Assembly (NCBI GenBank): GCA_963786955.1
Contig: CAWBAT010000005.1
Coordinates: 832,001 to 896,000 of the forward strand
Length of the DNA stretch: 64,000 nucleotides
Source of the DNA: an uncultured Acidimicrobiia bacterium
Lineage (GTDB): Bacteria > Acidobacteriota > Terriglobia > Versatilivoradales > Versatilivoraceae
Direction of reading: 5' to 3'
Numbering within the stretch: the first letter of the stretch is position 1; the number at the start of each line of letters is the position of its first letter. A model generated the notes under the pieces. It had not been told where the DNA came from. It did not search any database and saw only the letters and a list, made by a program, of their open reading frames with translations. This document shows, piece by piece, positions 1 to 64,000 of this stretch. The position numbers and the translations under genes were made by a program.

Positions 1-1
1 G

Positions 2-484
2 CCGGATACCGCTACATTGGTTCCGGAATTCCCGGGCGAGATCACGACACAAGGAGGGTTGGATTGTGTCCGTCATTTCGAGCACCTCTATGACACTATC
101 CGTAAATTAGAGGCTTCAGGCACCACCGTCAGCCTCTTTATCGACCCTGTAAAGATCCAGATCGAAGCAGCACAAAAACTGGGAGTCTCCCTCATTGAGA
201 TCAACACAGCCCAATACTCAGAGGCATCCCTCTACATGACCTGCAGAACAGAGCCCGAAATCAACAAGACGCTCGAAGTGGTCCGATCTTCGGCTCAACT
301 GGCCGATTCACTCGGGCTGCAAGTCCATGCCGGACACGGTTTGACCTATCGAAATGTTCAGGGAATTTCCCGGATAGCGGAGATCCGGGAGCTGAATATC
401 GGGCACAATATCATCGCCCGCGCCGCTCTGGTCGGTCTCAGGCAAGCGGTGCGAGAAATGCTGGAATTGTTACAGGACGACTGA
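2..484 (+). CDS. pdxJ: Pyridoxine 5'-phosphate synthase (5'-truncated by window edge)
   Basis: Motifs TLVPE..EITTQGGLD, VSLFIDP, VHAGHGLTYRNV, ELNIGHNIIARA. Confidence 0.95.
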   Translation, partial: PDTATLVPEFPGEITTQGGLDCVRHFEHLYDTIRKLEASGTTVSLFIDPVKIQIEAAQKLGVSLIEINTAQYSEASLYMTCRTEPEINKTLEVVRSSAQLADSLGLQVHAGHGLTYRNVQGISRIAEIRELNIGHNIIARAALVGLRQAVREMLELLQDD

Positions 485-632
485 GGTCAGCTACCGGTGA
501 ATTGACCAATTCACTGCCTCCGAGGAACGCTTCTTGGAGCATGCGATGAAAAGGGGGTGCCCTCGCTGGAGGTTGTAAGTTCCCCTCCTCTTATTGGTCA
601 ACCGAGAAGGGGGATCGGTTACAATTAAGAGA

Positions 633-1286
633 TTAAGACTTCAGGCTGTTAATAAACTGATCAAAACTACCGGACCATTTGGAGACCGTTTTCTCCGGTC
701 CAACCAGTTTAAAAAACCATGGGCCTTCCCCGGTTTCAATGACGGCTGCAAGCATTCGATACCCTGGCCGTGGGGAGGCATTGCCCATCATCGTGTTCGA
801 GTAGGTGCCGCTGACATCGACTAAGGTGATTTTCTTCCCCGCAACTTCCCGGCTACTAGTTTTGGCCTTTTCTTTTGAGGAAGAACCGTCCGGCTGACTA
901 ATCTGGCCGATCCATCGGTCGATGTTCGCTTCCACCGACCCGCCTTGCCCTTGTCCAAAATAAAAGGCGACGAGTTCCGCATCCTCGGAATCTCCTTCAG
1001 CCTTCGGCAGGCTAAATTGTGCCTTTCGCATGTTTGACGTGGGAGTCTGCTCGACCCAGCCGGCGGGGACGACAGCCTTGAATGGACCGATGGACTTCTC
1101 TCCTCCAGCCGCAGAGTGAGAAGAAACGATGGGCGAACTCGGAGCCGATGAGGCTTGTTCATTTTCTGACTGGGTCTCGGGTTCTTTAGAGCACCCCATA
1201 AAAACAAACGTTAATGATAAAAGCCAAAACACCAAAACAACCCACCCCGAAAATCTATAATATCTTCTTGCTGGTTTCGTATTCAT
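633..1286 (-). CDS. Putative lipoprotein of unknown function
   Basis: Hydrophobic signal ending FVFMGC (lipobox-like), low-complexity linker, then MRKAQF...GGSVEANIDRWIGQ...WFFKLVGP domain; start set at MNTKPARR. Confidence 0.7.
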   Translation of the reverse strand: MNTKPARRYYRFSGWVVLVFWLLSLTFVFMGCSKEPETQSENEQASSAPSSPIVSSHSAAGGEKSIGPFKAVVPAGWVEQTPTSNMRKAQFSLPKAEGDSEDAELVAFYFGQGQGGSVEANIDRWIGQISQPDGSSSKEKAKTSSREVAGKKITLVDVSGTYSNTMMGNASPRPGYRMLAAVIETGEGPWFFKLVGPEKTVSKWSGSFDQFINSLKS

Positions 1287-1326
1287 GCCATGACTCCATT
1301 TCTGATTTTCCATGGGTTTTGTCGAT

Positions 1327-2097
1327 TCACATCCCCATGATGCTATACCCACAATCCACATAGATCACTTCACCCGTAATTCCGGAAGACATTTCACTCG
1401 CCAAGAAAAGTCCGGTGTCTCCGATTTCTTTCCCGGCCACATTGCGCTTTAAAGGCGCATGTTCTTCATGGTATTTCAACATGTCCGTAAAGCCTGCAAT
1501 CCCGCGGGCCGCCAGGGTATTCATGGGGCCCGCGCTGAGGGCATTGACGCGAATATTTTGGGGGCCGAGATCATGGGCCAAGTACCGGACAGTGGCCTCT
1601 AACGAGGCCTTGGCGACTCCCATGACATTGTAGTGAGGAACAACTTTTTCAGCTCCGTAATAAGTGAGCGTTAATATGCTGCCTCCTTCATTCATGAGAG
1701 GGAGTGCGGCACGTGAAATTCCCAACAGAGAATAAGCACTAATGTCCTGCGCAATACGAAAGGCCTCTCGAGAAGTATTGATGAAACGACCTTCCAAGGC
1801 CTCCTTTGGAGCAAACGCAACACTATGCAGGACCAAGTGCAGTTGGCCAAAATCGGCCTTCAGGTGATCAAAAACTTTCTGAATTTCTTCGTCACGCGTG
1901 ACGTCACAAGGATAGGTTGGACAATCTGAACCGAAGGTCGCTGCCATTTCCTCCACGTTCGCCTTGAGTCGTTCCCCTTGATAGGTAAATGCCAAACGGG
2001 CACCGGCATGATGCCAAGCCTGGGCAATGCTCCAGGCAATACTGCGTTTGTTGGCAACACCAAAAACTACGCCGAACTTATCTTGTAACATGACCAT
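1327..2097 (-). CDS. fabI: Enoyl-ACP reductase
   Basis: GVANKRSIAWSIA, HSVAFAP, YNVMGVAKASLE, RVNALSAGP. Confidence 0.95.
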   Translation of the reverse strand: MVMLQDKFGVVFGVANKRSIAWSIAQAWHHAGARLAFTYQGERLKANVEEMAATFGSDCPTYPCDVTRDEEIQKVFDHLKADFGQLHLVLHSVAFAPKEALEGRFINTSREAFRIAQDISAYSLLGISRAALPLMNEGGSILTLTYYGAEKVVPHYNVMGVAKASLEATVRYLAHDLGPQNIRVNALSAGPMNTLAARGIAGFTDMLKYHEEHAPLKRNVAGKEIGDTGLFLASEMSSGITGEVIYVDCGYSIMGM

Positions 2098-2240
2098 CTC
2101 CCGAAGAAAACTAGGGTCAAATCTATCAAGACCAGGAACAGGAATCAAGCTTCACGGAGTCCCTCATGGTTCCGTTCACAGGAACTCCAAAAACGGGCAG
2201 TCTCTTGGAAAGGCTGTGACCAGGGCGACGGGCTGACCCC

Positions 2241-3305
2241 TCACTTGAGCAGCGCTTCACGACCTGCATGTGGCTTTGAATCCAGTTGAATGAGCGGCTG
2301 CTTGTGCCGACCGGAGGGATTCGAACTCTGGGGAGCACGCCAATTGTCGATCATGGCCACTTGCTGAACGCAGGAGACCGTGCAAAGGGGCGCGCACGAT
2401 TTCGTCATGAAATATTCACGACGAATGTCCTTCCGTGTATATTCGGCCAGAGGAGTACCCGGATACCCGCGCTGCTGCGAACAGTAGTGCACCAGTCCGT
2501 TTTCACAAATGTAAAGATAACGGGCACCCGCCCGACAGCGCCATTCGTTAGGTCTGCCATACGCGATGTTTTCTTGAAATTGATTGAGCCGAGCAAAGGA
2601 CTTATTACCGATTTGCTTCAGTTTTTCGAATACTCCCCGCTCTCTAGGCCCAAGAGGCTGCAATTGTCCATATCCATCATGAAGAATCCCTAAGGTAGTA
2701 CTGAATCCCAGCGAGTCCGCCCTTTTTGCCACTTGCAACGCGTCTTCCGGATGGGAAATTCCGGCGCCCACCACGGAGTTGATATTGACTCCAAATTCCG
2801 CATGTTCCGCCAACATCTGCAACTTCTTGTCGAGCACTTTCAAACTTTTCTTGGAGACATCATCCGGCTGAATATTATCGATACTGATTTGCAAGTGCTC
2901 TAATCCAGCCCGATTCAGCCGCTCGATTCGCTCGACCGTTAGGAGATAACCATTCGTGATCATCCCGGCGATGATACCTCGGCGTCGCATATGACGGATA
3001 ATTTCGTCAAGGTCCGGATGTAGGAGGGGTTCACCACCACTAATTGTAATGACGGAAGTCCCCAGATTGGCCAGGCAATCGATCCTCTGAAGCATTTCTT
3101 CGGTCGGAACAGGCTTGGAAAAATCATCATATTCGTTGCAATAAGTGCAGGAAAGATTACAGCGCCGGGTAGGAATAATATGCGCCAAGATGACATGCCG
3201 GGTGGAGAGTAGTCCTTTTGCAATCATCATGAGTTCCCGCATACGACGGTGGGTAAACTTTAGACGTCGACGAATTTTTTTCCCCGCTGAGTTCATTTGC
3301 ACCAA
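2241..3305 (-). CDS. Radical SAM protein with C-terminal Cys-rich (Twitch/SPASM-like) domain
   Basis: CNLSCTYC (CxxxCxxC), ISGGEP, ITNG; C-terminal CRAG...C...YC...CAPLCTVSC. Confidence 0.85.
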
Positions 3306-3565
3306 TGGAAAAGTAACAATTGCAAGAATTTATGGCTACATTCTATTCCCTTCAGATTCCTCCCGGGAACTCAGACACGGGACAATATCTTTCGGGAAAC
3401 AACTGTCCCTTTCGGGCAAATGATCTACCCGAAAAGCAATTTCAAGAGTAACCCTGACTATCAAAGCCGCTAATTATTCTTCCCCCGTTGGCTCCGAAAC
3501 GCAAGGGCGGGACATCTTAAAAGAAAAGCCTTGAAGAATCAATCCCCTTACAGGCAGCGACCTGA

Positions 3566-4507
3566 TTACCGTGCCAAAGGGGTCAAAATCGTCGATGACT
3601 TGCGCCTTTGCGCTGAGGGTCTTTCTGGCCCCAAGGATTCCTCAACAATCTCCAAAAAGGCTCTGCAAGCCCTTGAAACGTAGCGATTTTTTCGATAAAT
3701 GAGACCCAGTTTCCGCACGAGCTTAACATTCTTGATGGCCACCAGTCTGAGAGTCCCCTGTTCCATTTCAGACCTGACGTAACTCATGGGGACGATTGAG
3801 ATTCCCATGCCGATGGAAACAAACTTCTTGATTGTTTCAATGCTGGCCAGTTCCATTGAAATATTCAGCTTGTCCCATTGATGACCAAAAATCTTCTTCA
3901 ATCGTTCTCGAGTGGTCCCCACTTTATGAAAAATAAATGGGATAAGGAATGACTTCCTCCAACCGCACCGAATTCTTGACGGATAACGGGTGCTCCGGAC
4001 TTGTGATTAACCCCATTTGGTCCTCCGCGATTGGAATTATTTGTAATCGCGGTGGTTCACCGGCAGGGTCACAATTCCAAAATCCAACTGGTTGTCGAGT
4101 ACTTTTTCCAATACCTTTTTGGAGAAATTCCGGTAAATGCTGATTTGCACTTCCGGATATTTGCTTGTATACAAAGCGAAAATTTGCGGTAAGACATAGA
4201 TGCAAGTGGATTCATTGGCACCAATATGCACCCTCCCCCGAGGAGATGCATTCAGCTCCGTAATGGCCAGTTTGGCTTCATCATGTAATTGAAGCAATCG
4301 ATCCGCATAGCCAAACAAGAGCTCGCCCGCTTGGGTGAGGGAGATTTTTTTCCCGATTCGGTCGAACAATTTTTGCCCGAGCTCCTCTTCTAGCAGTCGA
4401 ACTTGCGTACTGATGGCGGGCTGCGTTCGAAACAGTCTTTCTGCGGCGATCGTAAAACTCCGGCAAACTGCCACTTCATAAAAATTGCGAATTTGATCCA
4501 GATTCAT
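3566..4507 (-). CDS. LysR-family transcriptional regulator (frameshifted over three ORFs)
   Basis: N-terminal SFTIAAERLFRTQPAISTQVRLLEEELGQKLFDR HTH; substrate domain continues in other frames (ETIKKFVSIGMGISIVP). Confidence 0.88.
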
Positions 4508-4532
4508 GGTTTGACCGTGCGGATCGCCTCGT

Positions 4533-4545
4533 TTATCCTAGATAA
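4533..4545. promoter_or_regulatory. Candidate LysR T-N11-A autoregulatory box
   Basis: TTATC-CTA-GATAA perfect inverted arms about 25 bp upstream of the lysR start; a second TATCA-T-TGATA lies at 4565-4575. Confidence 0.35.
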
Positions 4546-4670
4546 GAATATCTAATGAACATTATATCATTGATAAACATGAGCGCGGTCGCTAAACCGA
4601 AATCTCCCAAGAAGGTGAGGGCTCCGTGGCTTCATTGAATCCTGCAAGGAGTGCAAAATTGTTTAATGGA

Positions 4671-5079
4671 TTATTTTTTAAACAGGGCATCAAACGCGTC
4701 TCGAGCACTGGTGACCTTATTGGCGGACGTGGTATCCCGTTCGATAGCTTTTTTGGGATTGAAGTTTGAACAGGAGTTGCGAACACTCTTCTTGGGAATG
4801 CGTTCGGGGATGGGCTGAGTACATTCATAGCGAGCACCCGTATCAAACCAGGCACATTGTTTGCAACTGTGCAGATCGGTTTTGCACTTTGGGCACTGGC
4901 TGTCCAGGTCAATTGGGGCGTCAGGGATGCGCCACACATCGAGCAGCGATAGGCCTCATGGAAACCCGGCATTTCGCGCGGACGGAATTCTTTCGGCTCA
5001 CTGTTGGACGCTCTTTTCTGGCCGGCTTATCCTCTCTGTCGCTGTCCATGTAGCCGTGCTGACGGTATTTTCGATCCAT
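4671..5079 (-). CDS. Small Cys-rich (zinc-finger-like) hypothetical protein, frameshifted
   Basis: Starts MDRKYRQHGY; CSMC, CPKC, CKQC, C...C; ends ARDAFDALFKK. Confidence 0.65.
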
Positions 5080-5317
5080 GGTTTTCCCTCAAAGTCGAAG
5101 AATAATTTGTCTGCTTGGCAATCCATCGACCACTGACCGGCTGGGCGGAGAATGATCACTTGCGGACGAAATCAAACAGAATCATGGCATAATTTCTCCA
5201 TTGATCCGAATAGGACAGTACCATTAAGCTGTCTCAGTTTCTATTTAAACTCTACATGAAGTCAGTTTGTTTTTCCATGCGAATACAGCAATTTCCTTAC
5301 CGGGGGGCTGGCTGGAC

Positions 5318-6959
5318 ATGAGCCTCAAAGATCAACGGTTAAAAAGGGGGTTAAATTCCTTTATCACCGCAAGAATCTTACTCGTGCTTTGGGCCATTGG
5401 GATCAGCGGGCAGCGGTTTTACTCGGAAGACATTAATACACCGGGTGAGTTTCAAACGAAGGTCCTTACCTTGATTCAGCAGCCCAAATGGGATTCTGCT
5501 TTTTGGGGCATCGAAATCGTCTCGCTGGATGACGGGACAACTCTGTACTCGTTAAACGCACAGAAGCGATTTTTGCCGGCCTCCAATATGAAGATCTTGA
5601 CCTGTGCCGCAATACTTGGATGGGATGGACCCCCAGGAGAGGATAACGACTCCCGTTTATGCAACGGGACGGATCGACAAATGGGGGACGGGTTCTAGGA
5701 AACATTGTCCTGGTTGGCCGGGGTGACCCAAACCTTGAAAGACGAGGATACAAAACGGAGCATGAGACCATTCGAAAATAGAGCTTATCCTTCTTCCATC
5801 ACCCAGATCGCTGACGAACTGCAGTCAAAAGGAATCAAGACAATTGAAGGGGACATTGTCATTGACGACACCTATTTTCTTCATCAACCCTTTGGGCTCG
5901 CCTGGACAATCGAGGACACGGCCTGGAGTTATGGAGCCCCCGTTAGTGCTCTAGTTATCAATGAGAATATGATTGCCGTAAGAATACTTCCCGGTGAACA
6001 TTACCAACGATTTGGCCCTGTTCCAGACGTCCCCTGCGGAAACGTCTTCGAAAATGGTTATGAACCGTGTAAAAACTACTGCCCATCAGCAGAATACAAA
6101 GGTGAGCTTGACCCATGAGCAGGAGTCTGGCCTGCCTCTCTTCACGGGGTCTATTTCCCAAAGTCAATCCGAATTGAATTATCAGGTGGCTGTGCCCGAC
6201 CCAACCACATTCGCCGGCTCTCTCCTGAAAGCAGCGCTGACGCAAAGAGGCGTGCTCGTCAAGGGAGATGTTAAATCCAAAATCCTCGAGCCGACAGAGG
6301 TCCTTCAAGGGCAGGAGATTCCACTCAGGGATATCCGTCCAGACCAACCAGCCTACGCCGAGGAAGCCAGAGTGGCAGCAATTCTTGGCGTCCCCATCTT
6401 TGATTCACTGAAGATTATGATGAAGGAAAGTCAGAACTTGTATGCCGAATGTCTACTGAGGTTACTTGGAGCGCGAACTTCAGAGCTCGGTTCAATGGAA
6501 GCGGGTCTGGCAGCTTTGGGAAAGTTTATGACGAAAACAGGCACTCCCGAGGACAGCCTGAAAATAAGAGATGCTTCCGGGATGTCGAGGAAAAATCTCG
6601 TCACTCCCGAATCCATCGTCCGGGTATCTGGTTTACATGGGTCATCATCCTCCAGCGCGAAAAATTTCTCGATACATTTCCGGTCGGGGGAAGGGATGGC
6701 ACTTTGAAAACGCGATTTCAAGGGACCCCGGCAGCCGGGCGTATTCTAGCCAAGACAGGGTCGATAGAATCCGTCTCCACGCTTTCCGGATATGCCGAGA
6801 CGATCCAGGGAGGCTCATCTTGCCTTTTCACTGATGGTGAACAACGAGGAGGGGAGCCAACAGGAGGTTCGGGAAGTCTTGGATCAACTCTGTCTCTGGA
6901 TCATCGAATTAGTTCCGAAAACAAGAAATGTTCCCCGCCTTCCCCGTCAGCCCCAATAG
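5318..6959 (+). CDS. dacB: D-alanyl-D-alanine carboxypeptidase/endopeptidase (peptidase S13, PBP4), multiply frameshifted
   Basis: PASNMK (SxxK), SQNLYAE (SxN), AKTGSI (KTG), DASGMSRKN found across consecutive frames. Confidence 0.9.
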
Positions 6960-7081
6960 AAGGAAATAATAATGATACCGAGCATGCCCCCTAGGGCGAT
7001 CAAGATAATCAATCCTTCCATTATCTTTTCCTTCAAGGTCTTCTTTCCCAATGCATTGGAATTCCCGAGTTGGTCAAACAT
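6947..7081 (-). CDS. 44-aa single-pass membrane protein (not in ORF track)
   Basis: MFDQLGNSNALGKKTLKEKIMEGLIILIALGGMLGIIIISFYWG*; GGAGG upstream of ATG. Confidence 0.6.
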   Translation of the reverse strand: MFDQLGNSNALGKKTLKEKIMEGLIILIALGGMLGIIIISFYWG

Positions 7082-7342
7082 ATCGCCCCTCCCAGTTTGG
7101 AATTACTTAGAGATATTGGTTCGATAGTTGATTCCATCGATCTGTCGGAGAACTTATGGCTGAGCCCGTGAGAACTGCATTCTATTCCAATCGGCCCCAT
7201 TCAGCCAAGAGATCTTTAGAATTCTGGAAATATGTGGGAATGAAGAAAAGGGGACCATAAGGGAGTGATGTGCCGAGGCTTTTATCAAAAGCGCAAGAAT
7301 TAGGACTTCTCTACAAGTGAAGGGGTCAAAGAATCTGTAATC

Positions 7343-8049
7343 CTAAGTCAATTTTCTTCTGTTCGAGGCATGTGACTGAATCACCATCTGTCTTACTGTC
7401 TGGGTTGTCTTCGTCGACTGGACCGTACGAATGAAATAGGAAAGACTCTCAAAAGAAATAGCTAGGTCCATGTTCTTCAGTTTCAGGCGCCCGGCTGTAT
7501 TCAGTCGGAGCGGAGCGAAATTGAGAATCGCTGACAATGCCTGCATCGCTCAGCAAATCGGCGACAGACTGGGCTTCTTCGGCAGGAACACAGATCACCC
7601 CAATGCTGAATTTGTTCTTTCAGAACAATTGGTTTAAATCCTTAATGTGATAAACAAACACTCCGCTTCGGGAATTCTCCCCAACTCGCAAAAGATCTTT
7701 ATCAAAAAGGGCTGTAACCTGAAAGTGTTTGGGATTAAACCCGCGGTAGTTCGCGACCGCCATCCCCAAGTTGCCAGCCCCGACGATGCCGATACGGTGC
7801 AATTGATCCAATCCCAATATCCTGGAAAGTTCTCGCCTCAAACCATCAACATGATACCCTACGCCTCGGACTCCGAATTCTCCAAAATAGGTCAGGTCTT
7901 TTCGAATTTGCGCGGAATTCAATTGGAATTCCTTGGCCAATGGATTGCGAGGAAGTAGTCTTGACGCCCGTCAGAGCCAGCAGATTAAGACAGCGCAGGT
8001 AAATAGAGAGGCGATTGATGGTGAACTCAGAGATCCGTTCAGTCTTCAT
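7343..8049 (-). CDS. rex: Redox-sensing repressor Rex (frameshifted)
   Basis: RLSIYLRCL, SAQIRKDLTYFGEFGVRGVGY, GAGNLG, AILNFAP. Confidence 0.93.
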
Positions 8050-8388
8050 AGTCGTTTCTCATGATTTCAGAACTGATCTAATAAGAGATCTCCTATAGAA
8101 CAGATAACGGTGGAAGTATATCACAGCCAATCTGGGTTGAACTTCAGTCCGGAATCAGTCTATGAACAGACTTGCGCCTTCTTGAGTCTTTGAATCCGGA
8201 ATCAATTCCGGGGGGGACGCAGAAAATGGCTGAAAACCGTTCATCTATGAATTGGTTTCACTATGCGCGAGAAAGCATTGAAATTGTTAAGACCTGCTCG
8301 AATTGTGAGAATTCACACACCTGGCGAACGAGTTCATGAAACCGCTTTTCAAGATAATGGAGTAGGTAAATCCTGCTGAGGATCAATC

Positions 8389-8878
8389 ATGCGCCCTAAC
8401 CGACACCGGATAGGAGTCATTTCAGATACCCATAGTTGGTATGACCCGGAAGTTGAGGCCCATTTCAAAGGGGTAGACCATATTCTGCATGCTGGAGATG
8501 TCGGGGACATGAGGGTATTGTCCCAGTTAAGGGAAATCGCACCAGTGACAGCCGTCAGCGGGAATATAGATGAGGGGATGCACACCACACCCCTCAATTC
8601 AGAAGAAAAAGTTCGTCTATATGGGATTCGGATTTTTATGATTCACATTCTTGGCAGCCCGCAGCGCCTGGCTTATGATCTCGAACTGAAGGTAAAACAG
8701 CTTACTCCAGATGTGATCATCTTCGGTCATACACATCAGTCCTATCTTGGAAACCGGGAAGGGGTAATTTATTTCAATCCGGGAAGCGCGGGGCCAAAGC
8801 GCTTTTCGTTGCCTCGATCCATCGGCTTGTTAGATGTGACATAAGGGTAAGGTTGAGGCAACAATAATCAAGATTTGA
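8389..8878 (+). CDS. YfcE-family metallophosphoesterase
   Basis: ISDTH, HAGD, GNID, FGHTH, NPGS; 3' end extended across a probable indel. Confidence 0.88.
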
Positions 8879-8992
8879 GACTGTCTGAAACAGGAAAACT
8901 CCTCGTGCAAACTTTAGCGGGGGAGTGAACAGGAGAGTTTTCTTTGTGCCCGGATCGAAGGACCCCGTTCCCCAAAAATTCCTTGAACGGCA

Positions 8993-10091
8993 CTAATCCT
9001 GGGGCCCCGCTTGCCATTTCAAAAGCGCCATCTCCGCTACAAACCCAGGTCCAAACGCTGCCATCAGCCCCAGGTCTCCAACTTCTGGGTCGCTATGCTG
9101 TTGGATCTCTTGCAGGACGGCTAGAACGGTCACACTACTCATGTTCCCTTTATGAAAGAGAACGTTCAAAGTGGGCTCGATTTTTTCCGGAGGACAGGCC
9201 GAGTTGTTTTCCAATAATTTCAACAATTCGAATACTGCCGGGATGGAGGACAAAATGCTTCAAGGCACCCACCTCTACATGACAGTCGTCCAGAAAACAG
9301 GTTAGAGTGGGTTCGATATTCTTTTTGATAAATGGGGGAATTTCCGGAGAGAGGATGATTTTCAACCCTTCGTTGCGGAGTTCGAATCCCATATAGTGAA
9401 GGGTATCCGGGAAGAAACGGGTGGCGCATCTCTGGATTGCCGGCAGAGGTTCCGGTGAATTGAGTTTTGCGGAAACAACCGTAGCCGCAACCCCATCACC
9501 AAAAAGCGTGGATGAGATGATATTGGTCATACTCAGGTCATCCAGCAAAAATGTTTGGGAACAGAACTCGTGCGCCAGGAGAACAACAGTCCTTTCGGGA
9601 TATGCACTACAGTACTCCCAAGCCCGCATTAATCCAACCGTTCCTCCGGCGCACCCATGCTCGGTAAGAATGGTCCGAGCCGAACTGATTCCAAGCCGGT
9701 TCATAATGTGGGCATCTACCCCAGGAATTGTAAAACCCGTACAAGACACGCTGATAAACATATCCACATCCGACGCATGAATATGGTTGAGTTCCAGCGC
9801 CTCTTGAACCGCCTGGGTCCCCAGTTCAATGGAGGCTTTGACATATTGTGAATTCGTGGTGTGAAAATCCCGAGGTTCGAGGACTTCATCGGGGGGAAGC
9901 AAAATGTAGCGGGATTGGATCTGAGTTTTGTCAAGGATGGAACTGAGTTTATTAATGAGCTGTTCATCCGTTCCCTTGCTTTCCAACCAGCGCCGAAGAT
10001 AGGTTCGGCTAACATCCGTTGTCACTTTATACGGGGGATGGACTACCGAGACTTTCCCTGTTCTTATTCGATTCTGCAATAACACCTCCAA
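8993..10091 (-). CDS. Type III polyketide synthase (chalcone synthase-like), one frameshift
   Basis: Triad motifs GCAGG (Cys), HPGS (His), GNMSS (Asn); LFGDG; AFGPGF. Confidence 0.9.
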
Positions 10092-10295
10092 CCTGTTATT
10101 ACTACTTGGAATTCCCTTCTTGTCGCGCGTTACCGAACATTGGATGGAAAGTCAAACAGAATGCAAAGGTAGGCGTAACAGCGATTTGCCAGGGTACTAT
10201 ACCCTGATTAGGGCTGATTGACAAAGCCAAACTTAAGGGCGGGGGGAGAAGGGAAGGCAATTTCTTTTAGTAGTCGGTAATCCCATCTCAGACGG

Positions 10296-11236
10296 CTACC
10301 GAGACGAATTAAAATAACCATCCCGTGCCCTAACGATATAGGTCGGAGTCGCTGACCCGAACCTCAATCTTCCGATAATCCCGTTTGAAATTGGATTGTG
10401 GATAATAACCGAGAACATATTGGGTCCGCAGTTCTCGGCTAATCATTTCAAACGACTCCTTAAGTGGTCTGAGTAGAGAGATGCGGAAATAGCGCCCACC
10501 CGTTCGATCGGACAAATAAATCAGGGCATGCTCTCCCCCTAGATTTCGTCCCGGTTCACTTTTGATCGGTTGGACAATCAAGCTATAGATCACCGATTCA
10601 GAGTTCAGTGCCTTACGAAGGCAGTCCTGGAAATTAGTGTGGCTGGTCGTGTCGGTTCCATCTGAGATGACCAGGATCACGCGACGTCCTTTACTCTCTT
10701 TTAGAATTTCCGCCGCAAGATATATCGCGTCATAAAGCGAAGTTCCCTCCACCGGGCTTTACAGAGCGGATCGCTTCAATGATCCGATCGATTTGATTTG
10801 CCTTATGCACAACTTCGTTAACTTCTTCGGAAATACGGAGGACGGAGACTCGATCCATGGGGCGAAGGATTGACTTGACAAATTCAATGGCGCTTTCCTG
10901 TTGTGTCTTCAGCTCAGGTGCAATACTGAAAGAGCTGTCAAACAAGAGAAAGAGTTGCAAAGGCTGGTCTGAGCTGTCTCCTGAAAAATGAAATTGTTTG
11001 ATTCTGCTCATCATCGAAAATTTGAAAGTCCTTTTCAGTCAAGTCGGAACCCAACTTCCGTCTGCCTTTGTTACCGTGACCGTGACCGTGACAAGATTCA
11101 CGTTGACCGTCAACTTATATTCTTTATTCCTAGAATCTGTCTGAGCTAGTCCCCTCTCTGCGGCACGATCAGAAGGGAAAGGACAAGAAAGGGAGCCAAA
11201 AAGTGGAGTCGTATTTGATTTGACATCAAATCTCAT
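10296..11236 (-). CDS. VWA-domain protein (acidobacterial type), frameshifted
   Basis: VNVNLVTVTVTV, DSSFS MIDAS, TSLYDAI, ISDGTDT, TGGR, ELRTQYVLGYYP. Confidence 0.85.
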
Positions 11237-11284
11237 TAGAACCGCAAGGATTGGAATTCCTCAAGAAGGCTACTCGACCAGGTA

Positions 11285-12078
11285 TTAAAGGATCGAGGGA
11301 CAAGAATGCGGTTGTGTCTCTTTCTTGAGAAATCCGGAATTCAGATGGAAGATGTCATCCGGGGGAAAGAGCGGTTTCGAATACTCACCTTCGACCCAAA
11401 CCTCACCGTCTTCGAAGAATTCCTTTTTCCAAATTGGAACAATCTTTTTGAGGGTATCGATGGCGTGTTGACAGGCCTCAAACGCAATTTTCCGGTGAGC
11501 TGAAGTGATCGCAATGACGACACTAGCTTCTCCAATCTCAAGCCGACCCAGTCGATGCACAATACCAATATGATGCACTGACCATTTTTTTCGAATTTCA
11601 GCTCCAATTTCTTTCATCTTTCTTAATGCCATCGGCTCGTAACCATCATACTCTAAGATAAAGCGTCTTCCGCCCTGAGGTATTATTCCGAACAATTCCA
11701 TCAAATATCACGATCGCACCGTCTTCCGGGCGCTGCAGTTGCTCGGTTAGCGCTTCAATCCTGATGGGGTTCCTGACTATCTGGAAGATGTCTCCATTCT
11801 CTGTCTCCGGGTAGGTCTCCGGAGGCTCGTTTTCACCGCCACTGACAGGAGGAAAAATTGCAATTTCATCCCCCGCTCGAACCCGGGACTGCAAATTGGC
11901 AAATTCTTGGTTCACCGCAAAAAGTCAAGACTACTTTCAAACTCTTTACAGCCGGAAACTCATCGCAAACTTGAGTCCAGACATCAGCGACTGTTTGAAT
12001 CTCCTGACCGTGGATGACTAGGCTTGGCTCGCCTACGATTTCCCGTAGTCTTGCAAATAGAAAAACTTCGAAGTCCAT
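11285..12078 (-). CDS. moaE: Fused molybdopterin synthase MoaD-MoaE, frameshifted
   Basis: LFARLRE, AIFPPVSGG (MoaD) read through into GAIVIFDGIVRN, HRLGRL, VPIWKKE (MoaE). Confidence 0.88.
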
Positions 12079-12383
12079 GCCAATTCCATTGGAAAGGATC
12101 TGCATCGGATCGTCAAGTTCAAAAAAGGACCCACTTCGAGATCCGCAATCTGCGTCAACATGAGGCGGCTGGTTGCGGAAAAATTCAGTTTCCTTTTGGA
12201 GATTCGGCACCCGGAAGAGGTAATCTATCCCCGAGACCGTTCACTTTAGCCCAAGCAGGGGTGAAGAATATCAAATCTTTACTAGGGATGTTATTCTGTT
12301 TGATCATCGCTGTGAAGCGTTTAGTCCCGCCAGCCGGTTTGAAAGCGGAAAGGAAAACTAAGCGGAAAAATGGAGGTGTTTAA

Positions 12384-12491
12384 TTGAAAAAAGCCAAGAA
12401 ATCAGGCGACTGCGGGAAAATCGTATGCCGTGCCTGTGGCGCACGACTCGAAGTGGTCGTCCATTTCAACGGTAAAATCGTATGGCCGTGA
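12384..12491 (+). CDS. 35-aa small Cys-containing protein (not in ORF track)
   Basis: GGAGGT 6 nt before TTG; MKKAKKSGDCGKIVCRACGARLEVVVHFNGKIVWP*. Confidence 0.5.
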   Translation: MKKAKKSGDCGKIVCRACGARLEVVVHFNGKIVWP

Positions 12492-12680
12492 ATCCCGGAA
12501 ATCCTGATTTCAGCGGAGAACAACCTGTTCTGAGGGGGGAAACTAAGACGGATTCGAGTAGTGTGCAGCGCTGACGTACTGCACGAGTCGGGTTACAGTT
12601 GTGTCGATGGAGTACTCGTTGAAAAGTAATGCTGCTGCGTTGCGGAGGTTCAATGCTCCAGCATTGTTCTTTAATACGCC

Positions 12681-13430
12681 TCAGTCGAATCTCGCCCCAA
12701 TGAGTCGTTTCCCGGAAGATTCATTCTGCATCCGAACCACTTTTGCCTTCATCACGGAGTCGGCTTCAAAGGGGCTACTGGACATGAATCTTCAAGGTAA
12801 GATGCGAATCCATCCAGATGGGGGTTTTCAGGTAAAAAGAAATGCCACTTTCACTGATGTCAAGGGTCTGGGCCTCTTCCTGAAACGGGCTTCCTATCAG
12901 ATCATTCCCTATCGACAAGAATTTGGGATTGCTCTACTTCTCGGGGAGCTCTTCCTCGAGACTGCTTTGCCATTTTTCAACCCCTTCTAAACAACTGTTC
13001 ACTTTCTCTATGATACCATCAGAACTTTCATGAGCGCTAGCATGGTTCACCCAAACAAAGACGAGACTTGCGAATCCCAGTGGCAAACGGTCCAAGACTT
13101 TATATAGGAAAACAAAAGAAGGGAGAACATCCATTGATGAGGCCAGCCCGGAGAGGGTCAGCCCCATCAATGTCAAGGAGAGAAGGCGCTGCGAGACGCC
13201 GTTCCAGACCTGAATGATCATCAGAGAGGCAAGTTTGGTGCCAATCCGGATGCAATTCTGATACCAGGAGAATCAATCGCAAATGCTTTCTTCCGGTTGG
13301 ACTGATGGGAAAGAATTTTCTTCTCAATGGCAGGGGAGTACTCAGCAGCTGCTCTAAACTGAGAAGACGGGGAAATGGGTATGTCGTTCACAAGACCAGC
13401 ATCACGGAACTGGCGGAACCAGTTGGACAT
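12681..13430 (-). CDS. Hypothetical protein with C-terminal PilZ domain, frameshifted
   Basis: Manual minus-strand reading 12681-12950: R...R..., GNDLIGSPFQEEAQTLDISESGISF (DxSxxG), KAKVVR...IGARFD*. Confidence 0.65.
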
Positions 13431-15112
13431 TATGTTCCGTCACAATTGAAGAGTCAATGATGGATGAATTGGGAGCAGATTTTATCAATCTAAGCGAGCC
13501 GCAAGAATTAAACTCATCGATCACTCGAATTTCATTGTTCCCTTCGCTGGCACCTCGGAACCAGGGCTCAAAGTTATTCCAAAACTCCTGTGTCGATAGC
13601 AATACAAATTCATGTTCGGATTCGAGCTGTCGGCTTAGATTGGCCTTAAATTCTCGATGGGCGGCATTATCAATCCACCATTGGTGTGGTAGGAGCACAA
13701 ACCGCCGCACAGGTCTCTGTTTCAGATAGAAGCTGCGTAGCGGGGCGGAAAGATAATCAAACAGTATCGAATTCCTCTCGTAATTGAGCTCATTGGATTC
13801 GATGAAGGGTGACTGAAAAAGGACGAGGGGCCCTTCAAAACTGGGCTGCTGCAATTTTTCAAGCGATTCCCTCCACTCGCTGCCGCCTGGCACCCCCTGA
13901 GAGAATTCTTTCTTCTGGAAAAAAAAACTAGCTGGCTCCAGTAGGGTATAAATGACCAGATAGAGCCACAAGAAAACTCTGCCTAAGGAATGATCGAAGA
14001 GAGTTAAGGCTATCGACGGGAGCAGAAGATAAGCAGGGAGAGAAGATAATATCAAATATCTTTCAACAAAAAGGTTTAGACCATTAAAGTAAAAAATCAG
14101 ATAGAAGAGAATTGGCGGAATAAAATACCAAGATGAATAACAAACAGAGAGGCTCAGTCCAATGAGAAGGTTCCGGCTTTGTTGGGCCGTGGTTCAGAAG
14201 ATTCCCCTTCTTAAAGACCCGAAAAAGCCACTGAACAGCCCAAAGCAGGAGGGCTATGCCAATGGCCCACTCTAAGGCTCTCAAGTTCAGGAACATCAAG
14301 GAATCGATGATTCTTGGCCTTCTCCTCTCCCAGTTTAAGCTCTGCCTGTATTGAACGACTCTCCAGAGTGGCGAAAGGAGAGGAAGCAGGAGCACCCCGA
14401 GCCAAACCTGCAAAGTCGCCCACGACCGGATGCTGCGTCGTGGGCTGGAACGAACACTTAAAGGAAGAGAATAGCGCAAGAAAACATGGACTGTCTGGAT
14501 GAATGGCAAGAGCATGAAAATATAGTGGGTATAGACGAGTAGGCTGGTCGCCACAAGGTAGCCTAGTGGATACTTGAGTTTGTCTCCTTTCAGCCATCCA
14601 AGAAATGAGATCATTGAAAGGGAACTCAGGAATAGGCACAACGCATAGGGCCGGGCGTTTTGGGCATAGACGATTTGCATCGAATTGACCGCACACAGTA
14701 AGGCCGCATAAAAGCCCACTTCGGCATTGAGTAGGCGCTTCCCAATTTCAAAAATACAGTAAACTGTCAGCAAGCTCGCAAGGGCGGAGAGCAAACGCAA
14801 AGAGACTTCTCCCGGGGTGAAGAACCCAAAGACAGCCTTATTCAATATGAAATAGAGCGGAGGCATGGGTTGAGGAATTTCGAAGCAGAGTTTCATCAAG
14901 GTCGGTATAGGAGTCCGTTGAGACGATCATCAAAGTCACGAATTCATCTGACCATAAACCGTATCCGTCAAGATGGTAGAAACGGAGAATTCCTGCGAGC
15001 AACAGGACGTCGCCTAGCCCGATCCATAGGACGGTCCTGGAAACTGGGCTTTCGTTCGAGCGGTGGGAAGATGGTATTTGCGCTGGCTGGCAACGGGAAT
15101 CACGTCCGACAT
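13402..15112 (-). CDS. GT-C membrane glycosyltransferase (GT39/ArnT-like), frameshifted
   Basis: PPLYF, EVSLRLLS, YAQNARPYAL, YTHY; multiple TM segments. Confidence 0.8.
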
Positions 15113-15319
15113 TGTGGTCGAATTATAACACACGCCAAAGGCTTGATTCGTTTCTCCGAGAAGCATTCCTGGGCCGAGCGGGAATAACTTTTTGTCCAAC
15201 TCCAAATGCCTGACTGAGCGCCTTAGGTTAGCCTTGCGTTCGCTTTTCGAGGCATGGGATACTTTCCTATCGTAGTGAGCCCGATCCCAATCCAATCATT
15301 TAACCTGAGGAGGACAAAG

Positions 15320-16343
15320 ATGGAACGCCAAAAGACCAGGCGAGAATTTCTTCAGACTTCGATGATGAGTACCGCAGGCCTGGCAATGGGGAAAACCCTG
15401 TTCACTCAAGCCGGGGATTCAGCCACCGGCATTCCTACTCGTCCACTAGGCAAAACCGGGGTTTCCTTATCCATCCTGGGTTTAGGAGGATGGCACATCG
15501 GCGCCGTTCAAGAGAAGGCTGAAGCCATTCGAATCATGCATGCGGCCATTGATGAAGGGAATCACTTTCTTTGATAATGCCTGGGATTACCATGATGGCC
15601 GCAGTGAAGAGTGGATGGGAGATGCGTTAGCCTTCGAGGGCAAGCGAAAGAAGGTCTTCCTCATGACCAAGAATTGCGAAAGAGACTATGCCGGATCGAT
15701 GCGAGATCTGGAAGATAGTCTGCGACGTTTGAAGACCGACCACCTCGACTTATGGCAATTTCATGAGATTGTTTACGACAATGATCCCGACTGGGTGTTC
15801 GAAAAAGGCGGGTTGAAAGCCGCTCTGGAAGCACAAAAGGCGGGTAAGGTACGTTTCATTGGGTTTACCGGACATAAAGATCCGCGAATTCATCTCAAAA
15901 TGCTGAATAAGCCATTTGATTGGGATACAGCGCAGATGCCAATCAATGTAATGGATGCACTGTACCGTAGTTTCCAGAACGAGGTCGTGCCGGTCTGTCT
16001 GGCCCGGCAGATCGGGGTCTTGGGAATGAAGAGTCTAGCGGGGGGCTTTCCCAGAGGTCGGATTCCGAGTCAAGCGGGTGTCTCTGCGGTGGATTGTATC
16101 CGCTTTGCACTCACTCGGCCAGTGTCCAGCTTGGTCGTCGGAATCACATCCATGGAAGATCTTCAGCAGGATATCGCGATTGCCCGAAATTTCAAACCCA
16201 TGCCCGAAGCCGATCAGGTGACGATCTTGACAAAGATTCGAGAAGAGGCGAGTGACGGCCGTCATGAGTTATTTAAATCCACAAAAATGTTTGACGGGCC
16301 ATTTCATCGCAAGCAGCATGGATTTGCAGTGGGTGCTGCCTGA
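15320..16343 (+). CDS. Tat-exported aldo/keto reductase, one frameshift
   Basis: TRREFLQ Tat motif; RPLGKTG, FFDNAWDY, SLRRLKTDHLDL, GKVRFIGFTGH. Confidence 0.9.
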
Positions 16344-16623
16344 GCCCTTAATACGAGGGCGGGCATTTCATCTGACGGGCTCGTTCTATCCCGTAAAGAA
16401 ACTGCCTTCCGGCATGGGGTGGGAAGGATCGCTCTCCCGCAGGAGATGCTGAATGGTCTGGACTTATTTATCAGACCCCGAGAAGAAATTTGCAGACAAG
16501 GACACGGCAAATGTTTCGTACGGGATTGTCTGCACGGGTGTTATTCCGTTGGGCCCTGGTTGACCTCTGCGACTGACTGCGTGACAAGCAGTAAAATGGC
16601 GTGTTATATTGCTTTCCTTTGCA

Positions 16624-16700
16624 GGGCCCATAGCTCAGTTGGTTAGAGCCCCCGGCTCATAACCGGGTCGTCCTAGGTTCGAGTCCTAGTGGGCCCACCA
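16624..16700 (+). tRNA. tRNA with CAU anticodon, most likely tRNA-Ile2 (lysidine-modified)
   Basis: Cloverleaf GGGCCCA/TGGGCCC acceptor, TAGCTCAG D-arm, CTCATAA loop, TTCGA T-loop, encoded CCA; G1-C72 pair excludes initiator; C4:G69 and C5:G68 fit TilS substrates. Confidence 0.93.
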
Positions 16701-16722
16701 CTTCAGCCAAGAATCGATCTTC

Positions 16723-17450
16723 ATGCATCCAGAAGTCGAAAAACTGCTGCGTCTCCAGAATACTGAGTTACAAATCAAACACTATACGGAACGCGTTGAA
16801 TGCCTTCCAAAGAGGCTTTCCGAGTTGGAAACCAAGTTAAATGAAGCTCTCAAAGCAGTCAATAGCGTCAAAGATCGCATCTCAAAAATGGCGTTGGAGA
16901 AGAAGAAGTTGGAGTCGAGTATTCAGGATCTGGAGCAAAAGAACTCGAAATACCGGGGACAGCTCACGGATGTAAAAACAAACGAGCAATATAAGGCCCT
17001 TCTTCATGAGATTGAGTTTAATGAGCAGCAGATCAAAAAGATTGAGGACGATATTCTGGTGCTTATGGAAGAAGAGGAATTGCTTCGGCAGGAAACTCGA
17101 TCAAGGAGGAAACCCTAAAAGGAGAAGTGGACCTGGTTGAAGCGGAGAAGAAGTCGGCCGAAGCGAAGTCCGACAGGACAAGTTGGCATTGGTCACGCTC
17201 GAAGAGCAGAGACAAGCCATTCTTCAATCCATCGAAAAGAGTATCCTCGAAACCTATGTCCGTATCAGCAGTTTTCGAAAAGGGATATGCTCTCGCCAGA
17301 GCCTACCAGGAATCCTGCCAAGCTTGCCATGTCCGGATCCGGCCTCAGTTATTAAGCCACATCATGACCGGGGACTCCATTATCACATGTGACAGTTGCA
17401 GCCGGATTCTCTACTGGCAGCCGGATGCTCCTTACGAGATTGCTCAGTAG
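16723..17450 (+). CDS. Coiled-coil protein with C4 zinc ribbon (DUF164-type), frameshifted
   Basis: VKTNEQYKALLHEIE coiled coil; CQACH...CDSCSRILY. Confidence 0.85.
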
Positions 17451-17490
17451 CTAGTCCATTCGTCTTGACGGATAACGGAAGTATCTTCTC

Positions 17491-17968
17491 ATGAAATCGT
17501 GCATTGCTTATATTGATGGCGGATCTCGTGGCAACCCCGGAGCCGCCGGATACGGAGTGAATGCTTGATGAACACAGACACTGCCTGGCGGAAATCTCGG
17601 AGTTCCTCGGAATCCAAACTAACAACTACGCCGAATACAGTGCTTTAATTGGGGCTCTCCGCTATGCCGTGACCCATCAGTTTGATGCCTTCGAGATCTA
17701 TGCGGATTCCGAACTGCTTGTCCGACAAATTAAAGGGGAGTACAAAGTCAGAAACGTAAACCTGAAGAGGCTTTTTGATCAGGCACAACCACTGATTCAT
17801 AGTCTGAAACAATTCTCCATTCAACACATCCCCCGAGAGGAAAACCAAGAGGCGGATCGGTTGGCCAATTTGGCCATGGACAGAGCAGGATCATATAAAA
17901 ACGGAAACTCCGCTTCAAATCAAGACCGTCCGGGCCGTATTTCCGGTCCGGTTGCTTCCACCCTTTAG
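17491..17968 (+). CDS. rnhA: Ribonuclease HI, frameshift near the start
   Basis: YIDGGSRGNPG, TNNYAEY, DSELLVRQ, PREENQEADRLAN. Confidence 0.9.
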
Positions 17969-17999
17969 ATCCCCTGAACTTACCCGATGGAGCAGAGTT

Positions 18000-18857
18000 T
18001 CAGTTGACGATCGAACCCCTGAAAAAGAGGTTTGCGGGATTGAGCGGTAAATGAGGTTCATTTACCCGACAGAATTCCACAGCTCTTGTCGTCTCCATCC
18101 CGAGAGTATCGGCGGCGAGTTGATAGAACAATTGGAGGCCTTCTAAGTTTTCTTGGTCAAGGGTGTAGTTAATGTTTTCGGTCAGGTAGCGGTGAAGCTG
18201 ATAGACAGGAAGGTGCAACGTTTGTGACTGTTGTTGAACAATCTCGTCAAGGTGGGTCTCCCCGTATGCGAGGGATTGTTGAAATACCGAAGGGTCAGCA
18301 AGATTGACTCCTGAACGAACACCCCAGAACGCAAAGACAAAAGGCTTCCCGGTCAGCGTCTTCCATTCTTCCGCTAGGTCATAGCGATAGTGATCATCGA
18401 CGACTGCTCTAAGGGCGGTGTCTCCAATGATTAACGCCGCATCCGAATGGTTTAACATGGCATCAATCTCCGGTTCGCAAGAACGCAGCGTCGGTATGTG
18501 TCCTGGTATTTCAGCGCCAGCAGGATGCGAAGGAGAACGATGGAAGTCCTGGATGAGTTGTCAATTGCCAAAGTCTGAATCCTCTCGGCCGGGACTTTAC
18601 TGACCAATAGGACACTTTGAACCTGTCGTTTTGAAGCAATCGAAAGTCCCGAGATCACTTTTACGCCGCGGATTCGTTGATACTCGATCGAAGGAATCAA
18701 TCCAATGTCCACTGAACCATCCGCCAGCAAATCCGCACAACGGGAAGGGGATGAGAAATCCAAATCAAAAAATACCTCTTTGCCGGCCATGCACAAACCC
18801 CCAGGCAAGAGGTAACGAGTTGAGATAATATACGATAGAAACTCTCAGTCGATTCAT
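18000..18857 (-). CDS. mqnA: Chorismate dehydratase (futalosine menaquinone pathway), frameshifted
   Basis: VSYLNSLPL, DIGLIPSIEY, SSRTS, AALIIGDTAL, DLAEEWKTLTGKPFVFAFW. Confidence 0.9.
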
Positions 18858-19063
18858 GATGGTATTCTAGCGTTTTCTTCTGCGGGAACCAAGGAGGGCG
18901 ATTGGGTAGCACCTCTGGAAGCGTCTATTTCCGCTTAACTTTTATTTGCGAGACGACCATCCCAGTGACTTTTTCCAGGTAATTGTTGCAGAATGATGCA
19001 GTCAGACCCTGCCGACAATTGTCCGCAGAATTAAGGGATTTTTATTCATCGGAGGAACTCAGA

Positions 19064-20689
19064 GTGATCTGGTATCAAAACTATGACCCGCTCCATTCTT
19101 GGCCTGTATCGACCTTAGTGTCTGCTCTCCCGGTATTGACGCTATTCTTCGTGATGCTGGTCTTGAAAAAACGAGTCTGGGTCTCTGCCCTGAGCGGCCT
19201 TACCGTATCGTTCCTGCTGGCGAGCACAGTGTTTCACATGCCCGGACAACTGATCGCCAATGCTTCCTTTCTGGGAATCGTATTCGGCATGTTACAAATC
19301 GGATGGATCATCGTGGCGTCGATATTTCTTTACAATATCGCGGTTGAGACCGGCCAGTTTCAAGTCATGAAGGAGTCGATTGCCGCCTTGTCCTCGGATT
19401 CCCGCATTCAAGTGATGCTCATTGCGTTTTGCTTTGGAGCATTTCTTGAAGGAACCGGAGGAGGAGGAGCCCCCGTGGCGATTGCAGGCGCTTTCTTGAT
19501 TGGACTGGGATTCCCTCCTTTTCAGGCTGCGGTTCTCTGTCTTCTGGCGAACACAGCTCCAGTTGCTTGGGGAGCCGTCGGGAACCCAATCCGAGTGCTC
19601 ACGGGAGTCACGGGAATTCCCGAGCACCTGCTCAACTCGATGGTTGGCCGCATTCTCCCCTTCTTCTCCTTTATCATTCCGTTGTGGCTGGTTAGAACCT
19701 TGGTGGACTGGAAGAGAGACCCGCGAAGTACTGCCCGCTATCCTTGTCTGTGGTGGGTCCTTTGCGCTGATGCAATTCTATTGGTCAAACTTCATGGAAA
19801 CCGGGCTGGTGGATATTGTTTCAGCCATCTTCTCTCTGTTAGTTATGGTCGTTTTTCTGAAGTTCTGGAAGCCAGCCTCGATCCTGGAAATCAGTTCCAG
19901 CAGACGAAAAATACAGCCATCCCCGGCACACCCTCGGCGTCATTTTCAAGGGTTGGTCACCCTTTATTCTCGCTTCGGTCTTCATCTTTATCTGGGGCCT
20001 CCCAGCCTTGAATAAGCACCTCAAGTTTTCCTTCCTCTCATTTCCCTTGGTGGGACTCCACAATCAGGTATATCAGGGTGCCACCGGTCTCTCCTCAACC
20101 CAGCCCGGAAGCAGCGTTGATGGACCTCAATATCTTTGGCATGCCGGGAACCGCCGTCTTAATAGGAGCATTCATTGCCGCCATACTCCTGGGGCTTCCG
20201 TTCAGGAAGATAGGCCAAATTTTCTTCCAGACCTTGGTTCAATTGGTCCCCTCGATGTTGGCTATATCTTTCATGGTCGGGTTGGCCTTCGTCACTCGGT
20301 ATTCAGGGATGGATACTGTCCTGGGTCTCAGCTTGACGCGCACCGGGTGGGTATACCCCTTCTTTGGGACACTCCTCGGATGGTTAGGCGTGGGCTTGAC
20401 GGGAACCGATGCCGGCTCGAACGCCCTTTTTGGCAACTTGCAGAAAGTCACAGCGGAACAGTTAAACCTTAGCCCCGTTCTCATGGCATCAGCCAATACG
20501 ACGGGGGGAGTGATGGGGAAAATGATTGCTGCGCAGAGTATTGTGGTTTCCAGCGCGGCCACTCATCAGGAAGGAAATGAACCTGCTATTTTCAAGGCTG
20601 TTTTCAAACACAGCGTCCTCCTGGCAAGCCTGGTAGGACTCCTGGTCATGCTTTATGCTTATGTCTTCACCGGTGCGGTGCCTCGATAG
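19064..20689 (+). CDS. lctP: L-lactate permease, frameshifted
   Basis: WYQNYDPL, FGAFLEG, ANTAPVAWGAVG, GTDAGSNALFG, GKMIAAQSI. Confidence 0.9.
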
Positions 20690-20782
20690 CCTGGATGTCT
20701 CTTTCTCAAAGATCCGGGGCGCTTCTTTAATTTTCCTGTATAATAAGGGGGCATCTCTAAGAGGATGCCAGGGAGAAAATAA

Positions 20783-22031
20783 ATGTCTTATCGAAATAAA
20801 TTTCTTTTAATTTTGCTGTCGAGTGCAATTGTTTTTTATGCCGTCGTCGGTGGCATGCTCGGGAGAGTCTCCGACAAAGACGGATCCTATTCCCAAATTT
20901 CCGTGTTTACTGAGGTCCTTTACAAAGTTCGGAGTAGTTACGTTGAAGATCCAAACATTACAGAAGTCATGCATGGTGCCTTACGAGGGTTGTTGGAGTC
21001 TCTGGATCCTTACAGTACCTATCTCAGCCCCGATGAATATTCCCACTATAAGAAACATAAATCAAATGGGAATGGAGATGTTGGATTGGAGCTTTCGAAA
21101 GAAAAGATGTTGGGCTATGTCTACGTAATTCACCCAATCGAGGGCGGGCCGGCAGACAAGTCCGGCGTCAAGGCAGGAGATATCATCGAATCCATCGAAG
21201 ATGTTTCCACGCGAGACATCAGTTTGGTTCAGGCGGAGTATTTACTGACAGGAAATGAAGGGTCGCCGGTCAAACTGAAAATCATCCGTCGCGGACACAC
21301 AGATCCCCTTGAACTCAAGCGTAACCCGCGAACCATTAAAGGTCCCACCGGTAAAGGCTCAATTGGTGGACAATAAAATTGGTTATCTCAAGGTGTATCG
21401 CATTACCCCTGGCATTAGTGAAGAGATTCATTCGAAACTGCTCCAGTTAACCAAGAGTGGGGCGAGCAAGATCATTCTCGATCTCAGAAATTGTGCGGGG
21501 GATGAGTATGAAGAGGGTGTGAAATTAGCCAATCTATTTCTGGATCATGGCGTCATCACATACACCCAGGGTCAGAAGTCTCCCAAGAAGGAGTTCGTCG
21601 CCGACCCGGCCAAAGCAGCCACAAAATTGCCGTTGGTCGTATTGCAAAATTACGGAAGTGCTTCAGCCGCTGAAATTGTATCAGCGGCCATCAAGGAAAA
21701 TCGCCGGGGAGAACTCGTGGGGGTTAGAACCTTTGGAAAAGCCTCTCTGCAAAAGTTGATCCCTCTGGACGGTGATTCAGCCATTTTGCTTTCTACCGCA
21801 AAATTCTATTCTCAGTCAGGCAAAGTAATCCAAGGGAATGGGATTACCCCGGATTTTGAAGTCAAGGATGGATTGGATACGTTGCAAGGAGAAGGAGACT
21901 TACCCGAAGAAGACGAGAATACGAATCCCGAATCACCTGGAGTCAATAAGTCTAATCAGGAAGATTTGCAGCTTAAGAAAGCGATTGAAATCCTCAACAA
22001 GCCTGCCTCTGAAAAGCAGAAAGCCGCTTGA
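20783..22031 (+). CDS. ctpA: S41 carboxyl-terminal protease with PDZ domain, one frameshift
   Basis: LDPYSTYL, PDZ, ILDLRN, SASAAEI, TFGK. Confidence 0.9.
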
Positions 22032-22063
22032 GGCATTCCGAAATCCCGCGAACATCCCAATAA

Positions 22064-22089
22064 AGGGCAGCTTAAAGCTGCCTTTTTTT
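22064..22089 (+). terminator. Rho-independent terminator after ctpA
   Basis: GGCAGC-TTAAA-GCTGCC followed by T7. Confidence 0.8.
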
Positions 22090-22140
22090 GTGCGTCATAG
22101 TTGATTGAATAGAGCCGAATACAACCTACAGTGTTGAATC

Positions 22141-24059
22141 ATGTTTATTAATTTAAACCAAATCAAAAAAAGCTTTGGCAGCAAGATGGTGCTTCAAGAC
22201 GTCAGTTTTCAGTTAAACGCTGGAGATAAGATTGGCCTGGTTGGACGTAATGGGAGTGGCAAAACCACCCTCTTTCGGTTGATGCAAGGCAGTTTGGAAC
22301 CCGATAACGGCCAAATCACGAAATTGTCGCAGTTACGTGTCGGACTCATGCAGCAGATTGCTGAAGTGGATCCGAATCAAACTATTTTTGAATCCGCCGT
22401 ATCGGTATTTGCCGACCTCGAGCAAATGGCTAATGAGATTGCCTTGTTAGAGTCTGAAATTGAATTCAAAGCACAGAATCCAGACCTCAATTCCTTACTG
22501 GATCGCTATGGACAATTGCAGACGCGATGGGAACTGGCGGGAGGGTATACTTACGAAGCACGAACCAAGTCCGTCCTCGCTGGGCTGGGATTTGATGAGG
22601 AAATCGCTAGGGAAAAAAACTCATTTGCTGAGCGGCGGGGAGCGGAACCGGCTCAACTTGGGAAAACTACTCCTTACCGAACCCAATCTCCTTCTTCTAG
22701 ATGAGCCGACCAATCATCTCGATATTGACGCAGTCCGTTGGCTCGAAAATTTCCTGAGGGACTACCCGAGTGCTTTCATCGTGGTATCACACGATCGCTA
22801 TTTTCTGGATGGAACCGTACATAAAATCCTGGAAATCACGGAAGGCAAAATTGAAGAATATCCAGGGAATTATTCGAGTTATGTTCTGGAGCGGGAAATA
22901 CGCCAGGCCCAGCGTCAGAAGGCGTATGAGGAACAACAGGCTTTCATTGAGAAGACGGAAGACTTTATTCGCCGGAACATCGCTGGGCAGAAAACTAAGC
23001 AGGCAAAGTCCCGACGTAAAATGTTGGAGAAATTAGAGCGAGTGGAGAATGCCTTGTCCCGCCAGCCGTCTGCGCTATTTAAATTTGGGATTAGTAACCC
23101 CAGCGGAGATCTGGTCCTCAAGTTTTCTAAAGTAAGCCTCGGGTATGACGAAAGACCGCTTGTCAAAGAGATTCACTTGAGCCTCTATCGCGGCCAGGCT
23201 CTAGGTATCATCGGCCCTAACGGATCGGGGAAGACCACATTCCTCAAGGCGATTACCGGTGAGTTGTCGCCACTCAAAGGAAAAATTCAAGTGGGACAGA
23301 GAGTCGATCTAGCCTATTATGAGCAGCAACTTTCCAACCTAGATTCCGGCTTGACCGTGTTAGAACAGATGCGATCCGTTGCTCCTCTCGCCACGGAGGA
23401 AACCCTGCGAAGTTATCTGGCAAGGTTTCTGTTTCGACGTGATGAAATCTTTCATTTAACCGGGTCGCTCAGTGGGGGTGAGAAAAGTCGGCTGGCTCTA
23501 GCAAAATTAATTCATGGAAAAGCCAATACTTTGGTGCTGGATGAGCCCACTAACCACCTGGACATTCCCTTCTTGCGAGGCTCTGGAAGAAGCTCTCCTG
23601 GAGTACCCCGGCACTTTGATCATTGTCTCCCACGACCGCTATTTGATTAATAAACTGGCCGACCAAATCCTCTATTTTGACGGGGAAGGAAATTGTTTTC
23701 ACCATGACGGCGGATATGAGGATTTTGAGCGTTATCGTGCCGCCCAGAATCTCTTAAGTCCAGAACAAGAAAACATTCCCAAAGTGATTCCAACCGCTGC
23801 GAAATCAATAAAACCGGACAGTAGCGGAATGAGCAAGAATGAAGCCTCTAAAATCAAGAATCGTTGTGACTTTCTGGAAAATGAGATCCATCGGCTTGAA
23901 GCCCTTCTAGAAACCAGCCGTAACGAATTGGGCCGCCCAGACATCGCCAAAGACTATCAGCAATTCAAACAACTCTCTGACCTTCACGAGGAAATCTCCT
24001 CGTCGCTGGACCAGCTTTATTCCGAATGGGAGAAAAACCTGGCATTGCTGGGGAACTAA
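22141..24059 (+). CDS. ABC-F family ATPase, two frameshifts
   Basis: Two ABC domains (GRNGSGKT, GPNGSGKT), LSGGE, LDEPTNHLD, VSHDRY; no TM segments. Confidence 0.92.
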
Positions 24060-24233
24060 CCTGGGGCAATTTGAGAAATTACTGACCACGGCAACAAAGA
24101 TCAAAGTGTCTTGTGAGGTCATCCCAAATTCCGGCATCTCCTATAGGAAAATTTTCTATCTTCAAGTATTTTTGATGGTTTGTGCTAGAGAAGTTAGCCC
24201 GGAAGTTTTAGTATTTTAGGAAGCGCCAAAACC

Positions 24234-24821
24234 ATGCCTCAGCAAACAGCTCTTTTATCTCGTTTGGAGTGTTACCCGGTAACGGTTTCGCGTTGGCCTC
24301 ATCTGGAAGGGCTCTTCGGCGAGCGTGGAGCTTGTGGGGGCTGCTGGTGCATGGCTTGGCGTCTACCAACAGGGGAGTTTCGCGCGGGAAAAGGCGACAA
24401 GAACAAACAGGCTTTGTGGAAGCTTGTGACATCGGGAGAAAAGCCTGGAATCCTAGGCTATCTGGGAAAGGAACCAGTCGCGTGGTGTTCCCTAGCGCCC
24501 CGGAAAAAGTTTGTATTCCTCTCAAACTCACGAGTTCTCAAACCCTTGGATGATCAGGCTGTTTGGTCAATCTCATGTTTGTTTGTCAAGAATTCCTATC
24601 GGCGAAAAGGAATTTCGGTACAGATGTTGCGAAACGCAATCCAGTTCGCATCAAAGCAAGGCGCTCAAGTCGTTGAGGGTTATCCCATCGAGCCAACGAT
24701 AATCAAAACACCTGATCCTTTTGTCTGGACCGGAGTCCCTTCAGCGTTTCGAGCAGCGGGATTCAAAGAAGTGGCCCGTCGCTCGAAGTCGCGACCTGTC
24801 ATGCGTTTTCAAATTGTTTAG
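24234..24821 (+). CDS. GNAT acetyltransferase
   Basis: GACGGCWCM, VAWCSLAPR, CLFVKNSYRRKG, VEGYP, AGF. Confidence 0.85.
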   Translation: MPQQTALLSRLECYPVTVSRWPHLEGLFGERGACGGCWCMAWRLPTGEFRAGKGDKNKQALWKLVTSGEKPGILGYLGKEPVAWCSLAPRKKFVFLSNSRVLKPLDDQAVWSISCLFVKNSYRRKGISVQMLRNAIQFASKQGAQVVEGYPIEPTIIKTPDPFVWTGVPSAFRAAGFKEVARRSKSRPVMRFQIV

Positions 24822-25049
24822 CCCAGCAAGTAACCGCGGATAAAGCGATTTCTACTGAAAACCCCAGCAGCGTATGTGTCAAAGATGTGCGGTCCATTTG
24901 ATTCCTGAAATCGTCCAGTGAAGTCGGGATTCGAGGCTTCGGTCGTCTTACTTCTGACCAGTTTTGGGGCGGTGTTTTTCGTCTCATTCAGTTCACGAAG
25001 AACGGTCGCTTGATCATCCCGATTGGCCATTGCCGGGAGTTGCCACAAA

Positions 25050-25484
25050 ATGAACTCTGAAAGTTTCCGTGTGCTTCAAATCGATCATGTCGAGTTGTTT
25101 GTGCCAGACCGTCAGGCAGCGGCTGCGTGGTATGAGAGAGTTTTAGGTCTCGTTCCTGTCCCCAAAGCCACGCAGTGGGCAGAAGATCCTGAGGGTCCCC
25201 TCATGATCTCCCCGGACGACGGAAAGACGATGCTGGCGCTTTTCCAGGGGACGCCTCGAGGCGAGCGGCCCACGGCAGGGTTTCATCGGGTGGCGTTTCG
25301 GGTTAATGCCAAGGGTTTCCTGGCTTTCCTAGACCGGATCAAAGGGATGAAGATCGAATCGACTCGGTTGCGGGACCACGATCAAGCCATCTCGATTTAC
25401 TTCGATGATCCCTACGGACATCATCTGGAAGTGACCACGTATGAATCGGCTGAAGTTCGTCTTCTTCTACCCCGCCACGCGTAG
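25050..25484 (+). CDS. VOC/glyoxalase-family protein
   Basis: IDHVEL, WYERVLG, HRVAF, YFDDPYGHHLE. Confidence 0.85.
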   Translation: MNSESFRVLQIDHVELFVPDRQAAAAWYERVLGLVPVPKATQWAEDPEGPLMISPDDGKTMLALFQGTPRGERPTAGFHRVAFRVNAKGFLAFLDRIKGMKIESTRLRDHDQAISIYFDDPYGHHLEVTTYESAEVRLLLPRHA

Positions 25485-25972
25485 TTCCGAATCTCGAAGT
25501 TATACTGGTGTCAACTTGTGCCAAAGGCACATGGGACCGCTGCCCCTCTGCGCAACCTCAAAGAACGTGCGTTCATATATTTCAGGCCACTTGGAGGCAG
25601 GTGGGGACGCCTATACCACAAGATTGTGGCGCGGGCCTCTGGCCTGGACAAATGTCCAGGCTTGAATGAACGCGAATTCCGAAATTGGGCGACCGGGATT
25701 TCTATCTTTTTGGTGATTTGCCTCTGAAGTGCAAAACGCTCAGGAAGGGAAAAAGTATACCGATGACCTGCCGAATCAGGTGGAATACGCACTTCGCCGC
25801 GCGTTCATTAAGCGGGCGCGGGAGCGCCCCCTCCACCCAGCAACGCTCATGCAAATTCGGAATTCGAAATAAACGCGCGGCGTGGGATTGGATGCAAATA
25901 CTGCGCGGAAAAGTCTACGATGAATGCAGAAAACGTCTTCATCGTGGCTATCAAACCCCTGCAATTCCCTAA

Positions 25973-26590
25973 TCACAGAGAATCGGTTTCGCGAATTTCA
26001 CGAACGATGCCGTTTACGGATTCTCGATCATTTTGGAACAGGCTAATTCCTGCAATTCCGGCTGCACCCATCTTTAAACATTCAGAATAATTCTGCCGGT
26101 TAATGCCTCCGAGCGCAAAAACAGGAACCTTCGAGCATTCACAAGCCTCTCTGAGCTTTCCCATTCCCACGGCCGGGCCGTAGCAGGCTTTCGAAGGTGT
26201 GAAGAAAACTGGACCGAAAGTCAGATAGCTGACTCCTTCTTGATGAACTCTTCGCAATTCCTCGAGGGAATGAGTCGAGGCACCCACAAGAAAATTTCCC
26301 TCGGAAACCTTGGCGCGAACCGCGGAAGGTGCGATGGCCTGTTGCCCAAGGTGTATTCCGTTTAAGCCGGCCGCCAGAGCAATATCTAACCGGTCATTGA
26401 TCAAGATCTGGGTAGCATGCTTTCGCGCAAGTATCCGGGCGGAAACAGCCAGATCAAAAAGCTCGCGTGATGAAAGATCCTTTTCCCGGATCTGCACATA
26501 GTCTACCCCGGCTTCGATTGCGATTTGGATTTGTTCGAGAATGGGTTTTAAGGAGGTGCGCCGATCCGTGATGTAATAAGACTGCGGCAT
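25973..26590 (-). CDS. thiE: Thiamine-phosphate synthase (ThiE/TenI family)
   Basis: VQIREK, INDRLD, GIHLGQ, STHS, GPVFFTPSK, ALGGI. Confidence 0.85.
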   Translation of the reverse strand: MPQSYYITDRRTSLKPILEQIQIAIEAGVDYVQIREKDLSSRELFDLAVSARILARKHATQILINDRLDIALAAGLNGIHLGQQAIAPSAVRAKVSEGNFLVGASTHSLEELRRVHQEGVSYLTFGPVFFTPSKACYGPAVGMGKLREACECSKVPVFALGGINRQNYSECLKMGAAGIAGISLFQNDRESVNGIVREIRETDSL

Positions 26591-26591
26591 G

Positions 26592-26843
26592 TCATTCGTG
26601 ATTTACTTGTGAAACGGCCAGCTTGAAGTGCATGGCTTCGAACACACCTATCCCGATATCCACAATTCCCAGGCCAGAAACTGCTCCACGGAAGTAATTG
26701 CTCAGGACAAATTCGCGAAACAACGGGGCGTAACTCAGAAAGAGATTGTTCTCCCAGTACTGAGACCAGGGGAAAATGATGAGGAAGAGCCCAAGCTCAA
26801 AACAGAAAAAGATGAAGGCGATTACCAGAATCTTACTGACCAT
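26592..26843 (-). CDS. Small membrane protein
   Basis: Two hydrophobic helices, PWSQYWENN; overlaps the TPR gene end and abuts thiE. Confidence 0.7.
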   Translation of the reverse strand: MVSKILVIAFIFFCFELGLFLIIFPWSQYWENNLFLSYAPLFREFVLSNYFRGAVSGLGIVDIGIGVFEAMHFKLAVSQVNHE

Positions 26844-29538
26844 TAACCCTGTTCTTCAAGGTCTCGATCTTGTCGGAAACGTCACGGTAATTAATATCAG
26901 TCCCATAGACGTCCAAGAAAGTCTCTAAGGCAGCCTTGTCATTTCCGGCAAGTTCGTGGGCACAAGCAAGGTCGTAGCGCAGTGCCTGGTACGTTTCTTC
27001 GGAATGGCCTCGGCTCGACAGGCCTTTAGTAAACCATTTGACGGCAACCTGTGGCAACCCTTTTTCTACAAAGCAGAGTCCAAGCAGGTTGCAGCACTTC
27101 ACATAGTCTTCGCTGTCGGCATCAAGGTTTTTGTTTTGCATCGCTTTTTGGAACTCTGCGATCGCTTCTTCTAAGAGTCCCATTTCTCTAAAGGCGATGC
27201 CCAGGCTATAGTGAGTCTCGTAATCGCTGTCTCCCAGGTCTTCATCGATGTCCTGTTTGAATTCCTGAAATACGTCGTCCAATCCCATGGAAGCGGCTGT
27301 TTCATTCTGCACCTTGTGCAGCTGCGCTTCTCTTGGAGCTGCTTTCGGGGCTTCGACTGCTAACGAAGGTAATGGGAGCGGCTCGAGCGACGATTCGTCC
27401 ATTTCCTGGTCCAGGTCTATCATCATTTCATTGAAAGACTCGCTTTTAACCGTCGCCGGCGGGGAAGAATTGGACACCGGATCCTGGATCACCGGCTCTG
27501 TAATGGATGTCGTCTCCAGATCAGTGGGCACTTCCACCTCAGCAGACTGGGAATAACTCTCCACCGAAGAAATCTGGTTCGTTTCAAATTGCTCAACCTG
27601 GGCCGACTCGAAAATTTCCTGTGGAGCGACATCAACCGTTTCCACCTTCGGGACATCTGCGGATAGACCAGCCTGCGCATTTAGCATTGTTTCAAAACGT
27701 TCCAGCCGCTTTTGGATGTCCGGTCCTGATTCACTGAGACTGAGGTACTGATCAATTGAGTTCTTGGCTTCGGTCAAGAATCCGAGGTCGAGGTAGAAAT
27801 CAACCTCCTGCAACAACTCCTGAATTTTTCGGCTATCCACAAGTTCAGGCGTGGGAACAGGAGACTCCTCCTTCTCCGTTGGCGAAAGTTCCGGATCCCG
27901 TTCTTGCTGAGCCGCCGGCTGATCCTGGTAGATTGGTTTTTGATGCAAGTCCGGATCGTACTGATAGGCCAGCGTAAAGTTTCGGCTGGCATTATCGTTG
28001 TCACTCCGCGAGGTGTAGATGTTGGCCAAGATCAGACACTCTTGAGCTGCCTCCGACATCTGCCCGCTTTTGGCAAACATGTCGCGGATCTTCTCGTGCG
28101 CTTCAATATGGCTGGGGATGAGTTCTGCTATTCGACGATACTGTTCAATGGCTTTATGATAGAGCCCGTATCCGGCAAAGAGGTCTCCTTCCACCATGAA
28201 GCCCTTAATTTGTTCCTGGTTCCCCACAAAGGCCGACGCCTCACTGGAATCTGTTTGCCCGCTCCTAGAGTTGGAAATGGTCTTCAAGGTGGGTTCCGAA
28301 ATGAACCTTTCCGCAAGGGCTTTCATGTCTGGAACCAGCTTGGGCAACTTGACGTCGTCGTTCAAGGTTCCGAGACGTTCCTTGATTTGACGCAAATTCT
28401 CCCGATGAACAGGTTCGTTGGGCTCCAGCGCAATCAGTTCGAAATAAAGACTGGCAGCTTCTTCAAATTGTTTATTCCGGATATAGAGTTCGCCTGCTTT
28501 CTCGAGGAGGGATGGAATAAACTGAAGCTGATTGGTCTTGGTATAATACTTGATCAATTCCAAAATCGAAGGAATATGATCTTCCTTCCGGCGAAGGATC
28601 TCTTTTAACTGAGCTTCCAACTGCGCGCTCTCCCCTTTGTTAACAGGCAGCTCCGATACCCGACTCATGATGGAACAAGCTTGATCCAATTCGTTTTTCT
28701 GAATGAGGTGAGAGCTCAGCTGGGGGATGAGCTGCAGATAGCTGGGGTCGAGCTCAATGAGATGCAGAGCAATTTTTTCCGCTTCCTCCAGTCTTTCGCA
28801 TTTCAGGTGGACCAGGAAGCTCGCCTCCAGCACCTCTGGATTAAAATCATGGAAAGGGATCCGGTTCAAAGTCTCCAGTGCATCATCATTGCGACCAAGT
28901 TCTCCGAGCACATTGGAGTATTGAATGACTGCCTGGATATGCGTTCCATCCAGATCTAGAGCTTTCTTGAGATAGGCCTCGGCTTCCTCGAAGGCTCCAC
29001 GGTTCTTGGCCTTCCGCCCTGAAGAAAGGAAGGCGGCAAAGGCTGCGCCGCTATTCCCCAGTTTCTGGTAGACATCGGCAATTCGGCCCTCGACTGAAGG
29101 GTTTTCCGGATCGACTTCAATGACGCGTTGCAGGACATTCGCCGCATTTTCCCAATCGCTCTTCTTAATGAAATGATCGGCCACCTGCAGGAAATTGGTC
29201 CGCGCTTCACTATTTAGGCCCTGGCGAAGGTATAAGTCTGCCAAACGCAAGCATGACTGAATCTGTGCCGAGTCAATCTTGCTGACCTTCTTATACATCG
29301 CAATGGCGCGAACCACAAAACCGCCATTGTCGTAACTCTCGGCAAGCCTCGTAAAACATCTAACCGCTTCGGGAATATTCCCAATCCGGACATATAAATC
29401 CCCCAGAGTGTTGACCAGGGGAAGGTCTGTGGGATCTTCCTTGATCAGCTTCTGGTATTCAGATATGGCATGGCTGATTTTGCCCTGAATGACGTACTTT
29501 TCAGCGACTTTCAATACTTTGGCCTTATTTAAAGCCAT
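26833..29538 (-). CDS. Large TPR protein with acidic linker (SgmX/FimV-C-like architecture)
   Basis: N-terminal TPR array; acidic linker; C-terminal DYETHYSLGIAFREMGLLEEAIAEF TPRs. Confidence 0.85.
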   Translation of the reverse strand: MALNKAKVLKVAEKYVIQGKISHAISEYQKLIKEDPTDLPLVNTLGDLYVRIGNIPEAVRCFTRLAESYDNGGFVVRAIAMYKKVSKIDSAQIQSCLRLADLYLRQGLNSEARTNFLQVADHFIKKSDWENAANVLQRVIEVDPENPSVEGRIADVYQKLGNSGAAFAAFLSSGRKAKNRGAFEEAEAYLKKALDLDGTHIQAVIQYSNVLGELGRNDDALETLNRIPFHDFNPEVLEASFLVHLKCERLEEAEKIALHLIELDPSYLQLIPQLSSHLIQKNELDQACSIMSRVSELPVNKGESAQLEAQLKEILRRKEDHIPSILELIKYYTKTNQLQFIPSLLEKAGELYIRNKQFEEAASLYFELIALEPNEPVHRENLRQIKERLGTLNDDVKLPKLVPDMKALAERFISEPTLKTISNSRSGQTDSSEASAFVGNQEQIKGFMVEGDLFAGYGLYHKAIEQYRRIAELIPSHIEAHEKIRDMFAKSGQMSEAAQECLILANIYTSRSDNDNASRNFTLAYQYDPDLHQKPIYQDQPAAQQERDPELSPTEKEESPVPTPELVDSRKIQELLQEVDFYLDLGFLTEAKNSIDQYLSLSESGPDIQKRLERFETMLNAQAGLSADVPKVETVDVAPQEIFESAQVEQFETNQISSVESYSQSAEVEVPTDLETTSITEPVIQDPVSNSSPPATVKSESFNEMMIDLDQEMDESSLEPLPLPSLAVEAPKAAPREAQLHKVQNETAASMGLDDVFQEFKQDIDEDLGDSDYETHYSLGIAFREMGLLEEAIAEFQKAMQNKNLDADSEDYVKCCNLLGLCFVEKGLPQVAVKWFTKGLSSRGHSEETYQALRYDLACAHELAGNDKAALETFLDVYGTDINYRDVSDKIETLKNRVNGQ

Positions 29539-29605
29539 TGCCCATCCTTGTCTCGAAACTCGTTCACTTAAATGAAGGAAAATCTAACATCGGGCCCTGT
29601 TGGAG

Positions 29606-30223
29606 TCAAATAGGGACTCCCCGAAAACTCCGTCTGTGCCGGTCCGTTGGGCCCAGTTTGGACAATGCTTCCAGATGAACCGCCGTACCATATCCCTTGT
29701 TTTTATTTAAGCCATAGCCGGGATATACGACAGCCAGTGCCGAAACCAATTGATCCCTTGCAACCTTGGCCACGATCGAAGCAGCCCCTATGGACGCCGA
29801 TAGGGCATCCCCTCTGATAATGGATTTCTCCGGAATCCCCAAACCGGCCTTCAATGTCCCGTCAATCAATAAGAAATCTGGTTTTTGCATCAGTCCTAAA
29901 ACCGCTGCTTGCAATGCCTTGATCGTGGCCTGGAGAATATTAATCTGATCAATCTCGTCGGCTTCAACAAACGCAATCGAACAGCTCACGGCAGTTTCTC
30001 TTATATTTTCGGCCAAAACCTGGCGTTGCTTAGGGTTAAGTTTCTTAGAATCTTTAATGCCTGGAGGAACCTTTTGGAGGTCCAGGATGACAGCAGCAAC
30101 GCAGACAGGTCCAAACAAGGCCCCTCTCCCTACTTCATCTATTCCTGCGATTCGAGAAAACCCTTGCTCGATGGCCTGAAATTCAAAAAAAAGGCTGCCC
30201 CCTTTGGTCTCGTTTGTTTCCAT
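29606..30223 (-). CDS. rnhB: Ribonuclease HII
   Basis: GIDEVGRG, DSKKL, LLIDG, AASIVAKVARD, NKGYGT. Confidence 0.95.
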   Translation of the reverse strand: METNETKGGSLFFEFQAIEQGFSRIAGIDEVGRGALFGPVCVAAVILDLQKVPPGIKDSKKLNPKQRQVLAENIRETAVSCSIAFVEADEIDQINILQATIKALQAAVLGLMQKPDFLLIDGTLKAGLGIPEKSIIRGDALSASIGAASIVAKVARDQLVSALAVVYPGYGLNKNKGYGTAVHLEALSKLGPTDRHRRSFRGVPI

Positions 30224-30377
30224 TGGAGGGGGAGTAACGCACATCGAAGACGGAAGCCGTAACCGCTTAGATTAAGAGATTGCCGATATGGAGCGAGAGC
30301 AAGGAATAGCGTCGTGCGCTCGCTTTAATGAATTCAACAGGACAATGAGGGGTCGAGGGAGTGAGGAGATGTTTCTT

Positions 30378-30725
30378 CTAGATAGTCTTCATTTCCTTGA
30401 TCTTTGCAGCTTTTCCTCTAAGCGCCCGCAAATAATAGAGCTTGGCTCTGCGAACCTTTCCTTTCTTGGCAACTTCAATCTTATCAATGACCGGAGAATG
30501 TAAAGGGAAAATCCTTTCAACGCCCTGGCCAAAGGAGGTCTTCCGTACCGTAAAAGTGGAACGTAGATCGCCATTCTTCCTTGCGATCACAACTCCTTCG
30601 AAAACCTGAATTCTTTCTTTATCGCCTTCCTTAATCTTGACATGCACTCGAACGGTGTCTCCGACCCGGAACTCGGGGAGGTCGGTCCGCATTTCTTCTT
30701 TTTCGACAATATTTAATGCATTCAT
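30378..30725 (-). CDS. rplS: 50S ribosomal protein L19
   Basis: [33 protein letters not shown]. Confidence 0.98.
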
Positions 30726-30746
30726 TGCAGTTAGCCTGTCTTTAAC

Positions 30747-31524
30747 TTAGAGTTTCGAGCTGGAAATCAGAAGTCGCCTATCCTCTTCTGATAAGAGGTC
30801 GTATTCTAATAGGTCAGGGCGATTTTTCAAAGTTTTTTCTAGAGCTTTTTTTCTTCGCCATTGCTTGATCTTCGTATGGTCCCCAGAAAGCAGGACTTCT
30901 GGGACTTTGTTCCCTTCAAAATCCTCTGGGCGGGTGTAATGAGGGCAATCCAGCAAGGGGTATTCAGGGTTTGGGAGAATCTCCTCCCGAAAATGCGGAA
31001 AAGGATTCATTCATTGCACTGGACTGGTTGTTCAGTGCTCCAGGCAGAAGCCGGGTGACCGCATCAATGAAGACACAGGCCGGCAGTTCTCCTCCGCTCA
31101 ATACATAATCCCCAATTGAGATTTCATCATCCACGAGAGCCTCAACTACTCGTTCATCCACTCCCTCGTATCGACCACAGATCAGGACCAGCTCTTCGAA
31201 ACCTGAGTATCGGGAAACCAATTCTTGATCGAGAGGCTTTCCTTGGGGCGTCAGAAGAATGACATGCCCTGGCCGATCTGGATTCTGCGACTGCACAGCA
31301 CGAATGGCACGAAACAGCGGCTCGGGCTTGAGCACCATACCTTCTCCCCCTCCAAAAGGGCGGTCGTCAACGGTACGATGTTTGTCAAAAGTGAATTCTC
31401 GAAGATCATGGATCTGGATCTCGACGATCTTTCTCTTGATGGCCTGGAAGACAATTCCAAAGGAGAGGGGACTTGAGAAGAAATCAGGAAAGATTGTAAT
31501 AATTTCAAATTTCAGAGGCAACAT
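30747..31524 (-). CDS. trmD: tRNA (guanine-N1)-methyltransferase, one frameshift
   Basis: [45 protein letters not shown]. Confidence 0.95.
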
Positions 31525-31559
31525 CGCGCCGGGAGGAAACACAGATAGCGGAACAGGGA

Positions 31560-32087
31560 TTATAATTCTTCCAGTCCTTCAGGCAGGTCACACCGAATCA
31601 ATCTCTCTTGTAGATCAATTCCCAGAAAAAAAGCTTCAACGAAAGGGACGAGGAATTCTCTGGAGGCTCCCTGGATCTTCAGCAGATAGTTCGACCCATA
31701 TTGGACCACTTCGATGACCTTTCCATATTCCTCACCGGACTTACCGATCAGGGAGCAACCCACTAGATCGTCTTGGAAATAAGTACCCGCCGGGAGAGGA
31801 ATTTTTTCCGACTCAAGAACAGTGACCTCGTATCCGGCCAGTTTCTTGGCCTGATCAATCGAATCGATTCCTTGAAACTTCAGAATGACTCTGTTCTTGT
31901 GGAGCCAAAAAGAATCGAGAACAAGTTCCCGTGACGCTTCTCCATCCTTTTCCAGCACCACCTCACGGAGATGAGAGAAACGTTCAGGAAAATCCGTCAG
32001 CAGATCCGCCGCAACTTCCCCTCGGTTGCCTTGAGTCCTGGCCACGCGTGCCACTGAGATTCGGGGGCCGTCTGTCAAAACCTTCAC
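31560..32087 (-). CDS. rimM: 16S rRNA processing protein
   Basis: [26 protein letters not shown]; position between khpA and trmD. Confidence 0.93.
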
Positions 32088-32317
32088 TACTCCAAAATCT
32101 CGAGTGTAAATCTCTTCTTGAGCTTCATCCCGGCTGCACCTAGGATCGTGCGAATCGAACGAGCCGTCCTGCCCTGTTTGCCAATGACCTTCCCAAGATC
32201 GCTAGGCGCAACTCTTAACTCGAGCACTGTAGTCTGCTCACCCTCAATTGGATTCACCGAAACTTGATCGGGATTATCCACCAAAGCCTTTGCGATTTGC
32301 TCAATCAGCTCTTTCAT
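32087..32317 (-). CDS. khpA: KH-domain RNA-binding protein
   Basis: [17 protein letters not shown]; downstream of rpsP. Confidence 0.93.
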
Positions 32318-32393
32318 GGCAGCCTCCTAGTGTGGACGAGTGTATCAAATGGATGCCTCGAATCAGTATTTTCAGGATCGACAGCAGACTCGG

Positions 32394-32627
32394 CTACCCA
32401 ACTTTTTTGATGAAACTCTTGACCGTATTACTTGGCTGTGCCCCTTTCGATATCCAATAAGTATATTTCTCTTTGTCGAGATTAATGGCCGCCGGGTTCT
32501 TTCTAGGATCATACTGTCCCAGCACATCAATGTAACGTCCATTTCTTGCTCGAGATTTCTCAATGACTACAATCCGGTACTTGGGTTTCTTCTTTGAACC
32601 CATTAAGGTTAATCTGATCGTTAGCAA
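32394..32627 (-). CDS. rpsP: 30S ribosomal protein S16
   Basis: IRL..G.KKKPKYRIVV, RNGRYID, GAQPS; TTG start after GAAGGAG. Confidence 0.95.
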   Translation of the reverse strand: MLTIRLTLMGSKKKPKYRIVVIEKSRARNGRYIDVLGQYDPRKNPAAINLDKEKYTYWISKGAQPSNTVKSFIKKVG

Positions 32628-33140
32628 AAAAATTTCTCCTTCATTCTTATAAATTAAAAGCACAACCGGCAGGTCGGGGGAAATATCCTGAACAATCATT
32701 AACCTGCATCAGTCAGTTGTAGAATCATCCACGCCGGACAACTTATATCCGCTAAATATAGCAGATCCGGGAAAATCCTCTAAGGAGAAAACTTACCCTA
32801 TCATGGCGGGGGGAGTTGGGGGTGGGTTACCCCTGGGTGGAGAAGGCTCTACGGAAGTCTTTAACGGGGAGTGGGTTACTGAAGGGGAGAATGTGAAAAA
32901 ATTGGAAAATGTCGCGTCCGGTTCAGGCTTCGAGAGCGCCTGAAGCCTACCGCGATTCCAAAGGGCTTGTCGCCATGTCGTCGGGCGGGTCCTCGATCCG
33001 GTGGAATTCTCTCCATCCCTCAGAACTCAAGCGGGGAAGGATGATGAGAGAGAAACCAGGAAATTTCAGGCGGAGCAACACATCCTGACGGACTCATCAC
33101 CCCCAGGGTCATGATTCTGCCGATCGCAGCGGCCCAGGAA

Positions 33141-34469
33141 TCAAAGCTCAAGGAGTTTGATAATCTCGTCCTTGTTTGGTTTGATCCTTAGAGGCGCATT
33201 GGCGAAAGTCGACTGAATCTTGTCTTTCCGTTCAATCAATTCGTGACGGTAGCTCGCCAGTTCATACAAATTGTTCTGGTGATAATTGATGGTGTAGTCT
33301 GGATCTTTGAGCAAGTTACCCGTCAAGACCGCGACGACATCTTCGTCCTTATCGATTTCCCCGGTTTGAATGAGCCGCTTAATTCCGGCAACCGTTGTGG
33401 CAGACGCTGGCTCGCAACCGATTCCGTCCCGGCCGATCATGGCTTTCGCATCGGCTATTTCCTGTTCACTCACGACGTCGCACCAACCTCGGGTCCACTC
33501 CATGGCTCTGACCGCCTTTTTCCAGGAAACCGGATTGCCAATTTTGATCGCCGTGGCCAGAGTATGGGCCTCAACCCGAATCAGCCGAGGGGAGTGATCA
33601 ATGAGGGTCCGGTACAAAGGATTGGCCCTTTGCGCCTGAATAATCGTTACCATCGGCATCTTCCGGATGAAGCCGAGATCGTAAAGTTCTTTGATGGCTT
33701 TCCCGAAGGAGGCGCTATTCCCAAGATTACCTCCCGGGACAACAACCCTGTCTGGAACAACCCAATCACGTTGGGCCAGCATTTCAACGACAATGGTCTT
33801 TTGCCCTTCGAGGCGATAAGGATTAATAGAGTTGAGAAGATAGATTGGCGTCTCTTCCGTGAGTTCCTTGACCAGACGCATGGCCTCGTCGAAATCGCCT
33901 TCAATTTGGAGCGTTAGAGCGCCGTAATCCAGACTTTGAGAGAGCTTGCCGAACGCGATCTGTTGGTCAGGAATGAAGATGACTGCCTTCATGTTGGCCC
34001 GGGCTGCATAGGCCGCCATGGAAGCCGAAGTGTTCCCGGTGCTGGCACAGGCAACCACTTTGGAATTCGTCTGCCGCGCCTGAGTAATCCCAGACGTCAT
34101 TCCATTGTCTTTAAAGGAACCGGTGGGGTTGAGCCCCTGATGCTTCAGAAAGAGTCTTTTTAGCCCGGTATACTCCGCGCAACGTGGCGCTGTATAAATC
34201 GGCGTGTTCCCTTCCTGCATCGTCACGACTTGTGACAGGTCATTACAGAAGGGGATCAACTCCCGGTAACGCCAGACACCGCTTAAGTCGAGGGGATCGT
34301 TAGACAACCGGCGTTGGTAGAATGTGCGTTTTAAGGCTTCGGGATCGGGGATTTGAAAATCGTATTTGACATCCAGCAGTCCGCCGCATTTCGGGCAAAC
34401 ATAGGCTTTCGATCCCGCTGGAAGAATATTCTGACACGGATCTTCGATGCACTGCAAATAGGCGCTCAT
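33141..34469 (-). CDS. thrC: Threonine synthase
   Basis: EGNTP, NPTGSFKDNG, CASTGNTSAS, PGGNLGN, EPASA, LTGNLLKD. Confidence 0.95.
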   Translation of the reverse strand: MSAYLQCIEDPCQNILPAGSKAYVCPKCGGLLDVKYDFQIPDPEALKRTFYQRRLSNDPLDLSGVWRYRELIPFCNDLSQVVTMQEGNTPIYTAPRCAEYTGLKRLFLKHQGLNPTGSFKDNGMTSGITQARQTNSKVVACASTGNTSASMAAYAARANMKAVIFIPDQQIAFGKLSQSLDYGALTLQIEGDFDEAMRLVKELTEETPIYLLNSINPYRLEGQKTIVVEMLAQRDWVVPDRVVVPGGNLGNSASFGKAIKELYDLGFIRKMPMVTIIQAQRANPLYRTLIDHSPRLIRVEAHTLATAIKIGNPVSWKKAVRAMEWTRGWCDVVSEQEIADAKAMIGRDGIGCEPASATTVAGIKRLIQTGEIDKDEDVVAVLTGNLLKDPDYTINYHQNNLYELASYRHELIERKDKIQSTFANAPLRIKPNKDEIIKLLEL

Positions 34470-34646
34470 GCCGGTAATCTACTGGAATTCCCTGGAAATC
34501 TCAATCATTCCGCGTGGGCCTCTTGCTGACTACGAAGGGAAGATGTATTCAGTAATTTATCCAGGAGACACGTAGACGTCAGGGGCAGGCAGAAAATTGA
34601 GCGAAACAATCGACAGCTTGGCGAGACCTAATAGATTGACCGATGA

Positions 34647-35300
34647 TCAAGACGTCAGGGATCGATCCATGAGCATGGGCCCCCCATGTTCAGCGATTGA
34701 CGCAAACATGGCGCGGCCGTTGAAACGATGCGTCTGGTAAGACCGCTCGACGCGCTTCACGAATCCGAGCTTGCGGAAGATGTGTTGAGATACCTTGTTC
34801 GTCGCCTCGGTGACTGCCATCCGGTAACCTCTTTTTGCGCCGTGATCGAGACAGGTCATGATGAGTTGCTGGGCCACTCCCTTTCCGGCAACTTTTTCGG
34901 ATACTCCCAAAAGGAAAAGGTGGAGTGACTCACCCGGACATATAACCCTGTCGCCTCGGTACTCGGTTTCCAACTGGCCCAGGATGTCGAAGACTGGATC
35001 GAACTTGGCGCCCAGTCGATCCACCCCGTCAGGCATTTCCGCTGCGCTATCCTCCGTCAGCAGCGCGCCAACAAGTTCCCCCGTACCAGAATGCCGGGCC
35101 ACGATGGTCAGGCCCTCGGCCTCCGCTTTTGGACAGAATAGTCGGGCGAAGGCCTCGAACTCGAAATCGGTTAGCCCGACTGCGACGGCGGGCGGATCGC
35201 GACGACTGAACACCTCGGCCAGGAGTTTCGCCATTGCGTCCGCGTCGGAAGCGGCATAGAGGCGGTACTCTATCGGCATGATTTCAGGTAAATCTGTCAT
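34647..35300 (-). CDS. GNAT acetyltransferase
   Basis: LHLFLLGVSEKVAGKGVA, EATNKVSQHIFRKLGF. Confidence 0.8.
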   Translation of the reverse strand: MTDLPEIMPIEYRLYAASDADAMAKLLAEVFSRRDPPAVAVGLTDFEFEAFARLFCPKAEAEGLTIVARHSGTGELVGALLTEDSAAEMPDGVDRLGAKFDPVFDILGQLETEYRGDRVICPGESLHLFLLGVSEKVAGKGVAQQLIMTCLDHGAKRGYRMAVTEATNKVSQHIFRKLGFVKRVERSYQTHRFNGRAMFASIAEHGGPMLMDRSLTS

Positions 35301-35537
35301 TGACAGTCTTCCCTCAATTGCTTTCCATATGGGAACTCACTTTAGGCTCAATCTCAACGCCCATCGGTGCGGCTTTTCGAGTCCACAGAATCTCATGGTG
35401 GCTGTTCAACCTGAGTCTAGTTGGAGTTTCTCTCCCTCAAAAGTGAAAATATCCTTTGCTGCTCTGTGACAGCAGAATTGTTCCGGAAGTCAAAAGCCCA
35501 CGCCTTGGACTCAAAATACGGGGAAATTGCATCGCTA

Positions 35538-36672
35538 GTGGTATGCGTCATAAATAACTTTACTTATATTACTGACTTGGCTATGATGTCGAGTCATGAG
35601 AATAGCCCCGATGATTTTCCTTTCGACCGAAGAACACTCTATTTTGGAAACCTGGGCACGGAGTCGAAGCATGCCTCTGCGAGTCGTTCAGCGGGCGCAG
35701 ATCATTCAGATGGCGGCTGAGGGTATGCAGAGTCAGGCTATCGCGCAGGCGCTGCGAGTATCTCGCCCTACGGTACAACTCTGGCGCCAGCGGTTTCTGG
35801 CGCTTCGGCTGGAAGGTCTGGAGAAGGATGCGCCGCGCCCCGGACGCTTTCCGAAAATTCCTGACCCAAAGATTCGAGCCGTCATAGAAGCAACGTTGCA
35901 TAGCAAACCGCCGAATGCGACGCACTGGAGCACCCGCACGATGGCAGCGGCTCAGGGGCTTAGTGAAGCCACCATCCGGCGGGTCTGGAAACAACATAAT
36001 CTGAAGCCCCACCTGACGAAGACCTTTAAGCTCAGCCGAGACAAACGGTTTATCGAGAAACTGCGTGACATTGTGGGCTTGTACCTGAATCCTCCCGATA
36101 AGTCGCTGGTGCTGTGCGTCGACGAGAAATCGCAGATTCAAGCCCTGGATCGAACTCAGCCGGGGTTGCCTTTGAAGAAGGGGCGTTGTGGCACCCTGAC
36201 TCACGATTACAAACGCCACGGCACCACGACGCTGTATGCCGCCCTGAGCCTGCTGGACGGCCGCGTGATCGGCGATTGTATGCCGAGGCATCGCCACCAG
36301 GAGTTCATTCGGTTTTTGAAGCGGATCGACTGCCAGACTCCCGATGAGCTGAACCTGCATCTGATCGTCGACAATTACGGAACACACAAACATCCCCGCG
36401 TAGTGTCCTGGCTTCGACGCCACCCCAGGTTTCATTTGCACTTTACTCCGACCTCGAGCTCTTGGCTGAATCTGGTAGAACGCTGGTTTCGCAATCTCAC
36501 GGAGAAACGCATTCGCCGCGGTTCTTTTGCCAGTGTTCCTGATTTGGTAGCCGTCATCGAAGACTACTTGCGGAAGCATAACGAAAAACCTCAGGTTTTC
36601 GTTTGGACAGCAACAGCTGACCAAATACTGGCCAAAGTCATCAAATGTAAAGAAGCGTTAGACGCACTACAC
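35538..36672 (+). mobile_element. IS630-family insertion sequence
   Basis: Imperfect terminal IRs (GTGGTATGCGTCATAAATAACTTTAC vs GTGTAGTGCGTCTAACGCTTCTTTAC), both ends in CTAG, TA duplicated at 35536-37 and 36673-74. Confidence 0.92.
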
Positions 36673-36675
36673 TAG
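35596..36675 (+). CDS. IS630 transposase
   Basis: HTH, VDEK, YKRHGT, IVDNYGTH, SWLNLVERWF DDE motifs. Confidence 0.95.
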   Translation: MRIAPMIFLSTEEHSILETWARSRSMPLRVVQRAQIIQMAAEGMQSQAIAQALRVSRPTVQLWRQRFLALRLEGLEKDAPRPGRFPKIPDPKIRAVIEATLHSKPPNATHWSTRTMAAAQGLSEATIRRVWKQHNLKPHLTKTFKLSRDKRFIEKLRDIVGLYLNPPDKSLVLCVDEKSQIQALDRTQPGLPLKKGRCGTLTHDYKRHGTTTLYAALSLLDGRVIGDCMPRHRHQEFIRFLKRIDCQTPDELNLHLIVDNYGTHKHPRVVSWLRRHPRFHLHFTPTSSSWLNLVERWFRNLTEKRIRRGSFASVPDLVAVIEDYLRKHNEKPQVFVWTATADQILAKVIKCKEALDALH

Positions 36676-37111
36676 TGAACACAAGCAGCGAGGAATCCTT
36701 TGACCATTGGATGTGTTCATTCCAGTCGATTGTCGGATCCGTGTTGTAGTCGGGTGAGAAGAAGAGAGTTGAGGTTTTCCATCCTGACTTGACCTGAATC
36801 AGAAAATTGAGATCGTATCCCTTACGCTTGATGAGAATTCCCGTCTTGGTGTGGTCTGGAGGCTCAAGGCGCTTTGAAACATCACGAATAATGGGCCCAA
36901 ACGGCCCTAAATAAGAAATGTAGAAGTAACCAAAAAGCAGGAGCCACGAAATGACAAAAGCCCCTCTCAATAGCCAAAGCAATATACGTTTCATTCTTAC
37001 ATCCTACAAACAGATGACTGACAGAGAAGTTCGCCCTGAAATCACGATTACGATCATGTTCGGCGGCGACACACGCTGGTCGGCTTCCGATGCAGCGAAA
37101 GAGCAGGTGTA

Positions 37112-37870
37112 TCAAGAACTGCGTTTATTGGCCGCGAAACGAAGACGGACATAATCGGCCGTCCATTGCCCATCTTCCCCGCACAACTCAGCGCATAAGG
37201 CTTCCTGCACTTCCATGATAAATTTCAGCCTCTCCGTCGGGGCCAGTGCAGAAGTAAAAGATTCGGCAAAGGTTTCCAGCCAGCCCGTGATGTTCCCGGG
37301 TAATGGGGTCGGGCGCGGGAAAAGGGCAATGGACGTTACTTCAAAGCCGCCGCATTCCAGACGCTCTTGATACTCTGCCACGGTCGGGAAATACCAAGGA
37401 TTCAGCTCATCAGCCTTGATTCCACGGCGCGACAGGGCCGCATCCAAGGCCGAGACGATCTTTGCCACGCAGCCGTGCCCGCCCATTTCGGCGACGAAAC
37501 GGCCCCCTGGTTTAAGTGTCCGCCGAACACCGGCGATCATAAGGTCTGTTCTTTTTATCCAATGAAGGACGGCGTTGCTGAAAACAGCGTCAAACTCCTG
37601 ATCGAACGGCAGAGCCTCCGCATCCATGACGAATGCCTGGATGCCCATTTGTCGGACAGCCTCCACCTGGGCCGCGCTGCTGTCGATCCCGACAACGTGG
37701 CAGCCCATCGAAGCTATCTTCTGGGTCAATACACCGTCCCCGCAACCAAAGTCGAGTATGCGTTCGCCCGGCTTGGGGTTCAGTAATTCGACCACGGGCA
37801 TGCCGAAATCCGAGACGAAACGAGCATTTTTGGAATAGCGTTCCGGATCCCACGTCTGGAAACTGGACAT
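37112..37870 (-). CDS. Class I SAM methyltransferase (Tam-like)
   Basis: WDPERY, ILDFGCGDG, FDAVFSNAVLHW, ADYVRLRF. Confidence 0.9.
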   Translation of the reverse strand: MSSFQTWDPERYSKNARFVSDFGMPVVELLNPKPGERILDFGCGDGVLTQKIASMGCHVVGIDSSAAQVEAVRQMGIQAFVMDAEALPFDQEFDAVFSNAVLHWIKRTDLMIAGVRRTLKPGGRFVAEMGGHGCVAKIVSALDAALSRRGIKADELNPWYFPTVAEYQERLECGGFEVTSIALFPRPTPLPGNITGWLETFAESFTSALAPTERLKFIMEVQEALCAELCGEDGQWTADYVRLRFAANKRSS

Positions 37871-37902
37871 ACAAATCACCTTGAGAGCGCAATTGTTGCA
37901 CA

Positions 37903-38694
37903 CTATAAGCGAATACCGGGGCTGAGTAAACCGATGAAGAGTAGTGCGACGATAGTGCCGGCCACACAACAACCAAAGCTGAAAGGCAGAGTATGACCGG
38001 CACAGGGTTCTTGCCTCGTTTGCTTCTCCACGAGTGATAGAAGAAAAGCCTGCCCAGCCATGGCCCCAAATCCGCTGCTTGCCCCTGAGCTGAGGATCAG
38101 TGAGGGGCCGATAGGGTTCAGAGCAGAGCCGAGAACAAACAACAATCCGCCAGCGATGTAGGTAGGAAGGAGTACGTGGGCTGATTCGTACTGTGAGATA
38201 AGGCCTCGTCGAACTAGAGAAACGATTTGACGGCTTGCACTCCAGATGACCAGCACGTAAAGCAAGATTCCCAGAAGACTCAGGAGCGTGCGCCAAAGCC
38301 AAGCGGGTTCCGTACCAGGAAAGACTACAGCCCAGTCTCACATGTTCAAGAGGCCTGAGAGTAGCAAGTATCCCGTTCCGTTGAACAAGTTCGTCGCGGC
38401 AAACACCCCAAGGAAGACACTCCAGGCGTTCCAAGCGTTGCGGCGACGAAATAAGATGTCCGCCATTACGCCGGCAACAATGTTAGCTACAGAACCTGCC
38501 GCCGCGACGAACCGACTGTTCGTATCCGTCTGCAGTGCGACGGTGCTCAAGGACAGGGCACGGACGTCGGGGGAGAGTGCACAGGCGAGCCCATGGCCAA
38601 GAAGCTCATGGACCATGTCACAGCCGGCATACGCTACGACCGCATTGGAAACCACAGTCGCCAAGCTGGAGGTTGAAGGTGTGGAGTCCGTCAT
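37903..38694 (-). CDS. Membrane protein with HExxH-like motif (M50-like), frameshifted
   Basis: VHELLGHG, VAAAGSVAN, multiple TM segments across two ORFs. Confidence 0.55.
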
Positions 38695-39107
38695 CGATTC
38701 TCATCAATTCCAAGCCTGTCCATACCACGGAATTTTGCTCCCATAATGGGAGCAAAGAGCATGAATAATAAGCCAAAGCCCATCAGTCCACCATGCGCGA
38801 GATTGAAATCCGAGAGCAGACGTTCTCGGGTGTAACCGAGGGAGACGCCCAGCCCAATCTCAAAAATGACTATGAGAACGACCCAGAGCCCGCCAACTTT
38901 AAATTGCTCTTTTCTGGTTTTTGCACCCATCCATCGCGCAGTGCGCCAGGAGATAACCAGAATTAAGCCCGAGCCGAAGAAGACACCGATCTGTCGTGCC
39001 AATAGATCTCCGATTACGGGTGCGATGAAGAGTTGCCGGACAGTCCCATTGACTGACTCAACGACGACGATCAAAAGCCAGACCGCAATCGCTCTGCGCC
39101 ACAACAT
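38691..39107 (-). CDS. Hypothetical 4-TM membrane protein
   Basis: Hydrophobic helices; 4-bp overlap with the downstream gene start. Confidence 0.7.
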   Translation of the reverse strand: MLWRRAIAVWLLIVVVESVNGTVRQLFIAPVIGDLLARQIGVFFGSGLILVISWRTARWMGAKTRKEQFKVGGLWVVLIVIFEIGLGVSLGYTRERLLSDFNLAHGGLMGFGLLFMLFAPIMGAKFRGMDRLGIDENR

Positions 39108-39224
39108 CGGGAACTCCTAATGTTGCGAAAGATGCGCGAACTAAGTAAAAGCCTGGGCGCGTCAGTCTGATCATGACTCCCCAGATTCTCAGACGCGACA
39201 TGAAAAATCTGGAAACTTAACCGG

Positions 39225-39427
39225 TATTTACAGGTCGCTCCTCCGGAGCTTTCAAAACCGATAGGACTTATTTACTACAAACGGGAGGCTCCTAACGGAG
39301 CCAACTGCTTGCTCACAGAGAAGGACAACCTAAATCCCCCTTGATAAAGCCGCGGCGCGGCGACCTGTTTATAGAAACCGAGATACATAAGGTTATTGAA
39401 CTCTACCAGGAGCGGCCCGTTTGCGAG
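39225..39427. repeat. Cluster of four REP-like palindromic units (two forward, two reverse)
   Basis: Shared unit approx. TAYAAACRGGNCGC-hairpin-GGAGCT at 39225-39250 and 39273-39302; reverse copies at 39348-39376 and 39399-39427. Confidence 0.7.
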
Positions 39428-39659
39428 TGTGCTGCGCCCAATCAACACACAAAGCGGAAAGAGGGCACATGGCATCGCTAGTCACAGTCGCCGTCGTTCG
39501 TCAGACAGAGGATTCCGCCCTCCACCACGACGCGTTGGCAGGCCGTTAGTCGATCTATGAATGCCTATCCCGGCTGTGATACAGTCCTGTATAGAGGCAG
39601 AGCATCTACCCGATCTCAGCGGCAAATGGCTACTTCTATGAAAAATTGTAGATTCCTTC

Positions 39660-40247
39660 TTAGGTCTTCAAAATGGCGATGGCTTCAATTTCAACTAAGA
39701 GATCCTCGCGACAGAGCCTCGCCTGGATGCCAGTGCTCGCTGGCAGGGGATCCAGCCCCAACCACCTGAAAAAAGCCGTTCGGACTTGGTTGAATTCCTT
39801 ATAATCCCGTTCAATATCTCGCAAATAGCAGCTGCAGCGCACGATATCCTTCCAGGTAGCCCCTTCGGATCTTAGCAACGTCGTAATATTGCGGTACGTT
39901 CTCCAGCATTGAGCCCGGAAGTCACCTGCATGAACCGTTCGGCCCAGCTCATCCACACTGGCTGTGCCGGAAATAAGCAACATGGAAAACCCGTTCAAAT
40001 CGACTCGCATGCCTCGTGTGAAGGAGGACGGGATAGGATAGTCGTAAGCCTCATTGAGTACGCTAGGCGCCTGTATTGCGCGTTTCGGCACCAGATCCGC
40101 TTCGGCTCGCCTTAGAGAAAGAGGAGGCGGTTGTAGTTCGCCCGTTGGAGAAAGGATACCGAGGGCGTTGAGTTCTTCCCGTTGCGCAGGGGAGAGTATT
40201 TCTGGGGCAAAGACGTCATCCACGACTTCCTTGATATTTTGAATCAT
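39660..40247 (-). CDS. Rid-superfamily protein resembling the FkbO/Hyg5 chorismatase C-terminal domain
   Basis: PSSFTRG, ISGTASV, HAGD...Q, YLR, LCREDLLVEIEA. Confidence 0.75.
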   Translation of the reverse strand: MIQNIKEVVDDVFAPEILSPAQREELNALGILSPTGELQPPPLSLRRAEADLVPKRAIQAPSVLNEAYDYPIPSSFTRGMRVDLNGFSMLLISGTASVDELGRTVHAGDFRAQCWRTYRNITTLLRSEGATWKDIVRCSCYLRDIERDYKEFNQVRTAFFRWLGLDPLPASTGIQARLCREDLLVEIEAIAILKT

Positions 40248-40410
40248 TGTGACACTCCTGATTGATAATTTAGAATGCAGTGACCGAGAATGATATTTCC
40301 TACTGCCTATGAAAAATGAAAAAGCCTGCGGATATTTAAAATGCGATGCTCGTAATTTCGATTGGTTAATAGGCCCTCATGACGATAAGTTTTTGGCTCC
40401 ATGTGCGGTT

Positions 40411-41301
40411 TCAGGCTAAGGCGGCCGAGGTTTTTCGCTCCATAAGATCCTCTTCTTCGGTCTTTCCCATTTTGTGAATCTTATTCATCAATTTCTGAAA
40501 GGTAGCCGGACGGATCGCCTGGTCGGGGTCGCATCGCAGCTGTGACCTGGGAGTGCGAGCACCCATGACCTCAATGAGCAGGCCATCCGCTCCAAACCCG
40601 AGAGCTGCTTGGGCGGCCCACGGCACCATGTCCGCACGGCCGGTAGCGTGACTCGGATCTACAATGACCGGGAGATAAGTGGCTTCACGAACCGCTTTGA
40701 CAACACTCAAATCCAAACAGAACCGGGAATACTCCCCTGCCCCGAAAGAACGGATTCCTCGCTCACACAGTACGATCTGCGTGTTCCCTTCCTTGGCGAT
40801 GTATTCAGCAGCGCAAAGCCATTCTTGCAGTGTTGCCGCCATGCCTCTCTTCAACAACACAGGCTTGCCGAGCTTTCCTAACTCCGTTAACAGTGGGAAA
40901 CACTGCATGTTGCGGGAACCTACTTGCAGCATATCCACATAGCGACCAACAAGCTCTACCAGCCTGACGTCGAGGACTTCTGTGACAACGGGCAACCCAG
41001 TTTGTTCCCGCACTGCAGCAAGGATTTTCAGTCCTTCTTCACCAAGCCCTTGAAAATCGTAAGGCGAGGTCCGTGGCTTGAAGGCGCCCCCACGCAGCAT
41101 CTGCGCCCCACAGCTCTTTACCTCCAAGGCGATTTCCAGAGTCTGTTCGAGACTTTCCACCGTACAAGGGCCGGCAATGACTGCGGGTTGGCGGCCTCCA
41201 AAAGCCACCCCGGCGACAGACACAACTTTGCTCGCAGTCCCTATGGAGTACTTGCAGTCCCCGTTGCGACTGACGATTCGGTAAGCATTATGATTAGCCA
41301 T
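40411..41301 (-). CDS. aroF: Type I-beta DAHP synthase without regulatory domain
   Basis: [46 protein letters not shown]. Confidence 0.92.
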
Positions 41302-41599
41302 TTGCTTTTTAGCGCCCTATCCGAGTAGTACGTGCAGTTACTGGTTCTATTACTTACATCTTCGTAATCCAAGAAGTGTCACAGTAATGTCAACAAGACA
41401 CCGATCTATTGACCAGGATGTAAATATTCTCTAGACTTGAGCAATATTGGAGGCATCGGAGGAGTTGTAGATTGGGACCCCGTTTAAGACCCTCGAAGTC
41501 TGACGAAGCAAGGATCAAAAGGGATGCAGAAGGATGCTCCGTAGGCAGCTCGACACCAATTGATCCGACTTGCTTTAATCGATAGGAGAGAAAAATACA

Positions 41600-42079
41600 A
41601 TGAGTTTTGGCAAGCAGATCCTAAGGCTACGAATTCAGTCAAAGAAAACCCAGCAGGAAATTTCCCAGTTGACAGGGTTGGCCGTTTCATATCTGTCTAG
41701 ATTAGAAAACAACCACGTGACTCCTTCCATTCGAACTCTCTCCAAGATCTCAAAAGCGTTGAGTGTGCCGACATCAGTCTTCTTCGATTCCGAACCGGTA
41801 CTGGAAGAAAGCGACCGCTGTCCTGTCAGTACCTCAGGACAGTGTATCCTCGATCAAATGTTGGTCGCTCGCGGACGAAAACCCAATGGACACGGGGAGG
41901 GTTATTCACCTCATCAGCTGGAAGTCCTTCGTCAATGCAATTTTTTGCTCCACGAAGGAGACCGAGAAATCGTCGCTTCTCTCTCTACGATGATTAAGTC
42001 TTTGCTCGCACTCTCGATCTCCAAGAGCCGGAAACATAAATCCCTCGGGGCAAAGTATTCGCCGACACAAGGAAGATAA
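41600..42079 (+). CDS. XRE-family HTH regulator with Cys-containing C-terminal domain
   Basis: TQQEISQLTGLAVSYLSRLENNHVTPSI; RCPVSTSGQC...QC. Confidence 0.85.
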   Translation: MSFGKQILRLRIQSKKTQQEISQLTGLAVSYLSRLENNHVTPSIRTLSKISKALSVPTSVFFDSEPVLEESDRCPVSTSGQCILDQMLVARGRKPNGHGEGYSPHQLEVLRQCNFLLHEGDREIVASLSTMIKSLLALSISKSRKHKSLGAKYSPTQGR

Positions 42080-42597
42080 TGACAGAGGCGTATCATTGCT
42101 CAAGACGTAAGATGTCATCCTACGTTTTCCACCGCAAATACCTCGCACCCACCTTGACTCAGGGATTTGCAAAAATTGCGATTCTGCGATTTAGCTGCTG
42201 CGATTCTATCGCAGACCTCTTGTGATCCTCGATGGACCAGCTTAACGCGCCTATCAATCGAGACTGCCCGTTTGGTAATGCAGACGCGAGAAAAAGCGCA
42301 TCAACCGGCGTCTCAGAACTTTGCATCTCAACCTAAGAGTATCAATCTGGACTGGAGAATATTTCGCGACCGCTGCGTCAATTGAGCCAGTCCCTCCCTT
42401 CGGTATCTCGCACGATACATTAGTGTGACATTCAGAATTCAAACTGAAGGACTTAGCCATGCATTCAGCGTGGCAATCTGAATGCTCATTAGGAATTCGA
42501 ATATTGGATTGAAGGGATTGGTGTGTTGAAGGACACGAAGAGATTGACCGGATCCTAGGGGGTCTTATGGTAGTGCCGGTCGTATACTAGAATTGGC

Positions 42598-42627
42598 GGC
42601 ATGAGTGGGCCAATATGCCCTTTTTTT
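42598..42627 (+). terminator. Possible intrinsic terminator upstream of the HZS-like operon
   Basis: GGCAT/ATGCC stem followed by C and T7; weak stem. Confidence 0.4.
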
Positions 42628-42785
42628 ATGTCCACCTGTCGCGATCAAAGACGTCCACATCACCACCGATTGCTGGATTTCTTGATGGTTCTTCCACCGT
42701 ATAGGGGTCTGTCCAAATAACATTCTGGAACCTTTTCTCTTCGATCCTCAGCCTTCGGCCGAATTGCGTCAGGGGGCAATCTGCC

Positions 42786-44423
42786 ATGAAATCACAACTT
42801 TTGCTTGCCCTCGGTCTGGCATTCTGTGTCCTTTTGGCCGCAGGGACTTCCCAGCTTCCTGTCTATTTGGATGTCACCAAACAGGCCGGAATTGAATTTG
42901 ACCATTGCCTGGGCGCCAAGAAGATCAGCAACATTGTGGAGGCCACAGGGTCCGGCGCCGCATGGGTAGACTTTGACAAGGACGGGTGGCTGGACCTTTA
43001 TCTCGTCAACGGGTGTTACCTCGAAGGGGTCAGCGATCCGCGATCCCCATACAAAGGGAAAAAAATCACGGACCATTTGTACCGGAATAATGGGAATGGG
43101 ACCTTTTCCGATGTCACCGAGAAAGCCGGCCTCGGTGGCAAAGAGGATGGTTACGGGATGGCCGTTCAGGTCGGCGACTATGACAATGATGGATACCCGG
43201 ACTTGTATGTGACCAACTTTGGAGGCAATGTTCTCTATCACAACAATGGCAATGGTACTTTTACTGACGTGACCGAAAGAGCGGGAGTCGCTTGCAAGGG
43301 CCACTGGACCACGGGGGCAGCGTTCCTGGACTATGATAAGGACGGACTCTTGGACCTCTTTGTGGGAATCTATATCAAATTTGATGCCAGCTACCGACTC
43401 TACTATGAAGCCGACGTTTATCCCGGCCCGCTGGCGTATCCGGCGCAAAAGAGTTTTCTCTTCCACAACAATGGCAACGGAACTTTCACCGACGTCACCC
43501 AAAAAGCCAAAGTAGACAAGGAAGGCCGCGCAATGGGGGCTCTCACGGTTGACTACGATGACGATGGTTACCCCGATTTTTTTGTAGCCAACGACGCCAC
43601 CCCCAATCATCTCTTTCACAATGATCACGACGGAACATTTTCTGAAGTGGGCTTGCATGCAGCCGTCGCTTTCGGCCAAAACGGTAATGCGGCTGCTTCC
43701 ATGGGGGGAGACTGGGGCGATTTCGATCGGGATGGCCGGCTCGATCTGATCGTTCCAGCCATGAGTTACAACGCCCTCTACCGAAACCTGGGCAGGGGGC
43801 TCTTTGAAGATGTCGCCGTAGAAGCCGGGTTGGCCATCATCAGCGGCCAGTATTGGTCATGGGGAGGCAAATTCATTGATTACGACAATGACGGATACCT
43901 GGATGTCATGGTGGTCAATGGTGATGGGCACCGACTCACTGATACTCAGGAAGCCATTCTGGCGAGGAATGTAGCCGGCAGTGGCGGGAGTCGTGTCTTT
44001 CAAGATGTAGCCGCGGATTCAGGAGAATTCTTCCATCAAAAAATGGTCGCCCGAGGACTCGCGCTCGGTGACTATGACAATGATGGGGACATCGACGCCT
44101 TGATCTGTAATATCAACCAACCCGTGATTCTGCTTCGCAACGAGGGAGGGAACAGGAACAACTGGCTGCAGCTCAGCCTACAGGGTCGTAAAAGTAATCG
44201 CGATGCATTAGGTACCAAGGTGACCGTTAGAGCTGGAACCCTGCTGCAGTACGATGAAATGAAGAATGGCACGAGCTATCTTTCCGCCAACGACCCACGC
44301 ATGCACTTCGGCCTCGGGCAGGCCACGAAGGTAGACGAGGTAACCGTAAAATGGCCAAGTGGGGTGACCCAAAAATTCAAGGATGTGAAAATCAATCAAG
44401 TGCTCAAGTTCGTCGAACCCTAA
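42786..44423 (+). CDS. Secreted FG-GAP/ASPIC-UnbV (CRTAC1-like) protein
   Basis: Signal peptide; repeated DxDxDGxxDL and LYRNNGNGTFSDVT; C-terminal HFGLG...VKWPSG. Confidence 0.92.
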   Translation: MKSQLLLALGLAFCVLLAAGTSQLPVYLDVTKQAGIEFDHCLGAKKISNIVEATGSGAAWVDFDKDGWLDLYLVNGCYLEGVSDPRSPYKGKKITDHLYRNNGNGTFSDVTEKAGLGGKEDGYGMAVQVGDYDNDGYPDLYVTNFGGNVLYHNNGNGTFTDVTERAGVACKGHWTTGAAFLDYDKDGLLDLFVGIYIKFDASYRLYYEADVYPGPLAYPAQKSFLFHNNGNGTFTDVTQKAKVDKEGRAMGALTVDYDDDGYPDFFVANDATPNHLFHNDHDGTFSEVGLHAAVAFGQNGNAAASMGGDWGDFDRDGRLDLIVPAMSYNALYRNLGRGLFEDVAVEAGLAIISGQYWSWGGKFIDYDNDGYLDVMVVNGDGHRLTDTQEAILARNVAGSGGSRVFQDVAADSGEFFHQKMVARGLALGDYDNDGDIDALICNINQPVILLRNEGGNRNNWLQLSLQGRKSNRDALGTKVTVRAGTLLQYDEMKNGTSYLSANDPRMHFGLGQATKVDEVTVKWPSGVTQKFKDVKINQVLKFVEP

Positions 44424-45916
44424 AGATTGTGCTGTCGGTCGTTCTTGGGTCGGGCCTCTTGTTTTTTCAGGCGTTGCGTTCAGCGGTTTCTGAACCGCAA
44501 CGTTTCCCTTTGATCTTTACCCAGTTCGCTCATCGGACCGGAGTATCGACTCCTTCCAATCACCCCTTTCAAGGGCAGCTCTCACGCCCCGAGGGCAGTC
44601 GCTTGGTATTGATGTCATCCTCCGGCAAGCTCAAAGTTCTCACCCCTGAATTGGCGGCAGCCGCAGAAGCTTCGATTTCCTTCGACGGCAAGAAGGTGTT
44701 GTTTTCCGGGAAACGACTTGCTCAGGACAACTGGGACATCTGGGAAATGGAAGTGGATGGGCAGAACAAACATCAGATTACCCACCAGCTTAAAGACTGC
44801 GGAGAACCTCATTATCTGGCCATGAGCGCTCTCAATTATCCCGAATATGACGAAAAGGTCCGTTGGATCACATTTACCTCGACCGCCGCAGGGACCTACG
44901 AAGAATGGGGACCCGCCCTGGCTACGTCCCTCTATGTGCAGAATCTTGATCCCATCATGGGGCGCGGGGTTGTCACTTGGCGAATTACTTTCAATCTGTC
45001 GAGCGATTTTTCTCCCACTGTTCTCCATGATGGGCGAACCCTCTTTACCAGCCATCAGATGGGGGACCGCAAACAAAATTCAGTGGGTCGCTTTCTGTTG
45101 CTGGCTTCCAATTGGGACGGCACCGGATTGAACCTGTTTTGCGGGGATGAGCAGGGTCATCGCATGAAGACCATGGCGTGCGAGATGCCCGACCGGACAT
45201 TGGTTTTCGTGGATTCCGATGGGAATACACCGGATGGCAGCGGGGAGTTAGCTCGCGTCTCATTTCGTCGCCCTTTGCACAGCTATGAGCCACTCAGCAA
45301 AGGAGAGGGGCGCTATCGTAATCCCCAAAGTCTGCCCGACGGTTCTCTGCTTGTTTCCTACGCCACGGGAGAAAATGCCTACGGGCTCTACTTTTTCGAT
45401 TTCGACAAGAAGTGCCCGGGCCGGAAAATTTTTGGTGATTCGAAGTGGGAAGCTGTCCAAGCAGTTCCTGTGTTGCCCACCGTTGAGCCGACAGGCTTGA
45501 TCAGTGCTGTTTATGACGAGCAGACTGCCGGAGACCTGCAGTGCCTGAACGTTTATGATTCTGACCGACCCGAGGCGTCTGACATCCGAAAAGGGGAGGT
45601 GAAACAAGTCCGCTTGGTCCAAGGGATTCCATCCCTGACAGCTTCCTCATCCCCGGAAACGCGTATCCTGGGGGAAGCCCCGGTGGAATCGGATGGTTCT
45701 TTTTTTGTGCGGGTTCCGGCTGACATCCCGTTTTACATCCAAACCCTAAACGCCCAAGGGCAGCCACTACAGACGATGCACCGATGGATATGGGTCCGCA
45801 AGGGGACGAGCCGAAGCTGCATCGGCTGCCATGAGGATAAGGAACTGGCTCCCGAAAACAGGATCACCGAGGCACTTCTCAAGGCGAAGCCCCATCCGGT
45901 GGGGTTAAAGCGTTGA
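44351..45916 (+). CDS. Hydrazine synthase alpha-subunit-like heme protein
   Basis: PEGSRLVL, LKVLT, IWEM.VDG, ITFNLSSDFSP, NWDG, YRNP..LPD..LVSYA, VESDGS, RSCIGCH; true start may be GTG at 44429. Confidence 0.85.
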   Translation: MAKWGDPKIQGCENQSSAQVRRTLKIVLSVVLGSGLLFFQALRSAVSEPQRFPLIFTQFAHRTGVSTPSNHPFQGQLSRPEGSRLVLMSSSGKLKVLTPELAAAAEASISFDGKKVLFSGKRLAQDNWDIWEMEVDGQNKHQITHQLKDCGEPHYLAMSALNYPEYDEKVRWITFTSTAAGTYEEWGPALATSLYVQNLDPIMGRGVVTWRITFNLSSDFSPTVLHDGRTLFTSHQMGDRKQNSVGRFLLLASNWDGTGLNLFCGDEQGHRMKTMACEMPDRTLVFVDSDGNTPDGSGELARVSFRRPLHSYEPLSKGEGRYRNPQSLPDGSLLVSYATGENAYGLYFFDFDKKCPGRKIFGDSKWEAVQAVPVLPTVEPTGLISAVYDEQTAGDLQCLNVYDSDRPEASDIRKGEVKQVRLVQGIPSLTASSSPETRILGEAPVESDGSFFVRVPADIPFYIQTLNAQGQPLQTMHRWIWVRKGTSRSCIGCHEDKELAPENRITEALLKAKPHPVGLKR

Positions 45917-45992
45917 GTTGGAGGATTTGGAGAGCAATGTTGCTGCTTGTCAAGAGAGAACAGATTTTCAGTAAGGGTGGAGGAGTAATTCA

Positions 45993-48548
45993 TTGGCAGC
46001 TCACAAAATGCAGAACCTGGCCGTGATTGCAGGCATCCTCGTTCTGCTCACTTCACTCAGCTTGTCCATGAACTCTGGGCAGTGCGCCTTGGATGGCGGC
46101 AAGCGCAGCCTGTACGCCGTGCCTGAAGATGATCAATATAAATCGCCGATTCAATTGGCCATAAGTAAAGATGGGCAGCGTCTTTTTGTCGCTTGCGAAA
46201 ACAGTAACGAAGTCCTTGTGATCGATATCCGGCAGAACCGGGTTATTCAAAACATCAAGGTGGGGAAACACCCCTTCGGCGTGACGCTCGATCCTGACGA
46301 GAAGAAACTCTATGTCAGCAACCGATGGGATAATTCCTTGACCGTGATTAGCCTGACTTTGCTCGTTGCGGAAAAGACAGTTCCCATCGGGAATGACCCT
46401 CATCAAATGCGGACCGATGCCTCCGGGAAAGTCCTATACGTCAGTAATCTGACCACTCGTGATATCTCGGTGGTGGACACAGCCACGATGCAGGAGACTA
46501 AACGACTGGATGCAGGAGTCTCGCCCTTCGGTATCAGCTTGTCTCCTGACGGAAAATTTCTCTATGCCACCAATCAGTTGTCGAGCCCCGTACCTTTCCG
46601 TAGCGCTCCAGTAACGGAGCTGACGATCGTGGATACAGCCAGCCAGCTCGTAACGGGACGACTGCGGCTGGTATCCACCGTCATTGCCCAGGATGTGGCA
46701 GTCACTCCAGACAGCCAGTTTGCCGTGATCGCCGTCGAAATGCCCAAGAATCTGCTGCCTGAGACTCAGATTTATCAGGGCTGGATGGTCACCCATGGTT
46801 TCGCAATAGCGGAAGCGGGGCCCCGTGGCCGGCTGGCCTACTTCCTGCTTGACGAACCGAATCTTTATTATGCTGATGCTTACGGAGTGGCCATCTCGCC
46901 GGATGGACATCGTCTTTACATCTCATCGAGCGGCGTGGATGTGATTTCCGTCGTCAATCTGGACAAAATTTATGAGCTGCTCAAAGTCAAAGACGGCAAG
47001 ATTGGAATCCCCGATGAAACCATTAAGCTGTATGCCCGGCATCTGGCGCTAAGTTCCGAGTATGTTCAAGCAAGGATTCCAACTGGCAGTAATCCCAAGG
47101 ATATCATCCTCTCCCCGGATGGGAGCCGTCTCTACGTAGCCAACCGTCTATCCGACACTATCCTCATTGTGGACACCAAGTCGAATAAGCCGGCCGGGAC
47201 CATTGAACTGGGTGGCCCTCGTCTGGAGACCGAGCTTCGCAAGGGAGAGAAGCTTTTCAATTACAGCAGCATCAGCTTTCAGAAACAGTTGAGCTGCAAC
47301 ACGTGCCACCCCGAGTATCATCTGGACGGGTTGACCTATGACATTGTCGCGCCAAGCGATCCCATCGGGCAAAACCTGGTCGACAACCGGACGATGCGCG
47401 GTATCGCCTACACCGGCCCCTTTAAGTGGAATGGGAAAAACCCCTCTTTAGCGCGGCAAGATGGGCCTCGCGCAGCTCAATTGTTCTTCAGGTCGCATGG
47501 CTTCGATCCCACTCAGTTGCAGCAAATCGTCAAGTTTGTCGAATCGCTGGGTATCCATCCCAGCCGCTTTCTAGCAGCCGCCGGCACCTTTACCGATCAA
47601 CAGGACGAAGGAAGGATTCTATTTGAGAGGGCGTTTGTCAGATCAGGCCCTCTGGCGGGACGGTATATTCCAGTCGGCAATCGTTGTATCAGTTGCCACC
47701 AGCCTCCCTTCTATACAGACCATGATGTGCACAACGTCGGGACCCAATCCTATACCGATGCCGAGGATGTAGTTGACACTCCGCAGCTCAGCAATGTGTA
47801 TGAAAACGCTCCATTCCTGCATGATGGACGTTGTTACAGTCTGGAAGAAATCTGGACCGTCCACAACCCGGATGACATGCATGGAGCCACCAATGGTTCC
47901 ATGGACAAGCGTGAGTTAAATTCTCTGATTGAATTCTTGAAAACCTTGTCGGCCCGTGAGCCTATGCCCGACAAGGAATTCCTGGAAACCACTTTCCCGA
48001 AGGGGACAGAGAAATCGAATCCATTTTATGTGGAGGGTCTGGTCAATCCGGTCAAACCTGATCTGCGATACCTGGGCAACAAAGCCTGTGCCGAATGCCA
48101 TGTGAAGGAGTACAAGGCCTGGCTTGGCAGTGGACATGCCCGGACCTGGGTCATGCTTGGCTCACGAAATGCCACATTGGTTGGCCAGCAACTGGGTATC
48201 AAGAACTCAAACCTTCAATACAACGTCAAGTGTCTGATGTGCCATGGAACAGCTGCCGATGTCGTCACAGATTCCCGGGCCGCTAATTTCCACATCGAGG
48301 AAGGGGTGAAATGCGAGTCTTGCCACGGCCCCGGCGAAGAGCACACATTGTTTATGAAGCAGAATCCCAAGGGGCCCATGGGAAAATTGAAAATGCCAAC
48401 CCCTGAAGATTGCCTAGTCTGTCATAGGCCGAAGCCTTCCCATGCCCAGCTGAAAAAGGACCCCTTCGATCTCGACACTGACATGAAGAAGATCTCGCAT
48501 TGGAAAGAAAAAATAGCGCCGCGATCTGCTCATGGATCGGGCATGTAG
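45993..48548 (+). CDS. Fused hydrazine synthase beta/gamma-like protein with C-terminal c554-type tetraheme domain
   Basis: YncE-type propeller (PKNLLP, ARIPTG); CcP/MauG-like diheme (CNTCH, CISCH, DTPQL, HDG, DMHG); then CAECH, CLMCH, CESCH, CLVCH. Confidence 0.87.
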   Translation: MAAHKMQNLAVIAGILVLLTSLSLSMNSGQCALDGGKRSLYAVPEDDQYKSPIQLAISKDGQRLFVACENSNEVLVIDIRQNRVIQNIKVGKHPFGVTLDPDEKKLYVSNRWDNSLTVISLTLLVAEKTVPIGNDPHQMRTDASGKVLYVSNLTTRDISVVDTATMQETKRLDAGVSPFGISLSPDGKFLYATNQLSSPVPFRSAPVTELTIVDTASQLVTGRLRLVSTVIAQDVAVTPDSQFAVIAVEMPKNLLPETQIYQGWMVTHGFAIAEAGPRGRLAYFLLDEPNLYYADAYGVAISPDGHRLYISSSGVDVISVVNLDKIYELLKVKDGKIGIPDETIKLYARHLALSSEYVQARIPTGSNPKDIILSPDGSRLYVANRLSDTILIVDTKSNKPAGTIELGGPRLETELRKGEKLFNYSSISFQKQLSCNTCHPEYHLDGLTYDIVAPSDPIGQNLVDNRTMRGIAYTGPFKWNGKNPSLARQDGPRAAQLFFRSHGFDPTQLQQIVKFVESLGIHPSRFLAAAGTFTDQQDEGRILFERAFVRSGPLAGRYIPVGNRCISCHQPPFYTDHDVHNVGTQSYTDAEDVVDTPQLSNVYENAPFLHDGRCYSLEEIWTVHNPDDMHGATNGSMDKRELNSLIEFLKTLSAREPMPDKEFLETTFPKGTEKSNPFYVEGLVNPVKPDLRYLGNKACAECHVKEYKAWLGSGHARTWVMLGSRNATLVGQQLGIKNSNLQYNVKCLMCHGTAADVVTDSRAANFHIEEGVKCESCHGPGEEHTLFMKQNPKGPMGKLKMPTPEDCLVCHRPKPSHAQLKKDPFDLDTDMKKISHWKEKIAPRSAHGSGM

Positions 48549-48640
48549 TCCTTATGCTTCTCATGAGTCTCTATCCTCGGGAGAAGAGGGGACGGTTTTT
48601 ACATCACCGGAAGTAGTTTCTAAATTCTTATTGTTTTCGC

Positions 48641-49840
48641 TTGGAGGCAATAATGAAAAGCAGGACACGAGTCATATTAATTTCCTTGTTTTGGCTGATC
48701 TCTTCTTTTGGCATTTTGGGGATGCCACCGTCCAATACGGCTGAGCAAGCCCCCGCTAGAGCTGAAAAGGAAGAATGGCCTCGGGTCTACACAGAGTGGC
48801 AATCTTTCCACAGCGAGGATGGTCTTCCTTCCAACAAAGTTTATGCTGTCGCCGTGGATGGTGATCGCGTCTGGTTTGGAACTGATAACGGTTTGGCTTT
48901 GTATGAACAGGGAAAATGGACCACATTTGGCGTTGAGGATGGTTTGGCCTATCCCGCCGTTCTCTGCCTGGCGGTCGATCCGGTTACTCGCGACCTGTGG
49001 GCCGGGACGATGAAAGGATTGTCGCATTTCTCCGCAGGTAAATTCGAAAGCTTCACCCAATTCAACAGCGGACTCCCCAACGATGTGGTGTTTGGGGTTT
49101 GCGTGGAAAACCAGAACGTCTGGATCGCTACGACGGCCGGCACCGCTCGCTTTCATACGCACGAGAAGACCTGGGATGTTTATACACCCGCCAATTCCCC
49201 GCAACATGAGCCCTGGGGCTATTTCGTCACTTACGCAGACGGAAAGGTTTATGCCGCTCTTTGGGGTGGCGGAGTATTGGAATTCGATATCGCAACCCAG
49301 GGATGGAAGGCCTGGCGGGATCCGGACGGCGAGATGGAAGTGGATGTATTTCGAGATGATGGACTCATCCACGTGATTACGACTAGCGTCAGCTACGTGG
49401 AGAAGATTCTCTGGGTGTCTACTTATTTTGGCATGAGCCGCTATGACGGCCGTCATTGGCGGGGATATATTGAAGGTGATTCAGGATTGCCCAGCAATTT
49501 CATCAATATGGTCAAAGCCCGAAATAATGTCGCCTGGGTTTGCACGGATCGTGGCTTGGGCACCGTCAATGGCGATACGAACCGCTGGGTGAGCTACGCC
49601 CCTGTTGATCCGCTCTGGGCAAAGCAAAAAAGTCCCGCAGGGGTTCAAGACCCGATCGAGGGAAACCAAGGTTGGGAAGCAAAGATCTTTAATGACAGCA
49701 AGCTCATTAAAACGGTGAAACTGGAACACGGACTTGCCAACAATCACATCTATGGCGTCGATTTTCAGGGAGAGGATATCTGGGTAGCGACCTCCAAGGG
49801 AGTAAGTCATGCCACTTGGAGAGAAGGAGGTGCTCAGTGA
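48641..49840 (+). CDS. Secreted beta-propeller protein (two-component regulator propeller-type repeats)
   Basis: Repeats GLPSNKV, GLPNDVV, GLPSNFI, GLANNHI followed by W.GT..GL-like strands; no kinase domain. Confidence 0.85.
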   Translation: MEAIMKSRTRVILISLFWLISSFGILGMPPSNTAEQAPARAEKEEWPRVYTEWQSFHSEDGLPSNKVYAVAVDGDRVWFGTDNGLALYEQGKWTTFGVEDGLAYPAVLCLAVDPVTRDLWAGTMKGLSHFSAGKFESFTQFNSGLPNDVVFGVCVENQNVWIATTAGTARFHTHEKTWDVYTPANSPQHEPWGYFVTYADGKVYAALWGGGVLEFDIATQGWKAWRDPDGEMEVDVFRDDGLIHVITTSVSYVEKILWVSTYFGMSRYDGRHWRGYIEGDSGLPSNFINMVKARNNVAWVCTDRGLGTVNGDTNRWVSYAPVDPLWAKQKSPAGVQDPIEGNQGWEAKIFNDSKLIKTVKLEHGLANNHIYGVDFQGEDIWVATSKGVSHATWREGGAQ

Positions 49841-51223
49841 AATCGAAGATCTTGTTCAGCTGGTTCGGTATTGATGGCAGTCATGATTATTGCAGGCCTC
49901 ATTCCGGTTGCCGAAGAAAAAAAATTGCCTTCAAGCGATACTGGAACTGCCGGGAACGCGGCAACCGCTTCCTCCTCGGCCGAACAGTCCCCGGAGCCCA
50001 AGAAAAAGGAACTCTATGGCAACATGCCGGAAGATCTTGAGCCATTTGGCAAATTTGTGAAAGAGCCCTACAAGAAATATTTCGTGCCCAGTGATGCAGC
50101 GATCACTTTTTGGGGACCCGGGCGCGAAAAATCCGAACCTGAAGTGGATACTGTAAAGATTGGGTTGCTGGCCCCGGTAGAGCGTAGCCACGAAACTTAT
50201 ATGGGCCGCTCGATATTGAACGGAATGACCCTTGCGCTTGAAGAAGCCAACGCCGCAGGAGGATATAAAGGAAAGCCATTTGAGGCCGTGGTGAAAAACG
50301 ACTCCGGTTTGTGGGGGGCCTCCGCCAATGAAATCATCAACTTTACTTACGAAGAAAAAGTCTGGGCTGTCATTGGTACTGTGGATGGGGCCAACAGCCA
50401 CATTGCCATTCGTGTGGCTCTGCGCACCGATATCCCGATGATGAACGTGGCTGACCTTGACCCGACCTTGATGGAAACGCGCATCCCCTGGGTTTTTCGC
50501 AATGTCCAGGACGACCGGCAAATGGCCTACACGATTGCCTATTACGTCTACAAACAGTTGGGGTTTAACAAAGTGGCCATTCTGCGCGCCAATAATCGCT
50601 ACGGCCGTTTTGGTGTGGCCCAATTTCGAAAAGCCTCCATCCGGCTGAGCAAACCTGCCCCGATCGAAGTCAATTATGAGATCAACTACGATCAGGTCAA
50701 CCTGGATTTCATCACTCAGATGAGTCGTCTCAAAGAAGCAAATCCGGACGGAATTATCCTCTGGGCGGACCCTGTACCGGCAGGCCTACTCGTAAAGAAG
50801 ATTCGGGAAATGGGAATGAGCATTCCCGTCGTTGCCTGCGAACGGATCCTCAACCCTGCTTTCATCAGGGAAGCCGGGCCAGCCGCCGAAGGGGTGGTGG
50901 CTACGTCGCCATTCAATTCTGAGTCCGGAGAGTCCGAAGTTCGTCGAATTCAAGAAGAAGTACAAGGCACACTTCGCAGCGACCCTGATATGTATGCGGC
51001 TTATTCTTATGATGGAACTAACATGGTCATTGCTGCCATCCATAAAGCCGGCTTGAATCGATATCGCATCCGTGACGAAATGACGTTGCAGCAAGATTGG
51101 GAAGGAGTCACTGGAATCTGCCATTATGACGATGTGTTCACGAATCGTTCACCCGTCACCGTGGCCACCGTAAAAAATGGCAAATGGGTCTATGGCATCC
51201 CCAAATTGGAGCATGTCTTTTGA
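49837..51223 (+). CDS. LivJ-type (type I periplasmic) substrate-binding protein
   Basis: VKIGLLAP, ALEEANAAGG, AAYSYDG, EGVTG; GTGA coupling with the upstream gene; indels near the start and at about 50930-50980. Confidence 0.85.
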
Positions 51224-51225
51224 TC

Positions 51226-52448
51226 ATGAACAGTTTGTATTCCACATTGGTATGTCTGCTCGTATTGGCGGCCGCGCCGCAGGCACCTTATCTCGATTTT
51301 TCACATGCTGGGGCTGGGTTCTATGGAAGCGGCAGGGAAATCCCAGAACCGATAGACCTCACTTCAGTCAGGATCGGGGTGCTGGGGCCCGAAACGAGTC
51401 CCGAGGGGAGGCAGATGCGGTCCGCTATCCAAATGGCTATCGATGAAGCCAATGCGCGCGGCGGTTACGGGTTAAAAGTCCAGCTCCTTAGAGCATCTCC
51501 ATATGGCGAAAAATCTCCCTGTTCCGAGGAGGCTCGGGTGATTCCGTACGAAATGGTTTTTCGCCCCGACGATGGCCCCTGGGGGACAGCCACCAGCCAG
51601 GTTGTCAAATTCGCCTATGAAGACAGGGTCTGGACGATCATCGGTGGACTCGATGGCCAACGAACACATATCGCCGAATTGGTCGTGACTAAAGCCTGGG
51701 TACCGGTTATCAGCCCCGGGACGACCGATTCCACTGTTGACTACGCCAACGTCCCCTGGGTTTTCCGGGCCGTCCCCGCCGACAGCCGACAGGCCGACGC
51801 TTTGCTGGCCTTTGCCAACAAACAAGGCTATAGCCGACTGGTCGTCCTGTCTGAAATAGAAAGAGAATCCTATGCCAGTTTCAAGCGATTGAGTGAAAGT
51901 GCGCGGCATGGGCATACTACATTTGCGATGCATTTGGATTATCCGCCGGAAAATCCGGTGGCCGTCATTCCTCAACTGCAGGGTATTTCGTTCGATGCCG
52001 CCGTGATTTGGGGAAGGGGAGAGACCGCCATGCCGCTCATCGAAGGGTTGCGCCGAGCCGGCATTCAGGTACCCATCCTGGCTTGTTCGGCATTGGCTAC
52101 GCCGGAAGTGGCAAAGAAACAGCCTGTGTTGGGAAATCTGACAGTCGTGGCCCCGTATGATTTAAGCCGTCACGATTTTGAGCTGGAGAACTTCCAGCGA
52201 CGATATGAATCTCAAACCGGAACCCGGGCAGGGCCGCTGGCGGTTTATTCTTATGATGTGGCTCGGCTCGTCATCGGTGCCATAGAAAAGCAGGGCTCAA
52301 TCGAGCACTCATTCGAGATGAGCTGGCGGGAACTAGGTTTAACGGCCTCGCAGGACCTTATCGGTTCAGTTGCTTGGGAGGCAATGAGGCTGATCCCGTG
52401 CTGATGACACTTCAAGAAAACGGTTGGAGCCGAATTCAGGGCTTCTAA
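51226..52448 (+). CDS. Second LivJ-type substrate-binding protein (3' frameshift)
   Basis: VRIGVLGP, AIDEANARGG, VPWVFR, YSYDVA; C-terminus continues in another frame to TAA at 52448. Confidence 0.82.
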
Positions 52449-52585
52449 ATCCTGCGAAAGCGCCATTTGTCCTCAGGCTAAAAACCAACAGAAACTCCCC
52501 CCAGTAGCCACTTAAGACAAACTTAGCCTGACTCTTCACTCAGCCGAGATTCATTCTCTTTTAAATGGAAGCGGGTACTAGTGGC

Positions 52586-53368
52586 TTAGTGGAGGACCTT
52601 TCCTGTGCGAGACCAACGGGTCTTGGATATGAAGTGAGCCACTACCGATGCATACTCCTGCACGTACTCGGTAATCGACTTTGGACGAGGATCATACGGA
52701 GGCGCTTCATACGACCAATAAATAAAGAGTGGTTTGCCAATGATATTCTTCCCATTGACTACGCCCCAGTATCGACTGTCATTACTATTATCTCGGTTGT
52801 CTCCCATCATGAAATAGCTGTCCGGGGGTATCGCGATCGGGCCGAAGTTATCTCTGACAATATAATCGTCAGGAATACCTGAATCGCGTTCGTAGATCTT
52901 CGAGTCGATAAAGTGTTTGTAGGACTCCTTTAGCTCCGCCCCGTTGATGTAGACCCTTTTGTCTCGAATCTCCAATGTTTCGCCGGGTAATCCAATGACT
53001 CTTTTGATGAACGGAATTTTCGGGTTCTCCGGGGATTTGAATGCCACGATTTCTCCTCGACCGATCGTTCGGGTCGGCAAAATTCTGAGGAGCATTTCCG
53101 GGTAATTTGCAGGGAACGCAAACTTATCCAGGAAAAAATGATCGCCCACCAGAATCGTTGGCTTCATGGATTCCGTGGGAACTTGCGTGGCTTGGGCGAT
53201 GAAATTCGTGAAGAAGAAAACAAAAATTAAGCTAAACACCAGACTTTCCAGCCACTCTCGCGCGGCGCTCTTCCCACGCGGTGGGGATGGCAGAGTCTGG
53301 TTGAGATCTGAGTCGGGATCCAAATTTTGAGTTGGCACTAAATCTTCTTTATTCCTTCTAAGAAACAT
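52586..53368 (-). CDS. lepB: Signal peptidase I
   Basis: PTESMKPT, FIKRVIGLPG, MGDNRDNSNDSRYWG. Confidence 0.95.
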   Translation of the reverse strand: MFLRRNKEDLVPTQNLDPDSDLNQTLPSPPRGKSAAREWLESLVFSLIFVFFFTNFIAQATQVPTESMKPTILVGDHFFLDKFAFPANYPEMLLRILPTRTIGRGEIVAFKSPENPKIPFIKRVIGLPGETLEIRDKRVYINGAELKESYKHFIDSKIYERDSGIPDDYIVRDNFGPIAIPPDSYFMMGDNRDNSNDSRYWGVVNGKNIIGKPLFIYWSYEAPPYDPRPKSITEYVQEYASVVAHFISKTRWSRTGKVLH

Positions 53369-53762
53369 ATTTACTCCAAGTCCGCAATGGCCGCCACTGC
53401 TCCATTAAGATCTTTTCACCTGGGGAAGTTTCATGCCCAGCCCGATAATTCTAGCATGGTCGTGCAAGATTAGGGAACAGACAGCACGGTTGCACGGGGA
53501 AATAATGTTTTGATTCAAGAGACTTCCCTAAGCAGCCGCTATCCAGTAGCGCTTGGATCGGTTTCGACATCTCAAGCTCTCAAGACTCCTCCATTTCATC
53601 AATTTAATCACTTATTTTCAATCTGTTTGGCAGTCCAATAATGGATCGCGCGTATGGGCTTCCGCTCCCGAGGCGCTCCAGCGTGTGTCGACTCACTCGG
53701 TCCATCTCTCCGCCGGCAGCTCGAAGTTGCATGAATGGAATGATGAAAGGGAGTCCTTAGCA

Positions 53763-54261
53763 TCAAGCTTCATGACATGAGCCGGATCCGACATTCTTTA
53801 ACAAGGTAGAGATCGTATTGCGGAAGGTCGGATGGAGGAGGTCTGGCGCTAGGGTCACCAACGGTTCAAGGACAAAACGACGCAAATGCATGCGCGGATG
53901 GGGGATCTGAACCTCTGGTAAATTCAGGATGATCTGATCATAAAGCAGGACATCGATATCAATCAGGCGCGGACCCCGGGGAATCCGTCGTTCCCTTCCC
54001 AATTCGGATTCTACCTCTAGACAGAAATCGAGCAACTCTTCTGGCCCTGCATGAGCCCCTACCTGCAAGACCTGATTGAGAAACCAATCCTGGTCCTTCA
54101 TAATCCACCGGTTCCGTGTGATACAGGACGGAAGCTTTTTTAATTGGAGTCCCTTTAAGGAAGAGTTTTTCGCGGGCGCGTTTCAGGTTTTCTGCCTTAT
54201 CCCCCAGGTTAGAGCCAAGAGAGAGGAATGCTTGATGTGGAGAAACAAGGACATCACTCAT
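53763..54261 (-). CDS. folK: HPPK (folate synthesis), frameshifted
   Basis: LSLGSNLGD, FLNQV, GPRLIDIDVL, PHPRMHLRRFVL. Confidence 0.92.
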
Positions 54262-54275
54262 CGACTCATCCCTCT

Positions 54276-55300
54276 CTAGAGCAAATGTAATTGTCCGGGA
54301 GGAACTGGCATTCCGAAGTGTTCGTAAGCAAGACGAGTAGCCACGCGACCACGAGGGGTACGATGGAGGTAGCCTTTCTGAATTAGGAAAGGTTCATACA
54401 TGTCTTCGATGGCCTCGACCTCTTCACTGATTGCTGCCGCGATGGTGTTGATCCCCACAGGTCCGCCCGGAATACTTTCTCGATAATGACTTTGAGCAGC
54501 TTTTTGTCCATCTCCTCAAAACCATTATCGTCAATGGACAACATGGCAAGGCAATCCTCGGCGACAGCCCGGGTCACCACCCCATTGGCCTTGACTTGCG
54601 CATAGTCCCGGACTCGTCGAAGAAGCCGATTGGCAATACGCGGCGTGCCGCGAGAACGCCGCGCAATTTCCGCGGCCCCGTCTGGATCGATTTGAATGTC
54701 TAAGATCTCCGCTGACCGTTTAATAATGATGGCAAGATCATCTTCCCCGTAAAAATCCAGCCGATGGACAATGCCGAATCGGGATCGAAGAGGCGCCGTG
54801 ATCGAACCAGCCCGCGTGGTGGCGCCGATCAAGGTAAACTTGGGAATCTCGATAGGATGACTGCGGGCGCTCGGTCCCTGGCCGATGATCAGGTCGAGTT
54901 TGAAATCTTCCATAGCCGGGTAGAGAATTTCTTCGATTTGCGGCTGCAATCGATGGATTTCATCGATAAAGAGAACATCTTGTTCCTTGAGATTGGTGAG
55001 AATCGCAGAGAGGTCTCCCTTGATTTGGATGACTGGACCTGAAGTCGTCTTCAAGCCAACATTCAGTTCATTCGCAATGACACTGGCCAGGGTAGTTTTG
55101 CCCAAGCCCGGCGGGCCATAAAGCAACACATGATCCATGGCTTCCTGGCGAGTTCGGGCGGCGGCAATCGAGATGGCAAGGTTCTCTTTGATTTGCTGTT
55201 GCCCAATGTATTCTCTTAAGAATCTAGGCCGCAGGCTAAGCTCAAAGGTTTGTTCATCCTCAAAACCCCTGCCAGAAACAATCCGTTGTTCTTCGTTCAT
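54276..55300 (-). CDS. ruvB: Holliday junction helicase, frameshift near 3' end
   Basis: [41 protein letters not shown]. Confidence 0.96.
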
Positions 55301-55328
55301 GCGGACCTTATCACCCTACAAAGACTGA

Positions 55329-55931
55329 TCAGCGAGAAAGGTGTTGCAAGACACCTTTCAGCAGGCGTTCAAACCCCTGTTCCGCGCCGTTTGACGAGAG
55401 TACCTTTTGAAGGGCCCTCTCGGCCATGTTCTTAGGATAACCGAGATTGACGAGCGCCGATACAACATCGTCCTGGGCCTGTGACAAAGGGGCCCCTTCG
55501 GCAGTGACGGTCGTTGATAATACTTCGAATTTCGCTAGTTTATCTCGGAGTTCGAGCACAAGCCGTTCTGCCGTTTTTTTACCAACTCCCGGGATAGAGG
55601 TCAATTTGGCCAGGTTCCCTTCCCGAATGGCAGGAATGAGTTCCTCAGAAGGCATCCCCGATAGGATCGTGATACCAAGCTTCGGCCCGATTCCAGATAC
55701 AGAAATCAATTGTTCAAAGAGTGATTTTTCTCGGACCGTCTTGAAGCCAAACAACGCAAGGTTGTCTTCGCGAACATGGGTATAGACTTGGAGCTGGACA
55801 GGACCCCCAGTTTCTCCTGTCTCGTAAAAAGTGGAAAGAGGGATAGTGACCTCATAGCCGACACCGTTCACGTCGACAATCAGTTGATTGGGTTGCTTGC
55901 TGAGAAGTCTACCGGACAAGTAGGCAATCAT
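55329..55931 (-). CDS. ruvA: Holliday junction DNA-binding protein
   Basis: MIAYLSG, GVGYEV, HVRED, VSGIGPK, PGVGKKTAER. Confidence 0.96.
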   Translation of the reverse strand: MIAYLSGRLLSKQPNQLIVDVNGVGYEVTIPLSTFYETGETGGPVQLQVYTHVREDNLALFGFKTVREKSLFEQLISVSGIGPKLGITILSGMPSEELIPAIREGNLAKLTSIPGVGKKTAERLVLELRDKLAKFEVLSTTVTAEGAPLSQAQDDVVSALVNLGYPKNMAERALQKVLSSNGAEQGFERLLKGVLQHLSR

Positions 55932-56037
55932 GGAGAGGAAAAGGGTACAGTCCAGGAAACAGCCAGATTCTGTGGCTGGAACGACATGGCGAGTCAGCCC
56001 AATCGAAGGGACGGCCAAATCCATTGGCCAGGCGAAA

Positions 56038-56310
56038 TCAGGTTGTCATCTCGATCGAGTCGATGACGCCAATGACCGCCATATCGATTGGAGTAAAAGG
56101 CTTTCCCACGGAAGTCATGGCTGACCAGCCTTCCTGAGTCAGCAGAACCCGGTCACCAACACCGGCGTCAACAGCATCCACAGCCAGAACGGGTGTTCCT
56201 CGCTCCGTCCCATCCAGATTAAGAATTTGGACGTACAGGATCTTCTGGCCCTCGTGGCTGGAATGTTTCCGCGTCGCGACGATGTTGCCAATGACTTTTC
56301 CGATGAGCAT
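56038..56310 (-). CDS. BMC pentamer (EutN/CcmL family)
   Basis: GKVIGNIVATRK, AVDAVDAGVGD, IDMAVIGVID. Confidence 0.9.
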   Translation of the reverse strand: MLIGKVIGNIVATRKHSSHEGQKILYVQILNLDGTERGTPVLAVDAVDAGVGDRVLLTQEGWSAMTSVGKPFTPIDMAVIGVIDSIEMTT

Positions 56311-56392
56311 GATCAATTCGCCTGGAAACCGCCTCCGCAGGTGGGGAGCTAGCCAGAACATCTGCGTGCCCCATTTAAGGATGGATCCCGCG

Positions 56393-56666
56393 TCATTCCT
56401 CTAAATGAATTTCGTCGACAATCCCTACAATCGAAGCCTCAGTTGGCACTTCCTGATCAGGATACCAAGGGAAAGAGGCCTCTCGTCCGCGGCACCAGTA
56501 GATCACTTCTCCGGAACCTGCGCCAACACTGTCAACCGCAACGAGGACTCTCCCGACATCTTTTCCCTTTCTTATCGATCGGCTGGACTAGAAGAAGTTT
56601 TTTTCCTTCCAGCGAATCATTCTTGATGGAGCAGACGACATTGCCGATAACCCTGCCCAACTGCAT
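56393..56666 (-). CDS. BMC pentamer (EutN/CcmL family), frameshifted
   Basis: MQLGRVIGNVVCSIK...VAVDSVGAGSGE...SIVGIVDEI. Confidence 0.85.
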
Positions 56667-56829
56667 GTGAGACACTCCTGCCCTCAAAAAAAGGGAAAGT
56701 CCAACAAAGGAATAAGCTCGCACGGCATCGACTGAAGTGACATCGAATTCTTCGCAAGTTTAAGGCTTAGGCCGGGTTCAGGAGCTGGTAGATTGAAAGC
56801 GGGCAGCCGGCAAAAAATAGCCGGCATAA

Positions 56830-57096
56830 CTAATTGACTTCGACATGATCAATGATCCCGACAATAGCGGTATCCACTGGACAATCCTTACAACCTCCGG
56901 CCATTCGGGCCGAACTGCCAGAAACAAGAATGACTTTTTCTTTGTAGCCGGCACTGACCGTATCAACCGCAATCAAATAGCCCGCCTCATCGTTTCCAGA
57001 GGGATCAATCGGCTTCACAATCAAGAGCTTCTTACCCTCAAGACGATAATCCTTGCGGGTCGCCACTACTGTCCCGACAACTCGTGCCAGAATCAT
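56830..57096 (-). CDS. BMC pentamer (EutN/CcmL family)
   Basis: MILARVVGTVVATRK, AVDTVSAG, GSSAR, PVDTAIVGIID. Confidence 0.93.
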   Translation of the reverse strand: MILARVVGTVVATRKDYRLEGKKLLIVKPIDPSGNDEAGYLIAVDTVSAGYKEKVILVSGSSARMAGGCKDCPVDTAIVGIIDHVEVN

Positions 57097-57182
57097 GATC
57101 GTTGTCTCATCTTCTCACACCGGTTGAAGCTGACCAGAATTGGTTTCCATTCTCTCAAAAACACCTAAGAAGGAAAGGAAGA

Positions 57183-57467
57183 CTATTTGGCGGCTTTTCC
57201 GATGGGAAGTACATCTTCCAGATTGGAGTGAGGTCTTGGGATCACGTGGACCGAAATCAGCTCGCCGATCCGTCGGGCAGCAGCAGCTCCGGCGTCTGTC
57301 GCCGCCTTTACCGCAGCCACATCACCGCGAACGATGGCGGTGACATACCCCGATCCGATCTTTTCCCAGCCCACCAGCGTCACTTTAGCTGCTTTGACCA
57401 TTGCGTCGGAAGCTTCGATCATGGCCACAAGGCCTCGAGTTTCGATCATACCCAGTGCTTCGCCCAT
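57183..57467 (-). CDS. BMC hexamer (EutM/PduA family)
   Basis: [30 protein letters not shown]. Confidence 0.95.
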
Positions 57468-57531
57468 ATCATTTTCCTTTCCTAGACCAGTTGCCTTAGT
57501 GGTTCACATATCCGAAAAACAAAATGAAATC

Positions 57532-58312
57532 CTACGATGTTTTTTTGGTGAATTCAACCAGTGCCGCCTGGATCATATCGACCAGTTGAGTTTTCGTCAA
57601 CGTAATCGTCGACTCGTTTTCTACCGGTTCGACCCGGGGGCAACTCTCATCGAGCTTGAGAGGAGTCTTGATTCCATATTTTTCTCGTGCAATGACTAGT
57701 TTGCTGACATCCTCCGAACTAAGAAGCGTCTCCCTACCAAGGATCTGGGTCGTTAAGCTGATTCGGGCAAAGTGTTCCACAGTTTCCATCTTGGCGTGGG
57801 CCTGGAAAACGTCCGCCCCGAAAGTCACTACTCCATGATTGGCTAACAAGATCCCATCGTAATGTGGAATAAACGGGCGTATGGCGTCGCTGAGTTCCGA
57901 AGTGCCAGTCGTCCCATAGGGCGCCAAGGGAATACAACCAAAAGTCATGACCACTTCCGCTACGATCGCGCGATTGAGAGGAATTCCTGCCGCCGCAAAC
58001 CCCGTTGCCACAGGGGGGATGGGCATGAACCACGCCGTGGACCTCCGGACGCATCCGGTAGATCAGCAAATGCATGGCAATCTCGGAGGATGCCTTGCGA
58101 TGTCCCCCGATTTTATTCCCCTCTAGGTCTACGACTACCAGATCATCTTCCGACATGTAGCCTTTGCTCATGGCGGTCGGGGTCGCCAACACGCTCCCAT
58201 CTTCCAGCCGTACACTAATATTTCCGTCGTAAGCCGCTACATAGCCCAGGCCGTAGACGCGTCGCCCAATTTCAATAATATCTTTGCGATATTGATCTAA
58301 GGTTTTGTTCAT
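57532..58312 (-). CDS. Class II aldolase (FucA-like) with C-terminal putative encapsulation peptide, one frameshift
   Basis: GNISVR, TPT, SSEIAMH, VHAHP, LLANHG; C-terminal amphipathic TQLVDMIQAALVEF. Confidence 0.9.
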
Positions 58313-58543
58313 TCAGAAACCAAGGAAACAAGGTAGAATGAGCGGGATCCTCAAGGATCCGCCTGAGGCAGCCAGCATACTCCAGCGAGAGTGATCGATT
58401 CTAACAATATTCTTGTACGGCTTCAATCTGCATTTCCGGGTGCAGACATCGGAAATGGATCCTTACTATCCCACTTAAGGTTCTCAGACAGAGTGGCAGA
58501 AATTGGCGGCGAGGACAATTTTATTTAAAAAGTGAGGGGACTT

Positions 58544-58969
58544 ATGACTCAAGGGATTATTAAGACCGATAAAGGTGACATTCACATTGACTTCTTTGAC
58601 AGCGACGCGCCGATTACCGTGGCTAATTTTGTGAAGCTGGCGGAGTCGGGATTTTATAACGGGCTCAAGTTTCATCGTGTCATCCCAAATTTTGTGATCC
58701 AAGGAGGTTGTCCCAAGGGAGATGGCACCGGGGGTCCTGGGTATTCGATCAATTGTGAGATCAATTCCAATAAGAATTTGGCCGGCTCGCTCTCGATGGC
58801 ACATCGCGGCCGAAACACTGGCGGGAGCCAGTTCTTCATCTGCCATTCACCCCAGCCCCATCTGGATGGTATCCATACCGTATTCGGCCGGACCCAGAAC
58901 ATGGAAGTCGTTAATGCGATCCGCGCCGGGGACAAAATGAATGAAGTGATTATCATCAAAGAAGGGTAG
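58544..58969 (+). CDS. Cyclophilin-type peptidyl-prolyl isomerase
   Basis: [41 protein letters not shown]. Confidence 0.93.
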
Positions 58970-59051
58970 CAGGGTTCTTCTCTTCTCAGGGGGGATTCGG
59001 TAGAATTTCTCTTTGATCCTTCCAACCGGATTGGTGTTTCGAGGCATTCCA

Positions 59052-59603
59052 TTGAGTCTGAACATTCTCGATATTGGTTGTGGCAATCATAAATGGCCCG
59101 GGAGTATCGGTCTGGATATAGTCCCTTTGGCTGGGGTAGACATCGTTCACGATCTCAATCAATTTCCCTACCCCTTTTCCAACGACACGTTTGATCTCGT
59201 TCGCGTCATCCATGTCATCGAACACATTCAGTCGATCCCGAAAACCATGGAAGAGATCCACCGCATTACTCGACATGGGGGGGAAGTCATCATTGAGACT
59301 CCTCATTACACGGACATCTCTTCATGGCAGGATCCTTCCCATCTCTGGCATCTCAGCACCCGGTCGTTTCATTTTTTTGGGGCGGAGCATGCGAGCAGTT
59401 ATTACTCCAAGGCCCGTTTCGAAATTATGTCTTCACGTGTCAAGTTGCTCAAACTGTACAAATGGTTGGGACTTGAATTTCTTGTCAACCTGGAAGACCG
59501 CCACGCGCGTTGTCGATTCCTGCGAAGGTTCTGGGAGCAATATCTCAGCTTTGTCATCCGGGGTAAGGTGATGACCATAAGGTTGAAGGCTGTGAAACAA
59601 TAG
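59052..59603 (+). CDS. Class I SAM methyltransferase-like protein
   Basis: ILDIGCG, HDLN..YPF, HVIEH, EEIHRI. Confidence 0.8.
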   Translation: MSLNILDIGCGNHKWPGSIGLDIVPLAGVDIVHDLNQFPYPFSNDTFDLVRVIHVIEHIQSIPKTMEEIHRITRHGGEVIIETPHYTDISSWQDPSHLWHLSTRSFHFFGAEHASSYYSKARFEIMSSRVKLLKLYKWLGLEFLVNLEDRHARCRFLRRFWEQYLSFVIRGKVMTIRLKAVKQ

Positions 59604-59900
59604 GAGGGGCCTCCTCGATGGTAGCCAAAGCAAGGAATTCAGGTTTCAGGGCAGGTTCTTCAGCAATATCAGAGTGCCCATGGAGACTCATGGCCTATCT
59701 CACGGCTTTCCTCTCAGAAGAATTTCCGCTAAAGGGTATAACTTCTGGTGTGGGAAAAGGCCGTTTTCTAAACAACGAACAATGCGGTCAAAGCGAAATA
59801 TTCCCAGAAACTTGGCAAACCCAACGAAACATCGAATCTCAGTGTAGATTCACCTTCTCGCAAGAGGCGCAGCCTTTCAGAAAAACCACTCGCGATTGTT

Positions 59901-60548
59901 TTGGTTAGTGGAGGGATGGACAGTTGTGTTTGCGCTGCCATCGCCCAAGAGAAATACAAATTAGCTTTCCTGCATGTGTCTTATGGGCAGCGGACACAAT
60001 TACGCGAGCAAAAAGCGTTCCATGACATTGCCAGGCACTACGATGTCCAACAGAAGCTCGTTTGTCATCTTGATCATTTGAGCCAGATCGGTGGATCGAG
60101 CCTGACAGACAGAGGAATTCCAGTGGCAGAAGCAAATCTGAAGCAAACCAGAATCCCCACCAGCTATGTTCCGTTTCGAAATGCTCATTTTCTCTCCGTC
60201 GCGACATCCTGGGCAGAAGTCATCGGAGCCCATTTGATTTTCATCGGAGCGGTCGCCGAGGACAGTTCTGGTTACCCCGATTGTCGGCCAGATTATTATA
60301 GGGCCTTTAATCGGCTCATTCGCGTGGGTACAAAGCCAGAAACGGAGATTACAATTGTCACACCCGTCATCCATATGAAAAAGAAGGAAATCGTTAGCAC
60401 AGGCATCAGGCTCGGAGCTCCGCTCCAACTGACTTGGTCGTGTTATCAGAATGAGGTCATGGCATGTGGTCGTTGCGATAGTTGTGCACTCAGGTTGAGA
60501 GGCTTTCAGGAAGCCGGATTCATGGATCCCATCCACTACGTTAAATGA
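59901..60548 (+). CDS. queC: 7-cyano-7-deazaguanine synthase (true start probably slightly upstream)
   Basis: SGGMDS, YGQR, YVPFRN, YPDCR, WSCY, CGRCDSC. Confidence 0.95.
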   Translation: MVSGGMDSCVCAAIAQEKYKLAFLHVSYGQRTQLREQKAFHDIARHYDVQQKLVCHLDHLSQIGGSSLTDRGIPVAEANLKQTRIPTSYVPFRNAHFLSVATSWAEVIGAHLIFIGAVAEDSSGYPDCRPDYYRAFNRLIRVGTKPETEITIVTPVIHMKKKEIVSTGIRLGAPLQLTWSCYQNEVMACGRCDSCALRLRGFQEAGFMDPIHYVK

Positions 60549-60628
60549 AATAAATCTGATTAACCCGATGTTTTTTTTGCGCTATAGTTGACCAAGGAAT
60601 AGTGAATTTTTTATATCCGGAGGTTTAA

Positions 60629-61717
60629 ATGCCTAATCTCAAGAGACTTTTCCCGCAACTAGCCTTGGTTCTGGCTCTTTTTCTGACCCGTTTAAGCTTC
60701 CCTGCTTTTTCTCAATCCACCGGCATGATCGAAGGCACGATCATCGGTAGAGACGGCAACCCGCTAGTCGGTGCTTTGATCGTCATTGAGCGAAAAGATA
60801 TCAAACAACATTTGGAAGTGAAAACCAACAAGAAAGGCCAATATATCCATGCCGGTTTGAACTCCGGCCTTTATCGGGTCTCCGTGAATTGGGAGGGAAA
60901 AGAGATTTATTATTTTGACAACACGAAAGTTTCAATTGGGGAGCCGACCAAATTGGACCTCAATTTGAAGGACAAGGAGAAAGAGGCACGGGAGGCGTCA
61001 ACACCAGAAGATAAGGAAGTTGAGGAGAAGATTGAAGCAGCCAAGGGAAAGCATGAAACAATGAAAGCCCGCTACGAAAAAGGGCGGGAGTATATGCAAG
61101 CTAAGCAGTATGAGCAAGCGCTCGAAGAGTTTAAGGCGGCCGCCGAAATGGATCCCAAGCAGTATGTGATTTTTGCCAGCATGGCTGAAACCTACAAGGG
61201 GCTGCGGAAGTTCGAGGAAGGCATCCAGAGCTATACGCAAGCATTGACTGTCCTGGCAGAAAGATCAAAACCGGACCCACAGATTGAAGCCAGTTATCAC
61301 ATGAACCTGGCCCTGATGTATGCCATGGCCGGGAAAATGGAAAATGCGACTGTAGAAACAAAGAAAGCCGCCGAATTAAACCCTGCTACCGGCTCCAAAG
61401 CCTATTTCAACCTCGGAGCCACTCTCGTTAACGCCGGGAAAGCAGAAGAAGCGATCAGCGCGTTTCAGAAAGCCATCGAAATGGACCCGAGCAACGCTGA
61501 AGCACTATATCAGATGGGAATCTCTCTGATGAGTAAAGCTCAGATCACGCCGGAAGGGAAAACAATTCCCGCCCCCGGCACGGTAGAAGCTTTCCAGAAA
61601 TACCTTCAGCTTCAACCCAACGGCCCTAATGCAGCGACGGCTAAGAATATGATCGAGATGTTGGGGGCAACGATCGAAACAAAGTTCTCAGCGGATAAAG
61701 AGAAGAAAAAGAAATAA
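60629..61717 (+). CDS. Secreted carboxypeptidase-regulatory-like domain plus TPR protein
   Basis: Signal peptide, IEGTI...G.PLVGA, TNKKGQY, multiple TPRs. Confidence 0.85.
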   Translation: MPNLKRLFPQLALVLALFLTRLSFPAFSQSTGMIEGTIIGRDGNPLVGALIVIERKDIKQHLEVKTNKKGQYIHAGLNSGLYRVSVNWEGKEIYYFDNTKVSIGEPTKLDLNLKDKEKEAREASTPEDKEVEEKIEAAKGKHETMKARYEKGREYMQAKQYEQALEEFKAAAEMDPKQYVIFASMAETYKGLRKFEEGIQSYTQALTVLAERSKPDPQIEASYHMNLALMYAMAGKMENATVETKKAAELNPATGSKAYFNLGATLVNAGKAEEAISAFQKAIEMDPSNAEALYQMGISLMSKAQITPEGKTIPAPGTVEAFQKYLQLQPNGPNAATAKNMIEMLGATIETKFSADKEKKKK

Positions 61718-61798
61718 GTGAATCGAGCGAATTGGGTGGCTTTTCTGGGCGGTGAGGCATCAAATCCAAGCGCTCTGCGGGTGGAGAATTTTCCATTT

Positions 61799-62629
61799 TT
61801 ATGGCTTTGGTTGGAGAAACTCAAATTCAGAGATGTTCCAGTCTGTTCTCCCTTCTTTGACCGTCAACTTGGCTTCCTGACTCCCTGACCCGCGTTTCCC
61901 TTGGGTGACCCGAAAGATCCTGACCTTGACCTCCATTTCTCCTGGTTCTCTCTGCGTGAGGGTGTTGGGTTCATAGGCGACAAAATGTGGCTCTGAGGGT
62001 CCAAAGAGATACTTTTCCATTTCCTCCGCAGAACTGAAACGGCTTTGAAAATCCTGAGTTAATCGTAGACTTACTTGCTTAGCATTTCGGTTGATAAGAC
62101 CCTTCATAAACAATTTGGCTACTGAAAGGGCCTCTTTCCCGCGTTTTTCGCTGGCAACATTAAAAGGGAGGACTCGAGGGCGGGGAACAGTTTTTATGAA
62201 ATCAATCTCATCTGCAAGCCATTCGTCTTTTACTTTCACAAATTTAATCTTTTCGACCTGGGTGGCATACACGATCTCATTGAGATCGGCCCACAAACTT
62301 TCAACCTCAATTCGAAACTCCTTTTCTCCGGAATTGGAGATAGAAGAGGGTTCGAAGTTATAAGCGACAAGTCGGCCGCTTTTCACCCTGACGGAGAGAC
62401 GTTTATTGTGGAGGTATTGATTTTCCAAGTGGGCGGTCATCAACTTTCTTGCTTCTACATCGCTTTCTAATGTCCGGGCTTGAAAGAAGAGATCGACTGC
62501 AGCGCTCTGAGGGTCATTTCCCTTCTTTTCGCTCGCAGCAGTTGCGAGTCCACTGAGATAAAGAACAAAGGAAATGCCAGAGACGACCAAAATCAACCCG
62601 AACCTTGCCCAGTAATTCTTGATAATCAC
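61799..62629 (-). CDS. Secreted hypothetical protein with two similar alpha/beta domains
   Basis: Signal peptide; GGAGG before GTG; internal repeat (A..FF..R...A...(M/L)T...Q...VAY...W.(A/I).E). Confidence 0.7.
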   Translation of the reverse strand: MIIKNYWARFGLILVVSGISFVLYLSGLATAASEKKGNDPQSAAVDLFFQARTLESDVEARKLMTAHLENQYLHNKRLSVRVKSGRLVAYNFEPSSISNSGEKEFRIEVESLWADLNEIVYATQVEKIKFVKVKDEWLADEIDFIKTVPRPRVLPFNVASEKRGKEALSVAKLFMKGLINRNAKQVSLRLTQDFQSRFSSAEEMEKYLFGPSEPHFVAYEPNTLTQREPGEMEVKVRIFRVTQGKRGSGSQEAKLTVKEGRTDWNISEFEFLQPKP

Positions 62630-63110
62630 TTCAGACCTCCCTTGCCTGCCTAAGCCAATTCTGGCCTCGTTAATGAGCTAGCATAACATTGAACAGCCAC
62701 TGCTCCGAGCGGCAATTTGCTTGAGTACTGAGTACAGAAACGCTCACCGAAATCACTATCGTGCGCCGTGAAAACGTCCCAAACAAAACCTAAAGCGCGA
62801 AACTTGAAAGATCGTTTTTTTCTCAAAGTCATATCTCCAGTTCCAAGGACAAGGCTCAGAAGACATTGGGGCGAGTTTCCGGAACAATTGATGGCCTAAA
62901 GACAAACGTAAAGGATACTGTGGGGTAGCGGAGTCAGTTTCCGGAAATCCTATCTCGAGGGAGGATGGCAAGCAGTCACCGATACCGGACGGTTCGCCCT
63001 TCTTATGGGACCAAATTGACAGGCCTCCTGGTTTTAGTTAGAGTGTGTAGTCGTATTCATGCTCCGAGCTGGCTGCCAATCATCGATGGGCTTGGGTTTT
63101 CAAGGAATTC

Positions 63111-63719
63111 ATGCGAAAAATTAACGTCAGGCGTCTCTCCGAAGCATCGCTCCCAACTAAGTATGGGAAATTTCGAATATTGGGATATGAAACTCGATTT
63201 AACCATCATGAGACCCCTTATGTCGTGTTAGTCAAAGGGGATCTTAGCGCAGCGGCTGCCCCACTCGTCCGGATCCATTCCCAGTGCCTTACGGGAGATG
63301 TTTTCTCTTCGACCCGTTGCGACTGTGGCGAACAGCTAAAGCATGCGCTGCGGGCCATCAACCAGTCGGGTGAAGGGGTCGTGATTTACCATCCAGAAGA
63401 GGGGCGTGGAATTGGGTTGCTCAACAAGTTGATTGCTTACGAATTGCAAGATAAGGGGGCAGATACCGTGGAAGCAAACAGTGAATTAGGTTTTGGAGCC
63501 GATGAACGCGATTATGCAGCCTGTGCCGAAATTCTCAAAGATTTGGGCATTCAGAGGATTCGCCTTCTTTCGAATAACCCGGCTAAAGTCAAGTCACTCA
63601 GAGATTCTGGACTTGTCGTGGTGAAGCGTGTTTCGATTGAAGTTGCCCCGCACCGTTCAACGGCTCGCTATTTGAAAACCAAGAAGGAGAAGCTGGGACA
63701 CATCCTGACAAGAGTCTAA
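63111..63719 (+). CDS. ribA: GTP cyclohydrolase II
   Basis: LPTKYG, RIHSQCLTGD, CDCGEQL, EGRGIGL, LLSNNP. Confidence 0.95.
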   Translation: MRKINVRRLSEASLPTKYGKFRILGYETRFNHHETPYVVLVKGDLSAAAAPLVRIHSQCLTGDVFSSTRCDCGEQLKHALRAINQSGEGVVIYHPEEGRGIGLLNKLIAYELQDKGADTVEANSELGFGADERDYAACAEILKDLGIQRIRLLSNNPAKVKSLRDSGLVVVKRVSIEVAPHRSTARYLKTKKEKLGHILTRV

Positions 63720-63800
63720 ACCCCAGTCACTCCAACCATTCTCCAGTCTAGATTCCATTCACCCTCTTGACCCTATATGGCTGTTTGACCATTCCGACCT

Positions 63801-64000
63801 ATGAAAAAATGGTTGGTTCACTTTAGATTCAAGACCGTTGTGCTGATCACGCTCTTTGCGTCACTACTTGTATTTCTTCCATTGCTTTCCGAAACAAGCC
63901 ATCGAGTTGGGGGGAGCGATTTCCCCCGTGAACCCTCCCCCGTAGCCGCTCAAACCGGCAGCCCACAAGAAAACTCCTCACCCACTTCAAACCATACTGG
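63801..64000 (+). CDS. Hypothetical exported protein, truncated by window end
   Basis: MKKWLVHFRFKTVVLITLFASLLVFLPLL signal-like N-terminus. Confidence 0.45.
   Translation, partial: MKKWLVHFRFKTVVLITLFASLLVFLPLLSETSHRVGGSDFPREPSPVAAQTGSPQENSSPTSNHT

Follow-up and report, generated by a model that had tools for sequence, protein, structure and literature searches.

Does a row of genes resembling those of anammox hydrazine synthase (HZS) encode that enzyme in a bacterium outside the anammox group, or a relative with another task? The question is raised by six co-directional ORFs on the + strand at positions 42786-52404 of the window, i.e., of the whole stretch of 64,000 nucleotides that was analysed. 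The host had been predicted to be non-anammox and probably a member of the Acidobacteriota. This is supported by the best RuvB matches, which are Acidobacteriota MAGs (76, 67 and 66% identical), and the nearest relatives of the cassette in the tree are also Acidobacteriota.

Layout of the cassette

The six ORFs are tightly packed, as had been claimed: the intergenic distances are, in ORF order, -73, 76, 92, 30 and -40 nt. The two overlaps are probably due to over-long start calls. Translation of the HzsA-like ORF (521 aa) probably begins at a GTG in position 44429 (codon 27); a database protein of 495 aa (P0007), 99% identical, agrees with this start. Pfam and NCBIfam matches give the domain order of the original prediction. 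The features of the cassette and of its surroundings are:

39660..40247, - strand: RidA-like protein of 195 aa whose N-terminal extension of 70 residues is conserved (Pfam Ribonuc_L-PSP 61.2 bits)
40411..41301, - strand: class I-beta DAHP synthase, 296 aa, without N-terminal regulatory domain (NF006421 376.2 bits, cut-off 335)
41600..42079, + strand: XRE-type HTH regulator, 706 nt upstream of the cassette (Pfam HTH_3 49.9 bits)
42786..44423, + strand: FG-GAP/UnbV_ASPIC (CRTAC1-like) propeller, exported, 545 aa (Pfam FG-GAP_3 176.7 bits in 5 stretches; UnbV_ASPIC 85.7)
44351..45916, + strand: short HzsA-like protein made up of a propeller and an HZS_alpha middle domain, with a single c-haem motif (Pfam HZS_alpha 79 bits, cut-off 26.6)
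45993..48548, + strand: HzsB-HzsC-c554 fusion of 851 aa whose N-terminus resembles a signal peptide (6 CxxCH; YVTN/lactonase propeller, CCP_MauG, Cytochrome_C554)
46134..47186, + strand: HzsB-like seven-bladed YVTN propeller domain of the fusion, residues ~48-398 (single-stretch alignment to 5c2v_B)
47226..47957, + strand: HzsC-like, i.e., CcP/MauG-like, dihaem domain of the fusion, residues ~412-655 (CCP_MauG 36.5 bits, cut-off 25.6; 5c2v_C)
48060..48482, + strand: tetrahaem cytochrome c554-like C-terminal module of the fusion, 4 CxxCH (Pfam Cytochrome_C554 52 bits; PDB 1bvb 3.5e-4)
48641..49840, + strand: Reg_prop beta-propeller, exported, 399 aa (Pfam Reg_prop 50.9 bits)
49871..51223, + strand: LivJ-type binding protein 1, 450 aa (Peripla_BP_6 132.4 bits)
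51184..52404, + strand: LivJ-type binding protein 2, 406 aa (Peripla_BP_6 85.7 bits)

The count of seven CxxCH motifs is exact: one in the HzsA-like protein (CIGCH, residue 490) and six in the fusion (residues 435, 565, 699, 747, 774 and 807). N-terminal export signals had been attributed to all six products. Judged solely from hydrophobic N-terminal stretches of the translations, five ORFs, that of the ASPIC protein included, have what looks like a signal peptide. Binding protein 1 has a short hydrophobic N-terminus without charged start, and its export signal is doubtful. The XRE-type HTH protein may be a local regulator of the cassette; none of 31 related loci holds a homologue, thus it is not a conserved member.

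Relation to hydrazine synthase

The likeness to HzsA, HzsB and HzsC exceeds the generic level, since these are the best matches in NCBIfam, in PDB sequences and by Foldseek, with generic paralogues behind. For the HzsA-like protein, 5c2v_A is the sole PDB sequence match (E 3.8e-47; 8.3e-73 with the family profile). Foldseek with its AF2 model places 5c2v_D/A at the top (E 3e-31, TM 0.55, 28% identity) and TolB second (E 1e-9); the model is mediocre (pLDDT 68.6, and below 50 in the haem region 483-503). Residues 50-395 of the fusion align in one stretch with residues 13-349 (of 352) of 5c2v_B (E 1.4e-40), so that the predicted collinearity with HzsB extends over nearly the whole subunit. The whole fusion matches 5c2v_C with E 5.1e-13; the dihaem domain searched alone gives 1.5e-14, vs. 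2.2e-4 for the best cytochrome c peroxidase. Membership of the hydrazine-synthase lineage, as originally proposed, is supported by these specific matches.

A true hydrazine synthase is nevertheless rejected. The four NCBIfam Hzs equivalog models all remain far below their cut-offs: (i) hydrazine_alpha, 193.6 bits for the HzsA-like protein (cut-off 800, E 4.2e-57); (ii) hydrazine_beta, 168.2 bits for the fusion (cut-off 560, E 2.7e-49); (iii) the beta-gamma fusion model, 163.3 bits (cut-off 1250, E 6.7e-48); (iv) the gamma model, 56.5 bits (cut-off 625, E 2.1e-15). Nor are the defining residues of either HZS active site conserved. The domain carrying haem alphaII in HZS is absent from the HzsA-like protein with its one CxxCH. 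Ser590/Tyr591 of HzsA, i.e., the Ser-Tyr found after CxxCH in all five aligned anammox HzsA, face a two-residue gap. Since the Tyr is missing, the lone haem probably keeps ordinary His ligation (His494). The column of alphaCys303 is ambiguous: phmmer aligns Cys264 there, whereas the profile and MAFFT set it 3 residues off; Cys264 is kept in 11/20 family members.

The dihaem domain carries CNTCH at 435, Trp479, Asp490, CISCH at 565 and His630. The column of gammaHis144 is occupied by Trp in 21/21 family members, that of gammaCys165 by Asp (12/21, the window protein included) or Glu (9/21) and that of gammaAsp168 by Ala; the anammox-specific inserts are missing. Because these residues are not conserved, HZS-type chemistry is unlikely for the cassette proteins, and the N-N or N-O reaction suggested earlier is hypothetical. 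Neither is the cassette a hydrazine synthase nor its host an anammox bacterium.

In a tree of 52 rows, all 10 HzsA of anammox bacteria group together (support 100) on a stem of length 1.24, and the window protein lies within a separate 30-row clade (support 98). The novelty implied by the original prediction was overstated: the same architecture is described as clade III of the hydrazine-synthase homologues in PMC12758564 (Genome Biol Evol, Dec 2025). According to that description, clade III has alpha upstream of a fused beta-gamma, an FG-GAP/CRTAC1 gene upstream and two binding-protein genes downstream; it is without haem alphaII and has the same residue differences as the window proteins. 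Judged from the paper's description, the window cassette fits clade III. Three points are new: (i) of 14 further genomes of the phylum with the alpha-like gene, 13 have the complete cassette; (ii) the Reg_prop propeller is a constant member; (iii) the cassette has as linked neighbours, variously arranged, genes for a RidA-like protein lacking the usual Arg and for a DAHP synthase without regulatory domain.

Conservation of the cassette and its neighbours

Conservation of the gene set elsewhere, which had been put forward as a test, is found at dozens of loci in several phyla. Among the 31 related loci, many of which are interrupted by contig ends, homologues are present for ASPIC at 27, HzsBC-like at 23, Reg_prop at 19 and the binding proteins at 15. 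Within the phylum the alpha-like gene occurs in 15 of 401 sampled genomes. All 14 other carriers have the ASPIC gene and the fusion, and 13 of them have Reg_prop and both binding proteins as well. Orthologous genes stand in the same order at loci of Acidobacteriota, Latescibacterota, Gemmatimonadota, Fibrobacterota and Poribacteria. The cassette, whose exported haem proteins are distant cousins of HZS, is real and conserved widely. At other loci the c554 module is either a separate gene directly after the fusion or a doubled N-terminal module.

The Reg_prop protein is conserved about as well as the other cassette proteins or better: at Latescibacterota loci it reaches 59-62% identity, vs. 45% for the alpha-like protein. 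Its alignment (A2) has 57% mean column identity. Its AF2 model (pLDDT 83.7) has the BT3049/BT4663 sensor propellers as best fold matches (E 5e-14). The best PDB matches of binding protein 1 are amino-acid binders (4.7e-23), with aromatic-acid binders from 1.9e-12, and it adjoins no transporter gene. Binding protein 2 has weak PDB matches (best 1.3e-7) and is the less conserved of the pair (36-55% identity with homologues at related loci).

In the window the RidA-like and DAHP synthase genes (39660-41301) are divergent from the cassette; both products lack a signal peptide and are therefore presumably cytoplasmic. The DAHP synthase covers profile positions 70-335 of 338 in NF006421; the window's genome (G000), with only 4 RidA-family and 2 DAHP synthase genes, also codes for a full-length DAHP synthase (481.9 bits) and KdsA. 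The RidA-like protein stays under the family cut-offs (Rid 49.6 vs. 106.25; FkbO/Hyg5 chorismatase 37.2 vs. 325), and alignments to 2dyy, 1qd9 and 9bjv show Ser in place of the conserved RidA Arg. Linkage to the cassette is seen for the RidA-like gene at 10/31 and 9/14 loci (19/45) and for the DAHP synthase at 9/31 and 4/14 (13/45). These genes are non-obligatory partners, since they are missing near the cassette at 26 and 32 of the 45 loci, respectively (both at 23). There are at least four arrangements, some with insertion between cassette genes (L025, L027, L028, L135, L136 and L138). The RidA-like forms of ~390 aa are borderline for FkbO_Hyg5-like_N (29.6 and 24.1 bits, cut-off 27), match chorismatase model positions 55-308 of 311 (E 3.9e-13) and are named in an ESM Atlas look-up as RidA family only.

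Function of the haem complex

Considered as a whole, it is highly probable that the cassette belongs to a widespread family of HZS homologues that are predicted to form a periplasmic haem complex other than HZS. The enzyme is most likely periplasmic, fed by c554, with two haem sites and a small substrate. The complex, the electron path and the two-site mechanism are drawn by analogy. From homology to 5C2V and gene linkage, the alpha-like and beta-gamma-like proteins would form a periplasmic complex with two haem sites. The c554 module would be the point of electron entry towards the second haem of the gamma-like domain; an invariant His in the shared D-x-H-G motif makes bis-His ligation of this haem probable. 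From there electrons would pass by way of the invariant Trp, a route known from cytochrome c peroxidase and MauG, and reach the first haem, the catalytic one. The lone alpha-like haem would probably be a second reaction or binding site. The constant pair of orphan binding proteins, together with the linked RidA-like protein and DAHP synthase, points to an amino-acid-like or chorismate-derived small molecule as substrate, rather than to NO and ammonium only. Binding protein 1 resembles amino-acid and aromatic-acid binders alike and thus names no ligand.

The dihaem domain is a CCP_MauG member, and a dedicated tetrahaem electron-input module is always present at the compared loci. Both would suit a respiratory or protective system of peroxidase or NO-reducing type, in which the c554-fed CcP-like domain acts in the periplasm to reduce H2O2 or some other small oxidant, and the extra DAHP synthase and RidA-like protein, under common regulation with it, back up cytoplasmic steps that are sensitive to stress. 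In E. coli, CcP allows respiration with H2O2, and peroxide and superoxide are known to act on DAHP synthase. The inter-haem Trp of cytochrome c peroxidases and MauG is kept in 21/21 members (cf. PMC12758564). However, this reading leaves unexplained the alpha-like haem protein, the two extra propellers and the two binding proteins, all of them constant members. The second haem ligand is probably His, not the classical Met: His630 is invariant, whereas position 629 holds T in 10, L in 8, M in 2 and A in 1 of 21 members. The dihaem domain is also ten orders of magnitude nearer to HzsC than to any peroxidase. Such a system is rather improbable.

It is also doubtful, to a similar degree, that the RidA-like protein and DAHP synthase make a chorismate-derived aromatic which serves as substrate, cosubstrate or redox mediator of the haem complex and is held by the binding proteins. 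The DAHP synthase is an extra paralogue without allosteric domain, and dedicated shikimate supply by such enzymes occurs in biosynthetic clusters. The conserved Arg of RidA serves imine deaminase activity, against which its replacement by Ser argues. The insertions between cassette genes at six loci, the chorismatase-like long forms and the aromatic-acid matches of binding protein 1 agree with this reading, but the chorismatase scores are 37-49 bits for a cut-off of 325, the window RidA-like protein has half the chorismatase length, the Atlas names no chorismatase for the long form, both genes are often missing and no exporter is conserved at the loci.

It is unlikely that the cassette encodes a system that modifies proteins in the manner of MauG, or a quinoprotein-like dehydrogenase of amines or amino acids. 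The dihaem domain would here oxidise either residues of one of the propeller proteins, thereby building a protein-derived cofactor, or a ligand brought by the binding proteins. TTQ/CTQ amine dehydrogenases combine a propeller with a dihaem cytochrome and a MauG-like enzyme, a parts list that the cassette resembles. The MauG-type Trp is kept, the highly conserved Reg_prop protein has many invariant Trp, Tyr and Asp, and the binding proteins are closest to amino-acid binders. Yet the loci contain no small cofactor-bearing subunit and no conserved radical-SAM or flavoprotein maturase, and the Reg_prop fold resembles sensor-domain propellers only. The NCBIfam matches of the fusion to QH_beta (2.2e-8) and TTQ_mauG (6.3e-7) fall far short of the cut-offs and are surpassed by the Hzs matches.

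That the cassette is a genuine divergent hydrazine synthase, in an organism with cryptic anammox, is very improbable. This is the reading given in PMC11828985 to HzsA-like genes of ten phyla, i.e., Acidobacteriota and nine others; the same source reports transcription of such genes in Acidobacteriota, together with complexes predicted for other clades. Homologues of all three subunits do lie next to each other, and the catalytic-haem CxxCH of the alpha-like and gamma-like parts are invariant in the family. Against it stand the small equivalog scores, the missing Tyr591, haem alphaII and gamma residues, and the long stem of the separate anammox clade; PMC12758564, in its account of the family, reaches the same negative conclusion. 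The absence of HAO/hydrazine dehydrogenase and nitrite reductase genes from the window is confirmed. In the genome (93% complete) PF13447 (HAO family) has no match, a null result without positive control, as the 14 control genomes give none either; 11 multihaem frames have at least 8 CxxCH, and none of the 6 scanned is HAO-like. Neither NirK nor NrfA is found above cut-off in the genome. A 381-aa frame elsewhere in the genome (C6:444102-445052) attains the Pfam cut-off for Cytochrom_D1 if the scores of its stretches are added up (36.3 bits) and may be a NirS/NirF-like propeller candidate.

That generic propellers, cytochromes and binding proteins without common function lie together by chance is conceivable in that propeller, CcP and LivJ-type proteins form very large families (47131 library matches of the fusion with E <= 0.001). 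This is ruled out by the recurrence of the orthologous gene set and order across five phyla, and the tight gene spacing also speaks against it.

Gene content of the cassette and likeness to hydrazine synthase

In the ORF listing of the window, six ORFs of the + strand span 42786-52404. According to Pfam, the product of ORF 1 contains FG-GAP_3 and UnbV_ASPIC (ASPIC protein). The product of ORF 2 (alpha-like protein) has HZS_alpha as its sole match (79 bits, residues 424-495), above the gathering cut-off of PF18582 (26.6 bits). ORF 3 encodes an 851-aa beta-gamma fusion, i.e., a YVTN propeller, a CCP_MauG dihaem domain and a Cytochrome_C554 domain. ORF 4 encodes a Reg_prop propeller, and ORFs 5 and 6 encode Peripla_BP_6 binding proteins 1 and 2. 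The successive gaps between the ORFs are −73, 76, 92, 30 and −40 nt, and later start codons would remove both overlaps. The database protein P0007 (495 aa) is 99% identical to the product of ORF 2 and fits a GTG start at codon 27.

The cassette contains exactly 7 CxxCH motifs, one in the alpha-like protein and six in the fusion. The dihaem domain is over the cut-off of PF03150 (36.5 vs. 25.6 bits), with CNTCH at 435, CISCH at 565 and an invariant Trp479. The c554 module is over that of PF13435 (52 vs. 20.8 bits), with CxxCH at 699, 747, 774 and 807. Gene order and number of motifs agree with the original prediction, as judged by ORF, Pfam, NCBIfam and motif count. That prediction also placed export signals on all six proteins: this holds for five of them, the N-termini of which resemble signal peptides when judged by eye, while the N-terminus of binding protein 1 is short and uncharged. 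At 49841-49900, the ORF of binding protein 1 is in frame with the Reg_prop gene, directly past its stop, and the in-frame residues preceding its first start codon include two Arg. This protein may have lost its signal-peptide start or may use a non-standard start.

An Rfam search of 39000-54000 returned no RNA element. The counts of promoter-like sites (8 against 8.9 expected) and of terminator-like sites (16 against 11.7) do not exceed those of shuffles; therefore no operon boundaries are claimed from them.

Among PDB sequences the alpha-like protein matches only 5c2v_A, the alpha chain of the Kuenenia stuttgartiensis hydrazine synthase (HZS), in three collinear stretches (3.8e-47). A profile built from 20 family members finds the same chain at 8.3e-73 and no second PDB match. 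The top NCBIfam model is hydrazine_alpha (4.2e-57). The AF2 model is mediocre (pLDDT 68.6); Foldseek with this model returns 5c2v_D/A first (E 3e-31, TM 0.55) and TolB next (1e-9). The best NCBIfam models for the fusion are hydrazine_beta (2.7e-49) and the beta-gamma fusion (6.7e-48), with hydrazine_gamma at 2.1e-15 for its dihaem part. The fusion covers residues 13-349 of the 352 of 5c2v_B in a single alignment stretch (1.4e-40). The dihaem part searched alone matches HzsC (5c2v_C) at 1.5e-14 vs. 2.2e-4 for the best cytochrome c peroxidase. The likeness of the alpha-like and fusion proteins to HZS is specific. The assignment to the HZS lineage is thus upheld by the top matches in NCBIfam, PDB sequences and Foldseek; generic YncE, CcP or PD40 proteins as best matches, the contrary outcome, were not seen in the sequence and Foldseek searches.

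As in HZS, all three subunit types are present and collinear: an alpha propeller plus HZS_alpha middle domain with a c-haem, a seven-bladed YVTN beta propeller, and a dihaem CcP/MauG-like gamma domain with a D-x-H-G motif. Compared with their anammox counterparts, the alpha part is 26-30%, the beta part 25-30% and the gamma part 25-27% identical. Scalindua likewise has a fused beta-gamma protein. The cassette differs from HZS in that: (i) the alpha gene stands before the beta-gamma gene; (ii) a c554 module, two more propellers and a pair of binding proteins are added; (iii) its proteins have ordinary signal peptides.

An alpha-type tree of 52 rows was built by a quick method with a midpoint root. 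Rows with <380 aligned residues (loci L007, L035, L036 and L138) and the anammox loci L153 and L202 were left out. The 10 anammox HzsA group together in a single clade (support 100), the stem of which is 1.24 changes per column long. The tree shows the window protein in a separate, non-anammox clade of 30 rows (support 98), nearest to two Acidobacteriota loci (63% identity). This clade is the apparent sister of anammox HzsA (support 94), a placement that is not claimed from a quick, midpoint-rooted tree. The top matches of the RuvB of the window are Acidobacteriota MAGs at 76, 67 and 66%, Nitrospinota being next at 65%. On the basis of this single marker and of the Acidobacteriota neighbours on the alpha-type tree, the host is probably an Acidobacteriota, as had been guessed from the DNA.

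Active-site tests against hydrazine synthase

The NCBIfam equivalog cut-offs are 800 bits for alpha, 560 for beta, 625 for gamma and 1250 for the beta-gamma fusion. The cassette scores 193.6, 168.2, 56.5 and 163.3 bits, respectively, i.e., below all of them, and a search of the whole genome (G000) found nothing above the alpha equivalog cut-off. Anammox hzs loci were retrieved by a primer pattern, then aligned with the window proteins and their relatives.

In the passages of PMC12607021 and PMC12758564 on the alpha subunit, Tyr591 is the proximal ligand of haem alphaI, four residues past the His of CxxCH, and His587 binds zinc. Anammox HzsA (806-832 aa) has two CxxCH; the motif CxGCH-x-G-S-Y is found in 5 of the 5 aligned sequences, and the second CxxCH lies ~100 residues further on. 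The alpha-like protein (521 aa) has one, at residue 490. The window protein and its relatives read CIGCHEDK--ELAPEN, with a 2-residue gap exactly at Ser590/Tyr591; no Tyr is found at the Tyr591 column in the window protein or its 7 aligned relatives. The alpha-like proteins end soon past the CxxCH, with no second haem motif and thus no haem alphaII. The alphaCys303 column is ambiguous: phmmer places Cys264 there, and the profile and MAFFT are 3 residues off. Cys264 is retained in 11 of 20 family members, and alphaCys303 is also missing from the Scalindua and Anammoxibacter rows of the alignment.

The pocket of haem gammaI in HZS comprises His144, Cys165, which makes a third covalent link, and Asp168 close to the iron, according to parts of PMC12758564 and PMC12607021. 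In the gamma-like domain, the anammox FRHEG, 10-residue insert and RVCG-RDPG become FKWN and RQ(D/E)GPRAA. The gammaHis144 column holds Trp (Trp479 in the window) in all 21 family members, the gammaCys165 column holds Asp in 12 and Glu in 9 of the 21 (Asp/Glu490), and the gammaAsp168 column holds Ala. The insert which follows His144 in anammox proteins is missing from the window domain. The Glu of the beta-subunit loop reaching into the tunnel is described as not conserved in HZS homologues in a passage of PMC12758564.

Judged by its residues, the cassette is not a hydrazine synthase. The active-site differences would also make N-N or N-O chemistry less likely.

Conservation of the cassette, published relatives and linked genes

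At least 527 alpha-like proteins are found at E 1e-5 or better (8000 candidates scored), and PF18582 is present in 120 of 120 of the matches listed. The fusion has 1403 library representatives at E 1e-30 or better, many of which are long multi-repeat propeller proteins and not Hzs-like fusions. An alignment-based scan gave 31 related loci from named MAGs; a single-protein scan gave 2. These loci belong to Acidobacteriota/Terriglobia, Latescibacterota, Gemmatimonadota, Fibrobacterota, Poribacteria, Holophagae and Thermoanaerobaculia. The same genes are found in the same order, with a minority of loci having ASPIC between alpha and beta-gamma. Homologues are present for ASPIC (27 of the 31), the HzsBC-like protein (23), Reg_prop (19) and the binding proteins (15), many loci being cut by contig ends. 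The c554 module is either fused as in the window or encoded by a separate gene directly behind the fusion.

Of 401 genomes sampled evenly from the phylum, 15, the genome of the window included, have the alpha-like gene (E 1e-30 or better). ASPIC and the fusion adjoin it in all 14 other carriers, and Reg_prop with both binding proteins in 13, the fourteenth being cut by a contig end. In most of the 14 the fusion is of a longer type that carries two N-terminal c554 modules, which matches clade I as described in the text of PMC12758564. Conservation of the neighbourhood, named at the outset as a check, is found in both sets. From this comparison of gene content, the constant unit is a six-protein, predicted exported set with a dedicated tetrahaem input, and not alpha plus beta-gamma alone.

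A search of G000 found no second cassette copy. In one Acidobacteriota MAG, two contigs (L008 and L009) each have a full copy, behind which lie a RidA-like and a DAHP synthase gene belonging to that copy; their alpha-like proteins are 62-63% identical to that of the window. At three loci (L016:18079-21549, L026:4373-8104 and L010:14962-16338) a second, much larger protein flanks the cassette (1156-1243 aa where complete). That of L016 has TPR, FG-GAP and UnbV_ASPIC on Pfam, and the copies of L026 and L010 are ASPIC-like blastp matches. A histidine kinase and a sigma-54-dependent response regulator lie near the cassette in about four loci each (L028:15037-16542, L029:756-2147) and may control it in those lineages.

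For a long time hydrazine synthase was regarded as having no relatives, and where it came from has been an open question. In the parts of Hagglund et al. (Genome Biol Evol 2025, PMC12758564) that bear on gene clusters, four clades of HZS homologues have co-located alpha and fused beta-gamma genes, with an FG-GAP/CRTAC1 gene between them in clades I and II and upstream in clade III, and two binding-protein genes downstream. The same residue losses are reported there, the homologues are judged not to be anammox enzymes and no function is proposed. Paludibaculum fermentans, Syntrophobacter fumaroxidans and Opitutus terrae are named there among cultured organisms with a related cassette. Clade III as described there shares with the cassette: (i) alpha upstream of the fused beta-gamma and FG-GAP/CRTAC1 upstream of alpha; (ii) two ABC-type binding-protein genes downstream; (iii) an alpha without its last ~100 residues and haem alphaII; (iv) the 2-residue gap at Ser590/Tyr591 and the Trp for gammaHis144. 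Clade III fusions are described with one extra haem motif, whereas the window fusion has four, in a C-terminal c554 module. By this description the cassette fits clade III. Systems of this kind were published in December 2025, and the window adds a new member in which c554 is fused at the C-terminus. A Reg_prop propeller, RidA-like, DAHP synthase, chorism-, two-component or Acidobacteria are not mentioned in the main text of PMC12758564; its figures or supplements may show them.

In Phycisphaerae UBA1845, a passage of PMC10732223 places an hzsA-like gene immediately upstream of a fused hzsBC-like gene and suggests a broader enzyme family; bit scores against Kuenenia are 89-163, the same range as for the cassette. 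HzsA-like genes with Sec signal peptides and a C-terminal helix are reported from cold-seep MAGs of ten phyla, including Acidobacteriota, Fibrobacterota and Gemmatimonadota, in a part of PMC11828985. Both read such genes as possible anammox potential in these passages, which the residue tests of the cassette oppose; the propeller, binding-protein, RidA-like and DAHP-synthase genes around them are not taken up there. The homologue family is present in non-anammox phyla of sediment and soil, and is counted towards anammox potential in some metagenomic surveys. The residue-level tests made here show why such counts are unsafe. A search of the open-access literature and bioRxiv found no characterised function for any HZS homologue.

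Two further genes lie upstream of the cassette:

40411-41301, opposite strand to the cassette: DAHP synthase
39660-40247, opposite strand to the cassette: RidA-like gene

A RidA-like homologue is linked to the cassette in 10 of the 31 loci and 9 of the 14 phylum loci, and a DAHP synthase homologue in 9 and 4, respectively. At least four arrangements are seen, among them: (i) both downstream and co-directional with the cassette; (ii) both upstream; (iii) the RidA-like gene inserted either after Reg_prop, ahead of binding protein 1, or in the gap separating both binding-protein genes; (iv) the DAHP synthase gene in that latter gap. Since G000 has few such genes (four of the RidA family, two DAHP synthases and one KdsA), chance adjacency within 20 kb would amount to some 1-2% per locus. 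What is new here is how far the conserved cassette extends, together with its linkage to an extra DAHP synthase and a RidA-like gene.

Proposed function and genome context

By analogy with 5C2V, the alpha-like and beta-gamma-like proteins would form a periplasmic complex, with the c554 module as the entry of electrons. The second haem of the gamma-like domain would be bis-His ligated by the invariant His630 of the D-x-H-G motif common to HzsC. Electrons would then cross the invariant Trp479 to the first haem, as in peroxidases and MauG, and the invariant acidic residue (Asp/Glu490) would be near the first-haem site. The alpha-like haem would be an ordinary His-ligated one, flanked by the invariant Arg483, Arg488, Glu495 and Glu498. 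A general two-site haem oxidoreductase is the best explanation of the cassette.

A system reducing peroxide or NO is unlikely. Like dihaem cytochrome c peroxidases and MauG, the gamma-like domain has two c-haems in two lobes with an invariant Trp between them; it differs in being far closer to HzsC than to any solved peroxidase, in sharing a chain with a propeller and a c554 module, and in that its second haem probably has His as distal ligand, and not Met or Tyr.

The linked genes bring in a second alternative, a system acting on a chorismate-derived compound that they would make. The DAHP synthase is over its cut-offs (NF006421, 376.2 vs. 335 bits; TIGR01361, class I-beta, 340.9 vs. 267.75 bits) and does not have the first ~69 profile positions, which are present in the other, 341-aa copy of G000. 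Pairs of a DAHP synthase and a chorismatase of the FkbO/Hyg5/XanB2 type occur in biosynthetic gene clusters. In both cases an extra DAHP synthase without regulatory domain is found beside a RidA-fold protein. The window protein differs in that it has one RidA domain plus a 70-residue extension, and no polyketide or assembly genes are linked. This N-terminal extension is conserved in orthologues (the alignments start at residue 1), and the protein has no signal peptide. The conserved active-site Arg of RidA has a catalytic role; in the RidA-like protein, Ser is aligned to this Arg of 2dyy, 1qd9 and 9bjv, and the score is below the Rid family cut-off (TIGR00004, 49.6 vs. 106.25 bits). At some loci a ~390-aa form with borderline matches to the FkbO/Hyg5 N-domain replaces it, and weak matches of the long forms cover most of the chorismatase model. 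The cut-off of chorismatase TIGR04444 (325 bits) is reached neither by the window protein (37.2 bits) nor by the 396-aa form of locus L025 (49.4 bits). In the ESM Atlas the 396-aa form matches only RidA-family clusters; in one of these, 12% of the members have the chorismatase N-domain, which is a lead and not evidence. An action on a chorismate-derived compound is, like peroxide or NO reduction, of low probability.

A broader reading, quite unlikely as a whole, takes the cassette as a self-contained periplasmic machine (four propellers, seven haems and two binding proteins). It would perform undescribed redox chemistry (e.g., C-N, N-N, N-O or oxidative coupling) on an amino-acid-like or chorismate-derived metabolite, which the cell would supply via its own DAHP synthase without regulatory domain and an Arg-less chorismatase-like RidA-fold enzyme. 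If this reading were true, anammox HZS would descend from such an enzyme, stripped down and re-tooled.

In the PDB, binding protein 1 matches amino-acid binders first (4.7e-23) and aromatic-acid binders from 1.9e-12, and binding protein 2 has weak matches only. The AF2 model of Reg_prop is confident (pLDDT 83.7) and matches only sensor-domain and generic propellers, no enzyme-like fold being found in this structure search. A complex prediction for the alpha-like protein (residues 50-521, alignment A1) with ASPIC (24-545, alignment A3) returned no verdict (score 0.00, mark 0.32). The six-protein set and its linked genes sharpen the search for the ancestral chemistry behind hydrazine synthesis.

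A MauG-like or amine-dehydrogenase-like system is decidedly improbable. A true hydrazine synthase, in spite of the specific likeness, is contradicted by the residues of both haem pockets and can practically be set aside.

The cassette lies in a 5.65-Mb assembly of 9 contigs, 93% complete (G000). PF13447 (HAO family) has no match there; 14 control genomes are likewise unmatched, so this search lacks a positive control. Six of the 11 frames with at least 8 CxxCH were scanned in this 93%-complete genome and none is HAO-like, and neither NirK nor NrfA is over cut-off in G000. In total, 30 frames have at least 3 CxxCH and 11 at least 8, one of them having 19. Multihaem-rich frames outside the window include C5:655564-657432, C4:838062-840893 and C3:190742-195733 (contigs C3-C5 of G000). 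Extracellular electron transfer is suggested by one frame that encodes a decahaem protein of the OmcA/MtrC family (535.4 bits) and by several that are DmsE-like. On contig C6, a YVTN-type propeller frame of 381-398 aa (C6:444102-445052) is the closest paralogue that the HzsB-like propeller has in G000; this frame reaches the Cytochrom_D1 cut-off only with its stretches summed (36.3 bits).

At least 20 sequencing runs contain part of the window, and contigs of four (X1, X19, X20 and X21) were compared. In X20, an estuary metatranscriptome, short contigs are near-identical to parts of all six cassette genes. Two of them match the alpha-like gene without a single difference over 151 and 248 bases, and another (48494-48745) runs from the last part of the fusion gene into the first part of Reg_prop. 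This is a weak hint of transcription and co-transcription of the cassette, as DNA can occur in RNA libraries. In X1, a sediment DNA run, 29 of 30 bins are covered by contigs 90-99% alike. In X19, 24 of 28 contigs are 90-95% alike and probably come from relatives. X21 yielded no contigs.

It must be noticed that positions 1-33000 of the window (e.g., 18983-20011 and 22460-23650) are poor in long ORFs, with 8 of at least 250 aa in 33 kb. Some ORFs there look shortened, e.g., that of a lactate permease covers only positions 1-203 of a 522-position profile. One-base differences from a related DNA run are frequent in 49862-52548. Short ORFs and one-base differences point to frameshifts, pseudogenes or assembly indels. 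Near the start of the window (1327-3305 and 9150-10091), ORFs for an enoyl-ACP-reductase-like SDR, a radical SAM protein and a type III polyketide-synthase-like protein may form a small lipid or polyketide locus.

Follow-up and report, generated by a model that had tools for sequence, protein, structure and literature searches.

A single-motif HzsA-like protein in the genome of a probable acidobacterium: a further member of a widespread non-anammox cluster related to hydrazine synthase

The window, by which we mean the whole 64,000-nucleotide stretch of DNA analysed, carries a gene cassette with homologues of all three subunits of hydrazine synthase (HZS). On the forward strand it runs from a secreted FG-GAP repeat and ASPIC/UnbV protein of the CRTAC1-like type (42786..44423; PF13517, E 1.3e-52; PF07593, E 2e-24) to an HzsA-like (HZS alpha-like) subunit (44351..45916), directly upstream of an HzsB-HzsC-like (beta-gamma) fusion (45993..48548; PF13435, PF03150, NF052340 and NF052342). 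These are followed by a secreted beta-propeller protein of the Reg_prop type (48641..49840; PF07494) and two orphan periplasmic binding proteins of the Peripla_BP_6 family (49871..51223, LivJ-like, and 51184..52404). No permease or ATPase gene lies beside the first binding protein, whose best PDB relatives are branched-chain amino-acid and aromatic-acid binding proteins. The reverse strand carries a divergent member of the Rid/YjgF family, extended at its N-terminus by about 85 residues (39660..40247; PF01042), and a second, cassette-linked copy of type I-beta DAHP synthase (40411..41301; NF006421, 376.1 bits against a cut-off of 335; TIGR01361, 340.9 against 267.75). Among 80 related loci, the FG-GAP gene adjoins the alpha-like gene in at least 67 (upstream in 24, downstream in 43), the alpha-like gene directly precedes the beta-gamma gene in at least 64, a Reg_prop gene lies downstream in 54, many loci being cut by contig ends, and a binding-protein gene follows in 44. 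The cassette is spread across Acidobacteriota, Latescibacterota, Gemmatimonadota, Verrucomicrobiota and Planctomycetota. The present host is probably an acidobacterium, its RuvB showing 74% and 64% identity to those of two Acidobacteriota MAG genomes as against 50-58% for three other phyla.

Read from its first ATG, at 44351, the HzsA-like ORF encodes 521 residues laid out as a signal peptide, a TolB-like beta-propeller and the HZS_alpha middle domain with one c-type haem motif. This start has a GAGG about 10 nt upstream, yields an RRTLK n-region and entails a 73-nt overlap with the upstream gene; an alternative GTG at 44429, past that gene's stop (44423), gives a 495-residue form, which gene callers chose for P0001, the cluster representative 99% identical to the window protein. 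The choice of start codon is without effect on the finding. Its structural homology to HzsA is genuine, and the likeness goes far beyond chance. It holds the only HZS_alpha domain of its genome (PF18582, 79 bits against a cut-off of 26.6), and matches HzsA of Kuenenia stuttgartiensis (PDB 5C2V, chain A) at E 3.8e-47 with phmmer, 3.5e-95 with the family profile and 1.1e-33 with Foldseek (TMq 0.80). VIA-align superposes residues 24-494 of its model on entry residues 55-623 (Z 36.6, rmsd 2.8, 446 residues, 31% identity), and the AF2 model has a pLDDT of 82.9 and a pTM of 0.85. Against NF052339, the HzsA equivalog, it reaches 193.6 bits, about a quarter of the cut-off of 800. The two proteins share the N-terminal propeller, the middle domain with its V-E-x-D-G-S motif, and the place of the haem alphaI CxxCH, CIGCH aligning with CSGCH; they differ in that the window protein has a Sec-type signal peptide and in that no anammox gene set is seen in its host. 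TolB-type six-bladed beta-propellers (PDB 4R40 and 2HQS) also resemble the fold of residues ~22-351, with Z about 25, but they have no haem domain and an unrelated function, and this likeness says nothing on chemistry.

In HzsA itself, Zn is bound by His587 and Cys303, Tyr591 ligates haem alphaI, and a C-terminal domain carries the bis-His haem alphaII (PMC12758564; PMC12607021), for which no function in HZS is hypothesised in the available text of PMC12607021. The initial annotation of this locus had given essentially these facts of the Kuenenia structure, and had given them correctly: the PDB alignment has ...RICSGCHY in 5C2V_A, and the available text of both papers agrees. It had likewise seen a single CxxCH followed by EDKE, and both are there, CIGCH at residues 490-494 (nt 45818-45832) and EDKE directly after it (nt 45833-45844), within the haem motif and family hallmark C-I-G-C-H-E-D-K-E-L-A-P-E-N-R (45818..45862, forward strand), which contains the sole CxxCH of the protein. 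Where Kuenenia HzsA continues with H-Y-G-S-Y, the window protein has H-E-D-K-E, with Glu at His+1 and, at the spacing of Tyr591, at His+4; no Tyr occurs within the eight residues after its haem His. The proposed replacement of Tyr by Glu is borne out by the close homologues, where His+4 is Glu in 120 of 120 and a Tyr falls anywhere in His+1 to His+8 in just one.

The same residues characterise a family of considerable size, with 388 cluster representatives at E <= 1e-30 and 537 loci in the genomes of species representatives; across it C-x-G-C-H-E-[DN]-x-E-L-x-P-E-N is near-invariant, and all 120 homologues listed contain the motif. Among 76 species representatives, C464, C467, H468, P475 and N477 (numbered on the 495-residue form) are conserved in all, E469 in 73 and E472, the Glu at His+4, in 74; H468 is the sole invariant His, no Met reaches 93% conservation, and conservation in the protein peaks around the alpha haem. 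The window protein is an ordinary member of this family, whose norm is H-E-[DN]-x-E, with HzsA as the exception. The idea that the site had been remodelled would imply a changed HzsA, which this protein is not.

The ORF stops with TGA at 45914..45916, 27 codons past the haem His, close to the roughly 25 residues first estimated, and the part past entry residue 623 of 5C2V_A, including the haem alphaII domain, is missing. Such an end could in principle be an assembly or frameshift artefact, or belong to a decaying gene, given that the assembly quality of the contig is unknown and that long forms exist in sister lineages. Against this, contigs of three other, independent DNA runs (X1, X2 and X7) cross the stop with no indels, and in X2 a G>A change at 45915 converts one stop into another (TGA to TAA). 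The short form is found in 75 of 120 close homologues, 57 of the 120 having the same 27-residue tail; among the 80 related loci a tail of 27 occurs in eight, six of them with a complete beta-gamma gene bearing six CxxCH as in the window. A tblastn search with 44 long-form tails found no alphaII-like coding remnant after the stop (best E 0.019), and the next gene, with a signal peptide of its own, begins after a spacer of 76 nt. The short or long state changes eight times on a 76-row tree, at least four of the changes being forced by starred branches, and it flips among close relatives with the same cassette. An artefact or a decaying gene can thus be practically dismissed: the short form is natural, the alphaII domain having either never been present or been cleanly lost, and the absence of haem alphaII noticed at the outset is genuine. 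With no Tyr near His+4 and this domain truly absent, the Tyr-ligated, Zn-associated arrangement of HZS alphaI is ruled out for the predicted haem site.

The remaining element of the HZS site is the Zn-ligand Cys, which the initial annotation thought might be retained in NWDGTGLNLFCGDE. A Cys is indeed there, at residue 264 of 521 (238 of 495; codon 45140..45142, forward strand), and the motif His is also present, but the suggestion of a retained ligand fares poorly. In the pairwise phmmer alignment this Cys falls on alphaC303 only via an opened 3-residue gap, and the family profile places it three residues before that position, so that by alignment it lies 0-3 residues from C303. Although 70 of 120 close homologues have it, just 11 of the 76 species representatives do, and it is commoner in short forms (58 of 75) than in long ones (12 of 44). 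With this distribution and an ambiguous alignment to alphaC303, the Cys of NWDGTGLNLFCGDE is best read as a subclade trait, not a conserved ligand.

The adjacent beta-gamma protein combines, in this order, a 7-bladed YVTN propeller, a dihaem CCP/MauG-like domain (CNTCH, CISCH) and a C-terminal tetrahaem cytochrome c554 domain (CAECH, CLMCH, CESCH, CLVCH). It matches chains B and C of 5C2V at E 1.4e-40 and 5.1e-13, and scores 168.2 bits against a cut-off of 560 for NF052340 and 163.3 against 1250 for NF052342. The gamma hallmarks of HZS, the third haem link through gammaCys165 and gammaHis144, are absent from it: Asp stands at the position of the former (the Cys of HzsC SLDRVCG) and Trp at that of the latter (the His of HzsC PFRHEG), in agreement with what PMC12758564 describes for non-anammox homologues. 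Like the dihaem cytochrome c peroxidase/MauG family (PF03150), it has two CxxCH with a conserved Trp between them; unlike that family, it has this domain in one chain with a 7-bladed propeller and a c554 domain, and paired with an alpha-like haem propeller.

Non-anammox clusters of HZS homologues have been sorted into clades I-III by Hagglund et al. (2025, Genome Biol Evol; PMC12758564), who already report homologues without Tyr591, alphaII and the Zn Cys, describe a 2-residue alignment gap at Ser590/Tyr591 with a predicted structure suggestive of a canonical pocket, and reject an anammox reading on residue grounds; their supplementary tables already hold Acidobacteriota matches. Because this cluster type was published in 2025, the gene is real but not new, a further member of a widespread non-anammox cluster, and the reading of the site first drawn from the DNA, with no Tyr and no alphaII, stands as a description, though its main points had been made by these authors. 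The window agrees with their clusters in the alpha-like gene upstream of a fused beta-gamma-like gene, the PF18582 domain and HzsA fold, the lack of Tyr591 with a proposed canonical CxxCH pocket, and Trp for gammaHis144. It further shares with clades II and III the lack of about the last 100 alpha residues together with haem alphaII, and with clade III the order of FG-GAP/CRTAC1 upstream of alpha and two binding-protein genes downstream (PMC12758564). It departs from clade III, which has one extra beta-gamma haem motif, in having four extra CxxCH, those of the C-terminal c554 domain, and from clade I, where c554 domains are N-terminal (PMC12758564). The subtype with four extra motifs is common to the Acidobacteriota loci L006, L007, L010, L013, L014 and L017. 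According to the paper none of its homologues conserves alphaC303, whereas the subclade of the window has a Cys within 0-3 residues; the available text makes no mention of the Reg_prop propeller, the Rid-like gene or the DAHP synthase gene (PMC12758564).

Taking these lines together, we consider it probable, with good confidence, that the HzsA-like protein serves as the alpha-like subunit in a periplasmic haem-protein complex that resembles hydrazine synthase but is non-anammox, and that is probably acidobacterial. C-I-G-C-H would attach the haem as such motifs usually do, its His being the proximal ligand, with neither Tyr ligation nor a His/Cys zinc site. The distal side of this haem would probably be open, because the family conserves no further His or Met; with an open distal side, the haem would be one that binds substrate and not a simple electron-transfer centre. 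The invariant Glu residues that follow the His would be likely to tune the proximal side or to hydrogen-bond there. Judging by homology and gene order only, the alpha-like protein and its beta-gamma-like partner would form one complex, as the subunits of HZS do; electrons might reach a peroxidase-like gammaI-type haem by way of the c554 and gammaII-like haems, and a small intermediate would pass to the alpha haem. Production of hydrazine by such an enzyme is very unlikely; at a guess, the complex could carry out redox chemistry at two sites in the periplasm, acting on a small N- or O-oxide or else on an amine or an aromatic ligand that the two orphan binding proteins bring in. Some observations go against this explanation: a Glu stands at His+4 with the spacing of Tyr591 and the subclade Cys lies near alphaC303, a partner subunit could supply a distal ligand, and the AF2 model, which is without haem, falls below a pLDDT of 50 at residues 468-474, just after the His, leaving the axial ligand not directly visible.

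Part of these observations would find a place if, as in the strong form of the initial annotation's reading, the HZS-type architecture had been kept, with the His off the iron and binding Zn together with the Cys, and the Glu at His+4 replacing Tyr591 as a carboxylate axial ligand; the haem would then be an unusual one, serving new N-N or N-O chemistry. The near-universal Glu at the right spacing, the pairwise alignment of the Cys with alphaC303, the enrichment of that Cys in short forms and the low model confidence just after the His are consistent with it. Yet 65 of 76 species representatives lack the Cys although H-E-x-x-E persists, leaving no conserved pair, and the profile alignment moves the Cys by three residues. 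In c-type haems the ligand is moreover almost always the His of CxxCH, and ligation by a carboxylate is very rare. The gap at Ser590/Tyr591 and the canonical pocket predicted by Hagglund et al. (PMC12758564) point the same way, and we hold this reading to be quite improbable. Its narrower form is no less doubtful: in the Cys-bearing short-form subclade, His and Cys would hold a metal ion and the Glu at His+4 would ligate the iron, which, if true, would equip ordinary sediment heterotrophs with a c-type haem of very low potential, ligated by a carboxylate and used in some condensation or oxidation. Somewhat less remote, though still unlikely, is a non-catalytic alpha-like protein, be it a six-coordinate electron-transfer haem with a distal ligand from its partner or a propeller scaffold, with the CCP/MauG-like dihaem domain as the seat of all chemistry, such as the reduction of peroxide or the oxidation of a protein or a small molecule. 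The beta-gamma protein does keep the CCP/MauG hallmarks, two CxxCH and a conserved Trp (also PMC12758564), and has a tetrahaem wire of its own, and the alphaII domain is dispensable; but the alpha-haem surroundings are conserved beyond the need of a scaffold or wire, and the subunit contains no conserved distal His or Met.

There is very little to be said for a functional, divergent hydrazine synthase in a cryptic anammox bacterium outside Brocadiia, a very improbable reading to which alpha, beta and gamma homologues side by side, the strong fold match to HzsA and a genome rich in multihaem cytochromes (20 ORFs with at least five CxxCH) might tempt one, and which PMC11828985 argues for HzsA-like genes of ten phyla. 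The scores for all three NCBIfam equivalogs stay far under their cut-offs (193.6 against 800, 168.2 against 560 and 56.5 against 625), Tyr591 is absent, the Zn Cys is not conserved, and the gamma positions hold Asp and Trp. The cassette is patchy among relatives (10 of 40) and spread over many heterotrophic phyla, and the anammox reading of such clusters was rejected by Hagglund et al. (PMC12758564). A search for the HAO/HDH family (PF13447) likewise gave no match in the 93%-complete genome, which is weak evidence, as none of 14 control genomes gave a match either.

The preferred reading, a non-anammox complex with an ordinary CxxCH-bound alpha haem, bears on the use of HzsA-like genes as anammox markers: a recent survey takes such genes, from ten phyla that include Acidobacteriota, as a sign of anammox potential (PMC11828985). 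The window is a clean, well-assembled example for the view of PMC12758564, with the Tyr ligand, the alphaII domain and the gamma hallmarks all missing, and genes of this kind should not be annotated as hzsA. The family is nonetheless large and strongly conserved, with an invariant motif of its own despite the missing HzsA hallmarks. The locus thereby raises a tractable question, the role of a widespread predicted periplasmic complex with two haem sites, which may show what hydrazine synthase evolved from. Its partners are constant FG-GAP, propeller and binding proteins and a linked DAHP synthase/Rid pair. The Rid-like protein, which has weak matches, far below cut-offs, to TIGR00004 and FkbO/Hyg5 chorismatase, has a homologue in 31 of the 80 related loci and is linked to the cassette across phyla. 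A DAHP synthase homologue occurs in 14 of the 80, and in the present genome another copy scoring over cut-off lies on a different contig.

The alpha-like gene (44351-45916, forward strand; 521 aa counted from the first ATG) encodes a protein truly homologous to HzsA, the hydrazine synthase alpha subunit, over its propeller and middle domains, as established by profile, sequence and fold matches. The protein scores 79 bits against the Pfam model of the HZS_alpha middle domain (PF18582; cut-off 26.6), HzsA is its sole phmmer match in the PDB (Kuenenia 5C2V_A, E 3.8e-47), and a family profile of 83 members matches the same chain with E 3.5e-95. Its AF2 model (pLDDT 82.9, pTM 0.85) recovers 5C2V_A in Foldseek (E 1.1e-33, TMq 0.80), and VIA-align superimposes model residues 24-494 on entry residues 55-623 over 446 residues with Z 36.6 and rmsd 2.8, the next-best fold matches being TolB-type propellers at Z ~25. 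Against the NCBIfam HzsA equivalog the protein reaches 193.6 bits (cut-off 800). The phmmer alignment stops at ...CSGCHY, and the protein ends where the part of HzsA bearing the second haem, alphaII, would start. The features reported for this ORF in the initial annotation are all there: one CxxCH (CIGCH, residues 490-494, nt 45818-45832) with EDKE directly after it, an early end 27 residues past the haem His (stop TGA at 45914-45916), and a Cys within NWDGTGLNLFCGDE, at residue 264 of the 521-aa form. We regard the protein as an intact and typical member of a known family, and hydrazine formation by it as very unlikely.

The short end is genuine. A frameshift hiding a longer C-terminus, a check proposed in the initial annotation, finds no support in the contigs of three other DNA runs from sediment metagenomes (X1, X2 and X7), all of which span the stop without insertion or deletion; in the X2 contig the stop reads TAA instead of TGA through 45915 G>A. 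Close homologues were taken as the best 120 of 527 at E <= 1e-5, with 8000 candidates scored; 75 of these are of the short form, 44 bear another CxxCH some 51 residues on, one is long without a second CxxCH, and 57 of the 120 share the exact 27-residue tail of the window. In the long forms, the C-terminal domain aligns through the family profile to chain residues 639-769 of 5C2V_A (E 8.2e-17), the region with HzsA's second CxxCH. A tblastn search of the window with the 44 long-form tails found no alphaII remnant by the stop, the best hit (E 0.019) lying in the signal peptide of the next gene, which begins 76 nt downstream. The earlier claim that the alphaII domain is absent is thus upheld by the tail, the tblastn result and the three contigs alike. 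Domains of alphaII-like (PSCyt1-type) kind occur in at least 15 places elsewhere in the genome; none of them lies near the locus, and the search of this genome gave nothing to suggest that the putative complex has its alphaII encoded separately.

This state is not confined to one lineage. On a tree that leaves out the tail columns and has 76 rows (the window and 75 species-representative loci), the window clusters with two short Acidobacteriota rows (L013 and L014), and the sister of these three consists of long two-haem Terriglobia rows (L016, L002 and L003). Since the label 'short' needs eight changes on this tree, at least four of them forced by starred branches, with identical counts from FastTree and IQ-TREE quick, the alphaII domain comes and goes inside one cassette type. 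Even in hydrazine synthase (HZS) itself, the available part of PMC12607021 assigns alphaII no hypothesised function, because it is beyond electron-transfer range. A further 24 of the 76 proteins retain a long C-terminal domain whose CxxCH has been lost, and these belong mostly to one Verrucomicrobiota clade (loci L043-L051, L059 and L063-L078).

The single haem motif is strongly conserved, and alignments mark the residues that follow it as the family's signature. In family statistics, numbered on a 495-aa form of the protein (with Cys238, Cys464, Cys467 and His468), the pattern C-[IVL]-G-C-H-E-[ND]-[KR]-E-... occurs in 120/120 of the best 120 of 527 homologues; across the 76 rows C464, C467, H468, P475 and N477 are each present in 76/76, E469 in 73/76 and E472 in 74/76. 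The W..W..CxxCH context is seen in 132 of 149 cluster representatives at 50% identity, and 124 of the 132 have Glu after the His. The initial annotation had held that the haem-ligating Tyr of HzsA (Tyr591) is missing, and this is borne out: the residue at His+4 is Glu in all of the best 120 of 527 homologues, in which Tyr appears at +1 to +8 just once, and in the cluster representatives at 50% identity none of the 30 most frequent five-residue strings, covering 122 proteins, has Tyr at +4. H468 alone among the His residues is invariant in the 76-row alignment, with no Met and no other His at 93% or more. AF2 confidence falls below 50 at residues 468-474, and AF2 models no haem. From these alignments we infer a c-haem ligated by His in the ordinary way, its distal side open, which in turn suggests a substrate-binding role for the alpha haem.

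The retention of a Zn-ligand Cys, also raised in the initial annotation, holds only to the extent that a Cys lies near the position of HzsA's alphaC303. In the pairwise phmmer alignment the window Cys meets the alphaC303 equivalent (chain offset 27, from His587 = chain residue 560) only via a 3-residue gap, and the gapless family profile places it three residues before that position. This Cys238 is found in 70/120 of the best 120 of 527 homologues (58/75 short and 12/44 long two-haem forms), but across the 76 species-representative rows the position is Cys in 11, Gly in 22 and Tyr in 20, a distribution that marks it as a subclade trait. A separate pair outside the haem motif, Cys124 and Cys372 (495-aa numbering; nt 44798-44800 and 45542-45544), covaries family-wide, being Cys/Cys in most of the 76 rows and Ala/Gly in 15, which fits a disulfide lost pairwise in one lineage. 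HzsA also conserves Cys124 (in LKGTCRSP of the chain).

The start codon is uncertain. The ATG at 44351 is preceded by GAGG ~10 nt upstream, opens an RRTLK n-region and entails a 73-nt overlap with the upstream gene, while the GTG at 44429 lies 3' of that gene's stop and yields the 495-aa form, as in P0001, the representative of a 99%-identical cluster. In the overlap (window 44351-44423), the conserved K-W-P codons of the FG-GAP gene upstream supply the first ATG when read in a different frame, and therefore the 'MAKW' start of several homologues may be a by-product of this overlap and no evidence for the start. In metatranscriptome run X19 three contigs match internal parts of the gene with 100% identity; as they could be DNA carry-over, they give only a hint of transcription. 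A scan of 41200-53000 for promoter-like and terminator-like sites gave 8 and 16, respectively, no excess over shuffles (8.6 and 12.5), and thus does not set the operon limits.

The gene sits in a cassette. Upstream is a secreted FG-GAP and ASPIC/UnbV protein (42786-44423). The gene directly downstream specifies a six-CxxCH HzsB-HzsC-like (beta-gamma) fusion of 851 aa, in which a YVTN propeller precedes a CCP/MauG-like dihaem domain and, at the C-terminus, a tetrahaem domain of cytochrome c554 type. The next genes encode a Reg_prop propeller (48641-49840) and two binding proteins of the Peripla_BP_6 family, with no transporter genes alongside. Scanning of species-representative genomes yielded 537 loci encoding a relative; in the best 80 of these, many of which end at contig ends, at least 67 have the FG-GAP gene next to the alpha-like gene, at least 64 have the beta-gamma gene 3' of it, and Reg_prop and binding-protein genes lie downstream in 54 and 44, respectively. 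The order FG-GAP, alpha, beta-gamma is seen in 24 of the 80 and alpha, FG-GAP, beta-gamma in 43; the window's exact type (the former order, tail of 27, six-CxxCH beta-gamma) recurs in six Acidobacteriota loci. The c554 module is mobile in the cassette: fused to the beta-gamma C-terminus in Acidobacteriota, a separate ORF (3, 4 or 8 CxxCH) after beta-gamma in Latescibacterota and Gemmatimonadota (L021-L036, L052), and before beta-gamma in Planctomycetaceae and Verrucomicrobia loci (L040, L044-L046).

Head-to-head with the cassette on the reverse strand lie a divergent Rid-family gene and a DAHP synthase gene (39660-41301), the latter exceeding NCBIfam cut-offs and being a second copy in the genome. 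Homologues of the two occur in 31 and 14 of the best 80 of 537 loci, respectively, usually on the cassette's own strand; as they accompany it in other phyla, they hint at a cytoplasmic step linked to it that handles a small molecule, possibly one derived from shikimate or chorismate. As a chorismatase the Rid-like protein gives weak matches only (TIGR04444, 37 bits vs cut-off 325; FkbO 4BPS, E 9e-4), too weak for such an assignment. Other flank genes tested are not counted in the system, as the best 80 related loci contain no homologue of any of them: on the reverse strand three short ORFs between 29606 and 32087, a ThrC-like gene (33141-34469), a GNAT gene (34647-35300), a gene without a named family (35581-36624), a methyltransferase gene (37112-38434) and an HTH gene (41600-42079), and, downstream, a signal peptidase gene (52586-53368).

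Much of this picture was anticipated in print, including most of the initial annotation's interpretation, which the present results support in part. HZS homologues occur outside anammox bacteria (Hagglund et al. 2025, PMC12758564), and the available part of that paper describes for them an alpha gene followed by a fused beta-gamma, a two-residue gap at Ser590/Tyr591 with a canonical haem pocket, and Trp in place of gammaHis144. Its clade III has an FG-GAP/CRTAC1 neighbour upstream and two binding-protein genes downstream, both its clade II and its clade III are without alphaII and approximately the last 100 residues, and its supplementary tables hold many Acidobacteriota matches. The beta-gamma-like protein of the window has Trp at the PFRHEG His and Asp at the SLDRVCG Cys of HzsC, positions that by the description in PMC12758564 are gammaHis144 and gammaCys165. 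Hzs-like genes had earlier been proposed, in what is available of PMC10732223, to make up a wider family of enzymes that act on other substrates; the corresponding part of PMC11828985, by contrast, takes them as anammox potential. To the clusters in PMC12758564, as far as its available text describes them, the window's subtype adds the C-terminal c554 domain on the beta-gamma protein, and its subclade has a Cys close to the C303 position, which the same text gives as conserved in no homologue. The window further contributes the quantified near-invariant H-E-[DN]-x-E-L-x-P-E-N signature and evidence for repeated loss or gain of alphaII; the overall addition to the published picture is small.

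The cassette is accessory and patchy among relatives, with an HZS_alpha match in 10/40, including one of two of the same genus. A single HZS_alpha copy is present in the host genome (5.65 Mb in 9 contigs; 93% complete); a search of this genome with PF13447 gave no match and was equally silent in control genomes. RuvB identity is 74% and 64% to two Acidobacteriota MAG genomes, 58% to Verrucomicrobiales, 54% to Latescibacterota and ~50% to Planctomycetaceae. Twenty ORFs have at least five CxxCH, one of them 19, with a run of several on contig C3; examples are C4:838062-840893 (-), C3:190742-195733 (+) and C5:655564-658734 (+). Elsewhere in the window, a lactate permease match at 18983-20011 spans only profile positions 1-203 of 522, and an ABC-F-type ATPase ORF at 22460-23650 has overlapping ORFs before it; both may be split or frameshifted genes.
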